A stretch of DNA of 33,200 nt from Pseudomonadota bacterium (GTDB lineage Bacteria > Pseudomonadota > Gammaproteobacteria > Burkholderiales > Eutrophovitaceae), in NCBI GenBank assembly GCA_002704665.1, contig PAHB01000116.1, forward strand, positions 7,429 through 40,628, given 5' to 3'. Positions within the stretch are counted from its first letter, which is position 1; each line of letters opens with the position of its first letter. The notes beneath the pieces are model-generated. The model worked only from the letters and a program-made list of their open reading frames with translations, did no database searches and was not told the origin of the DNA. The position numbers were made by a program, and so were the translations under genes. Shown here one piece after another: positions 1 through 33,200 of the stretch.

Positions 1-345
1 CTTCATTAAAGTTATCAATATTTTTTTTCAAAGTCAACTACAAAACCTTTAAAACAGATTCTTTAGTGTGTAGCTTTTGCTCCTTATTTTAAACAGTGAC
101 TGATTTTCTCTTTAACCATAATACAATTTATTTATTATCTATTTGCTTTTTTATTAGATGTAAGCTTTTTGTATATTGATGTTGGATTACTTCAATTTCT
201 TCCGAGAAACATTCAACCCATTCAAATAGATATCCACAACGAAAGAACTTGAGAAGAGATACTTGCTGAAATTTATAGACGGTTAGAAATAATGAACCTC
301 ATGTAGAAATCATCCCATCCAGTGCTTCTCCAATATGAGAACAAA

Positions 346-711
346 TCAATCTTGAAACCAAAGGGGTTCGTCTTCCAAGAATTCTTTAACAGAAGATTCT
401 GTTCTAGACGGATAATCCCAATCTTTTTCAGACCTGTATTTCAAGTTTACTTGCATAGAGAAGCTCCCAAAATTAATTTCCGTATCGTCTAATACGATTT
501 GTTTTCCATCATAGAAAATTTTTTCCATAAAATTTCCATAGGACGTTTCTACACTAGTAATAAACACTTTTTTTATGTTGAATGGTTCCTCTAATTCCAG
601 GAATGCACTTCCAAGCCCACCTTTTCCTTCCCCAATTCTGCATAAGACTTTATCTTTAAACCATTTTTCGGGTTCATTAGTTAGTAGCACTTCACGCGCA
701 TCAACCTCCAA
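346..711 (-). CDS. hypothetical protein (only a TTG start; in frame with the 760..957 ORF)
   Basis: 121-codon ORF with no ATG start and no motif I recognise. It shares a reading frame with the upstream 65-codon ORF, separated by a single TAA at 760..762. Confidence 0.4.
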   Translation of the reverse strand: MEVDAREVLLTNEPEKWFKDKVLCRIGEGKGGLGSAFLELEEPFNIKKVFITSVETSYGNFMEKIFYDGKQIVLDDTEINFGSFSMQVNLKYRSEKDWDYPSRTESSVKEFLEDEPLWFQD

Positions 712-759
712 AATATCAGAAAGTGGAAATTCTTCATGTCCCTCGACAGTAATATTTTT

Positions 760-957
760 TTAATCTTTTGCAACAAGCTCTGTAAGTAAAATACCTCCAT
801 CAATTTCCTGTGCAACGTATTCATCTATGGTATCCCCGGGGTAATCGTCCCATGAATCTTGCTCTGGAATATCAAGTTCTGGTAGGTATGATTTTAAGGA
901 AACCTCCATATTGCTACCTATTAAACTGAGTTTGTATTTGAAATTATTACTCGCCAT
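760..957 (-). CDS. hypothetical small acidic protein (possibly the N-terminal part of an interrupted gene)
   Basis: 65-codon ORF with an ATG start. It is in frame with 346..711 (346..957 = 612 nt = 204 codons). Confidence 0.4.
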   Translation of the reverse strand: MASNNFKYKLSLIGSNMEVSLKSYLPELDIPEQDSWDDYPGDTIDEYVAQEIDGGILLTELVAKD

Positions 958-1037
958 CTGCCATCCCCTTCAGTTTGCCACCAACGTAATCGTTAACACT
1001 AGAGTAAATACGAGACAAGATCAACTGTTACACGGTG

Positions 1038-1340
1038 CTATTGAGGCGGTTGCAAGTCGTTGAGATATATAGGTCTGTCAAAGTAACATTGAACTCGATA
1101 CTGGAGTTATCCACTGAGGCTATGTTCAATTACTTCAAAATCGGAGGCTCCGGAAATAAAATCATTCAAAAGAAAACGACCTACAATGAAAATATTTTCA
1201 GCATGCTGTTTTTCGAATAAAAGTCACTTCAATTTTTCGATTTGAATAAAGGACGAAGCAATGAAAATCTCATCACTCTCCTTACTAACAGCATCTTTGA
1301 GAATTTTTTTGAACTCGGATGTTGTTACGATCTGCTTCAT
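1038..1340 (-). pseudogene. decayed ORF with in-frame TGA and TAA, ending at TAG
   Basis: One minus-strand frame reads MKQIVTTSEFKKILKDAVSKESDEIFIASSFIQIEKLK-TGA-LLFEKQHAENIFIVGRFLLNDFISGASDFEVIEHSLSG-TAA-LQYRVQCYFDRPIYLNDLQPPQ-TAG. It reads as protein-like across the stops. Resemblance to the N-terminus of PLD-family nucleases is weak and unverified. Confidence 0.3.
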
Positions 1341-1389
1341 AGGTAATACTTGGGATTATATTTTGAAATCAATATATTAAGATAAGTAT

Positions 1390-2979
1390 ATGAAATTAAG
1401 CACTGTTTTAAGTCATTTGTCTATAACTGATTTGCAAGATGCAATAGGAAAGGACTTGGTTGAAGGAATGTTTAAACTAGGTATGGAGGTTGACTCATTA
1501 TCGCTAGCTAATTTGTTGGCCAATGTAAAAGGAATACATATTATTGAGAAAAGTAAGGATATTCGAAAAAAACTAAGTGATACGCGTGGCGCTTTAGACA
1601 ATTTAAACTGGGATAGACAAAAGAAAGCAAAGTTTATAGCAGGTAACCAGGACTTGATTGCTGATTTAGCACGGCATTGTCAGTTGGACTACCCTATAGT
1701 ACAAGTACCATCTGCTGTTCCTTGGTCATGCAAAACGATTCAGCAGGAGCGTTCGCTCCATCCATATCAAAACTGGATAAGAAGAGCTGTTTCTACTCAA
1801 GTTTTAGGAGATAAAAAGTCGAGGCGATGCATTATACATATGCCCACAGGTTCCGGAAAGACAACTACTGCGATGTCGATCATAGTTGATTATTTTAGGG
1901 CTTGCCATCCGAAACCTACCTCTGTCGTATGGCTTGCAAATAAAAATGAACTTTGTAATCAGGCGATTGAGGAATTTGAGCGCTGTTGGAAAAATCAAGG
2001 TAACGGCTCAGTTCAAGCGCATAGATTTTGGGGTAATTACACCTCGATAGAGAATATCGTCGATGACAAAAGTAATTTTTTCGTTACCAGTTTTCAAAGT
2101 GCCAATAGTTATAAAAATTCTAATGATGATGAAAAGTTTAGTGCTCTTTTGAAGATTAGCAATCAGACTAGTTTAATTTTTGTAGATGAAGCACATATGG
2201 CAATCGCAGATACTTACAGGGCCGTTATTGAAATGCTCGCTCAAACAAGTGCAAAAGTCATTGGTCTAACTGCTACCCCGGGTAGACATCATATTGGTCA
2301 AGATTCAGATGAAACAAAAGAACTCCATAATTTTTTCGAAAACAATATTATTCGTTTTAGAAATAATGAAGGGCAAGAGGTCGATGATCCAATAAATTTT
2401 TTAACTCAAGAGGGATACCTTTCAAGCACGCTTTTTGAGACAATCCCCGGATCGAAGCAAACGTGGTCTGGAAAGGAAAAGACAGAATATCTTGGAAAAC
2501 TTGAGATACCCTCAAATGTGCTAAAGCGAATTGATAATGATACTGAGAGAAGATTAACGGTAATTGCGAAAGCACTTGAATTGGCAAAAGAAGGCAGGAA
2601 AACGATCGTATTTGCACCGAGTGTGGATTCTGCTATTTTAATGAGCATCTTCCTTACAGACAAAGGTTACGAGGCGAGAGCAGTATCTGATAGAAACCAG
2701 TTCGTCGAAAGAACTAAAAATATCGAAGATTTTAAAAACGGAGAATTCAGCATACTTTTTAATTACGATATTTTAACCACAGGATTCGACGATCCGAAGA
2801 TTGATGCGGTGCTGATAGCGCGGCCCACGCTATCTGTGGTTTTGTATGCTCAAATGATAGGGAGGGGTCTGCGAGGTTTAAAACTTGGCGGTACTCAGGA
2901 ATGCAAAGTAGTCATGGTAGAAGATAATATGGAAAATATGCCATCAATTAAAATGGCGAGCACTTATTTTTTAGATTAA
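1390..2979 (+). CDS. Superfamily 2 DEAD/DEAH-box helicase (ResIII/XPB-like core) with an uncharacterised N-terminal region of about 120 aa
   Basis: Q-like LHPYQ, motif I HMPTGSGKTTTA, motif II FVDEAHMA, motif III GLTATPGR, motif VI QMIGRGLRG. 529-aa ORF with an 11-bp gap to the next gene. Confidence 0.9.
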   Translation: MKLSTVLSHLSITDLQDAIGKDLVEGMFKLGMEVDSLSLANLLANVKGIHIIEKSKDIRKKLSDTRGALDNLNWDRQKKAKFIAGNQDLIADLARHCQLDYPIVQVPSAVPWSCKTIQQERSLHPYQNWIRRAVSTQVLGDKKSRRCIIHMPTGSGKTTTAMSIIVDYFRACHPKPTSVVWLANKNELCNQAIEEFERCWKNQGNGSVQAHRFWGNYTSIENIVDDKSNFFVTSFQSANSYKNSNDDEKFSALLKISNQTSLIFVDEAHMAIADTYRAVIEMLAQTSAKVIGLTATPGRHHIGQDSDETKELHNFFENNIIRFRNNEGQEVDDPINFLTQEGYLSSTLFETIPGSKQTWSGKEKTEYLGKLEIPSNVLKRIDNDTERRLTVIAKALELAKEGRKTIVFAPSVDSAILMSIFLTDKGYEARAVSDRNQFVERTKNIEDFKNGEFSILFNYDILTTGFDDPKIDAVLIARPTLSVVLYAQMIGRGLRGLKLGGTQECKVVMVEDNMENMPSIKMASTYFLD

Positions 2980-2990
2980 AGGAGACCCGA

Positions 2991-4769
2991 ATGGTTAAAA
3001 TAGTAGAAGCGAGGTTAGTCTTGGGAATGTTACGCGATCAAGGTTATAAAAATTCGTCCTACGCCATAGGGGAATTAGTCGATAACTCAATTGACGCTGG
3101 TGCTAAAGAGATACGCATTGGAATAGGAACCGAGGATATTTATAAAAACCAGAGATATAGTGAAAATATTTCGGCAATCGGAACTTATGATGATGGACAC
3201 GGTATGAATAGAGAAACCCTTGAACGTTGTCTTGTCATGGGCTTGAGTGTAAAAGGAGAACATGAAAAAAACAATGAGCAAGATAGTGATTTGGGTAAAT
3301 ATGGGATTGGATTAAAGGGCGCAACCTTTGGCTTTTGCAAGAGGGTAGATATATATAGCTGGCAAGATGGTAACAAACCCTTACATACCTATCTTGATTA
3401 CGACGAAGCATTTGATACTAACTCTGATGAGGTCGAAGTACCTAAAGAAACAAATATACCTGATAAATTTCAACACTTTGTTGCTGATAAATTACCTCCA
3501 TCTGGTACGCTAGTCGTATGGACTAAATTGGATAGGATTCGTCCTCGTAAGGCGCCTACGTTACTTGATCATTTAAATAAAGACCTTTGTCGTATTTTTC
3601 GTCACTTTATGGATGACGATGATAATCTTGGAACTAGGAGAAATATCACTGCAACATATTTTAATCCACAAAAGCAAGGCGTAGAAACCAAAACACTCAG
3701 AGCTAACGATCCAATTTATCTTCTTAAACCAAATAATACTCCTGGTTACGAAGATGAAGCGACCAACGAATTGTTAAAAAATGAGAAAAAGAAAGTTCAA
3801 TGTCCAAAAGGGACGGAACAGGTTATTGAAGTGATCACAACTATTGCAAAACCCCAAGTACAAAAAGGCCAAGCAGGAGATCAGGATGTTGGCCGACAAC
3901 CTATTGGTAAACATTATGGAGATAACCTGGGTATAAGTATTGTGAGAGCCGGTAGAGAAATTAGATTAAGCGATTTCGGTTTTACTATCGACGATCCGCG
4001 AGAAAGATGGTGGGGAATAGAAGTGCGTATTCCACCAGAACTTGACCAGTATTTCGGCATAACTAACAACAAACAGGATGCTACGGTATTTAAAAAATTT
4101 GATGAATCAGAAATAGAGGCTTATGAGGAAGACTTAGAAAATGGAGATGAAAACGAAAAAAACGCTGCGGAAGCCCTCCTATTTGTAAACAGAGTCATTA
4201 CAACCTTTCTTCAGACTGCTCGAGACACAATTAGAAAGCGAGGTTCGAATACCCGCAACAAAAACAAAAAAGTAAATGTAAAAACGTTACCTGAGGTAGC
4301 TACGGATATTATTAAGGATAAAGATCGTGATGTTGAAACTGAATCTGAAAAGATTGCTGCAGAAAAAACCGAGGATCAGAAGTTAAAAGAGAAAATTGAA
4401 TTGATTCTTCGCGAAGAGCCGGAATTAGAACCTGAAGACGCGGAACGTCGAGCTAAAGACAGCCTTAACCACATTGTTGATATTTTTGAAGATAATTGGC
4501 CTGGCACCACGTTCTTAGATGTTGAGTTTAAAGGTCAAGGTGTTGTAGGAAAAATCAATAGAACTCACCCCTTTTATCGATTTTTTTATGAACCGTTAAA
4601 AGACAGTGAAGATCAACGAGCTTTTCAAGCCTTGCAAGCTTTGTTGCTCTCATACTTTCGTGCTGAAGACACTCTTTATAATCAACTAGGTCATCAACAG
4701 TTACAAAAGATTCGAAACGAGTGGGGTAGAAAAGCTGAGTTACTGATAGAAACTCTCACTAATCACTAA
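2991..4769 (+). CDS. GHKL (Bergerat-fold) ATPase, MORC/HATPase_c_3-like
   Basis: N box ELVDNSIDAGA, G1 box DDGHGM, G2 box GKYGIGLKGA. A downstream segment (GISIVRAGREI...WWGIEVRIPPELDQYFGITNNKQD) resembles the MORC-type transducer region, followed by a charged coiled-coil-like stretch. AAGGAG Shine-Dalgarno lies 6 nt upstream of the ATG. Confidence 0.85.
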   Translation: MVKIVEARLVLGMLRDQGYKNSSYAIGELVDNSIDAGAKEIRIGIGTEDIYKNQRYSENISAIGTYDDGHGMNRETLERCLVMGLSVKGEHEKNNEQDSDLGKYGIGLKGATFGFCKRVDIYSWQDGNKPLHTYLDYDEAFDTNSDEVEVPKETNIPDKFQHFVADKLPPSGTLVVWTKLDRIRPRKAPTLLDHLNKDLCRIFRHFMDDDDNLGTRRNITATYFNPQKQGVETKTLRANDPIYLLKPNNTPGYEDEATNELLKNEKKKVQCPKGTEQVIEVITTIAKPQVQKGQAGDQDVGRQPIGKHYGDNLGISIVRAGREIRLSDFGFTIDDPRERWWGIEVRIPPELDQYFGITNNKQDATVFKKFDESEIEAYEEDLENGDENEKNAAEALLFVNRVITTFLQTARDTIRKRGSNTRNKNKKVNVKTLPEVATDIIKDKDRDVETESEKIAAEKTEDQKLKEKIELILREEPELEPEDAERRAKDSLNHIVDIFEDNWPGTTFLDVEFKGQGVVGKINRTHPFYRFFYEPLKDSEDQRAFQALQALLLSYFRAEDTLYNQLGHQQLQKIRNEWGRKAELLIETLTNH

Positions 4770-5003
4770 ATACTAAGTGATCCTATTAATAATTATTGAG
4801 GAAAAAAATTAATTTTGAACTTGAAATCTTTCTATTGGCTTTAGCACGATTGGCCGAAACAGGAGCTCTGAGAAAAGACAAATATAAGTTTAATCAGATA
4901 TTTTTGCATCTGTATATTTTGTATCGTTTTTAGAAATGGGAAAGCTTTTTATCTTTTGATGCTGTAAATGTTATTAAGTCAATTTCTTAAAAAAACTCGA
5001 TAT

Positions 5004-7562
5004 CTAGGTAAGAGCGAGAAACGATTCGGCACTTTTTACTTGAGGGACTCTTTTTCCTGACGATGCACTTAACATCAAAACAATTTGCTGATTGTTATCG
5101 GGTCCGTAGCTTACATGTATAGGGTTATTGTTCCCATAAAAATAGAGTCTGTCGAAAGGAGTATTGCTAACCGTCCATTGCGCTACTTCTAACATGTTTT
5201 CATCGGCAACTAAAAAATCTACTGCAGCTCCAACCCGTTCACAAATAAGACGGCCATTTTTTTTTACTTCATAACTAGCATGTTGATCCCGCGAGGGGTC
5301 GATTCTAGTTTTGATTAGTTTAGAAAGTGCCATGGATGAGAACCCGTAGGTTAACTCTATCATTCCGAAATATTCGACAACTGGTTCAAGAATAAATCGA
5401 CATAAGTCAGCAAGAGCATTATATGTTTCGGGTTGTTCAGGAAGGTTCTCGCATCCAGTGCGTGCTTGGGTCTCTCCGCATCTTATAAGGTCAATGTAGC
5501 GGAAGTTATTACTACATTTGTCTTCGATATTTGGTATATCTAAAATTCTTGATAGAGTGAAATTGTTGATTTTCCATCTATAGCGCTTAAGTTCTGAATC
5601 AAAAGTGTTTCTTTTTGGTCCGAACTGATCAAAATTAAATATCTTTAAATCTTGAAGAGCCTCATCAAATGCAAGTTGTTTAGAATATTCAGGATATTCT
5701 TCATTGATATAACGTGTTTTTAAATATAGGTAAGGCGCATCTTGAACCTCCTCATAGTTAAAATATTCAATATCCTGTTCAATGAGTTTGACTTTCACTC
5801 GTTCTCTCATTATCGGAAGTGCTTGATTATGGAAATCGTCAAATCGGCATAATGTGATTTTGCCAGATAAGATATGAATTTTAACGAGGTCAGCATTCTT
5901 AAAATCTCCGTACAGCAATGATGCAACTCCAATATAAATTCGTAAAATGGGAGCGAGTTGTTCTACCAAAGAAACGTGTAGCTCTAAAGATCGTCCTTCA
6001 ATTAATCGGCCTAAACCTTTTTCACTTGCTTCCTTACATGCTTGCTCAATAAGGTTTGTGTCGGATATCTCATAAAGTATTTTGCGAGCTTCGGATTCCG
6101 CTGCCTTGAGAGAACCAAAAAAAGTTTTTATATCTAGCTGTAGTGTTTTTTCCATTGTCTTGTAAGGACGACGTTTTTGAAAAATATTCAGCGCTAAATA
6201 CACCTTAAGATCGTCGACTTTTAAATCTCTGGCTGTTTCCAGAACCTCGTCGCCTTTTATTTCTCGCAGTAAACGGAAGGTTTTATTAATTGTACCGAAC
6301 TCTGAAATGAGATTGTCTAAGTTAACGCATTCTGTTTCGTGTGGTTTTCTGCCCAATCGTAGTGACAAAAGCCAAAATTCATCTAATAGTTCTTTATGTT
6401 GTTCGTACTTTTCTAAAAGACGATCTGCTTTGGTTTTAGTGTTCGCGTATAAACGGTGTCGCGGTGCATGCAAAAGATTACGTTTGGTCCTCTGTCTATC
6501 GATTAGAAACCGTTGTTCAAACTCTTTGTCCTTAAACAGATAAATAACACCCGGTGCGACTGGAATTGGTTCCTCTCCGGTTACCTGTTCGATAAACGTT
6601 TTGATTTCAGTTTGCGAGAAGTATTTTTGGAATGTGCCTCTCTTTGTGAGAACTCCATCTGCAAAGGCATCTCCCCCTTTGTTGCTGCTGTTTGATAGCA
6701 TAACTGACACTACTAGTAGTTTATTCGCCAGTTTATATGCGTTGGTTAAAGCCTCTATTCGCTCGTCACGGTCTTCAATGACGTTAATTACAAAACCTAG
6801 ATTTACAATATCTGCACATTGAAGGTTTTGTTCAGAAGCATAATAGGGATCCCAACCGCTTGCTTGTATACCGTTTTCGACTAATCCTCGTAAGTCGTCA
6901 CCTTTACCGCAACCGTAATCAAATAAGGTGAGTTCATTTTTGATAAGGCCGTGTCTTGATAGACTTTGGATAGGCGCGGAAAAGTTGTAACGAACCATAG
7001 CAGTTCGATGACGCGCCGACTGCCAGTCATTTGAAATAGAGTCGTTAACTTCCGGAGCATCTTCATTGCCTAGGGGTAAAAATTGATGCTCTATTACTTG
7101 GTAGCCCTTTGCAAAAATAAGTTCTTCCCAATATTTCAAGAATCCGATACTTACGGAATTTTCGAAAAGCCCAATCGCTTCAGCTTGCTCTGTAAGTTCA
7201 CTAAAAAGATTTTTTTGAGGATGATCTCCGGGGAGAAGCAACTCTTTACGATGAAGAATGGGAGGATTATAAGAATATTGATAGGTTCGGTAAGACGCGG
7301 TCTCCTTGGCTAGATTAACTGTCCATGATTCTCTCAATACAGGAAAACCCTCTGAGAAAAAATCTGGATAGTTGAGTAAAGAAAAGCTTTGTTTCTCCTT
7401 ATCGACGGAGAATACGTTGAATGCCCGGCCTCGTTCGACCGAAGCAAGTTTTTCAGCTTGAATAAGTGCTTCAATTAAATTTTTGTCAAAATCTTCTGAG
7501 TCTATGGCGCAAATATGGAAATATCTGCGGTTTCCGACAATTTTTCCAGTTAATTCACCCAT
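5004..7562 (-). CDS. DNA phosphorothioation-associated putative SAM methyltransferase, large multidomain form (852 aa) with a possible C-terminal M15/hedgehog-type peptidase-fold domain
   Basis: SAM motif I LFDYGCGKGDD, then GWDPYY and NLGFVINVIEDRDER, matching my recollection of family TIGR04096 (dnd-associated methyltransferase). C-terminal DQHASYEV...GAAVDF resembles the S-x-H-x-x-G-x-A-x-D signature of the M15 fold (tentative). Divergently adjacent to sspA. Confidence 0.75.
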   Translation of the reverse strand: MGELTGKIVGNRRYFHICAIDSEDFDKNLIEALIQAEKLASVERGRAFNVFSVDKEKQSFSLLNYPDFFSEGFPVLRESWTVNLAKETASYRTYQYSYNPPILHRKELLLPGDHPQKNLFSELTEQAEAIGLFENSVSIGFLKYWEELIFAKGYQVIEHQFLPLGNEDAPEVNDSISNDWQSARHRTAMVRYNFSAPIQSLSRHGLIKNELTLFDYGCGKGDDLRGLVENGIQASGWDPYYASEQNLQCADIVNLGFVINVIEDRDERIEALTNAYKLANKLLVVSVMLSNSSNKGGDAFADGVLTKRGTFQKYFSQTEIKTFIEQVTGEEPIPVAPGVIYLFKDKEFEQRFLIDRQRTKRNLLHAPRHRLYANTKTKADRLLEKYEQHKELLDEFWLLSLRLGRKPHETECVNLDNLISEFGTINKTFRLLREIKGDEVLETARDLKVDDLKVYLALNIFQKRRPYKTMEKTLQLDIKTFFGSLKAAESEARKILYEISDTNLIEQACKEASEKGLGRLIEGRSLELHVSLVEQLAPILRIYIGVASLLYGDFKNADLVKIHILSGKITLCRFDDFHNQALPIMRERVKVKLIEQDIEYFNYEEVQDAPYLYLKTRYINEEYPEYSKQLAFDEALQDLKIFNFDQFGPKRNTFDSELKRYRWKINNFTLSRILDIPNIEDKCSNNFRYIDLIRCGETQARTGCENLPEQPETYNALADLCRFILEPVVEYFGMIELTYGFSSMALSKLIKTRIDPSRDQHASYEVKKNGRLICERVGAAVDFLVADENMLEVAQWTVSNTPFDRLYFYGNNNPIHVSYGPDNNQQIVLMLSASSGKRVPQVKSAESFLALT

Positions 7563-7760
7563 TGGTCTTGTTTGTGAGAACGTTACGCGGATTCTACATA
7601 AACCGGCGCCTCTTCTCTTACTTAAAAGCTCCTTTTAGTTTTTTTTAATTTTTTTATAACAATAACAGTAACTTATAACAATCTGAGACCGCTGCTTGTA
7701 GACTTTACGGAATAGAGCTAAACTGCATTTAAGTTAACTAGATTTTACGGATGTTACAAG

Positions 7761-9209
7761 TTGTTACGTGATGCTCCACTAGAGATTCAGGGAAGAGTAT
7801 ACCATCCCACTTCATCTGTTATAAAGCAGTTGCAAGTTACGAGACAAACGCTATGGCGTTGGAGGAAGAGAGGGCTGATACCGCCTGGACATAGCCTCCC
7901 AAACAGAAGAGTTTACTATACTGACGCTGAAGTCGAAAAAATTTGGGCTTACTGTCGACAGGTTGAACAGAATGCTGTCATTAATCAGATTTCACTTTTT
8001 GAAGAGTCATCGATTAACATTAAGAACGACTCATCGCTGTCTGAGACCGACATATATTTAGATAATAATGCTACCACTCAAACATTGAAGTCAGTTCGGC
8101 AAGGGATGATGAAAAATTTAGAAGAGGGATTTGGCAATCCTTCTAGTTCCCATAGTAGGGGTAGTAAAGTCAGAGAGGCCGTTTTTTTAGCGCGAAAAAA
8201 CGTGGCTGAATTAGTTGGCACGGAACCTGAAAATATCATTTTCACTTCTGGTGCAACTGAGTCGAATAACATGGTTCTTCGATCTTTTGCTGATCCTTCA
8301 ACTGACCACATTATTACAACGGCCATCGAACATTCTTCTATTGCTAAACCGTGTAACTATTTAGAGAGTCAGGGAGTGCGCTTGAGTCGAATGAATGTGA
8401 CGGCAGAGGGGCGACTAAACGTTGCTGAGCTTGAGCAAATTTTGTTGACTGAAAAACCTACTCTTGTTGCGCTACACTGGGTTAACAGCGAAACAGGGGT
8501 TATCCAACCGATAGAAGAGATTGCGAGACTATGTCGAGCGCATAAGGTACCTCTGTTGTGCGATGCTGCACAAGCTGTTGGTAGAATTCCGATTGAATTA
8601 GACATGGTTGATGTTGATTTCCTTACAGCATCAGCGCACAAGTTTCATGGGCCACCTGGAGTTGGTATTTTAGCTACTAAAAGTAGTCAATTGATCAAAA
8701 GTCTGGTACTCGGTGGAGACCAGGAGTCAGCTATGAGGCCAGGAACGGAGAATGTCCCAGGTATTGTCGGTCTTGGTATCGCGGCTGATGAGAGAAATAA
8801 AAGTTTGGTTGAAATTTCTTGCGAAATATCTGAATTAAGAGACAGCTTTGAGCGGAAGATTATCGAGAGATTGCCATTCGTAAAAGTTAACGGGGACATT
8901 AATAACAGGGTTTGCAATACATCAAACTTACAGTTCACCGGTATAGATGGACAAGTGTTGTTGGCACAGTTTAATTCGGCGGGTATCTATTGTTCTCAAG
9001 GATCAGCCTGTTCGAGTGCGATACCTGAAGCGTCCCCGGTACTGACTGCGATGGGATTGTCTAGAGATGAGGCGAATTCAAGTATTCGTTTTTCATTCAG
9101 CGCTTTGAATTCTAAAGACGATGTAATAAAAGCAGTTGAAAGAATTGTAGAAAAGACGCTTTTTGTTAAGGATATGACAGAAAAATTGGGGATGACTCGT
9201 GCTAGCTAA
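7761..9209 (+). CDS. sspA: Cysteine desulfurase (SspA/DndA-like, NifS/IscS family) with an N-terminal extension of about 95 aa containing an HTH
   Basis: Class V aminotransferase core starts at IYLDNNATTQ. PLP lysine in SAHKFHGPPGVG, catalytic cysteine loop SQGSACSS. N-terminal SSVIKQLQVTRQTLWRWRKRGLIPP resembles a MerR/excisionase-type HTH. TTG start; no in-frame ATG before the desulfurase core. Confidence 0.85.
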   Translation: MLRDAPLEIQGRVYHPTSSVIKQLQVTRQTLWRWRKRGLIPPGHSLPNRRVYYTDAEVEKIWAYCRQVEQNAVINQISLFEESSINIKNDSSLSETDIYLDNNATTQTLKSVRQGMMKNLEEGFGNPSSSHSRGSKVREAVFLARKNVAELVGTEPENIIFTSGATESNNMVLRSFADPSTDHIITTAIEHSSIAKPCNYLESQGVRLSRMNVTAEGRLNVAELEQILLTEKPTLVALHWVNSETGVIQPIEEIARLCRAHKVPLLCDAAQAVGRIPIELDMVDVDFLTASAHKFHGPPGVGILATKSSQLIKSLVLGGDQESAMRPGTENVPGIVGLGIAADERNKSLVEISCEISELRDSFERKIIERLPFVKVNGDINNRVCNTSNLQFTGIDGQVLLAQFNSAGIYCSQGSACSSAIPEASPVLTAMGLSRDEANSSIRFSFSALNSKDDVIKAVERIVEKTLFVKDMTEKLGMTRAS

Positions 9210-9219
9210 TGGAACAAAG

Positions 9220-10083
9220 ATGAAGTTCGGAGCTCATCAGACTTTTGCTTTACGCGAAGGTTGGCTTCATAAAGGAGTCAGGCTGTTGGAGTCAGGTCAG
9301 GCTAATTTTGAAAGTGATGACGCTCAAAATAAGCTTGGAGTTGGTCGCAACATGGTTAAGTCAATTAAATTTTGGATGCAGCTTACGGGCTTAATTGAAA
9401 AGAACACGCAAACAGGCAACGTAGAACTGTCGCCCTTGGCTCAATTAATCAGTCAACACGATCCGTATTTCATCGAAAATGAGACCTGGTGGGCGTTACA
9501 CGTTAATATGACTACTCATAAAGAATCGCCTTGGTGCTGGTTTTTTGAAAATTTTCGAGGAGATAAGTTTGATCGAGCGCAATGTATTGAACAACTAAAC
9601 CGGTTCGTTCGGGTTGGGAACAAAAGGCCTCCTCAAATAAAAACTATTCAGCGGGAAGTGGCATGTCTTCTGCAAACTTATGGTCAGTCGATACCTGCCG
9701 AAAGGACCGATCCTGAGGATGGTAATGATTGTCCTTTCATTCGGCTTAATTTATTACAGCATTTCAAAGAGTCTGGAGCCTTTCGGTTTCAAAAGAACAC
9801 TTCTTTTCCGACTGCGAAAGAAATACTTTGTTATGCGTTAGCTAAACAATTTAACAATGGGTTTGACATTCGTCTACAAGAAGCGGTGGCGGCGACTTGC
9901 TCTTTATTTAAGATAGATGAAGACGTTCTTGTTATAACGATTGAAGAAGCTATTGCTGAGTTTGGATCGGAGAAGATCAACTTGATTAATCAGGCGGGAG
10001 AAAGGTTGATTACCATGGATTTTGATCTATGTTGGCTAAAAACTTTTTACCTTAATAGCAATCGAACACGTAACGCGGCTTAA
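9220..10083 (+). CDS. sspB: DUF4007-family protein (SspB-like, proposed nickase of the Ssp system)
   Basis: N-terminus MKFGAHQTFALREGWLHKG matches my recollection of the DUF4007 start. Sits between the desulfurase and the large ATPase. The ORF track starts at GTG 9199; ATG 9220 is more likely. Confidence 0.7.
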   Translation: MKFGAHQTFALREGWLHKGVRLLESGQANFESDDAQNKLGVGRNMVKSIKFWMQLTGLIEKNTQTGNVELSPLAQLISQHDPYFIENETWWALHVNMTTHKESPWCWFFENFRGDKFDRAQCIEQLNRFVRVGNKRPPQIKTIQREVACLLQTYGQSIPAERTDPEDGNDCPFIRLNLLQHFKESGAFRFQKNTSFPTAKEILCYALAKQFNNGFDIRLQEAVAATCSLFKIDEDVLVITIEEAIAEFGSEKINLINQAGERLITMDFDLCWLKTFYLNSNRTRNAA

Positions 10084-10104
10084 ATATTGATGAGCGCCAA
10101 GTAA

Positions 10105-13100
10105 ATGAGCATGAATATACAATTTTTAAAATCGATAAACATTCTTCAAGATATTGAATATCCTGAACGGCTTCTACACTTTCGGCCGACTATGAAGTCT
10201 GTTTCCCTTTTGAATCGATTGCTGTTACGGGGAGATTTCAGAGAACGGACTTATTCCGTGATCGCACCTTATGGAACAGGGAAGTCACTTACGTGTGCAT
10301 ATCTCACACAACTCGTTGAAAATAGAACTACCCATGATACAGAACTACTAATCCATACCGTATCAGATCGCATGGTTGCGGTGGATCCTGCTTTAGCGTC
10401 GTTTTCTCGGGAGCGGATGTCCAGCAAGTTCAAAGGAATGGCGATAGCACTCGAAGGTTACCAACCTAATCTTGTAGAGTCCCTACGAGAAGCCACGGTC
10501 AGTGCGATTAAACGCAACAAACTTGGTCGAGTTCCAACGGCGTTCACCATGTCCAAAGAAGAAGAGGTGCAGGTTAATCAAGGTCGAGCATTAGATAAAT
10601 TGTTAACGGCTTTAGTGAAATTCGCTGAAAAGAAAAAAGTTGATAGGATAGTTCTAGTCTGGGATGAGTTTGGCCGACATCTAGAAGAATTAGTAGGGAA
10701 TGGGCAAGGACCGGCTTTAGCGATCGTGCAACAGCTCGCGGAGAAAATCGCTAGGGTGACGGACCTTACTATAAGTTTTGCCACAATCACCCACCGTGCC
10801 TTTAACTCCTACCAAGAAAACCTGCCTACCAACGAGCAGCAAGAGTGGAATAAGGTTAACGGTCGATTCACAAGCTACTCATATACGGACGACACTATTG
10901 AAATCTATGAGTTGCTTGGTGATGTGATTGATGGACTTCAAATATCCTCGGGCGCTTCAAAAAAAAATCTAAAGACAACTGCTGAAAGATTGTTATCTGT
11001 TCGGCTTTTTTCAGATTTTAAAATCGATCGCTTAATAAACTTATTAGATTCGATTGGCTCCACTGATCCAATCGCCTTTTATCTTTTACCTCTGTTAGCC
11101 GCGCGGACTGCTCAAAATGAACGAACAATGTTCAGTTTTCTCCAAGCTTTTCCTCATGATAAGCCTATCGGAGTTGATGAGCTTTATGAGTATTTTTCTC
11201 CGTCTATGGAGATGGATCGTGGCGTCGGCGGATCGAATCGCGTTTGGCTCGAAACAGAGAGTGCCTGTGCAAAGGTTGATACCGATCAAGAAAAAACGAT
11301 CTTGAGACTGACTAGCCTGCTCGGGTTAACTTTAAAAGAGAAAGGTATTAAAGTTACTCCAAAATTGCTCTCCACAGTAGCATCCATAGGTCCTCGCTCA
11401 AAAAAGTCTGTTGATCAAACTATTCGCTCTCTTATGGACCGGAATTTGCTTCTACATCGCACACATACTGATGTGGTTTCTTTGTGGCACGGAACAAGTA
11501 CTGATCTCAAAGAACGTCTTCGAGATTTAGAAGCTTCTGAACGACAACGACTCGATTTAATTGAATTTTTAAAGCAAGAGTATCCATGCGCGTCGATAAA
11601 ACCAGTGCGATACAACGATCAAAATGCTATTCGCCGATTCTTCATAAGACACTATGTATCTAGTGGTCTATTCATTGGACAAGAATATGGCCGACTAAGT
11701 CTCGGTATGGAAGCAAATGTGGACGGAACAATTCACTATATATTTGTAGAGAACGAAAATGATCGAAAGAAAGTGATCGAAAAGTTACACGAGGATGAGG
11801 TAGAGAAGAGGAGACTGTTTGCGGTCGTCGATCTTCCCGCAGGGATAAGAGATGCGGCGGTAGAATTGTCAGCGCTACGATTGCTAGCAAATGACGAAGA
11901 ATTGATAGGACAAGATCCTTTAATAGGAGATGAAATCTCACAAAAAATTGATGACGTTTTGGCCTATCTTGAGAAACAGGTCGATTTTTTGTTGCGACCG
12001 GAAAACATTATCAGTTGGTATCATAATGGAGAAAATATCTTGATCCGAAGCCAGTCTGAGTTACTCGAAAAATTATCGTCTATCATGGATTTAACTTTTG
12101 GAGAGACGCCTTATATTAATAATGAGATGATTAATCGGTTTACTCCGAATGCCTCTCAGGTGAGTGCTCGCAAGAAGGTTTCTCTCGGGATTCTTGAACG
12201 ATACGGACATGAGCGATTAGGAATCAAAGGGGAAAACGCGGATAAAGCGATTTTTAGAAGTGTATTACTAGAGACCGGCCTATATATTCCGAGCGAACCC
12301 GATAGTGAGTTACGGTGGCGTTTCGTGCTTCCCAGTGAAATCTCAGATTCGAATCAGAGATTGAAAAACGTTTGGATGAAATTTGAGAGTTTCCTTACCC
12401 AACCAAAAAAAGGAAAAAAAGAATTTAAAGAGTTTTTTCGACACCTTGAGAGTCCTCCTATTGGTTTACGAACAGGAATAATCCCGATTTTACTTGCCGC
12501 AGGGCTAAAGGCATTCCCGAATGTGGGTTCGATAGCAAGACGCAACGGGGACTCAATCAATGATTTAACGCCCTCAGAGATTGAGGATATTTGCAGGAAG
12601 CCAGAAGACTTTTTTCTTACTGTAATTGAGATAGATGAGCAGAAGCAAGAATTTCTGAAAGGGATTATATCGCTCTTTTCTAGGGAAGGGGAAGAGAACA
12701 CTATTGAGGGTGCGGGATTGTTGAAAACTGCTCATGAAGCGGTAGTCGATTGGAGCGTTGTAGAGCTTGGTAAAGGAGCACGCGAGTCTAGATTGATTAA
12801 GGGTGAAACGCGAAAGTTACAGCGGGCTTTAAGGCGATTAAATGATCCGCAAAAGTTGTTGCTTGAAGATCTTTTCAAACTAGGAGGGACGGAGGCAACT
12901 GTGCAGAAGCGCTTATTGAAACTTGAGACTCTTAAAAAAGAAATGGAAGAGCTTCCTAAAACATATCAGAATCTGGCAACTCGACATATAATTCTTGCCT
13001 TAGATGATGGGGTGCCTAAAACGGAACTCAATTTGCTTGAAACACTGAAATCCTGGCAAGGTGAGGTTGGTGGTCAAATTAAAGAAAAAAATCTCTCAGC

Positions 13101-13473
13101 TGAAGCAAATCTACTTTTGAAGAGTCTGAATTCGGCTTATTTAACTGAAAGTTCTGCAATTGAGAGAATCGGCCTAGTAGTTACAAACCAGATTTTTAAA
13201 CATTGGTCTGATGAAATATTGCAATTATTTCGATTGAAATTTAATGACAATATTAGCACTATAGAAGCCGAAGTTCTGATAAATAGTCAAGGGAATCAGG
13301 AAACCCTTAAGAGCCGGATGTTGAGGAATAGATTACTCAAATTGGCTGGGGCCCTGAAAGATGAGGTCGGCGAGGCGGACACGCTGAGTTACCTTTTAGA
13401 ACTTCAACAATCACTTACTGAAGAGGGGACATTATCTAATGCCAACAGTCAAAGACGCGATAGAAAACTCTGA
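10105..13473 (+). CDS. sspC: Large P-loop NTPase (SspC-like)
   Basis: Walker A APYGTGKS, Walker B-like IVLVWDEFGRHLE, long helical C-terminal region (1122 aa). Lies between the DUF4007 and PP-loop genes. Its 3' end overlaps the next gene by 35 nt. Confidence 0.7.
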   Translation: MSMNIQFLKSINILQDIEYPERLLHFRPTMKSVSLLNRLLLRGDFRERTYSVIAPYGTGKSLTCAYLTQLVENRTTHDTELLIHTVSDRMVAVDPALASFSRERMSSKFKGMAIALEGYQPNLVESLREATVSAIKRNKLGRVPTAFTMSKEEEVQVNQGRALDKLLTALVKFAEKKKVDRIVLVWDEFGRHLEELVGNGQGPALAIVQQLAEKIARVTDLTISFATITHRAFNSYQENLPTNEQQEWNKVNGRFTSYSYTDDTIEIYELLGDVIDGLQISSGASKKNLKTTAERLLSVRLFSDFKIDRLINLLDSIGSTDPIAFYLLPLLAARTAQNERTMFSFLQAFPHDKPIGVDELYEYFSPSMEMDRGVGGSNRVWLETESACAKVDTDQEKTILRLTSLLGLTLKEKGIKVTPKLLSTVASIGPRSKKSVDQTIRSLMDRNLLLHRTHTDVVSLWHGTSTDLKERLRDLEASERQRLDLIEFLKQEYPCASIKPVRYNDQNAIRRFFIRHYVSSGLFIGQEYGRLSLGMEANVDGTIHYIFVENENDRKKVIEKLHEDEVEKRRLFAVVDLPAGIRDAAVELSALRLLANDEELIGQDPLIGDEISQKIDDVLAYLEKQVDFLLRPENIISWYHNGENILIRSQSELLEKLSSIMDLTFGETPYINNEMINRFTPNASQVSARKKVSLGILERYGHERLGIKGENADKAIFRSVLLETGLYIPSEPDSELRWRFVLPSEISDSNQRLKNVWMKFESFLTQPKKGKKEFKEFFRHLESPPIGLRTGIIPILLAAGLKAFPNVGSIARRNGDSINDLTPSEIEDICRKPEDFFLTVIEIDEQKQEFLKGIISLFSREGEENTIEGAGLLKTAHEAVVDWSVVELGKGARESRLIKGETRKLQRALRRLNDPQKLLLEDLFKLGGTEATVQKRLLKLETLKKEMEELPKTYQNLATRHIILALDDGVPKTELNLLETLKSWQGEVGGQIKEKNLSAEANLLLKSLNSAYLTESSAIERIGLVVTNQIFKHWSDEILQLFRLKFNDNISTIEAEVLINSQGNQETLKSRMLRNRLLKLAGALKDEVGEADTLSYLLELQQSLTEEGTLSNANSQRRDRKL

Positions 13474-14245
13474 AACAAATGAATACCGACATATTGTGAG
13501 CGTCTCTGGAGGCAAAGACTCCACGGCACTTGCTATTTATATGCAGCAAGAATATCCCGATCTTTCGACGGAATACGTGTTCTGTGATACCGGCTCGGAG
13601 CTTCCTGAAACTTATGAATATCTCGACAAGTTAGAAGTTGTCTTGGGAAAAAAAATTCAAAGATTAAATGCGCTAGAGGGGCTTAACATACGAAAGCGCC
13701 CGGGGCGCTCAGCATTTGAGTTTTTGTTAAAAGAGCTTTATGGAGGGTATCTTCCTTCTCCTCGAGCTAGATGGTGCACATCCACTCTTAAAATCATACC
13801 TTTTGAAAAATATGTGGGAGAGGACAAGGCATACAGTTATATTGGTATCCGTGCTGATGAAGATCGAGAAGGCTATACATCAAGAAAGCCTCCAGCACTT
13901 TCCGAGTTGCCTAATATTATTCCCGTTTATCCCTTCAAGGACGCTGATCTGGGTTTAGAGGATATAAACGATATTCTAGCTGACGCGGGCATAGGCTTGC
14001 CAAAGTATTATGAATGGCGTTCGCGTTCTGGATGTTACTTTTGTTTTTACCAGCAGATAGGAGAATGGCAAGGGCTCAAAGAGCGTCATCCAGATTTATA
14101 CGAGAAGGCGAAAGCATTTGAAAAGACAGAAGGTGATAAGAAATTCACTTGGGTTGATGGTCGCACGTTGTCTGACGTCGAGAAAATTAAGAAGCGTTAT
14201 GAAATCAAAAGTGTAAAAGATGGGTGTGCTATCTGTCACCTTTAG
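13439..14245 (+). CDS. sspD: PP-loop ATP pyrophosphatase, PAPS reductase family (SspD/DndC-like)
   Basis: PP-loop SVSGGKDS near the N-terminus. Cysteine clusters SGCYFCFYQ and GCAICHL at the C-terminus. Overlaps the preceding ATPase gene. Confidence 0.85.
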   Translation: MPTVKDAIENSETNEYRHIVSVSGGKDSTALAIYMQQEYPDLSTEYVFCDTGSELPETYEYLDKLEVVLGKKIQRLNALEGLNIRKRPGRSAFEFLLKELYGGYLPSPRARWCTSTLKIIPFEKYVGEDKAYSYIGIRADEDREGYTSRKPPALSELPNIIPVYPFKDADLGLEDINDILADAGIGLPKYYEWRSRSGCYFCFYQQIGEWQGLKERHPDLYEKAKAFEKTEGDKKFTWVDGRTLSDVEKIKKRYEIKSVKDGCAICHL

Positions 14246-14323
14246 AGAAACCGTTAAGGTGATGTGAAAGCTTCGATTTATCAAATCTAGCTTTTAGCAG
14301 TATATACTTCTACGTTTTACTTT

Positions 14324-14386
14324 GATTATGAAGCGGTTGTGATAGGAGCTGGCGTATGTGGTATCTATCAAATCAAATTCTCGTAA
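14324..14386 (+). pseudogene. 21-codon remnant encoding a Rossmann GxGxxG N-terminus (flavin monooxygenase-like fragment)
   Basis: Reads DYEAVVIGAGVCGIYQIKFS-stop. This is a typical FAD/NAD(P)-binding beta-alpha-beta start, truncated after 20 residues with no proper start codon in frame. Confidence 0.25.
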
Positions 14387-14403
14387 GTTAAAAAGGGGTA
14401 TTT

Positions 14404-15237
14404 ATGAAAATTGGCACTGCTATAAGAAACATGGGGCCTGCTGCCAAGCGAGATATTATCTTATCCAGTGCGCAAATGGCCGAGAAAGCCTCGCTGGAAC
14501 ACATTTGGGCTGTTGATCACGTAGCGATTCCTCCTGATGAGTCCGAGGGGTCTGACGGAATTTGGTTGGACCCACTCGCGGTATTATCTTTTTTCGCGGC
14601 CGCAACCAGTGAGATAAAAATTGGTGTCAGTGTCCTGGTGCTACCCTATCGTCCTCCTTTGCTAACTGCAAAGTGGGTGGCAAGCATACAAGAACTGTCT
14701 AACGAAAGACTGTTGCTTGGCGTAGGGTCGGGTTGGATGGAAGCGGAGTACAAGGTTTTGGGGGTGGAAAAAAGAAAGCGCGGAAAATTAACTGACGAAG
14801 GCTTAGATTTTTTGCGCACCTGTTTCAATTCAAAGAATGATGTAGTGAACCTTAATGGACAGGATTTTTATTTTCGGCCGAAGCCGAAGTGTCCTCCAAT
14901 TTATGTGGGAGGCATGACGGAGGCTGCCCTTCGTAGGGTCGTTGAACGCGGCGAGGGGTGGATGCCTGTTGGTTTAGATCCTGTAAAGATAAAACCTCTC
15001 GCGGCCCAGTTAAAGGTACTGTCGGAAAGAGCGGAAAAACCAATTCCAAAGATAATGGTGCTGGGAAGTCTGCCGGATGATAACAGCAAAGCAGTAGATG
15101 ATTTATTAGAGTGCCAGGAATTAGGTGTAACCGACTACATTCAGGCCTCTCGTTACTCCAGGATCGAAGAATTTGAAAATATAGTCGCGAGATTAACAGA
15201 GCTTAAAAGTCAGACTGAAGATTCGTCGATAGTTTGA
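14404..15237 (+). CDS. Luciferase-like monooxygenase (LLM) class flavin/F420-dependent oxidoreductase
   Basis: 277 aa. Segments IWAVDHV, LGVGSGW and PPIYVGG...GEGWMP resemble LLM/Rv2161c-type oxidoreductases. AAAGGGG ribosome-binding site upstream of the ATG. Confidence 0.75.
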   Translation: MKIGTAIRNMGPAAKRDIILSSAQMAEKASLEHIWAVDHVAIPPDESEGSDGIWLDPLAVLSFFAAATSEIKIGVSVLVLPYRPPLLTAKWVASIQELSNERLLLGVGSGWMEAEYKVLGVEKRKRGKLTDEGLDFLRTCFNSKNDVVNLNGQDFYFRPKPKCPPIYVGGMTEAALRRVVERGEGWMPVGLDPVKIKPLAAQLKVLSERAEKPIPKIMVLGSLPDDNSKAVDDLLECQELGVTDYIQASRYSRIEEFENIVARLTELKSQTEDSSIV

Positions 15238-15267
15238 TTTAGTAAATGTCGATGAGATTTATTTTAG

Positions 15268-15693
15268 TTGGTAAAAAGTAATAGTTATCAATCGAATTGG
15301 AGGCAGGCTATTTTTCCACGTAAATTTTATTATAGTGAATCTAGTTTCGGAACAGGTGAGGATTCCTTTGAGATCGAGTGGTTAGAGGGTGAACTCCAAG
15401 TGAGCGGTCATCCTTTTAATCAATATTTTTGCGAAGGAAGTATAAACATAAAGATTCCCAGTAATAGGTGGACAACCTTTGAGACCAAGGTTAGCGCTAT
15501 GAGATTAGCGCCAATTGAGACTGGTATTTTAGATGGTACATTTGTTGATTGTTGGATAACTTTTCGAAGACAGATAATAAAATTTGCGATGAGCAATCCA
15601 GATTTCAGCGGCTTCTTGAAGATGAGAAAATTGATTAATGACCTGACCATTTGTTCTAAACTTCCCAAGGGCATTGTTGAGGCGATGCGGTAA
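15268..15693 (+). CDS. hypothetical protein
   Basis: 141-codon ORF with a TTG start and no motif I recognise. Confidence 0.4.
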   Translation: MVKSNSYQSNWRQAIFPRKFYYSESSFGTGEDSFEIEWLEGELQVSGHPFNQYFCEGSINIKIPSNRWTTFETKVSAMRLAPIETGILDGTFVDCWITFRRQIIKFAMSNPDFSGFLKMRKLINDLTICSKLPKGIVEAMR

Positions 15694-15768
15694 TCGATAG
15701 TTCGTCAAAAGTGAGACGCTGGTCGCAATATTCTCTACTTGGAATTACGGTTAGCAATTGCTAGCTTG

Positions 15769-15975
15769 CTACCTAAATTTATGTGCGCCGTCGCTATATA
15801 CAAGTAACCCGTTTAACCTAACCACATCTTGGGCGGTAATCGATTTTTGTGCATTTAATGCACTACACTTTTTCCCTTGGCGCGTTCGAGGTCCTGTTGA
15901 ATATTGCCAAGGTTTCCATTGGTTTATGAGTGTTGCTTGACGCTCACGTTCTGCTTTGGTCCAGTGTCGTGCCAT
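15769..15975 (-). CDS. hypothetical small basic protein in the integrase module
   Basis: 68-codon ORF with an ATG start, in the GC-richer segment. Begins MARHWTKAERERQATLINQWKPW. Function unknown. Confidence 0.4.
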   Translation of the reverse strand: MARHWTKAERERQATLINQWKPWQYSTGPRTRQGKKCSALNAQKSITAQDVVRLNGLLVYSDGAHKFR

Positions 15976-16087
15976 AGTGATGCGCTTTATAGTTCGTTTT
16001 AAATTGATTCAAGAATTGTGAACGTCGATGCCACGCTGGAGGGTCCCGTGGGGGAGGGGGTGACCCCCCAGGCCGTGCGTTCTGCTA

Positions 16088-16321
16088 TTAAACAATTTGT
16101 TCACCGTTATCGATTCTATCAAGTAGCCTATTAAGATATTCATTCGACCAGGCGGCAGTACGTTCACCGATTTTTACCGGACGCTCGATGTGACCTGTTT
16201 GAATAGCAGCATACCAACGACTCCGTGAGATCGGAAAAATACTTAACACAGTTGGCAGCCGACTGTAGCCTGGTACGGGCAGACGTTTGCTTCGGGTTAG
16301 TTCCATTATTCGTTCCTTCAT
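16088..16321 (-). CDS. alpA: AlpA-family phage/island transcriptional regulator (possible excisionase-like HTH)
   Basis: LPTVLSIFPISRSRWYAAIQTGHIERPVKIGERTAAW matches the Phage_AlpA HTH pattern. Adjacent to the integrase. An alternative ATG start lies at 16306. Confidence 0.75.
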   Translation of the reverse strand: MKERIMELTRSKRLPVPGYSRLPTVLSIFPISRSRWYAAIQTGHIERPVKIGERTAAWSNEYLNRLLDRIDNGEQIV

Positions 16322-16365
16322 ATTTTGTTTCGCTTATTTTTATTATTATTTTATCACCAGTCCAT

Positions 16366-16380
16366 TTGCCATTGTGGCAA
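16366..16380. repeat. Inverted repeat TTGCCA-ttg-TGGCAA in the alpA upstream region
   Basis: Read directly from the sequence; perfect 6+3+6 palindrome. Confidence 0.6.
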
Positions 16381-16447
16381 TTTCTTAATTTTCGCATTGT
16401 TACTTTTTGGCTTTTTTGCGGGTTTTTTGCAGTTTTTTTACATGCTG

Positions 16448-16468
16448 TTATCCACACCCTGTGGATAA
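16448..16468. promoter_or_regulatory. Perfect 21-bp palindrome TTATCCACA-ccc-TGTGGATAA (two DnaA-box consensus 9-mers, inverted)
   Basis: Read directly. Each arm equals the E. coli-type DnaA R-box consensus TTATCCACA. Located between the int stop and the alpA start. Confidence 0.6.
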
Positions 16469-16533
16469 CCCAGTAATTGAGGTTATTTATAAAAAAAACT
16501 TTATTGGTGAGAGTAGTTAGAATAACTTAACGC

Positions 16534-17742
16534 TTAGATTACTAAGGTTTGAATTGAGTGTAATGAAGATTGGTAAACTCGTATCTGATCAAGACTATCC
16601 GCCCATGCTTGCATCATCTCACGTCGGCGCGCTAAGTATTCGGCATGATTATAAACGGCACGAGTAGAGTTACCTTCAACGTGTGCGAGTTGTCGTTCAA
16701 TGACATCACCTTCCCATCCCGCTTCATTCAATCGTGTCGATGCCATGGCCCTAAATCCGTGTGCGGTAAATTCTTCACTCGCAAAGCCTAAGCGTCGAAT
16801 CGCTTTACCAAAAGTATTTTCACTAACTGGTTGATGACGCTTCTTGATACCTGGAAATAATAATGATGTATGATTGACGCGTGGCACGGCGTGTAAAATA
16901 GTGATCGTCTGATGGGCCAGTGGCACGAGATGAGGACGACGCATTTTCATGCGCTCAGCTGGGATACGCCACACGCGCTCGGTCCAATCAAATTCTTCCC
17001 AGCGTGCTTGACGTAACTCCCCTGGTCGCACAAACGTGAGTGCGAGTAACTGTAACGCGGCACGCGTAGGAATAGATGCGTAACTGTCGATCGCAAGGAG
17101 TAGATCACGAATGCGATAGGGTTCGAGTATCGTTGCAAAGTGACGAGTCGGCTTCGGGGTGAGTGCTCCTTTAATGTCTGGACTTGGATCGCGCGTTGCC
17201 CAACCGTTAGCTACCGCATAACGCATGACTTGACCACAGTATTGACGCAGCTTGTGCGCGACTTCAAGATGACCTCGTTGCTCGGCTTGACGACACACAC
17301 GTAAAATATCAAGAGGAGTAATAGCATCACACGCAATGTCACCTAGAATCGCATAGGCATAGCGTTGTAGTCTCGAGCGCAATTGTCTTTGATGTTTTAC
17401 AGTCCAGTCAGAGGCTTGTCGTTTCATCCACTCTTCAGCTGCTTCCTTGAACGTTGGCGTTCCACGCGCCTCTAGCTTCGCCGCTTTTCGTTTAGCTCCT
17501 GGATCGATATCACTATAGAGTTCACGCTGCATCGATTCATGGATCGATCGCGCCTCACGTAGCGAGATACGGGGATAGGTACCTAGTGCGATCGTTTTAC
17601 GTTTGTGACGGAAACGATAATCGTAACGCCAGTAGCGCCCACCGTTTGGATGAATCAAACAATACAATCCTTTTGCGTCATAGAGCTTATAAGGTTTAGC
17701 GCGCGTATCAGCTTGCTTGATGATGAGGTTCGTTAAGGGCAT
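16534..17742 (-). CDS. int: Tyrosine site-specific integrase, P4/CP4-57 type (DUF4102 arm-binding N-terminus)
   Basis: N-terminal YKLYDAKGLYCLIHPNGGRYWRYDYRF...KTIALGTYP. Catalytic region AHGFRAMASTRLNE ... IERQLAHVEGNSTRAVYNHAEY (H-x-x-R, His and Tyr). Adjacent to the tRNA 3' end. Confidence 0.95.
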   Translation of the reverse strand: MPLTNLIIKQADTRAKPYKLYDAKGLYCLIHPNGGRYWRYDYRFRHKRKTIALGTYPRISLREARSIHESMQRELYSDIDPGAKRKAAKLEARGTPTFKEAAEEWMKRQASDWTVKHQRQLRSRLQRYAYAILGDIACDAITPLDILRVCRQAEQRGHLEVAHKLRQYCGQVMRYAVANGWATRDPSPDIKGALTPKPTRHFATILEPYRIRDLLLAIDSYASIPTRAALQLLALTFVRPGELRQARWEEFDWTERVWRIPAERMKMRRPHLVPLAHQTITILHAVPRVNHTSLLFPGIKKRHQPVSENTFGKAIRRLGFASEEFTAHGFRAMASTRLNEAGWEGDVIERQLAHVEGNSTRAVYNHAEYLARRREMMQAWADSLDQIRVYQSSLHSIQTLVI

Positions 17743-17750
17743 GTTGTCGT

Positions 17751-17780
17751 TTCACTTTACTTCACTTCACTTCACTTCCT
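17751..17780. repeat. Pentanucleotide tandem repeat (TTCAC)n, six units with two imperfect, 9 nt upstream of the int start codon
   Basis: ttcac tttac ttcac ttcac ttcac ttcct, read directly. Confidence 0.8.
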
Positions 17781-17826
17781 GTGGCTTATGCTATTGCTCC
17801 ATTGATGTCGCTCAATCTTGGGTAAA

Positions 17827-17850
17827 AATATACCGTCAAATATACCGTCA
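17827..17850. repeat. Perfect tandem 12-bp direct repeat AATATACCGTCA x2 (candidate arm-type recombinase/Xis site)
   Basis: Read directly; lies between int and the tRNA 3' end. A further pair of GATACTA 7-mers sits at 17881..17887 and 17891..17897. Confidence 0.7.
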
Positions 17851-17967
17851 GCTGATCGTCGTTGGTACTGGACGATAGTTGATACTATAAGATACTAAGT
17901 GCTTGATATCGTTGCAATAAGTTTGTTTTATTGGATAAAGCTGGATGGTGCTGGAATGGGGTAAATG

Positions 17968-18041
17968 CGCCCTGAGCAGGATTCGAACCTGCGACTTCAC
18001 CCTTAGGAGGGGTGCGCTCTATCCAGCTGAGCTACCAGGGC
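17968..18041 (-). tRNA. tRNA-Arg (anticodon CCU)
   Basis: Minus-strand sequence GCCCTGGTAGCTCAGCTGGATAGAGCGCACCCCTCCTAAGGGTGAAGTCGCAGGTTCGAATCCTGCTCAGGGCG folds as a cloverleaf: 7-bp acceptor stem with one G-U, D arm GCTC/GAGC, anticodon stem CACCC/GGGTG with loop CTCCTAA, T arm GCAGG-TTCGAAT-CCTGC. CCA is not fully encoded. Confidence 0.85.
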
Positions 18042-18045
18042 AAAA

Positions 18046-19710
18046 TTAATTTTTTTTCATCTTACCCCAGGAGTCTCTCAGAGTAATCGTTCTATTGTAG
18101 ACCAAACAATCTGAGCCAATGGTTTGATTTTCGACAGTAAAATATCCTAAACGCTCAAACTGTACAGTTTGGGAAACGAATTCTAATAAATTGGTTTCAC
18201 CAATTGCATTTGCCATCTCAACTAAACTAGTGGGATTTAATGCCGTTAAAAAATCATTTTCTCTATTAGGCTCTGCCACACTGAATAGTCTATCAATTAA
18301 ATTAACCTTAAGTTTCATGTTTTCCGATGCTGAGACCCAATGAATAATTCCTTTAATTTTTTGACCCTCTGGATTGACTCCATTAAGAGTTTTAGGAATA
18401 TAATTACAATAAATAGTATTAATATTTCCATTTTGATCTTTGTCGATTCTGGTGCAGGTAATAACGAACCCGTATCTTAACCGGACACTCTTCCCAACAC
18501 TTAATCTAAAAAATTTCTTCGGTGGGTTTTCTTCGAAGTCTGTGGACTCAATAAATATTTCCTTAGTTAATTTAAGTTTTCGGGTCCCAAAGGTTTTATC
18601 TTTAGGGTGATTCTGCGCTTCGATGCTTATTTCCTCATTTTCCGGCAGATTCTCTATTATGACTTTAACTGGATCAAGTACGGCCATAAGTCTTGGTGCT
18701 TTTTTATCGAACTCATCTCGGGCGCAGGTTTCGAGTAAACTAACATCAATCAAGGCATCTTTTTTTGTCACCCCGACCAGTTTGCAAAATCTTTCCAATA
18801 TAGTTGGCGTAATTCCCCTCTTTTTTAATCCTTTTAAGGTAGGTAATCGAGGATCGTCCCAACCGTTCACTTTTTTTTCAGTGACAAGAGTGTGTAATTT
18901 TCTTTTACTGGTAATTGTGAAGCTTAAATCTAATCTCGCAAACTCTATTTGCTTAGGTTTACAATTAAGGTCGATATTTTCAATTACCCAATTATAAAGT
19001 GGTCGATGGTCTTCAAATTCCAAGGTACAAATTGAATGAGTTACATTTTCAATAGCATCTGACAGGCATTGGGTAAAGTCATACATAGGAAATATATTCC
19101 ATTTATCCCCTGTTCTATAATGGGTTATTTTTCTGATTCTATAAATTGTCGGATCTCTCATATTCAGATTTGGAGAACTCATGTCTATTTTGGCTCTCAG
19201 TACATGTTCTCCCTCGTTGAAGTCGCCATTTCTCATTTGTTGGAATAGCTGGATATTGGTTTCCTTGTCTCGATTGCGAAAAGGGCTATTTATTCCGGGT
19301 TTGGTTAGTGTGCCTCTTTGCAACTTTATAGTTTCCTGATCTTGGCTGTCGACATAAGCTAACTCTTTGTTGATTAGTTCGTGGGCAAATTCATAGAGTT
19401 TTTCAAAATAGTCAGAGGCGAATAAAGGATCCTTGTCTAAATTGAACCCAAGCCAAGCTACATCTGATTTAATAGAATCAACGAATTCTTGGTTTTCCGT
19501 CGAAGGATTTGTATCATCAAACCTAAGATTACAGCTTCCGTCGTATTCTTCTGCCAGGCCATAGTTGAGTAAAATAGATTTAGCATGCCCAATATGAAGA
19601 TAGCCATTCGGTTCTGGAGGAAATCTAAATTTTAGATTTTGCTGCCCGTTTTTTATATCATCGTCTATAATTTTTTGAATAAAATTCTTAGTTGGGATGT
19701 TTTCTGACAT
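18046..19710 (-). CDS. glnS: Glutamine--tRNA ligase
   Basis: Class I signature HIGH (PNGYLHIGHAK) and a KMSKS-like region (FTITSKRKL). Overall similarity to GlnRS (FRFPPEPNGYLHIGHAKS..., NLRFDDTNP). 554 aa. Confidence 0.95.
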   Translation of the reverse strand: MSENIPTKNFIQKIIDDDIKNGQQNLKFRFPPEPNGYLHIGHAKSILLNYGLAEEYDGSCNLRFDDTNPSTENQEFVDSIKSDVAWLGFNLDKDPLFASDYFEKLYEFAHELINKELAYVDSQDQETIKLQRGTLTKPGINSPFRNRDKETNIQLFQQMRNGDFNEGEHVLRAKIDMSSPNLNMRDPTIYRIRKITHYRTGDKWNIFPMYDFTQCLSDAIENVTHSICTLEFEDHRPLYNWVIENIDLNCKPKQIEFARLDLSFTITSKRKLHTLVTEKKVNGWDDPRLPTLKGLKKRGITPTILERFCKLVGVTKKDALIDVSLLETCARDEFDKKAPRLMAVLDPVKVIIENLPENEEISIEAQNHPKDKTFGTRKLKLTKEIFIESTDFEENPPKKFFRLSVGKSVRLRYGFVITCTRIDKDQNGNINTIYCNYIPKTLNGVNPEGQKIKGIIHWVSASENMKLKVNLIDRLFSVAEPNRENDFLTALNPTSLVEMANAIGETNLLEFVSQTVQFERLGYFTVENQTIGSDCLVYNRTITLRDSWGKMKKN

Positions 19711-19723
19711 TAAATTTTTCCAA

Positions 19724-20098
19724 TTAATTAATAAATAATCTTTTGTAAATCAGTGCTATCCAGACAAAGATAAGAAAAAAAATTGCAATGAAGACAGTAG
19801 ATGATGCTATGTCTTTTGTTCTTCCTGATAATTCATTTTGTTCCTTACCTACTCTGTCAGTTAACGTTTCAATAGCAGAATTAAATAACTCTGTAATTAA
19901 AAGTAAAGCTAAGGAGCCTATTAAAATAATATAATCGATTAAGTTTTGGCCTATAAAAAAGCTTAAAGGTAATAAAATAAAACAAATCACTGATTCTATT
20001 CTAAATGCTTCTTCATGTTGCCATGCCTTTTTAAATCCATTTATAGAGTAGCCCCAAGCGTTTTTAAGCCTGGGTAATCCTTTGATATTTGCTTTCAT
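19724..20098 (-). CDS. dgkA: Diacylglycerol kinase (DgkA family, small membrane kinase)
   Basis: MKANIKGLPRLKNAWGYSINGFKKAWQHEEAFRIE aligns with the E. coli DgkA N-terminus. Three hydrophobic helices. The ORF track begins at TTG 20116; ATG 20098 is more likely. Confidence 0.85.
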   Translation of the reverse strand: MKANIKGLPRLKNAWGYSINGFKKAWQHEEAFRIESVICFILLPLSFFIGQNLIDYIILIGSLALLLITELFNSAIETLTDRVGKEQNELSGRTKDIASSTVFIAIFFLIFVWIALIYKRLFIN

Positions 20099-20225
20099 CA
20101 AGTTATTAAGTACCAAGAAATAATCAAGAATAAAATTATAAATAAAAATGAGACGGGTGGATATATCTGCTAAGAAAACATTTATAAATTAATTCTTGCT
20201 TTTGACTTTAAAATTTCTTAAATTA

Positions 20226-20245
20226 TACTGTTTATAATAACAGTA
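20226..20245. promoter_or_regulatory. LexA (SOS) box TACTGTTTATAATAACAGTA overlapping a TATAAT-like -10
   Basis: Perfect CTGT-N8-ACAG palindrome 17 nt upstream of the lexA start. Confidence 0.85.
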
Positions 20246-20261
20246 TTATAGCAGGTGCTGA

Positions 20262-20876
20262 ATGGTTAAAGGTTTAACAAAAAGACAACTACAAATTTTA
20301 GACTTAATTCATACTTCTATAGATGAAAACGGTATGCCTCCTACGCGTTTAGAAATAGCCAATAACTTAGGCTTTAAGTCGCTGAATGCAGCCGAAGATC
20401 ATCTAAAAGCTCTGGAAAAAAAGGAATTCATTAAGCTTGTTCCTAATGTTTCAAGGGGCATTAAGGTCTTAAAAAAGACAAATAATAAAAATGTTGGATT
20501 ACCTATAGTAGGCCAAGTAGCTGCTGGCCAACCGATTTTAGCTATTGAACATGTAGAAAATCATATTTTGATCGATCCATTTTTATTTGAAAAAAAAGCA
20601 GACTATCTGCTCCGTGTTAAAGGAGAGAGTATGCTGAATTCGGGTATACGTGATGGTGATTTGTTAGTAGTTCATGCAACGAAAGTCGTTCGTAATAATC
20701 AAATAGTTGTTGCACGCCTTGATGATGAAGTAACAGTTAAGAGGTTTAAAAAAGCAGGTTCTAAAATATATTTGATTCCTGAAAATGATAATTTTGATCG
20801 GATAGAAGTCAACTCAAAATATGGAGAATTTATAATTGAAGGTCTCGGTATTGGGATTCTACGTTTGGATATTTAA
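20262..20876 (+). CDS. lexA: LexA repressor
   Basis: N-terminal winged HTH (LTKRQLQILDLI...PPTRLEIANNLGFKS). AG cleavage site in VAAGQPI. Ser/Lys dyad in GESM and VTVKRFKK. Confidence 0.95.
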   Translation: MVKGLTKRQLQILDLIHTSIDENGMPPTRLEIANNLGFKSLNAAEDHLKALEKKEFIKLVPNVSRGIKVLKKTNNKNVGLPIVGQVAAGQPILAIEHVENHILIDPFLFEKKADYLLRVKGESMLNSGIRDGDLLVVHATKVVRNNQIVVARLDDEVTVKRFKKAGSKIYLIPENDNFDRIEVNSKYGEFIIEGLGIGILRLDI

Positions 20877-20894
20877 TTTTTAGTAGATAGAATT

Positions 20895-21497
20895 ATGTTT
20901 TGCAACTTAAATACTAATATCCCAAATACTAGAAGCACTGGGTTGCTTCAGCTAGATAATGTGCTACCTGGAGAAGGCTGGCCTTGCGCAGGTTTAGTCG
21001 ACATAGTTTCTGTTAAATTTTTTGAAGGAGTAATGCCTTTTTTGATGCCCTTAATGTCAGAAGAAACTTATTTAAATAATAAACTAATTTTATTTGATCC
21101 TCCATACATACCGTACCACGAAAGTATTTCAAATAAAGGGATTAATTCTAGTAATATTATTATAGTTAAGCCTAGCAAATCGATTAAAAATCGTACAAGT
21201 GTTATTTATGACTTATTTAAGCAAGGACTTAATCTCAATGACTGTAATGTAGTCATGATGTGGACCAATAAATTACCTTTTCAAGTAAGTCGACAGTTTA
21301 ATTTAATAGCTCAGTTAAATAATACTTTAGCAATAATTATTCGAACTGATGAGCAATTTTATCAAGAAACAATTGCCAGTATTTTAAAAATAAAAATTGA
21401 ACTTATTTCTAAAAATATAGAGCAACAAAAAGTAAAGCTAGAGATTTTAAAATCTACTGTAGGTTTTACAAAAAAACACCATGTGATTTTAATATGA
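20895..21497 (+). CDS. imuA: ImuA (SulA/RecA-fold translesion synthesis-associated protein)
   Basis: TGLLQLDNVLPGEGWPCAGLVDI matches the ImuA hallmark LP-GGWP-G-L-E. Sits between lexA and imuB. Its stop overlaps the imuB start (ATGA). Confidence 0.7.
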   Translation: MFCNLNTNIPNTRSTGLLQLDNVLPGEGWPCAGLVDIVSVKFFEGVMPFLMPLMSEETYLNNKLILFDPPYIPYHESISNKGINSSNIIIVKPSKSIKNRTSVIYDLFKQGLNLNDCNVVMMWTNKLPFQVSRQFNLIAQLNNTLAIIIRTDEQFYQETIASILKIKIELISKNIEQQKVKLEILKSTVGFTKKHHVILI

Positions 21498-23038
21498 TAA
21501 AAAGTAATTTTAATCTCCCAGTTTCACAAAATGAGCAAGATGCTAATATTAATCTAATAACTTCCAAACTGACCAAATCTCTTTGGTGCTATGTCTATAT
21601 AGAGAATTTCTCTCTACAAGTAATGAGTGGCGATGGGTATCAAAAAAGACCGAGCGTTTTGTATGAATATGTAAATGGCGAGTCTATTATTACTCAATTA
21701 AATAGGAACGCTGCAAAAAAAGGTTTTTTTATTAGTATGACTCCGTCGATGGCTTATGGTTTGCCCATCGATTTATATGGTAGAGATAAAATACAAGAGC
21801 AGAAAATTAAAAAAAAAATTTTTAAAGATTTAAATAATTTCTCGCCAATCGTTATTGATGAATCAAGGGATGGAATATTAGTTGAAATAGGAGGTAGCAT
21901 AAAGCTATTTGGAGGGGGAGAAAAAATTTTTAATTTAATCAGCAAACGACTTGCGAAGTACAGATACTCTTTAAAAATAGCAATAGCTCCGACTCCTCGT
22001 GCAGCTTTGATTATTGGTAAATCAGAGCTAAATACTAATGTATGGGATATCAATAATTTAAATGCAACTGTTTCGGAGATTGATCTTAATTATCTGGGCT
22101 TACAAAAAAAAGATACAAAAAAATTCTTAGATTTAGGCGTAAAGACATTGGGCGATGTTTATAGATTGCCTAGAGTTGGTCTTCTTAAGAGATTTTCATC
22201 AGATGTTCTAAAAGTAATTGACCAATTGTATGGCAGGGTTTCCGACCTACCCCAAACAAGTGTAAATTATGATTTTTTTGCTAAATTAGTTAATGTTGAT
22301 CTTGCTGACAATACGTTTTCATTTGAAAACTGTATGCGCTCAATTTTATATGATTTGAATATTTTTTTAAAAAAAAGAACAGCCAAAACTAGAGCGTTAA
22401 AGTGGTTTTTTTTTTCAAAAAAATCATTAAAGAAAGTGGGCGTCAAATTAAATAGCGATGCTTCTGACCCTGAATTTTTATTGAATGAAACAAAAAAGAA
22501 AATAAAAAAAATGTTTCTGGATGAAATGCCAGATAAGATCGGCTTATATGTGAATGATATTAGACATTATTCGTTTCAAACAAGAGATTTGTTTTTATCA
22601 AAGAATAAAGAAGTTTCAAAAAGTAGTGATAAATATATCAATGATATTATTGAAAATTATGGTTCAAATATAGTATATCAAGTTTTAACAAAACCCTCGT
22701 GTGTTCCAGAAAGAACGTTTGATATTTATGATTCAAGTTGTGTTTCTTATAAAAATACTTTTGTTGGTAGAGTTTTTTTTAGTATAAAAGGGAAAAAGCA
22801 CAGGCCAACTTGGCTGCTCAAAAACCCTAAGCGATTAGCAGTAAAAAATGGGCATGTAGAATTTGAAGGTAGTCTGGAGATAATCTCTGATAGAGAAAGG
22901 CTTGTTAGCGGATGGTGGGATGGCGACGAGGTGGCACGTGATTATTTTATCGCAAAAAATAGTGATCATCGGTTATTTTGGATATTTAAGGATTTAAAAA
23001 ACCTAAAGAAATGGTATTTGCACGGTATTTTTGATTGA
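21494..23038 (+). CDS. imuB: ImuB (Y-family polymerase-like, catalytically inactive adaptor)
   Basis: LWCYVYIENFSLQV..., FSPIVIDESRDGILVEIGGSIKLFGG and IAIAPTPRAALIIGK match the ImuB pattern (LW..L..l.L, FSP.V, LDV.GS.RLFGG, A.APT..AA). Confidence 0.75.
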   Translation: MIKSNFNLPVSQNEQDANINLITSKLTKSLWCYVYIENFSLQVMSGDGYQKRPSVLYEYVNGESIITQLNRNAAKKGFFISMTPSMAYGLPIDLYGRDKIQEQKIKKKIFKDLNNFSPIVIDESRDGILVEIGGSIKLFGGGEKIFNLISKRLAKYRYSLKIAIAPTPRAALIIGKSELNTNVWDINNLNATVSEIDLNYLGLQKKDTKKFLDLGVKTLGDVYRLPRVGLLKRFSSDVLKVIDQLYGRVSDLPQTSVNYDFFAKLVNVDLADNTFSFENCMRSILYDLNIFLKKRTAKTRALKWFFFSKKSLKKVGVKLNSDASDPEFLLNETKKKIKKMFLDEMPDKIGLYVNDIRHYSFQTRDLFLSKNKEVSKSSDKYINDIIENYGSNIVYQVLTKPSCVPERTFDIYDSSCVSYKNTFVGRVFFSIKGKKHRPTWLLKNPKRLAVKNGHVEFEGSLEIISDRERLVSGWWDGDEVARDYFIAKNSDHRLFWIFKDLKNLKKWYLHGIFD

Positions 23039-23479
23039 GTGGATCCTGTAAATCGACTAGAAATAAAGAGCTTTTGGCCTTTATGGTGACGGCTCAATAT
23101 ACCATGCCGCTACTTTATTTTGGTTAAATTACGAAAAATGCAATTTGCTTTGAATTTGAAAATCATATAAAAAACAATAACTTAAAATATTTCTTATAAA
23201 TTAGGCGCTCATTTTCAAAGCTTGCACCGTGTCAGCAAGTTAAACTTTATATTAGACCTTGTGGATAAATTAAAGACTACTTCATAAATAAAGCCGCATT
23301 ATTTAAAATTTTCATTTTAAATAATATATTAACTTCGTAACTTAACCTTTGTTAAGAAGAAGCGAAAAGGTTATACTTACATACTTGTTAGGGTTAATTA
23401 TGCTTTTTAGTTGATTTATTGTGAGCATCAGCATAATTAAGAAAGGGGACAATTGGCAAATAATGTTATTTACATCTAG

Positions 23480-25228
23480 ATGAATCCTACAGAATTAAAT
23501 CATTCTTTACCTTTAAAAAATGCTTCCTTCGACACTTTAGCCGAAGCATTAGACTATGCCGCAAAAGGCGAGACAGGCTGTAACTTTTACGATGGAAGCG
23601 GTTCTCTACAATCGAAAATTTCTTATAAAGAGTTGCGGCTCGAGGCAGTTAAGTTAGCTAGAAAGCTGATTGGTCTAGGATTAAAGCGGGGCGCCCGTAT
23701 TGCGCTTATAGCAGAAACTAATCCATTATTTCATAAATTCTTTTTTGCTTGTCAATATGCAGGCTATGTTCCAGTGGCCCTTCCAGCGGGATTTCAAATT
23801 GGTGCTAGAAAGGCCTATGTGGAGCAACTTGAGAGAATGATGGATAGTTGTGGTGCTGACATTGCAATCGCGCCAGAATCTCATCTTGGATTTCTTAGAC
23901 AGGCAGTCGAAAGGTTAGATCTAGTAAAATATGGGTTGCCCTCGGATTTTGAAACTTTGCCTGAAACAGAAGCTCCTCTTAATCCTCTTAAATTGGACGA
24001 TATAGCGTACCTTCAATATACATCAGGAAGTACTCGCTTTCCGAGGGGCGTTGAGATAACCCAAAAGTGTGTAATGTCCAATCTTAGGGATATATCAAAT
24101 CATGGTCTTAAAATTGATAGAGATGACAGGATGGTTTCGTGGCTCCCGTTTTATCATGATATGGGTTTAGTTGGATTTGTGTTATTGCCTCTGGCAAATC
24201 AATTGTCTGCAGATTACTTGAGCCCGAAAACTTTTGCAATGCGTCCGCGATTGTGGCTCAAGCTAATTTCGGAAAATAGAGGAACGATCTCCTCAAGCCC
24301 CCCTTTTGGTTATGCTTTATGCGCTAAGAGACTGAGATTAACAGACCAAGACAAATATGATTTGAGCTCTTGGCGTGTTGCATGTGTGGGAGCGGAACGT
24401 ATTCATCCAGAACCTTTAAGAAGGTTTGCGCATGTCTTAAAAGCTGCGAATTTTAATCCAAAATCATTTGTCCCATGTTATGGGATGGCAGAGTGTGCGC
24501 TTGCTATAAGTTTCGCGCCGCTTGGAGAGGGATTAGATGCTATGGATTTAGATAAGGATCTGATGGCAAGAACTGGAGAAGCTAAGCTTATCTCGGCGTC
24601 GTCTCATAAAACAAACGAATCAACTCTTTCCTTTGTTAATTGCGGTAAGATACTCCCAAGTTTTGAGATGAGTATTCGTGATGATGCCGGAAATGAGCTT
24701 GAAGATTATGTTTGTGGTCGAATTTGTTTGAAAGGTGATTCTGTCATGTCTGGATACTTTCAAAACAAAGACGCTACCGAAGAGGTCCTGGATGAGGAAG
24801 GATGGTTGGACACTGGAGATATAGGCTTTAGGCTAGGAGATGAAGTGGTAGTGACTGCGAGGCGTAAGGATGTAATTATTGTGAATGGTAGAAATATTTG
24901 GCCTCATGATCTAGAATTTCTCGCGGAAAGTTTACCCGGTGTTCGTTTTGGAAACGTTTCTGCGTTCTCCTTTGCTGATGATATCGGGACTGATAATGTG
25001 GTAATGGTTGTTGAGTCAAGAGAAAGTAATCCAGCTAAAAGAAAGGAGTTGATTGAACAACTGCAATCATTAATCCTTTTGCATTTTGGTGTAAAATGCC
25101 TCATCAACCTAGTTCCTCCTAGAACACTACCACGAACATCTTCAGGCAAATTGTCTAGATCGAAGGCGAAGCAAGATTTCTTAGCCAGATATCAAAAGAG
25201 TCCAACAGCTGTTGGCTCATCTGAATAG
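23480..25228 (+). CDS. Adenylate-forming fatty acyl-AMP ligase / acyl-CoA(ACP) synthetase family protein
   Basis: AMP-binding cores YLQYTSGSTRFPRGV, TGDIGF and SSGKLSR. 582 aa. Confidence 0.9.
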   Translation: MNPTELNHSLPLKNASFDTLAEALDYAAKGETGCNFYDGSGSLQSKISYKELRLEAVKLARKLIGLGLKRGARIALIAETNPLFHKFFFACQYAGYVPVALPAGFQIGARKAYVEQLERMMDSCGADIAIAPESHLGFLRQAVERLDLVKYGLPSDFETLPETEAPLNPLKLDDIAYLQYTSGSTRFPRGVEITQKCVMSNLRDISNHGLKIDRDDRMVSWLPFYHDMGLVGFVLLPLANQLSADYLSPKTFAMRPRLWLKLISENRGTISSSPPFGYALCAKRLRLTDQDKYDLSSWRVACVGAERIHPEPLRRFAHVLKAANFNPKSFVPCYGMAECALAISFAPLGEGLDAMDLDKDLMARTGEAKLISASSHKTNESTLSFVNCGKILPSFEMSIRDDAGNELEDYVCGRICLKGDSVMSGYFQNKDATEEVLDEEGWLDTGDIGFRLGDEVVVTARRKDVIIVNGRNIWPHDLEFLAESLPGVRFGNVSAFSFADDIGTDNVVMVVESRESNPAKRKELIEQLQSLILLHFGVKCLINLVPPRTLPRTSSGKLSRSKAKQDFLARYQKSPTAVGSSE

Positions 25229-25248
25229 TTCTCTGGAATTACATCATC

Positions 25249-26157
25249 TTGAAAATCTTAATGACAGGTTCTACCGGCTTCATTGGTAAAAACATAGTCG
25301 AGGGCTTACTAAATCAAGGTCACCTCGTAGTTTCTATTATCAGAGAGGAAAATAAAAAAAAAATCTTTGAGTCCGACCGAAACCATTCTTTTATTGTTAG
25401 CTCTATTTCTAAATTTACCTCGAATTTGGTCGAAGCTTTTTCTGAAGCCGATATAATCATTCATTGTGCGGGATCTGTTAGAGGAAGAGGACCGGGTGAT
25501 TTTCAAACTGCCAACATTGATGCTATTCAAAATTTTATTAACCTTGCAAAAAAATTTACGACGAAGCCTCGTTTTATTTTAATTTCTTCCATGGCAGCTC
25601 GACAGCCAAATCTGTCAGATTATTCGTTTTCAAAATGGAAGGGGGAACAAGTCTTGCGTAATTCTCTTTTTAAATGGGTGATAGTGCGACCCACCGCCGT
25701 TTATGGGCCTGGTGACAAAGCGCTTACTCCTTTACTTAAAATGATTGCTAGAGGAATCTGCCCTAATATTTTCAGATCTTTTCAGAAGCTTTCAATTCTG
25801 CATGTTGACGATCTTGCTCTTGATATTGTCGAAGTCGTACAAAACTTTGAAAAATATCGATTCAAAACGTTTGAAATTCATGACGGTAAAGCTAATGGAT
25901 ATCAGTGGAGCGAAATTATTAAAGTATTAAGAGGAAAAAAAAGACTGATTATGATTCCGATTCCAATAAAGGTACTAAAATTAATTGCTATTATTAATTG
26001 TTATTTGTCAGTTATAGTTGGCTATAAGCCTATGCTCACATTAGGAAAAGTAAAAGAATTACATCATCCTGATTGGCGCTGTGATAATAGTTTAAAATAT
26101 TTAGAAACTAGATTAAAAAATAGGATTACATTAAACTGTAATGCAAGTGAGTTTTAA
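25249..26157 (+). CDS. NAD(P)-dependent epimerase/dehydratase-family (extended SDR) reductase
   Basis: ILMTGSTGFIGKNIV (GxxGxxG) and YSFSKWKGE (YxxxK). TTG start at 25249, or ATG at 25261. Confidence 0.85.
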   Translation: MKILMTGSTGFIGKNIVEGLLNQGHLVVSIIREENKKKIFESDRNHSFIVSSISKFTSNLVEAFSEADIIIHCAGSVRGRGPGDFQTANIDAIQNFINLAKKFTTKPRFILISSMAARQPNLSDYSFSKWKGEQVLRNSLFKWVIVRPTAVYGPGDKALTPLLKMIARGICPNIFRSFQKLSILHVDDLALDIVEVVQNFEKYRFKTFEIHDGKANGYQWSEIIKVLRGKKRLIMIPIPIKVLKLIAIINCYLSVIVGYKPMLTLGKVKELHHPDWRCDNSLKYLETRLKNRITLNCNASEF

Positions 26158-26189
26158 TAAATTCCCGTTGGAGTGATGGGTCATCGAAT

Positions 26190-26441
26190 ATGGAATTAGC
26201 AGAGATAACTAAAACTGTAATATCACTGGCGAGAAAAGTAGACGAAAAGAATATTACACTTACTCCAGAGTCGGCTTTAGTTGCCGATTTGGGGCTGGAA
26301 TCGGTGCAAATTATAGAATTTCTCTGCGAAGTTGAAGACCACTTTGATATTGTAATTGGGGAAGATAGCCTCGCTGACGTTGTCACAGTTTCTGATTTGG
26401 CAGAATTGGTATACCATTTAAGTAGGGAAAAAAAATTATGA
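26190..26441 (+). CDS. Acyl carrier protein
   Basis: 83 aa, acidic, with the phosphopantetheine attachment-type motif ADLGLESVQIIEF. Confidence 0.85.
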   Translation: MELAEITKTVISLARKVDEKNITLTPESALVADLGLESVQIIEFLCEVEDHFDIVIGEDSLADVVTVSDLAELVYHLSREKKL

Positions 26442-27637
26442 GTTTACTTTCAAACTTTGAGTTAGCAGAAAGCAGAAAAAAACAGCTAGAAGGACTTCCG
26501 ATAAACCCTACGGGAGTGGTTTTAGAAAAAATTGTTTCTCCAACCGAAGCTTTAATAAACGGAAAAATAGTAATTCTTGCTGGCACTAATAATTATCTAG
26601 GTTTAACTTTTAGTAAAGATTGCATCGACGCAGGAATCAGGTCTTTGGAGACACAAGGAACAGGAACCACAGGGTCTAGAATGGCAAACGGAACCTATTC
26701 CGGTCATCTAGAACTGGAGAGAGAGATTGCTGAGCTATATTCAATGCCATATTCAATGGTTTTTAGTACTGGTTATTCAGCCAATCTTGGCACAATGGCT
26801 GCATTACTGGATGAAAATAATGCTGTTCTTATTGACTCGGAAGCGCATGCCAGTTTGTTTGACGGATGTCGGATGTCTGGAGCAGAAGTCTTTCGTTTCA
26901 AACATAATGATCCTTCAAGCCTTGAAAAACGGCTTCAAAGATTGGGTGAAAGAGCTAACTCCACTTTAATAATTGTTGAAGGTTTGTACAGTATAAGAGG
27001 AGACTGTGCTCCCCTAAGAGAGTTTGCCGAGTTGAAAGAAAGTTATAATTCTTATCTTTTGGTTGATGAAGCCCATTCTTTAGGTCTTTATGGTCGTTAT
27101 GGAAGGGGTTTAGCTGATCAACTAGATATTCTCGATAAGACCGACTTTATAGTTGGCACTTTTAGTAAAAGCCTGGGTACTATTGGAGGTTTTTGTGTGA
27201 GCAAACACCCTCAATTAGGTCTATTTAAATATTCAAGCAGACCTTACATCTTTACAGCATCTCCCTCTCCTGCTGTTATTGCTTCAACAAGAAGTGCCAT
27301 TAAACTTATGAAAGAAGGAGATCATCTTCGTAAGAATGCATGGGAATCTGCGAGAAATTTACACGGGGCTCTTGAAAGTATTGGGCTTGATTTGCATCCA
27401 ATACCTAGTCCAGTTATTGGAGTATCCTTTCAGAGTGAAGAAGTAGCGATTCAGTTCTGGAATATTCTTCTTGAGTCTGGAATATATACTAATTTGATTT
27501 TACCGCCTGCAGCTCCTGGAGGTGGAGCGGTGATCAGATGTAGCGTTACTGCTGCTCACTCAGTTGAACAAATTAATAAAATTGGGGCATGTTTCAAATC
27601 GATAGCTAAAGAACTTGGGCTATCTAAAGCTGCCTAG
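26438..27637 (+). CDS. Alpha-oxoamine synthase family PLP enzyme (serine palmitoyltransferase / 8-amino-7-oxononanoate synthase / KBL-like)
   Basis: VDEAHSLG and PLP-lysine motif GTFSKSLGTIGG. 399 aa. Start overlaps the ACP stop (ATGA). Confidence 0.9.
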   Translation: MSLLSNFELAESRKKQLEGLPINPTGVVLEKIVSPTEALINGKIVILAGTNNYLGLTFSKDCIDAGIRSLETQGTGTTGSRMANGTYSGHLELEREIAELYSMPYSMVFSTGYSANLGTMAALLDENNAVLIDSEAHASLFDGCRMSGAEVFRFKHNDPSSLEKRLQRLGERANSTLIIVEGLYSIRGDCAPLREFAELKESYNSYLLVDEAHSLGLYGRYGRGLADQLDILDKTDFIVGTFSKSLGTIGGFCVSKHPQLGLFKYSSRPYIFTASPSPAVIASTRSAIKLMKEGDHLRKNAWESARNLHGALESIGLDLHPIPSPVIGVSFQSEEVAIQFWNILLESGIYTNLILPPAAPGGGAVIRCSVTAAHSVEQINKIGACFKSIAKELGLSKAA

Positions 27638-27639
27638 TT

Positions 27640-28524
27640 TTATCTAAAGCCTCCTTTTCTATAGAGCCTCCATAGCAGGCTCCAGGAAAATATTAAAGGA
27701 TACTTTCGTTGGAGTTTTGTTGGCTCTTCTTTTATCCCAGTGTGTCGCTCTATTTTCCATACTAGATAGTCTAGTGGGTTCTCAAACGTAAAAACTGCTT
27801 TTAGAAGACGCATAATGGAAAGGCCTTTGCCTATGAAAAACCGCGTTTGCCAAATAGCAGTTTTTTTTAGATAGTCGACTCTATTTGTATCGTTTAGCCA
27901 AAAGTCTTTTGCGTTTTTTAAAGAGCATTCTGATGCTACTGACTCGGTTAATAATTTAAGCTCTGATAAGGATGTTTTGATAATTGATTGTGGTGCAGTT
28001 CCTGATTCGCTTCGAAGCTCAGCGCTGTATGTTAATCTTAACGCGGTCTCCCACAGCATTTCGGTAGTGAATTTTTTTGGGAGCATAGGGACGCTTTCTG
28101 TAATCATCCTTTTTGTAGCTTGTTTAAAAGACGCTTCGAGTGCTTGCTTAATCTTGATATTTTTTACATATAAGATTTGCGTAGGTTGGGCGAATCTCGC
28201 CCAAAAGTAAGGGTGAAAATCATTAGTTACTCTTTTTTTAAACTGCTCTAAACCAATAACTGCAAACTTTACTCTAAAGTCTTTCGCAAGATTTTCACCC
28301 ACTTGCTGGTAAACATTAGGAGAAAAAAAGTTGGTCAAAATTTTATCTAATGACGAATCAAGATATTTATAACTGTCTACAATAATATACAGATCTACTA
28401 CTGTGTCCCTCTTTCCTCTTAGCCATGAGCCATATAAAATGATTGCTAGAGTACTGTCACCAAATTGGTTTAGGAGCTTTTCGGCAAAGTAATCAGGTAT
28501 TTCTTCTGTAGAATTTTCTGTCAT
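27640..28524 (-). CDS. Nucleotidyltransferase-fold protein, Mmp37/Tam41-like (possible phosphatidate cytidylyltransferase)
   Basis: ILYGSWLRGKRDTVVDLYIIVD (GS...D.D NTase motif). VKFAVIGLEQFKKRV...FWARFAQPTQIL resembles the Tam41 KYGV...aGRlqKPv block. Functional call is tentative. Confidence 0.5.
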   Translation of the reverse strand: MTENSTEEIPDYFAEKLLNQFGDSTLAIILYGSWLRGKRDTVVDLYIIVDSYKYLDSSLDKILTNFFSPNVYQQVGENLAKDFRVKFAVIGLEQFKKRVTNDFHPYFWARFAQPTQILYVKNIKIKQALEASFKQATKRMITESVPMLPKKFTTEMLWETALRLTYSAELRSESGTAPQSIIKTSLSELKLLTESVASECSLKNAKDFWLNDTNRVDYLKKTAIWQTRFFIGKGLSIMRLLKAVFTFENPLDYLVWKIERHTGIKEEPTKLQRKYPLIFSWSLLWRLYRKGGFR

Positions 28525-28581
28525 TGTGATGTAGCCGGTAGCTCGTATTAAAAAATAAATGTAATTTTAGCAATTATTTAG

Positions 28582-29490
28582 GTGAAAATGTTAAACTTTA
28601 TTGGAATTTTTGAAAAAGGGTTGCCAATGCGTTTTATCCACCTTACTGATTTGCATGGTTCAAGTCCGGTTGCAAAAAATTATTTTTCGAAACGTGCGCT
28701 CGGTCTATTTTCATGGAAAAAACGACGTCATTTGCAGCACAATAATCAATTTTTACGACTTTTAATTGATAATGTTAAAGCAGAAAAGCCAGATTTAGTG
28801 ATAATCACTGGAGATATAGTTCAGTTAGGCACAGAATCTGAGATTCAATCAGCAAAGAATTGGCTGTTAGAATATTTTGAAGGTTTACAGATTATGATTG
28901 TTCCGGGCAATCATGATAATTACGCACCTGATTCTTTGGCGTTTTTATTAAAGCATTGGTCTGAATTTTTGCAAATTTCAAGCGATTTTCCCTGGGTTCG
29001 AGAATTTAAAAACTTGGCCTTAGTGGGGTTAATGTCAGCCCAACCCATGCCTTTTTGGTCTGCACGAGGTGACTTAGGCGCAAGACAACTTGCGAAACTA
29101 AAAATAATTCTAGCTGAAAACAAAGATAAATTAATCTGTATGTTTATGCACCATCCACCTTATCTCGAAGGTATCAATCGTAGGAAAAGTTTGAAGATGA
29201 CTAAGCAGTTAGAGCAACTATTATCAGATTATCAGGTCGCATTAATCTGCCACGGACATCTTCATCGGAATATTGAATTCAACGGCCTGAATCCTACTAG
29301 GGTTTTTTGTACAGCATCTGCATCAGCTTGTTTGGGCGATAACTTGTCAAGTTATCGTATTTTTGAACTTGGCTGTGGACTTAAACAATCTGAAATTTCC
29401 ACTACCCTGAAACAACTAGAATTAAATTCCTTTTCCTATAGAACAATTTCGAAAAGATCGTGGACGGTTGCTAGAGAATTTCCTGATTAA
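28582..29490 (+). CDS. Calcineurin-like metallophosphoesterase
   Basis: HLTDLHG, TGDIV, VPGNHD, MHHPP and CHGHLH motifs. GTG 28582 in the ORF track; ATG 28627 (MRFIHLTDLH) is the likely true start. Confidence 0.85.
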   Translation: MKMLNFIGIFEKGLPMRFIHLTDLHGSSPVAKNYFSKRALGLFSWKKRRHLQHNNQFLRLLIDNVKAEKPDLVIITGDIVQLGTESEIQSAKNWLLEYFEGLQIMIVPGNHDNYAPDSLAFLLKHWSEFLQISSDFPWVREFKNLALVGLMSAQPMPFWSARGDLGARQLAKLKIILAENKDKLICMFMHHPPYLEGINRRKSLKMTKQLEQLLSDYQVALICHGHLHRNIEFNGLNPTRVFCTASASACLGDNLSSYRIFELGCGLKQSEISTTLKQLELNSFSYRTISKRSWTVAREFPD

Positions 29491-30548
29491 AATCTACTTT
29501 TTTTAATTAAGATTAGGCTAATAAAAATAATTAAAAAGGGTGGTAGAGTCCAAGATAAGCTTGAAGACCATCCAAGTATTTTATCGAAATTAGAAACTGT
29601 TTGGTGCAAGATAAAGAAAAGCATCGCACACAGGCCCGCTAATAAGTTACTTCTCGAGGTCTGTCGCGTACTTGAGGCGCTTCCCGCTATTGGTAGTGCG
29701 ATAAGGGACATTCCTATTAATGTAATTGGGAGGCTTAATTTCTTCCACAATTCCGAGCGAAATAAATTTTGACCAACTGATACTAATTCAGTTTTTGAAA
29801 GATAACGTATCAATGCCGATATACTAAGCGCCTGGGGAGGTATTGTCAGTCTTGCATATTCATTTTGATTAATAAAGCCTTGCCAAATTAAAGTCTCGTT
29901 TCTAACTTTTTTCATATCTTTACTATCTACAATTATCTTATCGACATTGAATAAGAGCCATTGATTCTCTTCTGATATAAACGCTTTTTCAGCCCTTATA
30001 ATATTCCTGATTTTCCCTTTTTTATCGAGCGTGAATATCTCAATTGATTGTGGTTGAGTATGATTTGATATATTGTTGATTGTAAGGATTTCGTTTTTTC
30101 TTTTTATCCAAATCTGTTCGGAGTTAATTGCAGTTCCCGCGATTGTTTTTGTTGAAATTTTATGAGCTTTAATCTGCATAGTAGGTATGACGAATTGATA
30201 GACAAAAAAACAAAAAATTGAAACAGCTAAACAGGAAAAAAAAAGCGGAAGAACCAAGTTAAATTTTGTAAACCCTGCTGTTCTTGCGACCATTAATTCG
30301 TTGGATTGTATTAAGGAACTAATTGCAATTACTGAACCAATTAGGAACGTAGAAGGGAGTAGATCAAAGATTAAATACGGAGCATTTAACGCAGTTACCT
30401 GAATAGCATTGAAAGCACTGAATGAACCTGTGCCCACATCGTTTAATCGTTCGATTAGGTCGAGCAGTAAAAAAATTGTAGCGAGTATGGCCAGCGCCAA
30501 GATTTGGAATCTTACTATAGTTTTACAGAAATAAATATTTAGTATCAT
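29487..30548 (-). CDS. lptG: LPS export ABC transporter permease LptG
   Basis: YjgP/YjgQ family with six predicted TM segments and a periplasmic beta-jellyroll region. NELMVARTAGFT resembles E. coli LptG SELVVMQASGFT. It is the second gene of the lptF-lptG pair. Confidence 0.8.
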   Translation of the reverse strand: MILNIYFCKTIVRFQILALAILATIFLLLDLIERLNDVGTGSFSAFNAIQVTALNAPYLIFDLLPSTFLIGSVIAISSLIQSNELMVARTAGFTKFNLVLPLFFSCLAVSIFCFFVYQFVIPTMQIKAHKISTKTIAGTAINSEQIWIKRKNEILTINNISNHTQPQSIEIFTLDKKGKIRNIIRAEKAFISEENQWLLFNVDKIIVDSKDMKKVRNETLIWQGFINQNEYARLTIPPQALSISALIRYLSKTELVSVGQNLFRSELWKKLSLPITLIGMSLIALPIAGSASSTRQTSRSNLLAGLCAMLFFILHQTVSNFDKILGWSSSLSWTLPPFLIIFISLILIKKSRF

Positions 30549-30549
30549 G

Positions 30550-31596
30550 CTAACGTATACTTTTGATTTTGCCGTAGTACAACACTAGGGATAACATAAA
30601 AATTGCTGGAATGAAAAAGATATTAGTAATCACCCCCTGCTCGACCCAACTTCTACCTAAACCGATGGCAATGTAGTAAGCTGAGTAGTAGATAATTGCT
30701 AAGGGAAGATTAGCAAATTTTCCACTTCTCGGTTCGATACGAAGGATAAAATAGCAGGTTATTATTAAAATAATCACTGAAATAGGTAAGCAGATCCTCC
30801 ATTGAAACTCTGCGATCTCAGCTTTATTTTTACTGTTGAAGAGCTTCAATGTACTGGTTTCCTTGATTTTTTTATCAATTTTTTCTTTAACTTTTTGCTT
30901 TATATGGATCTCCATTTCCCCAAAGCTGCCAATTACACTGTTCTCGTTGAAATAGTTTTTTATATACTGAGAATTTCGCATTTTAATAATACGCTTATCA
31001 TTTTGAGGTGGGCGAATAATATTGCCGGATTCCGAAGTGAATATTTCGACATCTTTCCCATTATCTAACTTGATGAAAATATTTTGAAGTTGATCCTTAG
31101 TTTTTTCTGTAAAAACGACTTCTTTTCCGTCATCTGAAATATAAAATTGCCCGGAATTAAGCTTTTCAAATTCCCATCGCTGACTTATATTTTCCTTTAT
31201 GTCATATAGCTTCGAGTAAGCTAAAGGTCTTAATATAATTGTTTCAATAGAAGTAAGTATTAAAATAAAGATGCTTATTACAATTACAAGAAAATAGATT
31301 CTTCTTTTCGAATATGTAAGAGTATTCATAGCTATTAGTTCATTAGATTGATTGAAATGACCAAATGATATGATGATTGAAAAATAGAGAGAAAGAGGAA
31401 TTAAAATGCCTAGTGAAATAGTTGTTTTTAACAGTGATACACTGATACAGTCTGACAAGGTAACAATGTCGGCACCTGCACTGCTAAGGAAAACCGTAAT
31501 TGAATACAGCCAAAAAAGAAAGGCCATTCCAAGTTGGCATAAAAAAAAATTTTTGGAAATTTCTTTTATGATGTATTTACCAATGATTTTAGCCAT
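30550..31596 (-). CDS. lptF: LPS export ABC transporter permease LptF
   Basis: YjgP/YjgQ family. N-terminus IGKYIIKEISKNF and ILIPLSLYF resemble E. coli LptF IIRYLVRETLKS / LILPLSLF. Its stop is 1 nt from the lptG start. Confidence 0.8.
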   Translation of the reverse strand: MAKIIGKYIIKEISKNFFLCQLGMAFLFWLYSITVFLSSAGADIVTLSDCISVSLLKTTISLGILIPLSLYFSIIISFGHFNQSNELIAMNTLTYSKRRIYFLVIVISIFILILTSIETIILRPLAYSKLYDIKENISQRWEFEKLNSGQFYISDDGKEVVFTEKTKDQLQNIFIKLDNGKDVEIFTSESGNIIRPPQNDKRIIKMRNSQYIKNYFNENSVIGSFGEMEIHIKQKVKEKIDKKIKETSTLKLFNSKNKAEIAEFQWRICLPISVIILIITCYFILRIEPRSGKFANLPLAIIYYSAYYIAIGLGRSWVEQGVITNIFFIPAIFMLSLVLYYGKIKSIR

Positions 31597-31619
31597 AGAT
31601 TTTTGACAAATATTGTTTT

Positions 31620-32144
31620 ATGAAAAATAAATATTACCCTTTTTTAACTTTTGATCAAACCTTCTTGTTTTTTATAATCCTGGTGTTTATTGCTTGGAAT
31701 TTTATGGCGGCCAACTCTTTTGCGTCCGAGTCGGAGGCAACTATTAGATCACAAGTTATAAGGGTGGTGGCGGATAAAGTGAAGAAAGATGTTAACGATG
31801 GCTTGATTTTTAGTGGAAAAGTAATTGTTTATAACGAGGAATGGGAGGTTCGCGGAGCAAACGGTACTCTACATGAGGAAATTGATAAATCACAAATAAT
31901 AAAGGTTGCGGGTAACCCCGCAGTAATAGAAACCAAAGCTCATAGTCAATACGGTAAATCACTCGGTTCAGCAAAAGAGTTAATATTGTATTTGGCGGCT
32001 GATAAGTTAGAGTTGAAAGGAAATGCTCAATTAAATTCAAAATCAGAAAGTTTACGCGCAAATTTAATTTACTACGATATTTCTACGCGAAGAATGAAGA
32101 CCAAGGGCTCTAGAGTAAAATTTATTTCGGACAAAAAAGATTAG
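31620..32144 (+). CDS. OstA/LptA-family periplasmic protein
   Basis: Signal peptide (cleavage near SFA-SE). Repeated beta-strand pattern with ADKV...GKVIVYNEEWEVRGANG..., GNPAVIE and ADKLELKGNAQL...LRANLIYYD, typical of the OstA_N fold. 174 aa. Confidence 0.55.
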   Translation: MKNKYYPFLTFDQTFLFFIILVFIAWNFMAANSFASESEATIRSQVIRVVADKVKKDVNDGLIFSGKVIVYNEEWEVRGANGTLHEEIDKSQIIKVAGNPAVIETKAHSQYGKSLGSAKELILYLAADKLELKGNAQLNSKSESLRANLIYYDISTRRMKTKGSRVKFISDKKD

Positions 32145-32190
32145 AAAGTCTTTTTAATAGATTTGAATTTTATATAAAAAAACGTCAAGT

Positions 32191-32925
32191 TTAATTTCTA
32201 TTTCGAATGGAGGCATTCCACTTCTTTAAATTTCTTAAAGGGTCCTTTACGTAGTGACTAGATTGAACGATTGCGAGTAAGGATTTATTGAAAATCCTGC
32301 CAATCCGATCCATTGGTCTGTCCAAATCAATAAAAAGAACAGCTCGATATTCGCTGGTGTTATTTTCAACCTCATGTTCAAAGGTATCGTCAAAGAACAT
32401 ACAGGTCCCTGCTTCCCAGTATTTTTTTTGTTTGTCCACCCTAATCCAGCAGGAATATTTATCCTCTGGTATAAGTAATCCCAGATGACAACGAATGAGA
32501 GCACGTGTTGGCCCTCTGTGTGGAGGTATCTTATATCCTGGCGCTAAAATAGAGAACCAGGCGTTTTGTAGTCCGTCAATGCTTTTTAAAATCTTTGTCG
32601 TATCAGGGCAAAGCTTGCAATTTTCCGTAACTTCGTTAGCAAAAATAAATAATGCAAAGGTTTTCCATTTTTTTCCCTTTGAAATTCTTTTTTGATCAGG
32701 AGAAATTTCATGAAAGGATGGAATTTGATCGGGATGCTCCCAAACTTGTTTAAATTCTTTATTGATTTTATCCCAGTTTTGTTCTAAATTTTTCGCGCAT
32801 TCGAAGTGTGAATTTTCTAGAAAAGGAGTACAGGGTAGTTGGGAATGTTTTCCTTGAAATTCACCGCAATATCTTAGTAGCTTTTTCCCGCATTGGTGAA
32901 TGAAGCTCCTTAAATAAGATTTCAT
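32191..32925 (-). CDS. Aspartyl/asparaginyl beta-hydroxylase family Fe(II)/2-OG dioxygenase (LpxO-like)
   Basis: PPHRGPTRALIRCHLGLLIP and FFDDTFEHEVEN match the Asp_Arg_Hydrox family. The ORF track starts at TTG 32940; ATG 32925 is likely. Confidence 0.8.
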   Translation of the reverse strand: MKSYLRSFIHQCGKKLLRYCGEFQGKHSQLPCTPFLENSHFECAKNLEQNWDKINKEFKQVWEHPDQIPSFHEISPDQKRISKGKKWKTFALFIFANEVTENCKLCPDTTKILKSIDGLQNAWFSILAPGYKIPPHRGPTRALIRCHLGLLIPEDKYSCWIRVDKQKKYWEAGTCMFFDDTFEHEVENNTSEYRAVLFIDLDRPMDRIGRIFNKSLLAIVQSSHYVKDPLRNLKKWNASIRNRN

Positions 32926-32926
32926 C

Positions 32927-33200
32927 TTAATGTTCTCCAAGTATTTCTTTTATCAATGGATAGTCTCTTTCGGAATCTAAATCTATTGCTGCCTTAAAGC
33001 AAGTCACCTCGATGAATTTAATTTTTAAACCTGTCCTCTTGCTTAAATACTTTTCAGCGTTTTCGAATTTCATAATTCCAAGAAGATACAATGCTAAATA
33101 GGTGACCCCGAAAAAAGAAATTATCTTCCAAGGCCGCTTTCTCCATTTCTCTATCTTGTTCCATATATTAAAAATATGATTTGTCCGATCGGTTCTAAAT
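32927..33200 (-). CDS. partial CDS (C-terminal 90 codons; start beyond window), hypothetical membrane-associated protein
   Basis: Open minus-strand frame from the window edge to TAA at 32927..32929. Contains the hydrophobic segment WKIISFFGVTYLALYLLGIM. Its stop is 1 nt upstream of the next gene's ATG. Confidence 0.35.
   Translation of the reverse strand, partial: FRTDRTNHIFNIWNKIEKWRKRPWKIISFFGVTYLALYLLGIMKFENAEKYLSKRTGLKIKFIEVTCFKAAIDLDSERDYPLIKEILGEH

Follow-up and report, generated by a model that had tools for sequence, protein, structure and literature searches.

In a stretch of 33,200 nucleotides, here called the window, a superfamily-II (SF2) helicase gene and a GHKL ATPase gene were found beside an sspABCD cluster for DNA phosphorothioation (PT). 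With moderate confidence, and judging from sequence comparison, we propose that the two genes encode the ATP-driven core of a conserved restriction-type module of three genes that depends on SspABCD and whose nuclease has decayed in the window. The set of helicase, GHKL ATPase and HKD nuclease is probably the DNA-cutting partner of Ssp. Such a partner has been missing: 83.9% of sspBCD loci carry neither SspE nor SspFGH (PMC8092258), and sspE is missing in 5518 of 5530 Ssp-positive Acinetobacter baumannii genomes (PMC12421847). For the majority of sspBCD clusters no restriction partner has been described, and the module presented here is a concrete, clonable candidate for it. Positions of the relevant features are listed in Table 1.

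Table 1. Features of the window around the helicase-GHKL pair and the ssp cluster
Feature	Position	Strand	Description and basis
Probable HKD C-terminal remnant	131-298	-	HMM positions 286-314; weak, 7.6 bits; strand and order correct
Unrelated reading frame of ~200 codons	346-957	-	ORFs 760-957 and 346-711 share the frame; one in-frame TAA
HKD N-terminal remnant	1110-1340	-	family HMM positions 3-35 and 44-71
SF2 helicase/translocase gene	1390-2979	+	529 aa; Pfam, motifs, AF2/Foldseek
Intergenic spacer	2980-2990	+	11 nt with AAGGAG Shine-Dalgarno; read from sequence
MORC/SMCHD1-like GHKL+S5 ATPase gene	2991-4769	+	592 aa; HATPase_c_3, AF2/Foldseek, family profile
TIGR04096 'DNA phosphorothioation-associated putative methyltransferase'	5004-7562	-	852 aa; NCBIfam
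sspA	7761-9209	+	PADLOC SspA 3e-121; N-terminal MerR-type HTH
sspB	9199-10083	+	PADLOC SspB 2e-76
sspC	10105-13473	+	PADLOC SspC 5e-130
sspD	13439-14245	+	PADLOC SspD 2e-94
Tyrosine integrase	16534-17742	-	Pfam Phage_integrase, Phage_int_M, Arm-DNA-bind_3
tRNA-Arg(CCT)	17967-18041	-	ARAGORN; with the integrase marks one island end

The helicase-GHKL pair and its neighbours

The helicase matched Pfam ResIII (5e-26) and Helicase_C (9e-15), both above cutoff, and contained motifs Q, I, Ia, II (DEAH), III and VI together with two RecA-like domains, as expected for an SF2 protein. MPTGSGKT (residues 151-158), DEAH (266-269), TATPGR (294-299) and QMIGRGLRG (488-496) were invariant or nearly so in an alignment of 39 family sequences, while homologues of the family numbered 1838 in total. 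A helical N-terminal domain of about 100 residues and a disordered linker (104-119) precede the RadD/XPB-like core of two RecA domains, and the top Foldseek neighbours of the AF2 model (pLDDT 87) were RadD, XPB/Ssl2 and SauUSI. Identity with RadD itself was rejected, the NCBIfam score being 104 bits against a cutoff of 720. The stop codon of the helicase gene (TAA, 2977-2979) is followed by the 11-nt sequence AGGAGACCCGA and then by the ATG of the GHKL gene at 2991; this short spacer with its AAGGAG suggests that the two genes are coupled in translation or as an operon.

The GHKL protein matched HATPase_c_3 (1.6e-19) and carries the boxes E28..D31-N32, D67-x-G69-x-G71-M72 and G102-x-x-G105-x-G107-L108. 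Its GHKL domain (approximately 1-210) is followed by an S5-like transducer (approximately 215-365) with an NNKQ loop, N359-N360-K361-Q362 being the last residues of the conserved segment, and then by a helical region (372-491), a small beta domain (496-523) and a long C-terminal helix (542-591). In the family alignment E28, N32, D67, G71, G102-G107 and K361 of the NNKQ loop were invariant. Foldseek search with the AF2 model (pLDDT 90) detected SMCHD1, MORC2/3/4 and Hsp90, and the family profile, when compared with PDB sequences, matched MORC2/4/3 best, SMCHD1 next and then MutL. By its predicted Bergerat fold and S5 transducer with a basic residue the protein can be assigned to the MORC/paraMORC type, a likeness at the level of fold. 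The family is large, with at least 1370 clusters (50% identity) at E<=1e-30.

The ssp cluster encodes a cysteine desulfurase, a DUF4007 protein, a BrxC-like ATPase and a PAPS-reductase-like protein, the composition of an SspABCD (single-strand phosphorothioation) module, with Pfam matches to Aminotran_5, DUF4007 and PAPS_reduct. Between the pair and sspA stands a gene for a TIGR04096 protein (570.9 bits against a cutoff of 150, residues 182-671), which is a frequent accessory gene, present in 16 of 43 related loci. A motif resembling that of class-I SAM-MTases, DYGCGKG, was recognised in this protein, which carries additional domains at both its N- and C-terminus; Pfam matches to Methyltransf_23 and, at the C-terminus, to Peptidase_M15_3 were weak, and no nuclease domain was detected in Pfam and NCBIfam searches.

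These analyses agree on most points with the preliminary description of this DNA. The two genes are co-oriented and 11 bp apart with AAGGAG before the second, both reading frames and the site being confirmed in the sequence; the SF2 core of the first is complete according to Pfam, conserved motifs and the AF2 model with Foldseek; all Bergerat-fold boxes and a MORC-like transducer are present in the second, as judged by HATPase_c_3, invariant residues and structural neighbours. Neither protein was assigned a nuclease domain in Pfam, PADLOC and NCBIfam searches, in line with the reported lack of nuclease motifs, and PADLOC identified SspA, SspB, SspC and SspD in the phosphorothioation module said to adjoin the pair. 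The location in a tRNA-borne island was confirmed for one end, where tRNA-Arg(CCT) and the adjacent integrase are found, but the far end lies outside the window, in which neither a repeat of the tRNA 3' end nor a second att copy was detected. The GC content of the island is higher.

Linkage to ssp genes and the third gene of the module

For analysis of related loci we took the best-scoring 80 of at least 482 GHKL matches, which came from diverse phyla. In 69 of the 73 evaluable loci of this set the helicase gene immediately preceded the GHKL gene, with a median gap of 18 bp, and SspC/SspD were encoded within 10 kb in 42 of the 43 that were fully flanked, as had been anticipated for homologues of the pair. 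In 24 of 60 loci the next gene upstream, in the same orientation, was sspD. The canonical order among relatives was (sspA) sspB-sspC-sspD, helicase, GHKL ATPase and HKD nuclease; the module occurs on plasmids and islands of many phyla, its linkage to ssp spans more than 10 phyla, and clustering of the ORFs in these loci revealed no other defence system with comparable linkage. One locus, L048, carries the GHKL gene, a divergent helicase gene and a c10 gene with no ssp within 10 kb. In RefSeq records, such as those of Mesorhizobium onobrychidis pOM4 and Trichormus variabilis plasmid A, the genes stand in the canonical order but bear no more than generic names. The reverse search, centred on SspD, found the module in 9 of 22 sspBCD loci and an SspE-like gene in 3, and no module in the flanks at hand of the other 13; this sample was small, consisted of 'viral' contigs and was collected with an SspD alignment built from module-linked loci. 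Pairwise identities correlated with those of the GHKL protein for the helicase (0.68), HKD protein (0.67), SspC (0.65) and SspB (0.63), partly as a result of shared ancestry. Tight and specific linkage of the pair to sspBCD across phyla is thus strongly supported. In 9 of 43 loci SspE-like (GmrSD-like) genes were present separately alongside the module; it therefore need not be the sole or main effector.

The unit had been described as two genes with no obvious mechanism of killing or interference. Both statements need revision, because relatives have three genes: in 54 of 72 loci the GHKL gene is directly followed by one for an HKD (PLD-family) nuclease of approximately 311 residues, which supplies a candidate cutting activity, by which the 'missing' killing activity is accounted for. 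The active-site motif is H-x-K-x4-D-x6-G-S-x-N, of which H86, K88, S100 and N102 were invariant in the alignment of these proteins (A5). PLDc_2 scored 29-30 bits against a cutoff of 27, reached by two of three members tested, and the family profile matched the PLD domain of SauUSI (9e-6). In some lineages the third slot is occupied instead by an HTH-HNH_4 family, by a family of about 360 residues with no recognised domain or by an adjacent GmrSD-like gene. An HKD, HNH or other third-slot gene adjoined the GHKL gene in 65 of 72 loci; the remaining 7 had no intact nuclease gene. Swapping of genes in the nuclease slot is typical of restriction effectors and therefore counts for the restriction reading.

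In the window, pieces of an HKD gene were detected upstream of the helicase gene. The N-terminal piece points away from the helicase gene, an arrangement shared with the related locus L001; it was also found by tblastn with the HKD protein of locus L013 (1331-1056, E 7e-8), and is interrupted by an in-frame TGA (1224-1226) and another stop after 1110. The place of the catalytic core is taken by the frame at 346-957, which matched neither Pfam nor the HKD HMM. The HxK/GSxN core was absent from the window in a search with the HKD family HMM, only positions 3-71 and 286-314 surviving, with stops. As read from these fragments, the HKD gene of the window is a decayed remnant. Owing to the loss of the nuclease core and the stops, the window copy probably has no restriction activity and no intact effector; most likely, PT modification and the intact helicase-GHKL pair have been kept while DNA cleavage has been lost or is being lost. 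Together with the 7 nuclease-less relatives, the window indicates that the pair can persist without a nuclease, and the decay points to piecemeal loss of such modules. The adjacency of GHKL ATPase, SFII helicase and nuclease genes known from MORC-type R-M-like systems is thus found in relatives, and in the window for the helicase and a nuclease remnant. In our judgement the module would represent a MORC-type R-M-like system recruited to phosphorothioation.

Proposed mode of action and alternative readings

In the proposed mechanism, PT put in by SspABCD would serve as the self mark. The RadD/XPB-like SF2 protein would translocate on double-stranded DNA, and the GHKL+S5 protein, dimerizing upon ATP binding, would act as a DNA clamp and matchmaker in analogy with MutL, through which a strand mark is linked to MutH and UvrD. 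The nuclease of the PLD family, with its single HKD motif and presumably a dimer when active, would then nick or cut DNA marked as foreign by its PT status. Either PT-free DNA would be attacked, as by SspFGH and DndFGH, or PT sensing would activate the system, as with SspE; we lean towards the former, though the sequence alone fits either rule.

Three other explanations were weighed. It is unlikely, in our view, that the window pair still works without an HKD protein, either by blocking replication without cleavage or by relying on a different effector, for which the TIGR04096 protein or a nuclease from another locus would be candidates. Neither window ORF is truncated and no catalytic residue is missing, the nuclease-less relatives L002, L026, L039, L047 and L063 carry TIGR04096 and/or GmrSD-like genes, and PbeABCD is reported to stop replication with no DNA degradation (PMC6459918). 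Nevertheless, the HKD gene is present in about 80% of relatives and co-varies with the pair, the TIGR04096 protein lacks a detectable nuclease domain, and recent nuclease loss with partners still undecayed fits the data equally. Somewhat less probable again is a role of helicase and GHKL protein in PT modification itself (target search, DNA opening for single-strand modification, PT turnover or repair of SspB nicks), with the HKD protein processing DNA for modification. Such a role would agree with the co-operonic arrangement with sspBCD, the intact pairs with no recognised nuclease, the tracking of GHKL identity with that of SspB and SspC, and the repair functions of RadD and MutL relatives. 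Characterised SspABCD systems, however, modify DNA without such proteins (PMC8092258), more than half of the SspD-centred loci showed no module, interchangeable third genes fit poorly with a modification helper, and restriction enzymes and R-M-like MORC systems come closest in the comparisons.

The near-constant presence of SspC/SspD, the contiguity with sspD on the same strand in many loci, and the breadth and exclusiveness of the linkage all argue against an independent MORC-type defence that shares islands with Ssp and has no PT dependence. We regard this last explanation as improbable, even though MORC/paraMORC-helicase-nuclease systems occur with other modification genes (PMC2292703), locus L048 stands apart from ssp and a divergent gene separates the pair from sspA in the window.

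We give an even chance to a wider proposal: helicase, MORC-like GHKL and HKD proteins may form a third, possibly the commonest, class of Ssp partner, filling many 'orphan' sspBCD clusters, with a MutL/MORC-style GHKL clamp coupling PT reading to a translocase and a separate nuclease. The GHKL protein would then be the first MORC-like ATPase of bacteria linked to a defined epigenetic DNA-backbone mark, and would offer a tractable experimental model for MORC/SMCHD1-type GHKL ATPases that couple mark recognition to DNA action.

Comparison with known systems

Pfam searches confirmed the domains of the pair. Among the PADLOC and NCBIfam models, those for SspE, SspFGH, Pbe, Hma and MZA all stayed below threshold with the two proteins, and no PADLOC SspF/G/H match was detected among 10 window proteins; AF2 models of both proteins led by Foldseek to RadD/XPB and SMCHD1/MORC neighbours. 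In the open literature searched, only SspE and SspFGH are named as Ssp effectors, and no paper was found naming this pairing as one, as the preliminary description had supposed. Its proposal of an undescribed PT-linked defence effector is supported by the linkage and the lack of profile matches, but must be qualified, as the third gene was missed, the window nuclease is decayed and systems of this kind have precedents.

The closest precedent is the set of MORC/paraMORC, SFII helicase and nuclease (including HKD) neighbourhoods predicted to be R-M-like (Iyer, Abhiman & Aravind 2008, PMC2292703), which share with the module a GHKL+S5 ATPase beside an SF2 helicase and a nuclease. These mobile, patchily distributed systems were predicted to loop or scan DNA from mark to cut site (PMC2292703). 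They are tied, however, to DNA methylases, PT, PAPS reductase and Dnd/Ssp being unmentioned there, and the long helical region and small C-terminal domain are particular to the GHKL family described here. PbeABCD (PMC6459918), re-annotated as a CxC-ABC-DndE system (PMC10853773), is likewise a PT-associated restriction candidate with HKD nuclease and SF2 helicase. The window helicase matched PADLOC PbeA (2e-25) over the SF2 part, model positions 248-617 of 672, and TIGR04095 weakly; by this distant relationship such a system is not unprecedented. PbeA, in contrast, is a fusion of HKD and SF2, has a CxC ABC ATPase (PbeC) and a DndE homologue (PbeD) as partners and pairs with Dnd, whereas in the window and its relatives HKD and SF2 are separate genes accompanied by a GHKL ATPase, with no DndE and with Ssp as partner. 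Identity with PbeABCD was rejected, the helicase polypeptide having no HKD and the locus no ABC ATPase or DndE.

SspE and SspFGH (PMC8092258) occupy the same position beside sspBCD and use PT as self mark or signal. SspE differs in being a single GmrSD-like DUF262+DUF1524 protein that co-occurs with the module as a separate gene, and neither window protein matched GmrSD_N/C or PADLOC SspE. SspFGH consists of a Walker-A protein, an unknown protein and an FtsK-like protein; it was rejected because no profile matched and the domain content is unlike the description in PMC8092258.

Similarity to other systems is partial. SauUSI (PDB 7clg), an ATP-dependent type IV enzyme, contains both a PLD-family nuclease and an SF2 translocase, on the motor of which the window helicase model superposes, but SauUSI unites these parts in a single polypeptide together with an SRA-like reader of modified cytosine and has neither a GHKL partner nor a cognate modification system. 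In MutL-MutH-UvrD, the GHKL+S5 ATPase MutL couples strand-mark recognition to a separate nuclease and helicase, and DISARM (DrmA/B/C) contains a helicase, the PLD nuclease DrmC and a modification enzyme; both are analogies of architecture, similarity being limited to superfamily domains, with no MutS/MutH and no DrmA/DrmB here. Identity with DISARM was also rejected on the weak match of the relatives' HKD proteins to DrmC, and identity with Hma on the absence of HmaA/B/C matches. MzaB of MZA, a validated system, has an N-terminal GHKL ATPase in anti-phage defence; it scored 63 bits against a cutoff of 850, with similarity over approximately 200 N-terminal residues, and MZA was rejected. In VcSduA, a paraMORC3-type Shedu protein (PMC12137116) that is likewise part of a validated system, the N-terminal GHKL domain is required for anti-phage defence and is thought to control the nuclease, but it is fused to a PD-(D/E)xK nuclease, and no helicase or modification module is required.

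Structure of the helicase and GHKL ATPase genes

The preliminary description recognized in the window two co-oriented genes with SF2 helicase and Bergerat-fold motifs, and this proved accurate by ORF analysis, Pfam search, and motif alignment. By direct reading of the sequence, the helicase gene ends with TAA at 2977-2979 and the GHKL gene starts with ATG at 2991; the AAGGAG Shine-Dalgarno sequence noted in the 11-bp gap is present as a ribosome-binding site within the spacer AGGAGACCCGA. The helicase matched Pfam ResIII (5e-26) and Helicase_C (9e-15), and its four motifs, MPTGSGKT (151-158), DEAH (266-269), TATPGR (294-299), and QMIGRGLRG (488-496), are all invariant or nearly so in an alignment of 39 family members. 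The GHKL protein matched HATPase_c_3 (1.6e-19). Its Bergerat boxes (E28/D31/N32, D67-x-G-x-G71-M, and G102..G105-x-G107-L) are invariant among 58 homologues, and a second conserved block consists of ANDPxYLL, H308..N312-x-G-x-S-x-x-R-A-x-R-E323, R339..E344, and NNKQ362. Both genes are of full length and keep every catalytic residue. Nuclease domains were detected in neither protein with Pfam, PADLOC, and NCBIfam, bearing out the absence of nuclease motifs as noted from the sequence. A scan of 1000-5200 for promoters and terminators gave no signal above shuffled expectation.

As had been proposed, each protein was modelled and searched with Foldseek. The AlphaFold2 model of the GHKL protein, built on the 58-sequence alignment (mean pLDDT 90), consists of five parts: GHKL domain, S5-like transducer, helical region 372-491, small beta domain 496-523, and long terminal helix. 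Its best PDB matches were the SMCHD1 ATPase module, MORC2/3/4, and Hsp90, and the family profile against PDB sequences ranked MORC2, MORC4, and MORC3 above SMCHD1, followed by MutL/PMS1. Because Foldseek and profile search both matched MORC and SMCHD1, the earlier assignment of this protein as MORC-like is supported for its predicted fold. The helicase model (pLDDT 87) is composed of an N-terminal helical domain of about 100 residues, a disordered linker, and a two-RecA core, which was nearest by Foldseek to RadD and XPB/Ssl2; the restriction enzyme SauUSI was also matched. The motors of RadD, XPB/Ssl2, and SauUSI are mostly of the double-strand DNA translocase type.

Features of the window in and around the helicase-GHKL gene pair
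Feature	Position	Strand	Remarks
Probable HKD C-terminal remnant	298-131	-	Weak match, HMM positions 286-314
Frame of about 200 codons (ORFs 760-957 and 346-711)	957-346	-	One in-frame TAA near 760
HKD piece	1223-1110	-	HMM positions 44-71; ends in another stop
In-frame TGA in HKD remnant	1224-1226	-	
HKD N-terminal piece	1340-1227	-	HMM positions 3-35
Helicase ORF	1390-2979	+	529 aa
GHKL ATPase ORF	2991-4769	+	592 aa
TIGR04096 gene	5004-7562	-	852 aa; NCBIfam 571 bits (cutoff 150)
sspA, sspB, sspC, sspD	7761-14245		Very strong PADLOC matches
SspA with MerR-type HTH	7761-9209		N-terminal HTH (residues about 18-71) fused to cysteine desulfurase
Region directly 3' of sspD	14404-15693		
Tyrosine integrase	16534-17742		Marks island end with tRNA
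tRNA-Arg(CCT)	17967-18041		Marks one island end

Linkage to ssp genes and the third gene in relatives

Hundreds of full-length homologues of the GHKL protein are labelled only 'ATP-binding protein' or 'hypothetical protein', and its profile matched at least 1370 clusters at E<=1e-30 among 1.84 billion representative proteins. With each species represented by one genome, at least 482 genomes with a GHKL relative were found, and the best 80 were taken as the locus set, which includes one archaeal MAG together with Proteobacteria, Actinobacteria, Cyanobacteria, Chloroflexi, Planctomycetes, Spirochaetes, Acidobacteria, and Bacteroidetes. These loci were scanned in six frames with family HMMs made from the same 80 loci. 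The helicase gene lies directly upstream of the GHKL gene in 69 of 73 evaluable loci (median gap 18 bp). Among the 43 loci with full 10-kb flanks, SspC or SspD was found within 10 kb of the GHKL gene in 42, the sole exception being L048 from Brucella haematophila, and SspB, SspC, and SspD together in 40. The co-occurrence with ssp genes, whose measurement had been proposed, is high in these best-scoring loci, in agreement with the claimed link of the pair to DNA phosphorothioation (PT). The sspD gene stands immediately upstream of the helicase on the same strand in 24 of 60 loci, and the fully flanked loci contain the PT-associated putative methyltransferase family TIGR04096 in 16 cases and a GmrSD/SspE-like gene in nine.

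The pair had been taken as a two-gene unit, and in relatives the unit was found to be of three genes. ORF clustering gave a third family (about 311 aa) in 60 of the 80 loci, encoded in the orientation of the GHKL gene and next after it; by HMM, the HKD gene directly follows the GHKL gene in 54 of 72 evaluable loci and occurs anywhere in 57. Its motif LH[GA]K-x4-D-x6-GS[AS]NLT is the HKD motif of PLD-family nucleases, with H86, K88, S100, and N102 invariant. The Pfam PLDc_2 cutoff was reached by two of three members tested, and the family profile matches PLD nucleases, SauUSI over its PLD domain, and, weakly, DrmC and DpdK. On plasmid pOM4 of Mesorhizobium onobrychidis, at 38.0-42.3 kb, RefSeq lists a 'DEAD/DEAH box helicase', an 'ATP-binding protein', and a 'phospholipase D-like domain-containing protein' in the order of this three-gene module, adjoining genes for a PAPS-reductase-family protein, an ATP-binding protein, a DUF4007 protein, and cysteine desulfurase. 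Plasmid A of Trichormus variabilis ATCC 29413 has a similar gene order under generic names.

The nuclease is exchanged among relatives. An HTH-HNH_4 gene was counted in five cyanobacterial loci. The cyanobacterial loci L028, L042, L056, L058, L066, and L079 carry an HTH-HNH_4 gene (6992-8374 in L028) just upstream of the helicase, and the lack of HKD in several of them suggests replacement by the HNH_4 nuclease. In five beta/gamma-proteobacterial loci with a divergent helicase (L031, L034, L048, L049, L057), the third slot is filled by the c10 family (about 360 aa; about 11755-12837 in L034), for which Pfam and PDB gave no match. A Cap4/DUF4297-like nuclease was suspected from the N-terminal c10 sequence but gained no Pfam or PDB support. 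Seven of the 72 loci lack a recognized nuclease gene, although in some of the seven a GmrSD-like gene adjoins the GHKL gene. GmrSD/SspE-like genes with both GmrSD_N and GmrSD_C also stand alongside the helicase-GHKL-HKD module in L018, L019, L024, L035, L053, L055, L063, and others. Loci with both module and GmrSD/SspE-like gene may stack two different Ssp-linked effectors; stacking of SspE plus SspFGH was reported previously. In four Streptomyces loci (L045, L061, L067, L075), the helicase-GHKL-HKD set is followed downstream by a small conserved gene (cluster c15) and then by a second SspD-like gene, which is divergent.

The ssp linkage could also be read as that of a PT modification helper or of an unrelated neighbour. 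An exchangeable nuclease in the third slot is not expected for a modification helper; a constant helicase-GHKL core with such a nuclease is what would be expected of a restriction effector. Correlations of pairwise identity across loci were 0.68 (GHKL-helicase), 0.67 (GHKL-HKD), 0.65 (GHKL-SspC), and 0.63 (GHKL-SspB), values that partly reflect shared ancestry; 0.58 between DndCD and DndFGH was read as co-evolution (PMC6459918). In the reverse direction, IMG/VR was scanned with an SspD alignment derived from module-linked loci, giving a small sample of 22 loci with SspB, SspC, and SspD. The family helicase and/or GHKL gene was found in nine of these (HKD visible in four of the nine) and an SspE-like gene in three; in the remainder there was neither partner, or the sequence ended beside sspD. 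This suggests, for a small sample and a module-linked query, that the module is at least as frequent as SspE as neighbour of sspBCD. In two IMG/VR loci, L082 (2335-4044) and L083 (7579-9261), the GHKL gene appeared as two adjacent HMM matches and no helicase was detected; these may be further decaying modules.

Novelty and proposed mode of action

The pair had been regarded as unnamed, and neither the models of PADLOC (2023) and NCBIfam (2026) nor the open literature searched supplied a name. The models for SspE, SspF/G/H, PbeA-D, Hma, and MzaB did not recognize it; the partial matches were PbeA over the SF2 part alone, MzaB, which scored 63 bits (cutoff 850), and TIGR04095, well short of its cutoff. 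PbeABCD, SspFGH, SspE, MZA, DISARM, and BbrUII/HgiDII were rejected, the matches being partial or under cutoff. Hma, considered since a methyltransferase-like gene adjoins the pair, was rejected for lack of a PADLOC match; Hma uses an m5C methyltransferase. The open literature searched on Ssp or PT with helicase, GHKL, MORC, or paraMORC, and on TIGR04096 (including two PT-system reappraisals, a BREX-diversity analysis, a gut-microbiome PT study, and reviews to 2026), does not describe the module; the Ssp effectors named there are SspE and SspFGH only, with no helicase, GHKL, or PLD partner. The architecture of MORC-type ATPase, SFII helicase, and nuclease is already known, as is the concept of a PT-dependent restriction partner; the two joined in a widespread companion of Ssp appear not to have been described before. 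The importance is high at the family level, where the module offers 'orphan' Ssp systems a testable candidate for their missing partner and may serve as a bacterial model of how MORC-type ATPases read a mark on the DNA backbone; the defective copy in the window lessens it.

Domain identities, intact motifs, gene order, ssp linkage, and nuclease exchange are results of computation, from which the mode of action as a restriction effector is inferred. The helicase would translocate along duplex DNA, and the GHKL protein, dimerizing with ATP, would clamp or loop DNA and couple the helicase to the HKD protein, which as a dimer would nick or cut; PT written by SspABCD would separate self from non-self. 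The proposed GHKL role would resemble that of MutL, which couples a strand mark to MutH and UvrD; SauUSI and PbeA likewise join PLD and SF2, and MORC/paraMORC-helicase-nuclease systems were predicted to be R-M-like in 2008 (PMC2292703). The sequence is compatible with two PT rules, attack on PT-free DNA as by SspFGH, which is toxic without PT (PMC8092258), or activation by PT as for SspE.

Decay of the HKD gene and surroundings in the window

A six-frame search of the whole window with the family HMM gave no intact HKD gene. HMM and tblastn located only minus-strand fragments, which lie shortly before the helicase gene in the same divergent layout as in L001, among the closest relatives fetched. 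About 810 bp of unrelated DNA stands in place of the catalytic core, and the HxK/GSxN core is gone. The frame of about 200 codons in this region, with no Pfam, NCBIfam, or HKD-family match, may be an inserted gene, now itself broken. A nuclease concealed in the pair or elsewhere in the window was rejected, since the HKD HMM matches only the remnant at 1110-1340. Since the large genes nearby are intact, sequencing error is unlikely to have broken the HKD gene. Read most simply, an otherwise standard module has recently lost its nuclease; a rival reading is that the pair acts here independently of a nuclease. Of the preliminary interpretation, the PT linkage and the unnamed status are upheld; the unit comprises three genes, and its effector nuclease is degraded here.

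The TIGR04096 gene sits between the pair and sspA on the opposite strand. The model core covers residues 182-671 of its product, the N-terminal extension is conserved, and the C-terminal domain of about 180 aa has a weak Peptidase_M15_3-like (LAS-type zinc-binding) signature. This protein was rejected as the nuclease, having no match among PDB sequences and a C-terminus only weakly Peptidase_M15_3-like. Within the window, no second att site or further copy of the tRNA 3' end was found, and therefore the island extends past the left edge. The region after sspD contains an LLM-class F420/FMN-dependent oxidoreductase gene (TIGR03619, barely over cutoff) and a 141-aa ORF without family, neither a conserved part of related loci. 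The MerR-type HTH on SspA hints at autoregulation or DNA tethering.

Follow-up and report, generated by a model that had tools for sequence, protein, structure and literature searches.

An SspABCD phosphorothioation island with SspE and a helicase and MORC-like GHKL ATPase pair from a module that recurs beside sspBCD in many phyla

The SspABCD family of writers installs single-strand phosphorothioates, for example C-ps-CA. One described restriction partner of this family is SspE (Xiong et al. 2020; SspBCDE in PADLOC), and another is SspFGH (Wang et al. 2021, PMC8092258), which is encoded by several genes, includes an ATPase and can occur together with SspE; all that is described of its SspF is a Walker A motif, and of its SspH a C-terminus like that of FtsK/SpoIIIE (PMC8092258). 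In published censuses some 84% of sspBCD loci have no known restriction partner (PMC8092258), and authors have asked whether these orphans are true orphans or have undiscovered partners. Linked to DndCDEA is PbeABCD (CxC-ABC/DndE; PMC6459918, re-annotated in PMC10853773), in which PbeA is a fusion of HKD and SF2, PbeC a CxC ABC ATPase and PbeD a DndE (PMC10853773). Helicases also adjoin nucleases in DISARM (DrmA helicase, DrmB DUF1998 protein, DrmC PLD nuclease, methylase) and in the operons of Iyer, Abhiman & Aravind 2008 (PMC2292703), whose description makes no mention of phosphorothioate, Dnd, PAPS reductase or Ssp genes.

We compared these systems with a locus in a stretch of 33,200 nucleotides, hereafter the window. 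An earlier note on this DNA had called genes for a helicase, a GHKL ATPase, a methyltransferase and SspABCD; the open reading frames were found where it had placed them, and the calls are right (Table 1).

Table 1. Features of the locus, in window positions.
Feature	Position	Strand	Evidence
Pseudogene of the module's PLD/HKD nuclease (X5)	131-1340	-	X5 HMM, tblastn, three-frame reading
SF2 (ResIII/DEAD-type) helicase, first module gene	1390-2979	+	Pfam ResIII 5e-26, Helicase_C 9e-15
MORC/SMCHD1-like GHKL ATPase (modelled fold), second module gene	2991-4769	+	HATPase_c_3 1.6e-19; Foldseek
852-aa 'DNA phosphorothioation-associated putative methyltransferase' (TIGR04096)	5004-7562	-	570.9 bits against a cut-off of 150
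SspA cysteine desulfurase, N-terminal MerR-type HTH extension	7761-9209	+	PADLOC SspA 403 bits, 2.6e-121; Aminotran_5 1e-73
SspB (DUF4007)	9199-10083	+	PADLOC SspB 255 bits, 1.7e-76; DUF4007 1.9e-57
SspC, BrxC-like ATPase, 1122 aa	10105-13473	+	PADLOC SspC 433 bits, 4.8e-130; BrxC 7e-47
SspD, PAPS-reductase-like sulfurtransferase	13439-14245	+	PADLOC SspD 314 bits, 2.3e-94; PAPS_reduct 4.3e-10
Integrase, P4-type	16534-17742	-	Arm-DNA-bind_3, Phage_int_M and Phage_integrase matches
tRNA-Arg(CCT), likely integration site	17967-18041	-	ARAGORN

The writer set is complete, as had been claimed: sspA, sspB, sspC and sspD are contiguous and co-directional (7761-14245), all four PADLOC models are matched with 255-433 bits, and Pfam Aminotran_5, DUF4007 and PAPS_reduct concur. 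The MerR_1 match in SspA covers residues 18-71 (1e-6, Pfam). Judged by sequence, the SspABCD of this island would be expected to phosphorothioate DNA. The likeness to SspABCD-SspE extends to a protein on the same contig that matches the C-terminal 490 positions of the SspE model; however, this sspE is not contiguous with sspD, and a second, non-SspE module and the methyltransferase gene lie between sspE and sspABCD.

The headline of the earlier note, an Ssp module without a recognisable SspE, holds only inside the window and therefore fails for the locus. Among the ORFs within the window, Pfam and PADLOC gave no SspE match. On the window's own contig, however, sspE lies 1.56-3.17 kb to the left of window position 1, with its stop codon at 1.56 kb; such a gene past the left edge is what the note itself had named as refuting its proposal. 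L084:1-1605 matches PADLOC SspE with 339 bits (E=1.3e-101, model positions 282-771 of 771), as well as Pfam GmrSD_C (4.6e-8) and the tail of GmrSD_N. In SspE a DUF262 (GmrSD_N) NTPase domain is joined to a DUF1524 (GmrSD_C) HNH nuclease domain; the portion seen here is the C-terminal 534 aa, and the N-terminal ~240-280 aa, including the DUF262 core, fall beyond the contig end in both assemblies. SspE also accompanies the module in eight other loci, usually as its direct neighbour, much as SspE has been published as compatible with SspFGH (PMC8092258). If the window's strain restricts DNA at all, SspE is the most likely agent.

The claimed absence of the remaining partners was borne out. All ORFs of at least 80 aa in the window's share of the island were compared with Pfam, PADLOC or both (the ORF at 346-711 also with NCBIfam), and the PADLOC hits listed for island ORFs (for the helicase, the best 25 of 26) include none to DndF, DndG, DndH or SspFGH. 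Identity of the module with SspFGH was rejected on the published description of the latter, as the helicase is of the SF2/ResIII and not the FtsK/HerA kind and the ATPase is a GHKL and not a P-loop protein. SspFGH is thus built from other protein families than the SF2 helicase, MORC-like GHKL ATPase and PLD nuclease of the module, but its logic, to damage DNA that lacks phosphorothioates, is likely analogous.

The two intact module genes are separated by 12 nt in the window. The helicase retains its motifs GSGKT, DEAH, TATP and QMIGRGLR. The GHKL protein comprises a Bergerat ATP-binding domain, an S5-like transducer domain and a helical C-terminal region, and it keeps all 35 invariant columns of a family that numbers 1362 cluster representatives (50% identity) at E<=1e-30. 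Its AF2 model (pLDDT 90) finds SMCHD1, MORC2/3/4 and Hsp90 as best Foldseek matches (E about 1e-13), and the predicted fold is MORC/SMCHD1-like. Membership of the helicase in TIGR04095 (dnd_restrict_1, a PT-system restriction enzyme) was rejected at 56.6 bits against a cut-off of 600, with only model positions 22-192 of 451 matched.

The earlier note had described the left border of the block as decayed ORFs. The decay is real; it is not random, and represents the remains of the PLD nuclease gene of the helicase/GHKL module, which we denote X5. An HMM of 54 intact X5 proteins has one match at 1331-1125 (E=6e-11, model positions 3-71) and a weak second one at 229-149 (model positions 273-300), and tblastn agrees with it on the remnants. 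The N-terminal remnant (1340 to 1107) is interrupted by an in-frame stop at 1224-1226, and the C-terminal one spans about 262 to 131. Between them, in place of the middle part with the HKD catalytic motif, stands an unrelated reading frame of ~200 aa (346-957) with one stop. No HKD motif (H.K....D/E; HxK(x)4D(x)6GSxN) is present in any frame of the minus strand of 1-1389. The pseudogene sequence is identical in assembly L085 and differs by 1 nt in L084. Intact X5 relatives, by comparison, have ~310 aa, carry the HKD motif and match PLDc_2/PLDc. Since its nuclease gene is a pseudogene, the helicase/GHKL arm of the window's strain has probably lost DNA cleavage; that helicase and GHKL are intact all the same may reflect a nuclease-independent role or very recent decay.

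With X5 included, the module resembles PbeA in placing HKD and SF2 chemistry beside a phosphorothioate writer. In PbeA, however, the two are fused, whereas here they are separate genes joined by a GHKL ATPase; the CxC ABC ATPase, DndE and small protein of PbeABCD are missing, and an Ssp writer takes the place of Dnd. The helicase gives 87 bits against PADLOC PbeA, in its SF2 part only (model positions 248-617 of 672), and PADLOC returned no hits to PbeC or PbeD. Membership in PbeABCD was rejected, because only the SF2 part matches PbeA and the HKD protein is separate in relatives and a pseudogene here. DISARM likewise combines a helicase, a PLD nuclease and a modification gene; in contrast to it, this locus has a GHKL ATPase and no DUF1998 protein, and the helicase has no match to the DrmA models. 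Matches of X5 to DrmC models are weak (33 bits). There is also a likeness in gene content to the operons of Iyer 2008, in which a MORC-like GHKL+S5 ATPase is joined to an SF2 helicase of the Rad25/ResIII type, with an HKD nuclease present in relatives. The window has the fold and the adjoining helicase of the MORC-type GHKL + SFII helicase operons, and their nuclease is present in the family though a pseudogene in the window. The 2008 paper links those operons to DNA methylases, whereas here sspBCD is the conserved partner.

This partnership emerged from 80 genome loci collected with homology to GHKL as the sole criterion, from Pseudomonadota, Actinomycetota, Cyanobacteriota, Chloroflexota, Planctomycetota, Bacteroidota, Gemmatimonadota, Spirochaetota and one thaumarchaeon. 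The helicase is directly upstream of GHKL in 72/79 loci, and a nuclease accompanies the pair in 62/79 (X5 in 53, X11 in 5, HNH in 6), with a Cap4-like or HNH nuclease in place of PLD in other lineages. No nuclease was recognised in the other 17, several of which are short and some of which have adequate downstream sequence. Median gaps between ORF calls are -16 nt from helicase to GHKL and +1 nt from GHKL to X5. The pair that the earlier note had taken as effector unit is thus real but incomplete, its third gene being the PLD/HKD nuclease that is pseudogenised in the window. Among the 47 loci with at least 8 kb on both sides, 44 have at least two of SspB/C/D within 10 kb, often in the same operon, and the proposed coupling of helicase/GHKL to Ssp is thus strongly supported, across many phyla. 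Of the three exceptions, L058 has a single one of SspB/C/D and L027 and L067 have none of them within that distance. On plasmid A of Trichormus variabilis ATCC 29413, a co-directional array runs from sspD through helicase, ATP-binding protein and PLD to cysteine desulfurase, and the same gene set is found on Mesorhizobium pOM4. Conversely, in a sample seeded with sspD (n=44), the module is present in 5-10 loci and SspE in 2.

One could suppose that helicase-GHKL(-PLD) is an autonomous MORC-type defence that has come to lie beside Ssp only through defence-island clustering and does not depend on phosphorothioates. Operons of MORC + SFII helicase (+ HKD/REase) have indeed been predicted to act as R-M-like systems in their own right (PMC2292703). 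With full flanks, L027 and L067 show the pair but no Ssp gene within 10 kb, and none is seen in L056 either, whose downstream flank reaches only ~2.5 kb; and in the window the GC content of helicase/GHKL is 0.37-0.39 against 0.415-0.43 for ssp. Nevertheless, the 44/47 loci with sspBCD stand against about 3% of genomes that carry sspBCD (PMC12914056). Moreover, 32 loci have sspD upstream of the module in the same orientation (median gap 300 nt; at most 500 nt in 17 of the 32), the module sits between sspD and sspA in cyanobacterial operons, and no consistent alternative modification partner, DNA methyltransferase or other, was identified in the loci examined. We therefore regard autonomy as distinctly improbable.

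That same insertion into cyanobacterial ssp operons could be read as a sign that helicase and GHKL serve the modification side, for instance by scanning DNA, choosing targets or processing the nicks made by SspB, with the nuclease as an optional add-on. The persistence of both genes in the window despite nuclease decay would fit, as would the 17/79 loci without a recognised nuclease and L175, where a helicase of this family has the methyltransferase after it in place of GHKL and PLD. However, SspBCD(+IscS) sets modify DNA in E. coli without such a helicase or ATPase (PMC8092258), and a helicase or GHKL is found in only 10/44 of the sspD-seeded loci. Furthermore, nuclease families replace one another at this one position, as is usual in effector modules. 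A modification-side role thus appears unlikely.

The methyltransferase bears on the larger proposal of the earlier note, a three-part system without SspE, SspFGH or DndFGH, in which ATPase and helicase would be the sole effector and the methyltransferase an obligatory co-modifier. The TIGR04096 (dnd_rel_methyl) match spans residues 182-671 of the protein, which combines a class-I SAM core (about residues 195-345) with N-terminal, helical and C-terminal domains; its gene is divergent from sspA. It had been called a PT-associated fusion; homologues are indeed named 'DNA phosphorothioation-associated putative methyltransferase' at NCBI/JGI, but the protein is the standard full-length form of a large family rather than a special fusion. 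There are 3608 homologues, of which the best 120 have 768-901 aa, mostly at 96-100% query coverage (lowest 88%). Its AF2 model (pLDDT 84) has Foldseek matches to generic class-I SAM methyltransferases only, and its C-terminus a weak, below-threshold match to Peptidase_M15_3 (E=0.028). Tight co-variation with helicase/GHKL, tested across loci, was not found: the gene is present in 16/47 full-flank module loci and absent from 31/47. It also occurs with SspA and no helicase/GHKL on the sequenced side in L001 (81% identical methyltransferase), with sspBCD and helicase but without GHKL in L175, and alone, in housekeeping or other contexts without Ssp, in L002/L003 and L176. The methyltransferase is thus a facultative accessory. 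The tie of helicase/GHKL to Ssp in other genomes, the 16 loci with a 'PT-associated' methyltransferase and the lack of a match to SspE, SspFGH or DndFGH inside the window speak for the three-part system; against it are the sspE on the same contig, the pseudogenised nuclease of the pair and the many loci without the methyltransferase, and we consider it highly improbable.

Between sspD and the P4-type integrase lie an LLM oxidoreductase and small ORFs, which confirms that unrelated cargo separates block and integrase, and the tRNA-Arg(CCT) follows. Most sister contigs with identical GlnRS stop just beyond this tRNA. The remark on base composition also stands (GC 0.37-0.43 for the block against ~0.29-0.42 for the core), though the block is heterogeneous. 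The block would form the interior of an island that is integrated at tRNA-Arg and varies between strains of an uncultured marine gammaproteobacterium, an island that would hold the SspABCD writer, SspE, the arm of helicase and MORC-like GHKL ATPase, and the facultative TIGR04096 methyltransferase.

The best explanation of the locus, to which we assign a probability of roughly 70%, is an island with SspABCD, SspE, a second restriction-type arm from the conserved, sspBCD-tied helicase-GHKL-PLD module, and a facultative methyltransferase. In the complete arm, a GHKL ATPase dimer would clamp DNA and the helicase would translocate along it, and together they would deliver or license the nuclease on DNA without the host phosphorothioate pattern. 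Analogues of such a mechanism are the Dnd-linked HKD+SF2 protein PbeA, the subunits of Type I/III restriction enzymes, and SspFGH/DndFGH. The gene identities, the linkage counts, the pseudogene and the presence of SspE are direct results, whereas phosphorothioation itself, the module's restriction role and its polarity, and its inactivity in this strain are inferred.

Because it lies beside sspBCD in nearly all full-flank loci, the module is a concrete candidate for one of the sought-after partners of orphan sspBCD. In the open-access literature we found no paper that links it to Ssp. We would give even odds to the broader proposition that helicase, MORC-like GHKL ATPase and PLD (or swapped) nuclease form a third SspBCD-coupled restriction class, distinct from SspE and SspFGH and unnamed in that literature, which covers an appreciable share of the ~84% 'orphan' loci and provides the first prokaryotic MORC ATPase tied to DNA backbone modification. 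If so, prokaryotic MORC ATPases, relatives of the eukaryotic MORC/SMCHD1 silencing ATPases, would gain a defined epigenetic mark to read. The window's locus is poorly suited to experiments, since its second arm has lost the nuclease and the island also has SspE. The module is, however, present in culturable strains and plasmids, including Trichormus variabilis ATCC 29413, Mesorhizobium onobrychidis, Streptomyces specialis, Rhodococcus and Pseudoalteromonas atlantica.

Family scans and an ORF listing of the window bore out the gene calls of the earlier note. Its proposal that the helicase and GHKL ATPase act as an effector coupled to the phosphorothioate (PT) writer SspABCD led to a finding that extends well past this locus.

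Features of the locus, by position in the window
Feature	Position	Strand	Evidence
X5 nuclease, C-terminal remnant	~262-131	-
Reading frame of ~200 aa in place of the X5 core	346-957	-	one in-frame stop
X5 nuclease, N-terminal remnant	1331-1125	-	X5 model positions 3-71, E=6e-11
SF2 helicase, 529 aa	1390-2979	+	ResIII 5e-26, Helicase_C 9e-15
GHKL ATPase, 592 aa	2991-4769	+	HATPase_c_3 1.6e-19
Methyltransferase, 852 aa	5004-7562	-	TIGR04096 571 bits (cut-off 150)
SspA, SspB, SspC, SspD	7761-14245	+	PADLOC 403, 255, 433, 314 bits
SspA alone	7761-9209	+
P4-type integrase	16534-17742	-
tRNA-Arg(CCT)	17967-18041
lexA and two co-directional ORFs (200 aa, 514 aa)	20895-23038

With a profile from an alignment of 53 GHKL homologues as the only query, contigs from one genome per species gave 527 confirmed stretches, of which the best 80 were kept; their gene content was determined by tblastn with the window's proteins and by unsupervised clustering of all ORFs. 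These best 80 of 527 come from a wide range of bacterial phyla and, in one case, from a thaumarchaeon; the GHKL family as a whole comprises 1,362 representatives of 50%-identity clusters (profile search, E<=1e-30). A helicase of the same family lies directly upstream of the GHKL gene, on the same strand, in 72 of 79 loci. A third gene, X5, encodes a protein of ~310 aa with an HxK(x)4D(x)6GSxN motif that matches PLDc_2/PLDc and, weakly, DrmC, and has a conserved C-terminal half of ~180 aa; it is found in 53 loci, in 45 of them directly downstream of GHKL. The three genes are tightly packed, with median gaps between ORF calls of -16 nt (helicase-GHKL) and +1 nt (GHKL-X5). Loci lacking X5 carry other nucleases in its stead: X11, a Cap4-like endonuclease downstream of GHKL (5 loci), or an HNH protein upstream (6 cyanobacterial or planctomycete loci). 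Overall, a nuclease partner could be recognised in 62 of the 79 loci.

This helicase-GHKL-nuclease module is closely linked to Ssp genes. Among the 47 GHKL-seeded loci with at least 8 kb on both flanks, 44 contain at least two of SspB, SspC and SspD, 39 contain all three, and 2 contain no Ssp gene; sspBCD is reported in ~3% of genomes (PMC12914056). In 32 loci sspD lies upstream on the same strand, at a median gap of 300 nt. On plasmid pOM4 of Mesorhizobium onobrychidis, genes for an HTH regulator, a DEAD/DEAH helicase, an ATP-binding protein and a PLD-like protein converge on those for PAPS reductase, SspC and DUF4007, with a cysteine desulfurase next. On plasmid A of Trichormus variabilis ATCC 29413, a TIGR04096 methyltransferase is divergent from one co-directional array of DUF4007, SspC, PAPS reductase, two hypotheticals, a DndB-like protein, helicase, ATP-binding protein, PLD and cysteine desulfurase. 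Both are cultured strains; the ssp and module genes carry locus tags AVA_RS27535-27570 on plasmid A and IHQ72_RS36095-36125 on pOM4, and Pseudoalteromonas atlantica NBRC 103033 is a further strain with the gene set. Chance co-location is a poor explanation for a module embedded between sspD and sspA. The idea of an Ssp-coupled helicase/GHKL effector is thus strongly supported by the 44 of 47 full-flank loci and becomes a more general, testable finding, of which the window holds a degraded copy. Two helicase-GHKL pairs have no Ssp gene within 10 kb on each side (L027, L067) and a third has none in its available flanks, only ~2.5 kb downstream (L056). Conserved neighbours of L027 and L056 fall into ORF clusters c16 and c33-c37, and those of L067 into c21-c23 plus X11; the module may exist here in versions that are coupled to another system.

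We also viewed the association from the writer's side, in 80 metagenome loci seeded with sspD, counting the 44 with at least 4 kb downstream of that gene. Helicase or GHKL occurs in 10 of the 44, both in 5, and SspE in 2; thus, in this biased sample, the module is at least as frequent as SspE. A TIGR04096 methyltransferase is present in 11 and a DndB-like gene in 7. A second DUF4007-like gene directly follows sspD in 13 of the 44, itself followed in several by an SspC-like gene. Loci with this second gene (L095, L097, L114, L116, L119, L120, L123-L125, L135, L142-L144, L148 and L152) may point to a further partner that recurs with Ssp systems, or to duplication of their scanning module.

The AF2 model of the GHKL protein (pLDDT 90) finds its best structural matches in the SMCHD1 ATPase module, the MORC2/3/4 ATPases and Hsp90 (E ~1e-13). 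In the alignment consensus, its second domain carries a 'GISxVRAGREL' motif that resembles, by eye and from two sequences compared, the MORC-specific S5 motif (PMC2292703). Iyer et al. predicted that operons of MORC and SFII helicase, with or without an RE-fold or HKD nuclease, function like restriction-modification systems; that paper mentions neither phosphorothioate nor Dnd nor PAPS reductase (PMC2292703). The helicase aligns to PADLOC PbeA over the SF2 part only. PbeA combines an HKD endonuclease and an SF2 helicase in one fusion protein and lies next to Dnd writers (PMC10853773); the module linked to Ssp is therefore 'split PbeA-like', with nuclease and helicase as separate genes and a MORC ATPase added. 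Other identities were rejected: the helicase scores 56.6 bits against a cut-off of 600 for TIGR04095 ('PT restriction enzyme'), and Mza, Hma, DISARM and BREX yield weak partial matches only (MzaB 53, DrmC 33, BrxHI 19 bits).

In the window, matches to X5 proteins and to the X5 HMM fall on the minus strand, next to the helicase on its upstream side; L004, the closest GHKL relative, has this divergent arrangement too. The N-terminal remnant runs into an in-frame stop after ...IQIEKLK (1224-1226) and a second at ~1107; the C-terminal remnant reads 'FEWVECFSEEIEVIQHQYTKSLHLIK', compared with 'FEWAEYLHGDFEVIPHKHTKSLAMKI' in the GHKL-seeded locus L020. No frame of the remnant region shows the ~200 intervening model positions, HKD motif included; an unrelated reading frame with no Pfam or PADLOC match takes their place. 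An exact-sequence look-up with the window's GHKL protein returned two more assemblies of the locus: L084, a Tara scaffold of 20,958 nt (99.99% identical to the window over 14.8 kb), and L085 (100% over 13.3 kb). Because the remnant region is the same in L085 and differs by one base in L084, an assembly or sequencing error is an unlikely source of the apparent decay. Judged by its sequence, the module's nuclease is dead in the window. The helicase retains its motifs and the GHKL protein all 35 invariant columns, perhaps because the decay is recent or because the two genes have a role that needs no nuclease.

L084 also bears on the restriction partner. The earlier note had described SspABCD as lacking SspE, SspFGH and DndFGH; indeed, no window ORF matches SspE, and among the PADLOC hits listed for window ORFs none is to SspFGH or DndFGH. 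L084, which reaches 3,167 nt further left than the window, opens within a gene on the plus strand; the last 534 residues of its product match PADLOC SspE (E=1.3e-101, 339 bits, model positions 282-771 of 771), Pfam GmrSD_C (DUF1524) and the final part of GmrSD_N (DUF262). The stop codon of this gene is 1,562 nt to the left of window position 1. Only this C-terminal part is visible, as both contigs start inside sspE, past the N-terminal DUF262 core. The absence of SspE thus holds within the window but fails for the locus, a flanking sspE being the outcome the earlier note itself had named as refuting it. Neither sspE nor sspFGH is found at 83.9% of 2,678 sspBCD loci (PMC8092258), so absence of a known partner is common rather than unusual. 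We ruled out an SspFGH identity for the helicase, GHKL and methyltransferase trio against the descriptions in the defining paper: SspF is characterised there by a Walker A motif alone, SspH has a C-terminus like that of FtsK/SpoIIIE, and no further homology is given, whereas the trio consists of an SF2 helicase, a GHKL ATPase and a SAM methyltransferase (PMC8092258). Elsewhere, SspE is paired with the module in 8 loci, usually adjacent, which mirrors the published additive arrangement of SspE and SspFGH (PMC8092258). L084:1780-3001, the stretch from 1.4 to 0.17 kb left of window position 1 that separates sspE from the PLD remnant, holds three minus-strand ORFs of 115, 99 and 112 aa with no Pfam or PADLOC match.

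The methyltransferase is more loosely attached. Its family has 3608 homologues. In most of the best 120 (768-901 aa) the match spans 96-100% of the query, with 88% the lowest value, and an alignment of 40 sequences has a mean column identity of 60%; the family is large and well conserved, and the 852-aa architecture is normal for it. Whole-chain Foldseek of its model returned only generic class-I SAM methyltransferases. For the C-terminal domain, a PDB sequence search gave no match and Pfam Peptidase_M15_3 falls below threshold, a lead only; one TIGR04096 homologue carries the NCBI name 'Peptidase M15A'. The methyltransferase accompanies the module in 16 of the 47 full-flank loci. Its closest relative (L001, 81% identical) is divergent from an 86%-identical sspA, with no helicase or GHKL on the sequenced side. 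On a 1.9-Mb contig (L175:7985-12568), sspBCD, a DndB-like gene and a same-family helicase are followed by the methyltransferase, with no GHKL or PLD, which suggests that the helicase family can pair with either GHKL and PLD or the methyltransferase. In L176 the methyltransferase has no Ssp gene within 10 kb. In Allochromatium palmeri (L002/L003:9405-13464) a 52%-identical TIGR04096 protein is flanked by an AmpD-like amidase and a TonB-like gene, and no Ssp or Dnd gene lies within 10 kb; the family's 'PT-associated' name may overstate the link to phosphorothioation. Co-variation with helicase/GHKL, which the earlier note had proposed as a check, is accordingly loose. A system of three obligatory parts and no SspE is refuted by this distribution and by the flanking sspE, and we treat the methyltransferase as a facultative accessory.

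As a family, SspABCD systems put single-strand phosphorothioates on host DNA. In the mechanism we propose, SspABCD would write the host PT pattern and SspE, if intact, would act on foreign DNA; SspE senses phosphorothioate and nicks foreign DNA (PMC13251355). Helicase-MORC-PLD would most plausibly be an ATP-driven clamp and translocase that licenses the nuclease on DNA without the host PT pattern, an analogy drawn from PbeA, Type I/III restriction subunits and SspFGH/DndFGH. In cells without sspBCD, SspFGH and DndFGH are toxic or SOS-inducing, and SspE is inert. Unrestrained SspFGH is toxic to PT-less cells and is likened to unrestrained DndFGH (PMC8092258), so loss of the nuclease in the window may, speculatively, relieve self-damage. 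Our search of the open-access literature found no paper linking an SF2 helicase/MORC/PLD module to Ssp, and a May 2026 paper from the Ssp-defining group names no Ssp partners other than SspE and sspFGH (PMC13251355). The module's components and general logic are already known; its partnership with Ssp appears undescribed.

To the right of the ssp genes lie an LLM-class oxidoreductase, small ORFs, the integrase and tRNA-Arg(CCT), and beyond the tRNA core genes (glnS, dgkA, lexA, lptF/G genes and others); the helicase/GHKL/methyltransferase/SspABCD block is thus carried by an island that has inserted at tRNA-Arg in an uncultured marine gammaproteobacterium. GC content is 0.37-0.39 for helicase/GHKL, 0.415-0.43 for ssp and roughly 0.29-0.42 for the core. 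Across the window and the 3.2 kb to its left there is no repeat of the tRNA-Arg 3' end of at least 13 nt; the island's left end lies further out. Most sister contigs with identical GlnRS (L166-L172) stop ~270-370 nt past glnS, at tRNA-Arg. Island proteins are found on 2-3 contigs compared with 10-13 for core proteins, and the island is therefore probably variable between strains. Within it, SspA bears an N-terminal MerR-type HTH extension at residues 18-71 (PF13411 E=1e-6; PADLOC 'mad1' 7e-8), giving 482 aa compared with ~380-390 aa for most SspA in related loci; alignment to the L001 SspA, the closest relative (86% identity), begins at residue 1. The HTH may be a fused autoregulator of the divergent promoter region between the methyltransferase gene and sspA. 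In the core, the 200-aa and 514-aa ORFs after lexA lie in the window's lowest GC (0.29-0.31) and have no Pfam or PADLOC match; they are conserved in sister contigs L166-L168 and, with lexA, may form an unknown LexA-linked operon.

Follow-up and report, generated by a model that had tools for sequence, protein, structure and literature searches.

Four closely packed genes lie at positions 23480-27637 of a 33,200-nucleotide stretch of DNA (the window) from an uncultured marine gammaproteobacterial lineage. A reading of the sequence only, made before this analysis, proposed that these genes parallel the ceramide genes of Caulobacter, and offered as an alternative an autoinducer-like signal or another aminolipid. 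Do the genes form a sphingolipid operon? If so, how far does the system extend, and does anything about it differ from the systems already described? We consider it very likely that 23480-27637 is an aasR-cerR-acpR-spt operon for sphingolipid synthesis of the proteobacterial ('Rhodobacteria') type, and that the stretch after it, 27640-33200, is probably part of the system too. This operon type has already been described in Caulobacter, Escherichia coli B and Nitrosomonas, so the reading of the cluster, although correct, is not a discovery. Many bacteria are already listed as likely sphingolipid producers, and the locus extends that list by another uncultured lineage of marine gammaproteobacteria.

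The four-gene operon

All four ORFs are on the forward strand, at exactly the coordinates first given for them. The aasR-type ORF (23480-25228, +, 582 aa) is followed after 20 nt by the cerR-type ORF (25249-26157, +, 302 aa), which begins with TTG and has an ATG 12 nt further downstream. After a further 32 nt comes acpR (26190-26441, +, 83 aa), and acpR and spt (26438-27637, +, 399 aa) share the 4-nt overlap ATGA that had been noticed earlier. The domain matches agree with the four enzyme families proposed, being AMP-binding, extended SDR, PP-binding and Aminotran_1_2. These comparisons show directly what the genes are, in which order they stand, to which families their products belong and how they are syntenic with known loci.

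The closest characterized counterpart used here is the sphingolipid locus of E. coli B and BL21(DE3) (Padilla-Gomez et al. 2022, PMC9386255). In BL21(DE3) it occupies NC_012971 2989282-2997066 and is comprised of yghO (aca/bCerS), ECD_02851 aasR, ECD_02852 epi/cerR, ECD_02853 acpR, ECD_02854 spt, lptG and lptF. The aasR-cerR-acpR-spt order is the same in the window, as is the presence of a convergent lptG-lptF pair downstream, and all four proteins align over their full length, Spt with 49% identity.

AasR belongs to the AMP-binding family, scoring 739 bits against a cut-off of 600 with the fatty acyl-AMP ligase model NF006624, and is 45% identical, in a full-length alignment of 571 residues, to ECD_02851, the AasR characterized in PMC9386255. 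The CerR-type protein is an extended SDR that matches both the Epimerase and NAD_binding_4 families, contains TGSTGFIG and YSFSK (Tyr-x3-Lys) motifs, and is 37% identical to ECD_02852. Its nearest solved relatives in a PDB search are NDUFA9 subunits, a likeness of CerR that has been published (PMC11087976). No signal peptide is evident in its translation, the N-terminus being the Rossmann motif itself; in the Caulobacter model a periplasmic CerR reduces 3-oxo-ceramide. Here the protein is predicted to be a 3-oxo reductase of a sphingoid base or of ceramide. AcpR carries a PP-binding domain (PF00550, 35.2 bits) and in the profile search is below every housekeeping AcpP equivalog cut-off. The serine of its DLGLES motif, which is common to the E. 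coli and window proteins, aligns with that of E. coli AcpR, and the two are 40% identical. The Spt proteins likewise have in common a Leu-Pro-Pro-Ala-Ala-Pro loop.

By its published gene list, Nitrosomonas eutropha has the same four genes in the same order (Neut_0458-0461: aasR, epi, acpR, spt), and there too the N-acyltransferase gene is outside the operon, with aca at Neut_1100 (PMC9386255).

Neighboring genes and the end of the contig

The operon had been described as lying directly beside outer-membrane lipid genes, namely lptFG, an LptA-like gene and an LpxO-like gene. All of these are present, and two further genes intervene after spt. The first, at 27640..28524 on the reverse strand, encodes a Tam41/Mmp37-like nucleotidyltransferase of the CC_1161 type (PF09139, 28.8 bits against a cut-off of 24) with a predicted role in head-group activation. 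It is kept in the related loci L007, L009, L013 and L016, and in Caulobacter CC_1161 is of the same Tam41-like family and in the same position adjoining spt (PMC11324152, S1 Text). The second, at 28582..29490 on the forward strand, encodes a calcineurin-like metallophosphoesterase (PF00149, 72.9 bits) and is found in all related loci; CC_1158 carries the same domain (PMC11324152, S1 Text).

Next come two permease genes on the reverse strand, for an LptG-type protein (29487..30548; PF03739; TIGR04408 221 bits, under the cut-off of 240) and an LptF-type protein (30550..31596; TIGR04407 215 bits, under the cut-off of 230). We regard these as probable cluster-linked paralogues, LptG2-like and LptF2-like. 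A relative with the same cluster (G041) has two LptF-type and two LptG-type genes, the second set being elsewhere in its genome. The assembly that contains the window has a second lptFG pair as well, on contig C119, with the reservation that the window's own contig, C7, may belong to another organism; indeed, C7 is probably mis-binned in this assembly. An LptA/LptC-fold (OstA-like) protein is encoded at 31620..32144 on the forward strand (PF03968, 42.8 bits), with a hydrophobic N-terminal segment in its translation, and in every related locus this gene adjoins lptF. Judged by its position and fold, the protein may be analogous to Caulobacter LptC2. Caulobacter LptF2, LptG2 and LptC2 have been published as part of the sphingolipid system (PMC11324152), and by analogy the adjacent Lpt genes of the window probably belong to the sphingolipid system of the operon rather than being general LPS genes.

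The last complete gene, at 32191..32940 on the reverse strand, encodes an LpxO/OlsC-family dioxygenase (PF05118, 170.7 bits), a candidate lipid acyl hydroxylase. It scores below both equivalog cut-offs, with 190 bits against 450 for OlsC and 127 against 500 for LpxO. Related loci L007, L009, L013 and L016 also have an LpxO/OlsC-like gene inside the cluster. Finally, the contig end truncates a reverse-strand gene for a MobA-like nucleotidyltransferase of the CC_1153 type, of which 32927..33200 encodes the 90 aa at the C-terminus. This fragment was recognized by its match to the complete 254-aa gene of L016, which carries PF12804, and to residues 165-254 of which it is 100% identical.

Is there an N-acyltransferase? 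The sequence-only reading had seen no obvious one, and this holds for the window; neither the window nor the assembly contains a bCerS-type gene. For the window the reason is the end of contig C7 at base 33200. For the lineage, the statement probably does not hold. Two metagenome contigs that are 99.93-99.96% identical to the window (L016 and L017) run approximately 0.5 kb further, into a gene for a 376-aa YghO/bCerS homologue, which in L016 comes next after the MobA-like gene. This protein is 42% identical over its full length to YghO, the named homologue of the Caulobacter bCerS CC_1154 (PMC9386255). A bCerS gene thus appears to be present in the population, on near-identical contigs, and not on the record from which the window was taken. 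In this lineage the homologue would be approximately 6 kb downstream of the operon, beyond the Lpt genes, whereas in E. coli yghO is directly upstream and divergent. The E. coli locus also differs in lacking the Tam41-like, metallophosphoesterase and LpxO/OlsC-like genes, all three of which are present in the window.

The synthase and its product

What does the synthase at 26438-27637 condense? It has the Aminotran_1_2 domain of the alpha-oxoamine synthases and passes the cut-off of NF047599, the NCBI Spt equivalog model, whose name refers to Betaproteobacteria, with 540.5 bits against 500. It is below the cut-offs of the sister models: 297 against 426 for bioF, 288 against 460 for Kbl, 227 against 339 for ALAS and 206 against 428 for CqsA. 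Its best PDB matches are the Sphingomonas SPTs (364 bits), with Kbl at 205 and CqsA at 115. In a maximum-likelihood tree of 37 rows, set against Spt, BioF, Kbl, CqsA and HemA-type clades, the protein is inside the Spt clade with support of 100/99. This clade includes the assayed Spt of E. coli BL21 and sphingomonad Spts that score above their own cut-off. The CqsA, BioF, Kbl and ALAS groups are split from it by branches with 99–100% support, CqsA being set apart at 100/100, and there is no clustering of the window protein with BioF or Kbl. The catalytic residues His159, Asp231 and His234, the PLP lysine and Arg390 (Sphingomonas paucimobilis numbering) are all kept. Arg378 is replaced by Leu, as it is in the assayed E. 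coli Spt and throughout the gammaproteobacterial clade. Membership of the Spt clade suggests that the amino acid substrate is serine.

The product might instead be a related amino lipid other than ceramide. The synthase would then use cysteate, as in sulfonolipids of the capnine type, or glycine, or alanine to give 1-deoxy bases, or else the pathway would end at the free long-chain base. In favor of this, the alpha-oxoamine synthases include homologues that act on other substrates, a cysteate-C-fatty acyltransferase is among the PDB matches (153 bits), and the set of head-group genes is partly unlike both that of Caulobacter and those of closer relatives. Yet the Spt models and structures score far above any other member of the family, the protein is well within the Spt clade beside the E. 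coli enzyme assayed with serine (PMC9386255), and homologues of both bCerS and CerR are linked to it. We therefore consider this alternative improbable.

Could a correctly identified sphingolipid operon be intact but cryptic or seldom expressed, an inherited module that adds little to the membrane? To our knowledge, there is no report of a native sphingolipid made by the E. coli cluster, and promoter and terminator scans of the present sequence gave nothing above chance. However, all eleven ORFs are intact, and the whole gene arrangement is kept in relatives, including many marine metagenome contigs, over Spt identities of 60% to 95%, which would suggest that a working pathway is under purifying selection. 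A silent operon seems very improbable to us.

The synthase could also be pictured as an autoinducer synthase of the CqsA/LqsA type, or as the housekeeping enzyme BioF or Kbl, in a cluster whose product is an alpha-hydroxyketone signal or else a biotin or threonine intermediate. This reading agrees with the data in one point, the shared alpha-oxoamine synthase fold, and has next to no probability given the bit scores and branch supports above and the presence of a distinct BioF-like gene elsewhere in the assembly, on contig C65. Within the limits of sequence analysis, the phylogeny refutes a CqsA, BioF or Kbl identity for the synthase. The signal or other aminolipid first offered as an alternative is unsupported.

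Predicted pathway and comparison with Caulobacter

On the sphingolipid reading, the steps can be proposed by analogy with the homologues characterized in Caulobacter and E. coli; the substrates, products and transport assigned to the locus are predictions of this kind. AasR would adenylate a long-chain fatty acid and load it onto the dedicated carrier AcpR. The PLP enzyme Spt would then join acyl-AcpR and L-serine to give 3-oxo-sphinganine, a YghO/bCerS-type N-acyltransferase would attach the second acyl chain, and the NDUFA9-like SDR CerR would reduce the 3-oxo group to give dihydroceramide. The sequence of the last two steps, N-acylation and reduction, is disputed in the literature. From 27640 to 33200, the Tam41-like nucleotidyltransferase, the metallophosphoesterase and the MobA-like nucleotidyltransferase may contribute head-group chemistry and the LpxO/OlsC-like dioxygenase may hydroxylate an acyl chain. 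Export to the outer membrane would be through a dedicated LptF/LptG pair and the LptA/LptC-fold protein.

In Caulobacter crescentus, CC_1152-CC_1168 is the region for synthesis and transport of ceramide and phosphosphingolipids (Olea-Ozuna et al. 2021, 2024, PMC11324152; Stankeviciute et al. 2022). In a comparison of protein families, with the E. coli orthologues as intermediaries, it has in common with the window AasR, CerR, AcpR, Spt, the Tam41-like enzyme adjoining spt (CC_1161), the calcineurin-like phosphoesterase (CC_1158), the LptF/LptG pair (CC_1156/1155) and an Lpt bridge-fold protein (CC_1168). In Caulobacter a MobA-like nucleotidyltransferase adjoins bCerS (CC_1153/1154), and on the near-identical contig L016 the MobA-like gene adjoins that of the bCerS homologue. 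Together with the full-length E. coli alignments and the placement of Spt, this bears out the parallel with Caulobacter that was first drawn. This marine gammaproteobacterial lineage has kept the layout of the Caulobacter type, in which genes for synthesis, head groups and Lpt-like transport are grouped in one place. It is advisable to annotate the Tam41-like, phosphoesterase, lptFG, LptA-like and hydroxylase genes as a single lipid system.

There are also differences. The bridge protein of the window matches LptA/OstA (PF03968) and not, as compared with Caulobacter, LptC (PF06835). The LpxO/OlsC-like dioxygenase is in the window cluster and missing from the Caulobacter cluster. Conversely, the locus of the window lineage is without the CC_1157 HIT protein and the CC_1166 flippase, and no homologue of the CC_1160 ceramide kinase was seen in it. 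The relatives L007 and L009 have a CDP-alcohol transferase of the CC_1159 type and a nucleotidyltransferase of the CC_1152 type, and both of these are absent here, so the locus does not allow the final head group to be deduced. Only two features of the locus have some discovery value, as leads: the LpxO/OlsC-like hydroxylase embedded in the cluster, and the reduced set of head-group genes. Tentatively, this lineage might make a sphingolipid unlike the ceramide phosphoglycerates of Caulobacter, with the dioxygenase an undescribed bacterial ceramide acyl hydroxylase and a dedicated LptF2G2/LptA-like route to the outer membrane, but we think this rather unlikely as a whole. The suggestion of a product unlike that of Caulobacter is based on the loss of the CDP-alcohol transferase and one nucleotidyltransferase and on the ceramide kinase not being seen. 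The same reduced set has kept the Tam41-like nucleotidyltransferase, the phosphoesterase and the MobA-like enzyme.

The operon and the identity of its synthase

Four co-directional genes on the + strand, aasR, cerR, acpR and spt, lie exactly where the sequence-only reading had placed them. The first encodes a fatty acyl-AMP ligase of 582 aa (23480–25228; NF006624, 739 bits against a cut-off of 600), and is followed by the genes for an extended SDR of 302 aa (cerR, 25249–26157), an ACP of 83 aa with a PP-binding domain (acpR, 26190–26441) and an alpha-oxoamine synthase of 399 aa with a class I/II aminotransferase fold (spt, 26438–27637). The domains claimed for these proteins were all returned by Pfam and NCBIfam. 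The packing is as tight as had been described, with intergenic gaps of 20 nt and 32 nt and then a 4-nt overlap, an ATGA shared by the stop codon of the ACP gene and the start codon of the synthase gene that can be read in the sequence. Promoter and terminator scans did no better than on shuffled sequence. The operon directly follows lexA-imuA-imuB (20262–23038, + strand), as it does in all of the related loci on metagenome contigs (L007, L009, L013/L014 and L016). Retention of this arrangement indicates that the absence of dnaE2 after imuB is a conserved trait of the lineage rather than a local deletion.

Is the synthase a serine palmitoyltransferase, or is it BioF, Kbl or another member of the same enzyme family? 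Against NF047599, the NCBI serine palmitoyltransferase equivalog, it scores 540.5 bits (cut-off 500), and it falls below the cut-offs of the sister models for bioF (297 against 426), Kbl (288 against 460), ALAS (227 against 339) and the CqsA-type autoinducer synthases (206 against 428). The top solved structures are the enzymes of Sphingomonas wittichii and S. paucimobilis (360–364 bits), with Kbl at 205, BioF at about 155 and CqsA at 115 bits. A maximum-likelihood tree of 37 sequences set the window protein and 17 close homologues beside E. coli BL21 Spt, BioF and Kbl, eight alphaproteobacterial and other Spts, three ALAS, four CqsA-type proteins and the other paralogue of the assembly. The Spts, including the window protein, form one clade (support 100/99) with BioF, Kbl, ALAS and CqsA outside it; the assembly's other paralogue (contig C65) falls with BioF. 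Firm clustering with BioF or Kbl, the result that the sequence-only reading had named as counting against it, was thus not found. The PLP lysine, His159, Asp231, His234 and Arg390 (S. paucimobilis numbering) are conserved. Arg378 is replaced by Leu, as in the whole gammaproteobacterial clade, and this was dropped as a mark of altered substrate because E. coli Spt, an enzyme that has been assayed biochemically, carries the identical residue. A pattern scan of species genomes gave a single match, a protein 52% identical to the window Spt in a Nitrospirales MAG (JAZFZJ010000180.1, 4264–5421).

Earlier publications already cover the operon, the order of its genes and their link to Lpt paralogues and head-group genes. 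Work on Caulobacter and E. coli BL21(DE3) showed that the specialised acyl-ACP synthetase AasR loads the specialised ACP AcpR, and that Spt prefers acyl-AcpR as its thioester substrate (Padilla-Gomez et al., PMC9386255). The genes aasR, epi/cerR, acpR and spt are conserved across Alpha-, Beta- and Gammaproteobacteria together with aca, the N-acyltransferase gene (yghO in E. coli, bCerS CC_1154 in Caulobacter; PMC9386255). The BL21(DE3) locus consists of a divergent yghO, then the genes for a fatty acyl-AMP ligase, an NAD-dependent epimerase, an ACP and Spt, and then convergent lptG and lptF; E. coli K-12 no longer has the locus. Its operon has the same gene order as that of the window, and AasR, CerR, AcpR and Spt are 45%, 37%, 40% and 49% identical to their E. 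coli counterparts over their full lengths. The window ACP and E. coli AcpR also share an unusual DLGLES serine motif. Both the NAD and the Tyr-x3-Lys motif are present in the window SDR. Its closest solved relatives are NDUFA9 subunits of complex I, as has been reported for CerR (PMC11087976).

The N-acyltransferase and the end of the contig

The sequence-only reading saw no bCerS gene, and there is none in the window. However, the contig ends at base 33200, inside the MobA-like nucleotidyltransferase gene. Searches of the assembly with the 380-aa protein of a relative, with a conspecific 376-aa protein and by tblastn also found none, which says little because the assembly is 71% complete and the contig stops within the preceding gene. 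In the relatives the MobA-like gene is followed by one for a protein of about 380 aa that has no Pfam match, is 46% identical to E. coli YghO over its full length, and belongs to a large family whose source labels are N-acetyltransferase or GNAT. Three TARA Oceans contigs (L016, L017 and L018) encode exactly the window Spt and match the window at 99.9% identity over 15–17 kb. Two of these, L016 and L017, extend beyond the window end; there the complete nucleotidyltransferase gene encodes 254 aa and is followed by a gene for a 376-aa protein, 42% identical to YghO and 52.5% to the relative's protein, which projects to about 33701–34831 in window numbering. Judged by homology, the organism's population carries all five predicted ceramide genes, the present record being merely truncated.

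The assembly itself (1.67 Mb, 119 contigs) calls for caution. It has two copies of glnS. The copy on contig C18 (G000:C18:9590–11305) is 69–71% identical to glnS of two genomes of the same genus; the copy on C7, the contig of the window, is 48–51% identical to these and nearer to the Spt-bearing relatives. The G+C content of the C7 backbone, 35% (0.352), is lower than the 5th percentile among the contigs, and its tetranucleotide distance is twice the median. Of 41 genomes surveyed at the level of genus, family and order, this is the only one with an Spt above the cut-off. These results make mis-binning of contig C7 probable, and the assembly is no basis for whole-genome claims, be it that a second lptFG pair exists on contig C119 or that bCerS is absent.

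Neighbouring genes and a proposed pathway

The Caulobacter region CC_1152–CC_1168 has been described by Olea-Ozuna et al. (PMC11324152, S1 Text). Beside spt are a Tam41/Mmp37-domain gene (CC_1161), ceramide kinase (CC_1160), a CDP-alcohol phosphotransferase (CC_1159, PF01066) and a calcineurin-like phosphoesterase (CC_1158). The region also holds second LptF and LptG copies (CC_1156/1155), bCerS (CC_1154), a MobA/CofC-like (CC_1153) and a PF00483 (CC_1152) nucleotidyltransferase, LptC2 (CC_1168) and a Wzx-like flippase (CC_1166) (PMC11324152). In the window, spt is followed by genes for a Tam41-like protein (PF09139, above threshold) and a metallophosphoesterase, lptG, lptF (both under the housekeeping equivalog cut-offs), and genes for an OstA/LptA-fold protein, an LpxO/OlsC-family dioxygenase and the MobA-like protein. 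These neighbours probably belong to the same system as the sphingolipid operon. A 274-aa hypothetical protein of E. coli was compared with the Tam41-like protein of the window and showed no BLAST similarity to it.

The layout is the same in L007 and L009, whose Spts are about 60% identical to that of the window, with the addition of a CDP-alcohol transferase and a PF00483 nucleotidyltransferase, and in L009 also a Wzx-like protein. These extra genes are absent from the locus in the window's lineage, including L013 (Spt 95% identical). A 394-aa PIP-synthase-like CDP-alcohol phosphotransferase (L007:12098–13282) and a 240-aa IPCT-like nucleotidyltransferase (L007:16942–17664) are both missing at the matching window positions, between 28524 and 28582 and between 32144 and 32191. 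Their absence points to a head group that differs, or is simpler, in the window's lineage.

This reduced head-group gene set is one of two leads that are left, the other being the cluster-embedded dioxygenase (32191–32940, − strand), of the Asp/Asn beta-hydroxylase type and below both the LpxO and OlsC equivalog cut-offs. All relatives examined (L007, L009, L013 and L016) have it within their sphingolipid locus, whereas the E. coli and Caulobacter clusters are without it. A literature search for a link between the LpxO/OlsC family and sphingolipids found no paper. The enzyme is a candidate ceramide acyl hydroxylase. The OstA-fold protein (31620–32144, + strand) has a hydrophobic N-terminal segment that ends in an Ala-x-Ala-like site, and could be either a secreted bridge like LptA or an LptC-like protein anchored in the membrane. 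It matches PF03968, while the Caulobacter counterpart is annotated as LptC (PF06835).

From the observed gene identities and synteny, with substrates, products and transport taken from homologues, we infer the following pathway. AasR would activate a fatty acid and load it onto AcpR, and Spt would condense acyl-AcpR with serine to 3-oxo-sphinganine. bCerS would N-acylate the base and CerR would reduce the 3-oxo group, two steps whose order is disputed (PMC11087976 versus PMC11324152). The Tam41-like, phosphoesterase and MobA-like enzymes would build a phosphate-containing head group, the dioxygenase may hydroxylate an acyl chain, and the LptF/G pair and the LptA-like protein would together move the lipid outward. 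Two genes of the LptF type, two of the LptG type and lpxC occur in G041, a relative genome with the cluster, so the pathways for sphingolipid and for lipid A are found side by side there, as they are in Caulobacter.

There is no CC_1160-type ceramide kinase in the locus. A gene for a DgkA-type diacylglycerol kinase (19724–20116, − strand) stays near the operon in L007, L009, L013 and L016 despite changed neighbours, the others being an isocitrate dehydrogenase-family gene in L009 and glnS elsewhere. E. coli DgkA phosphorylates ceramide in vitro and, speculatively, the DgkA-type kinase might take the ceramide kinase role.
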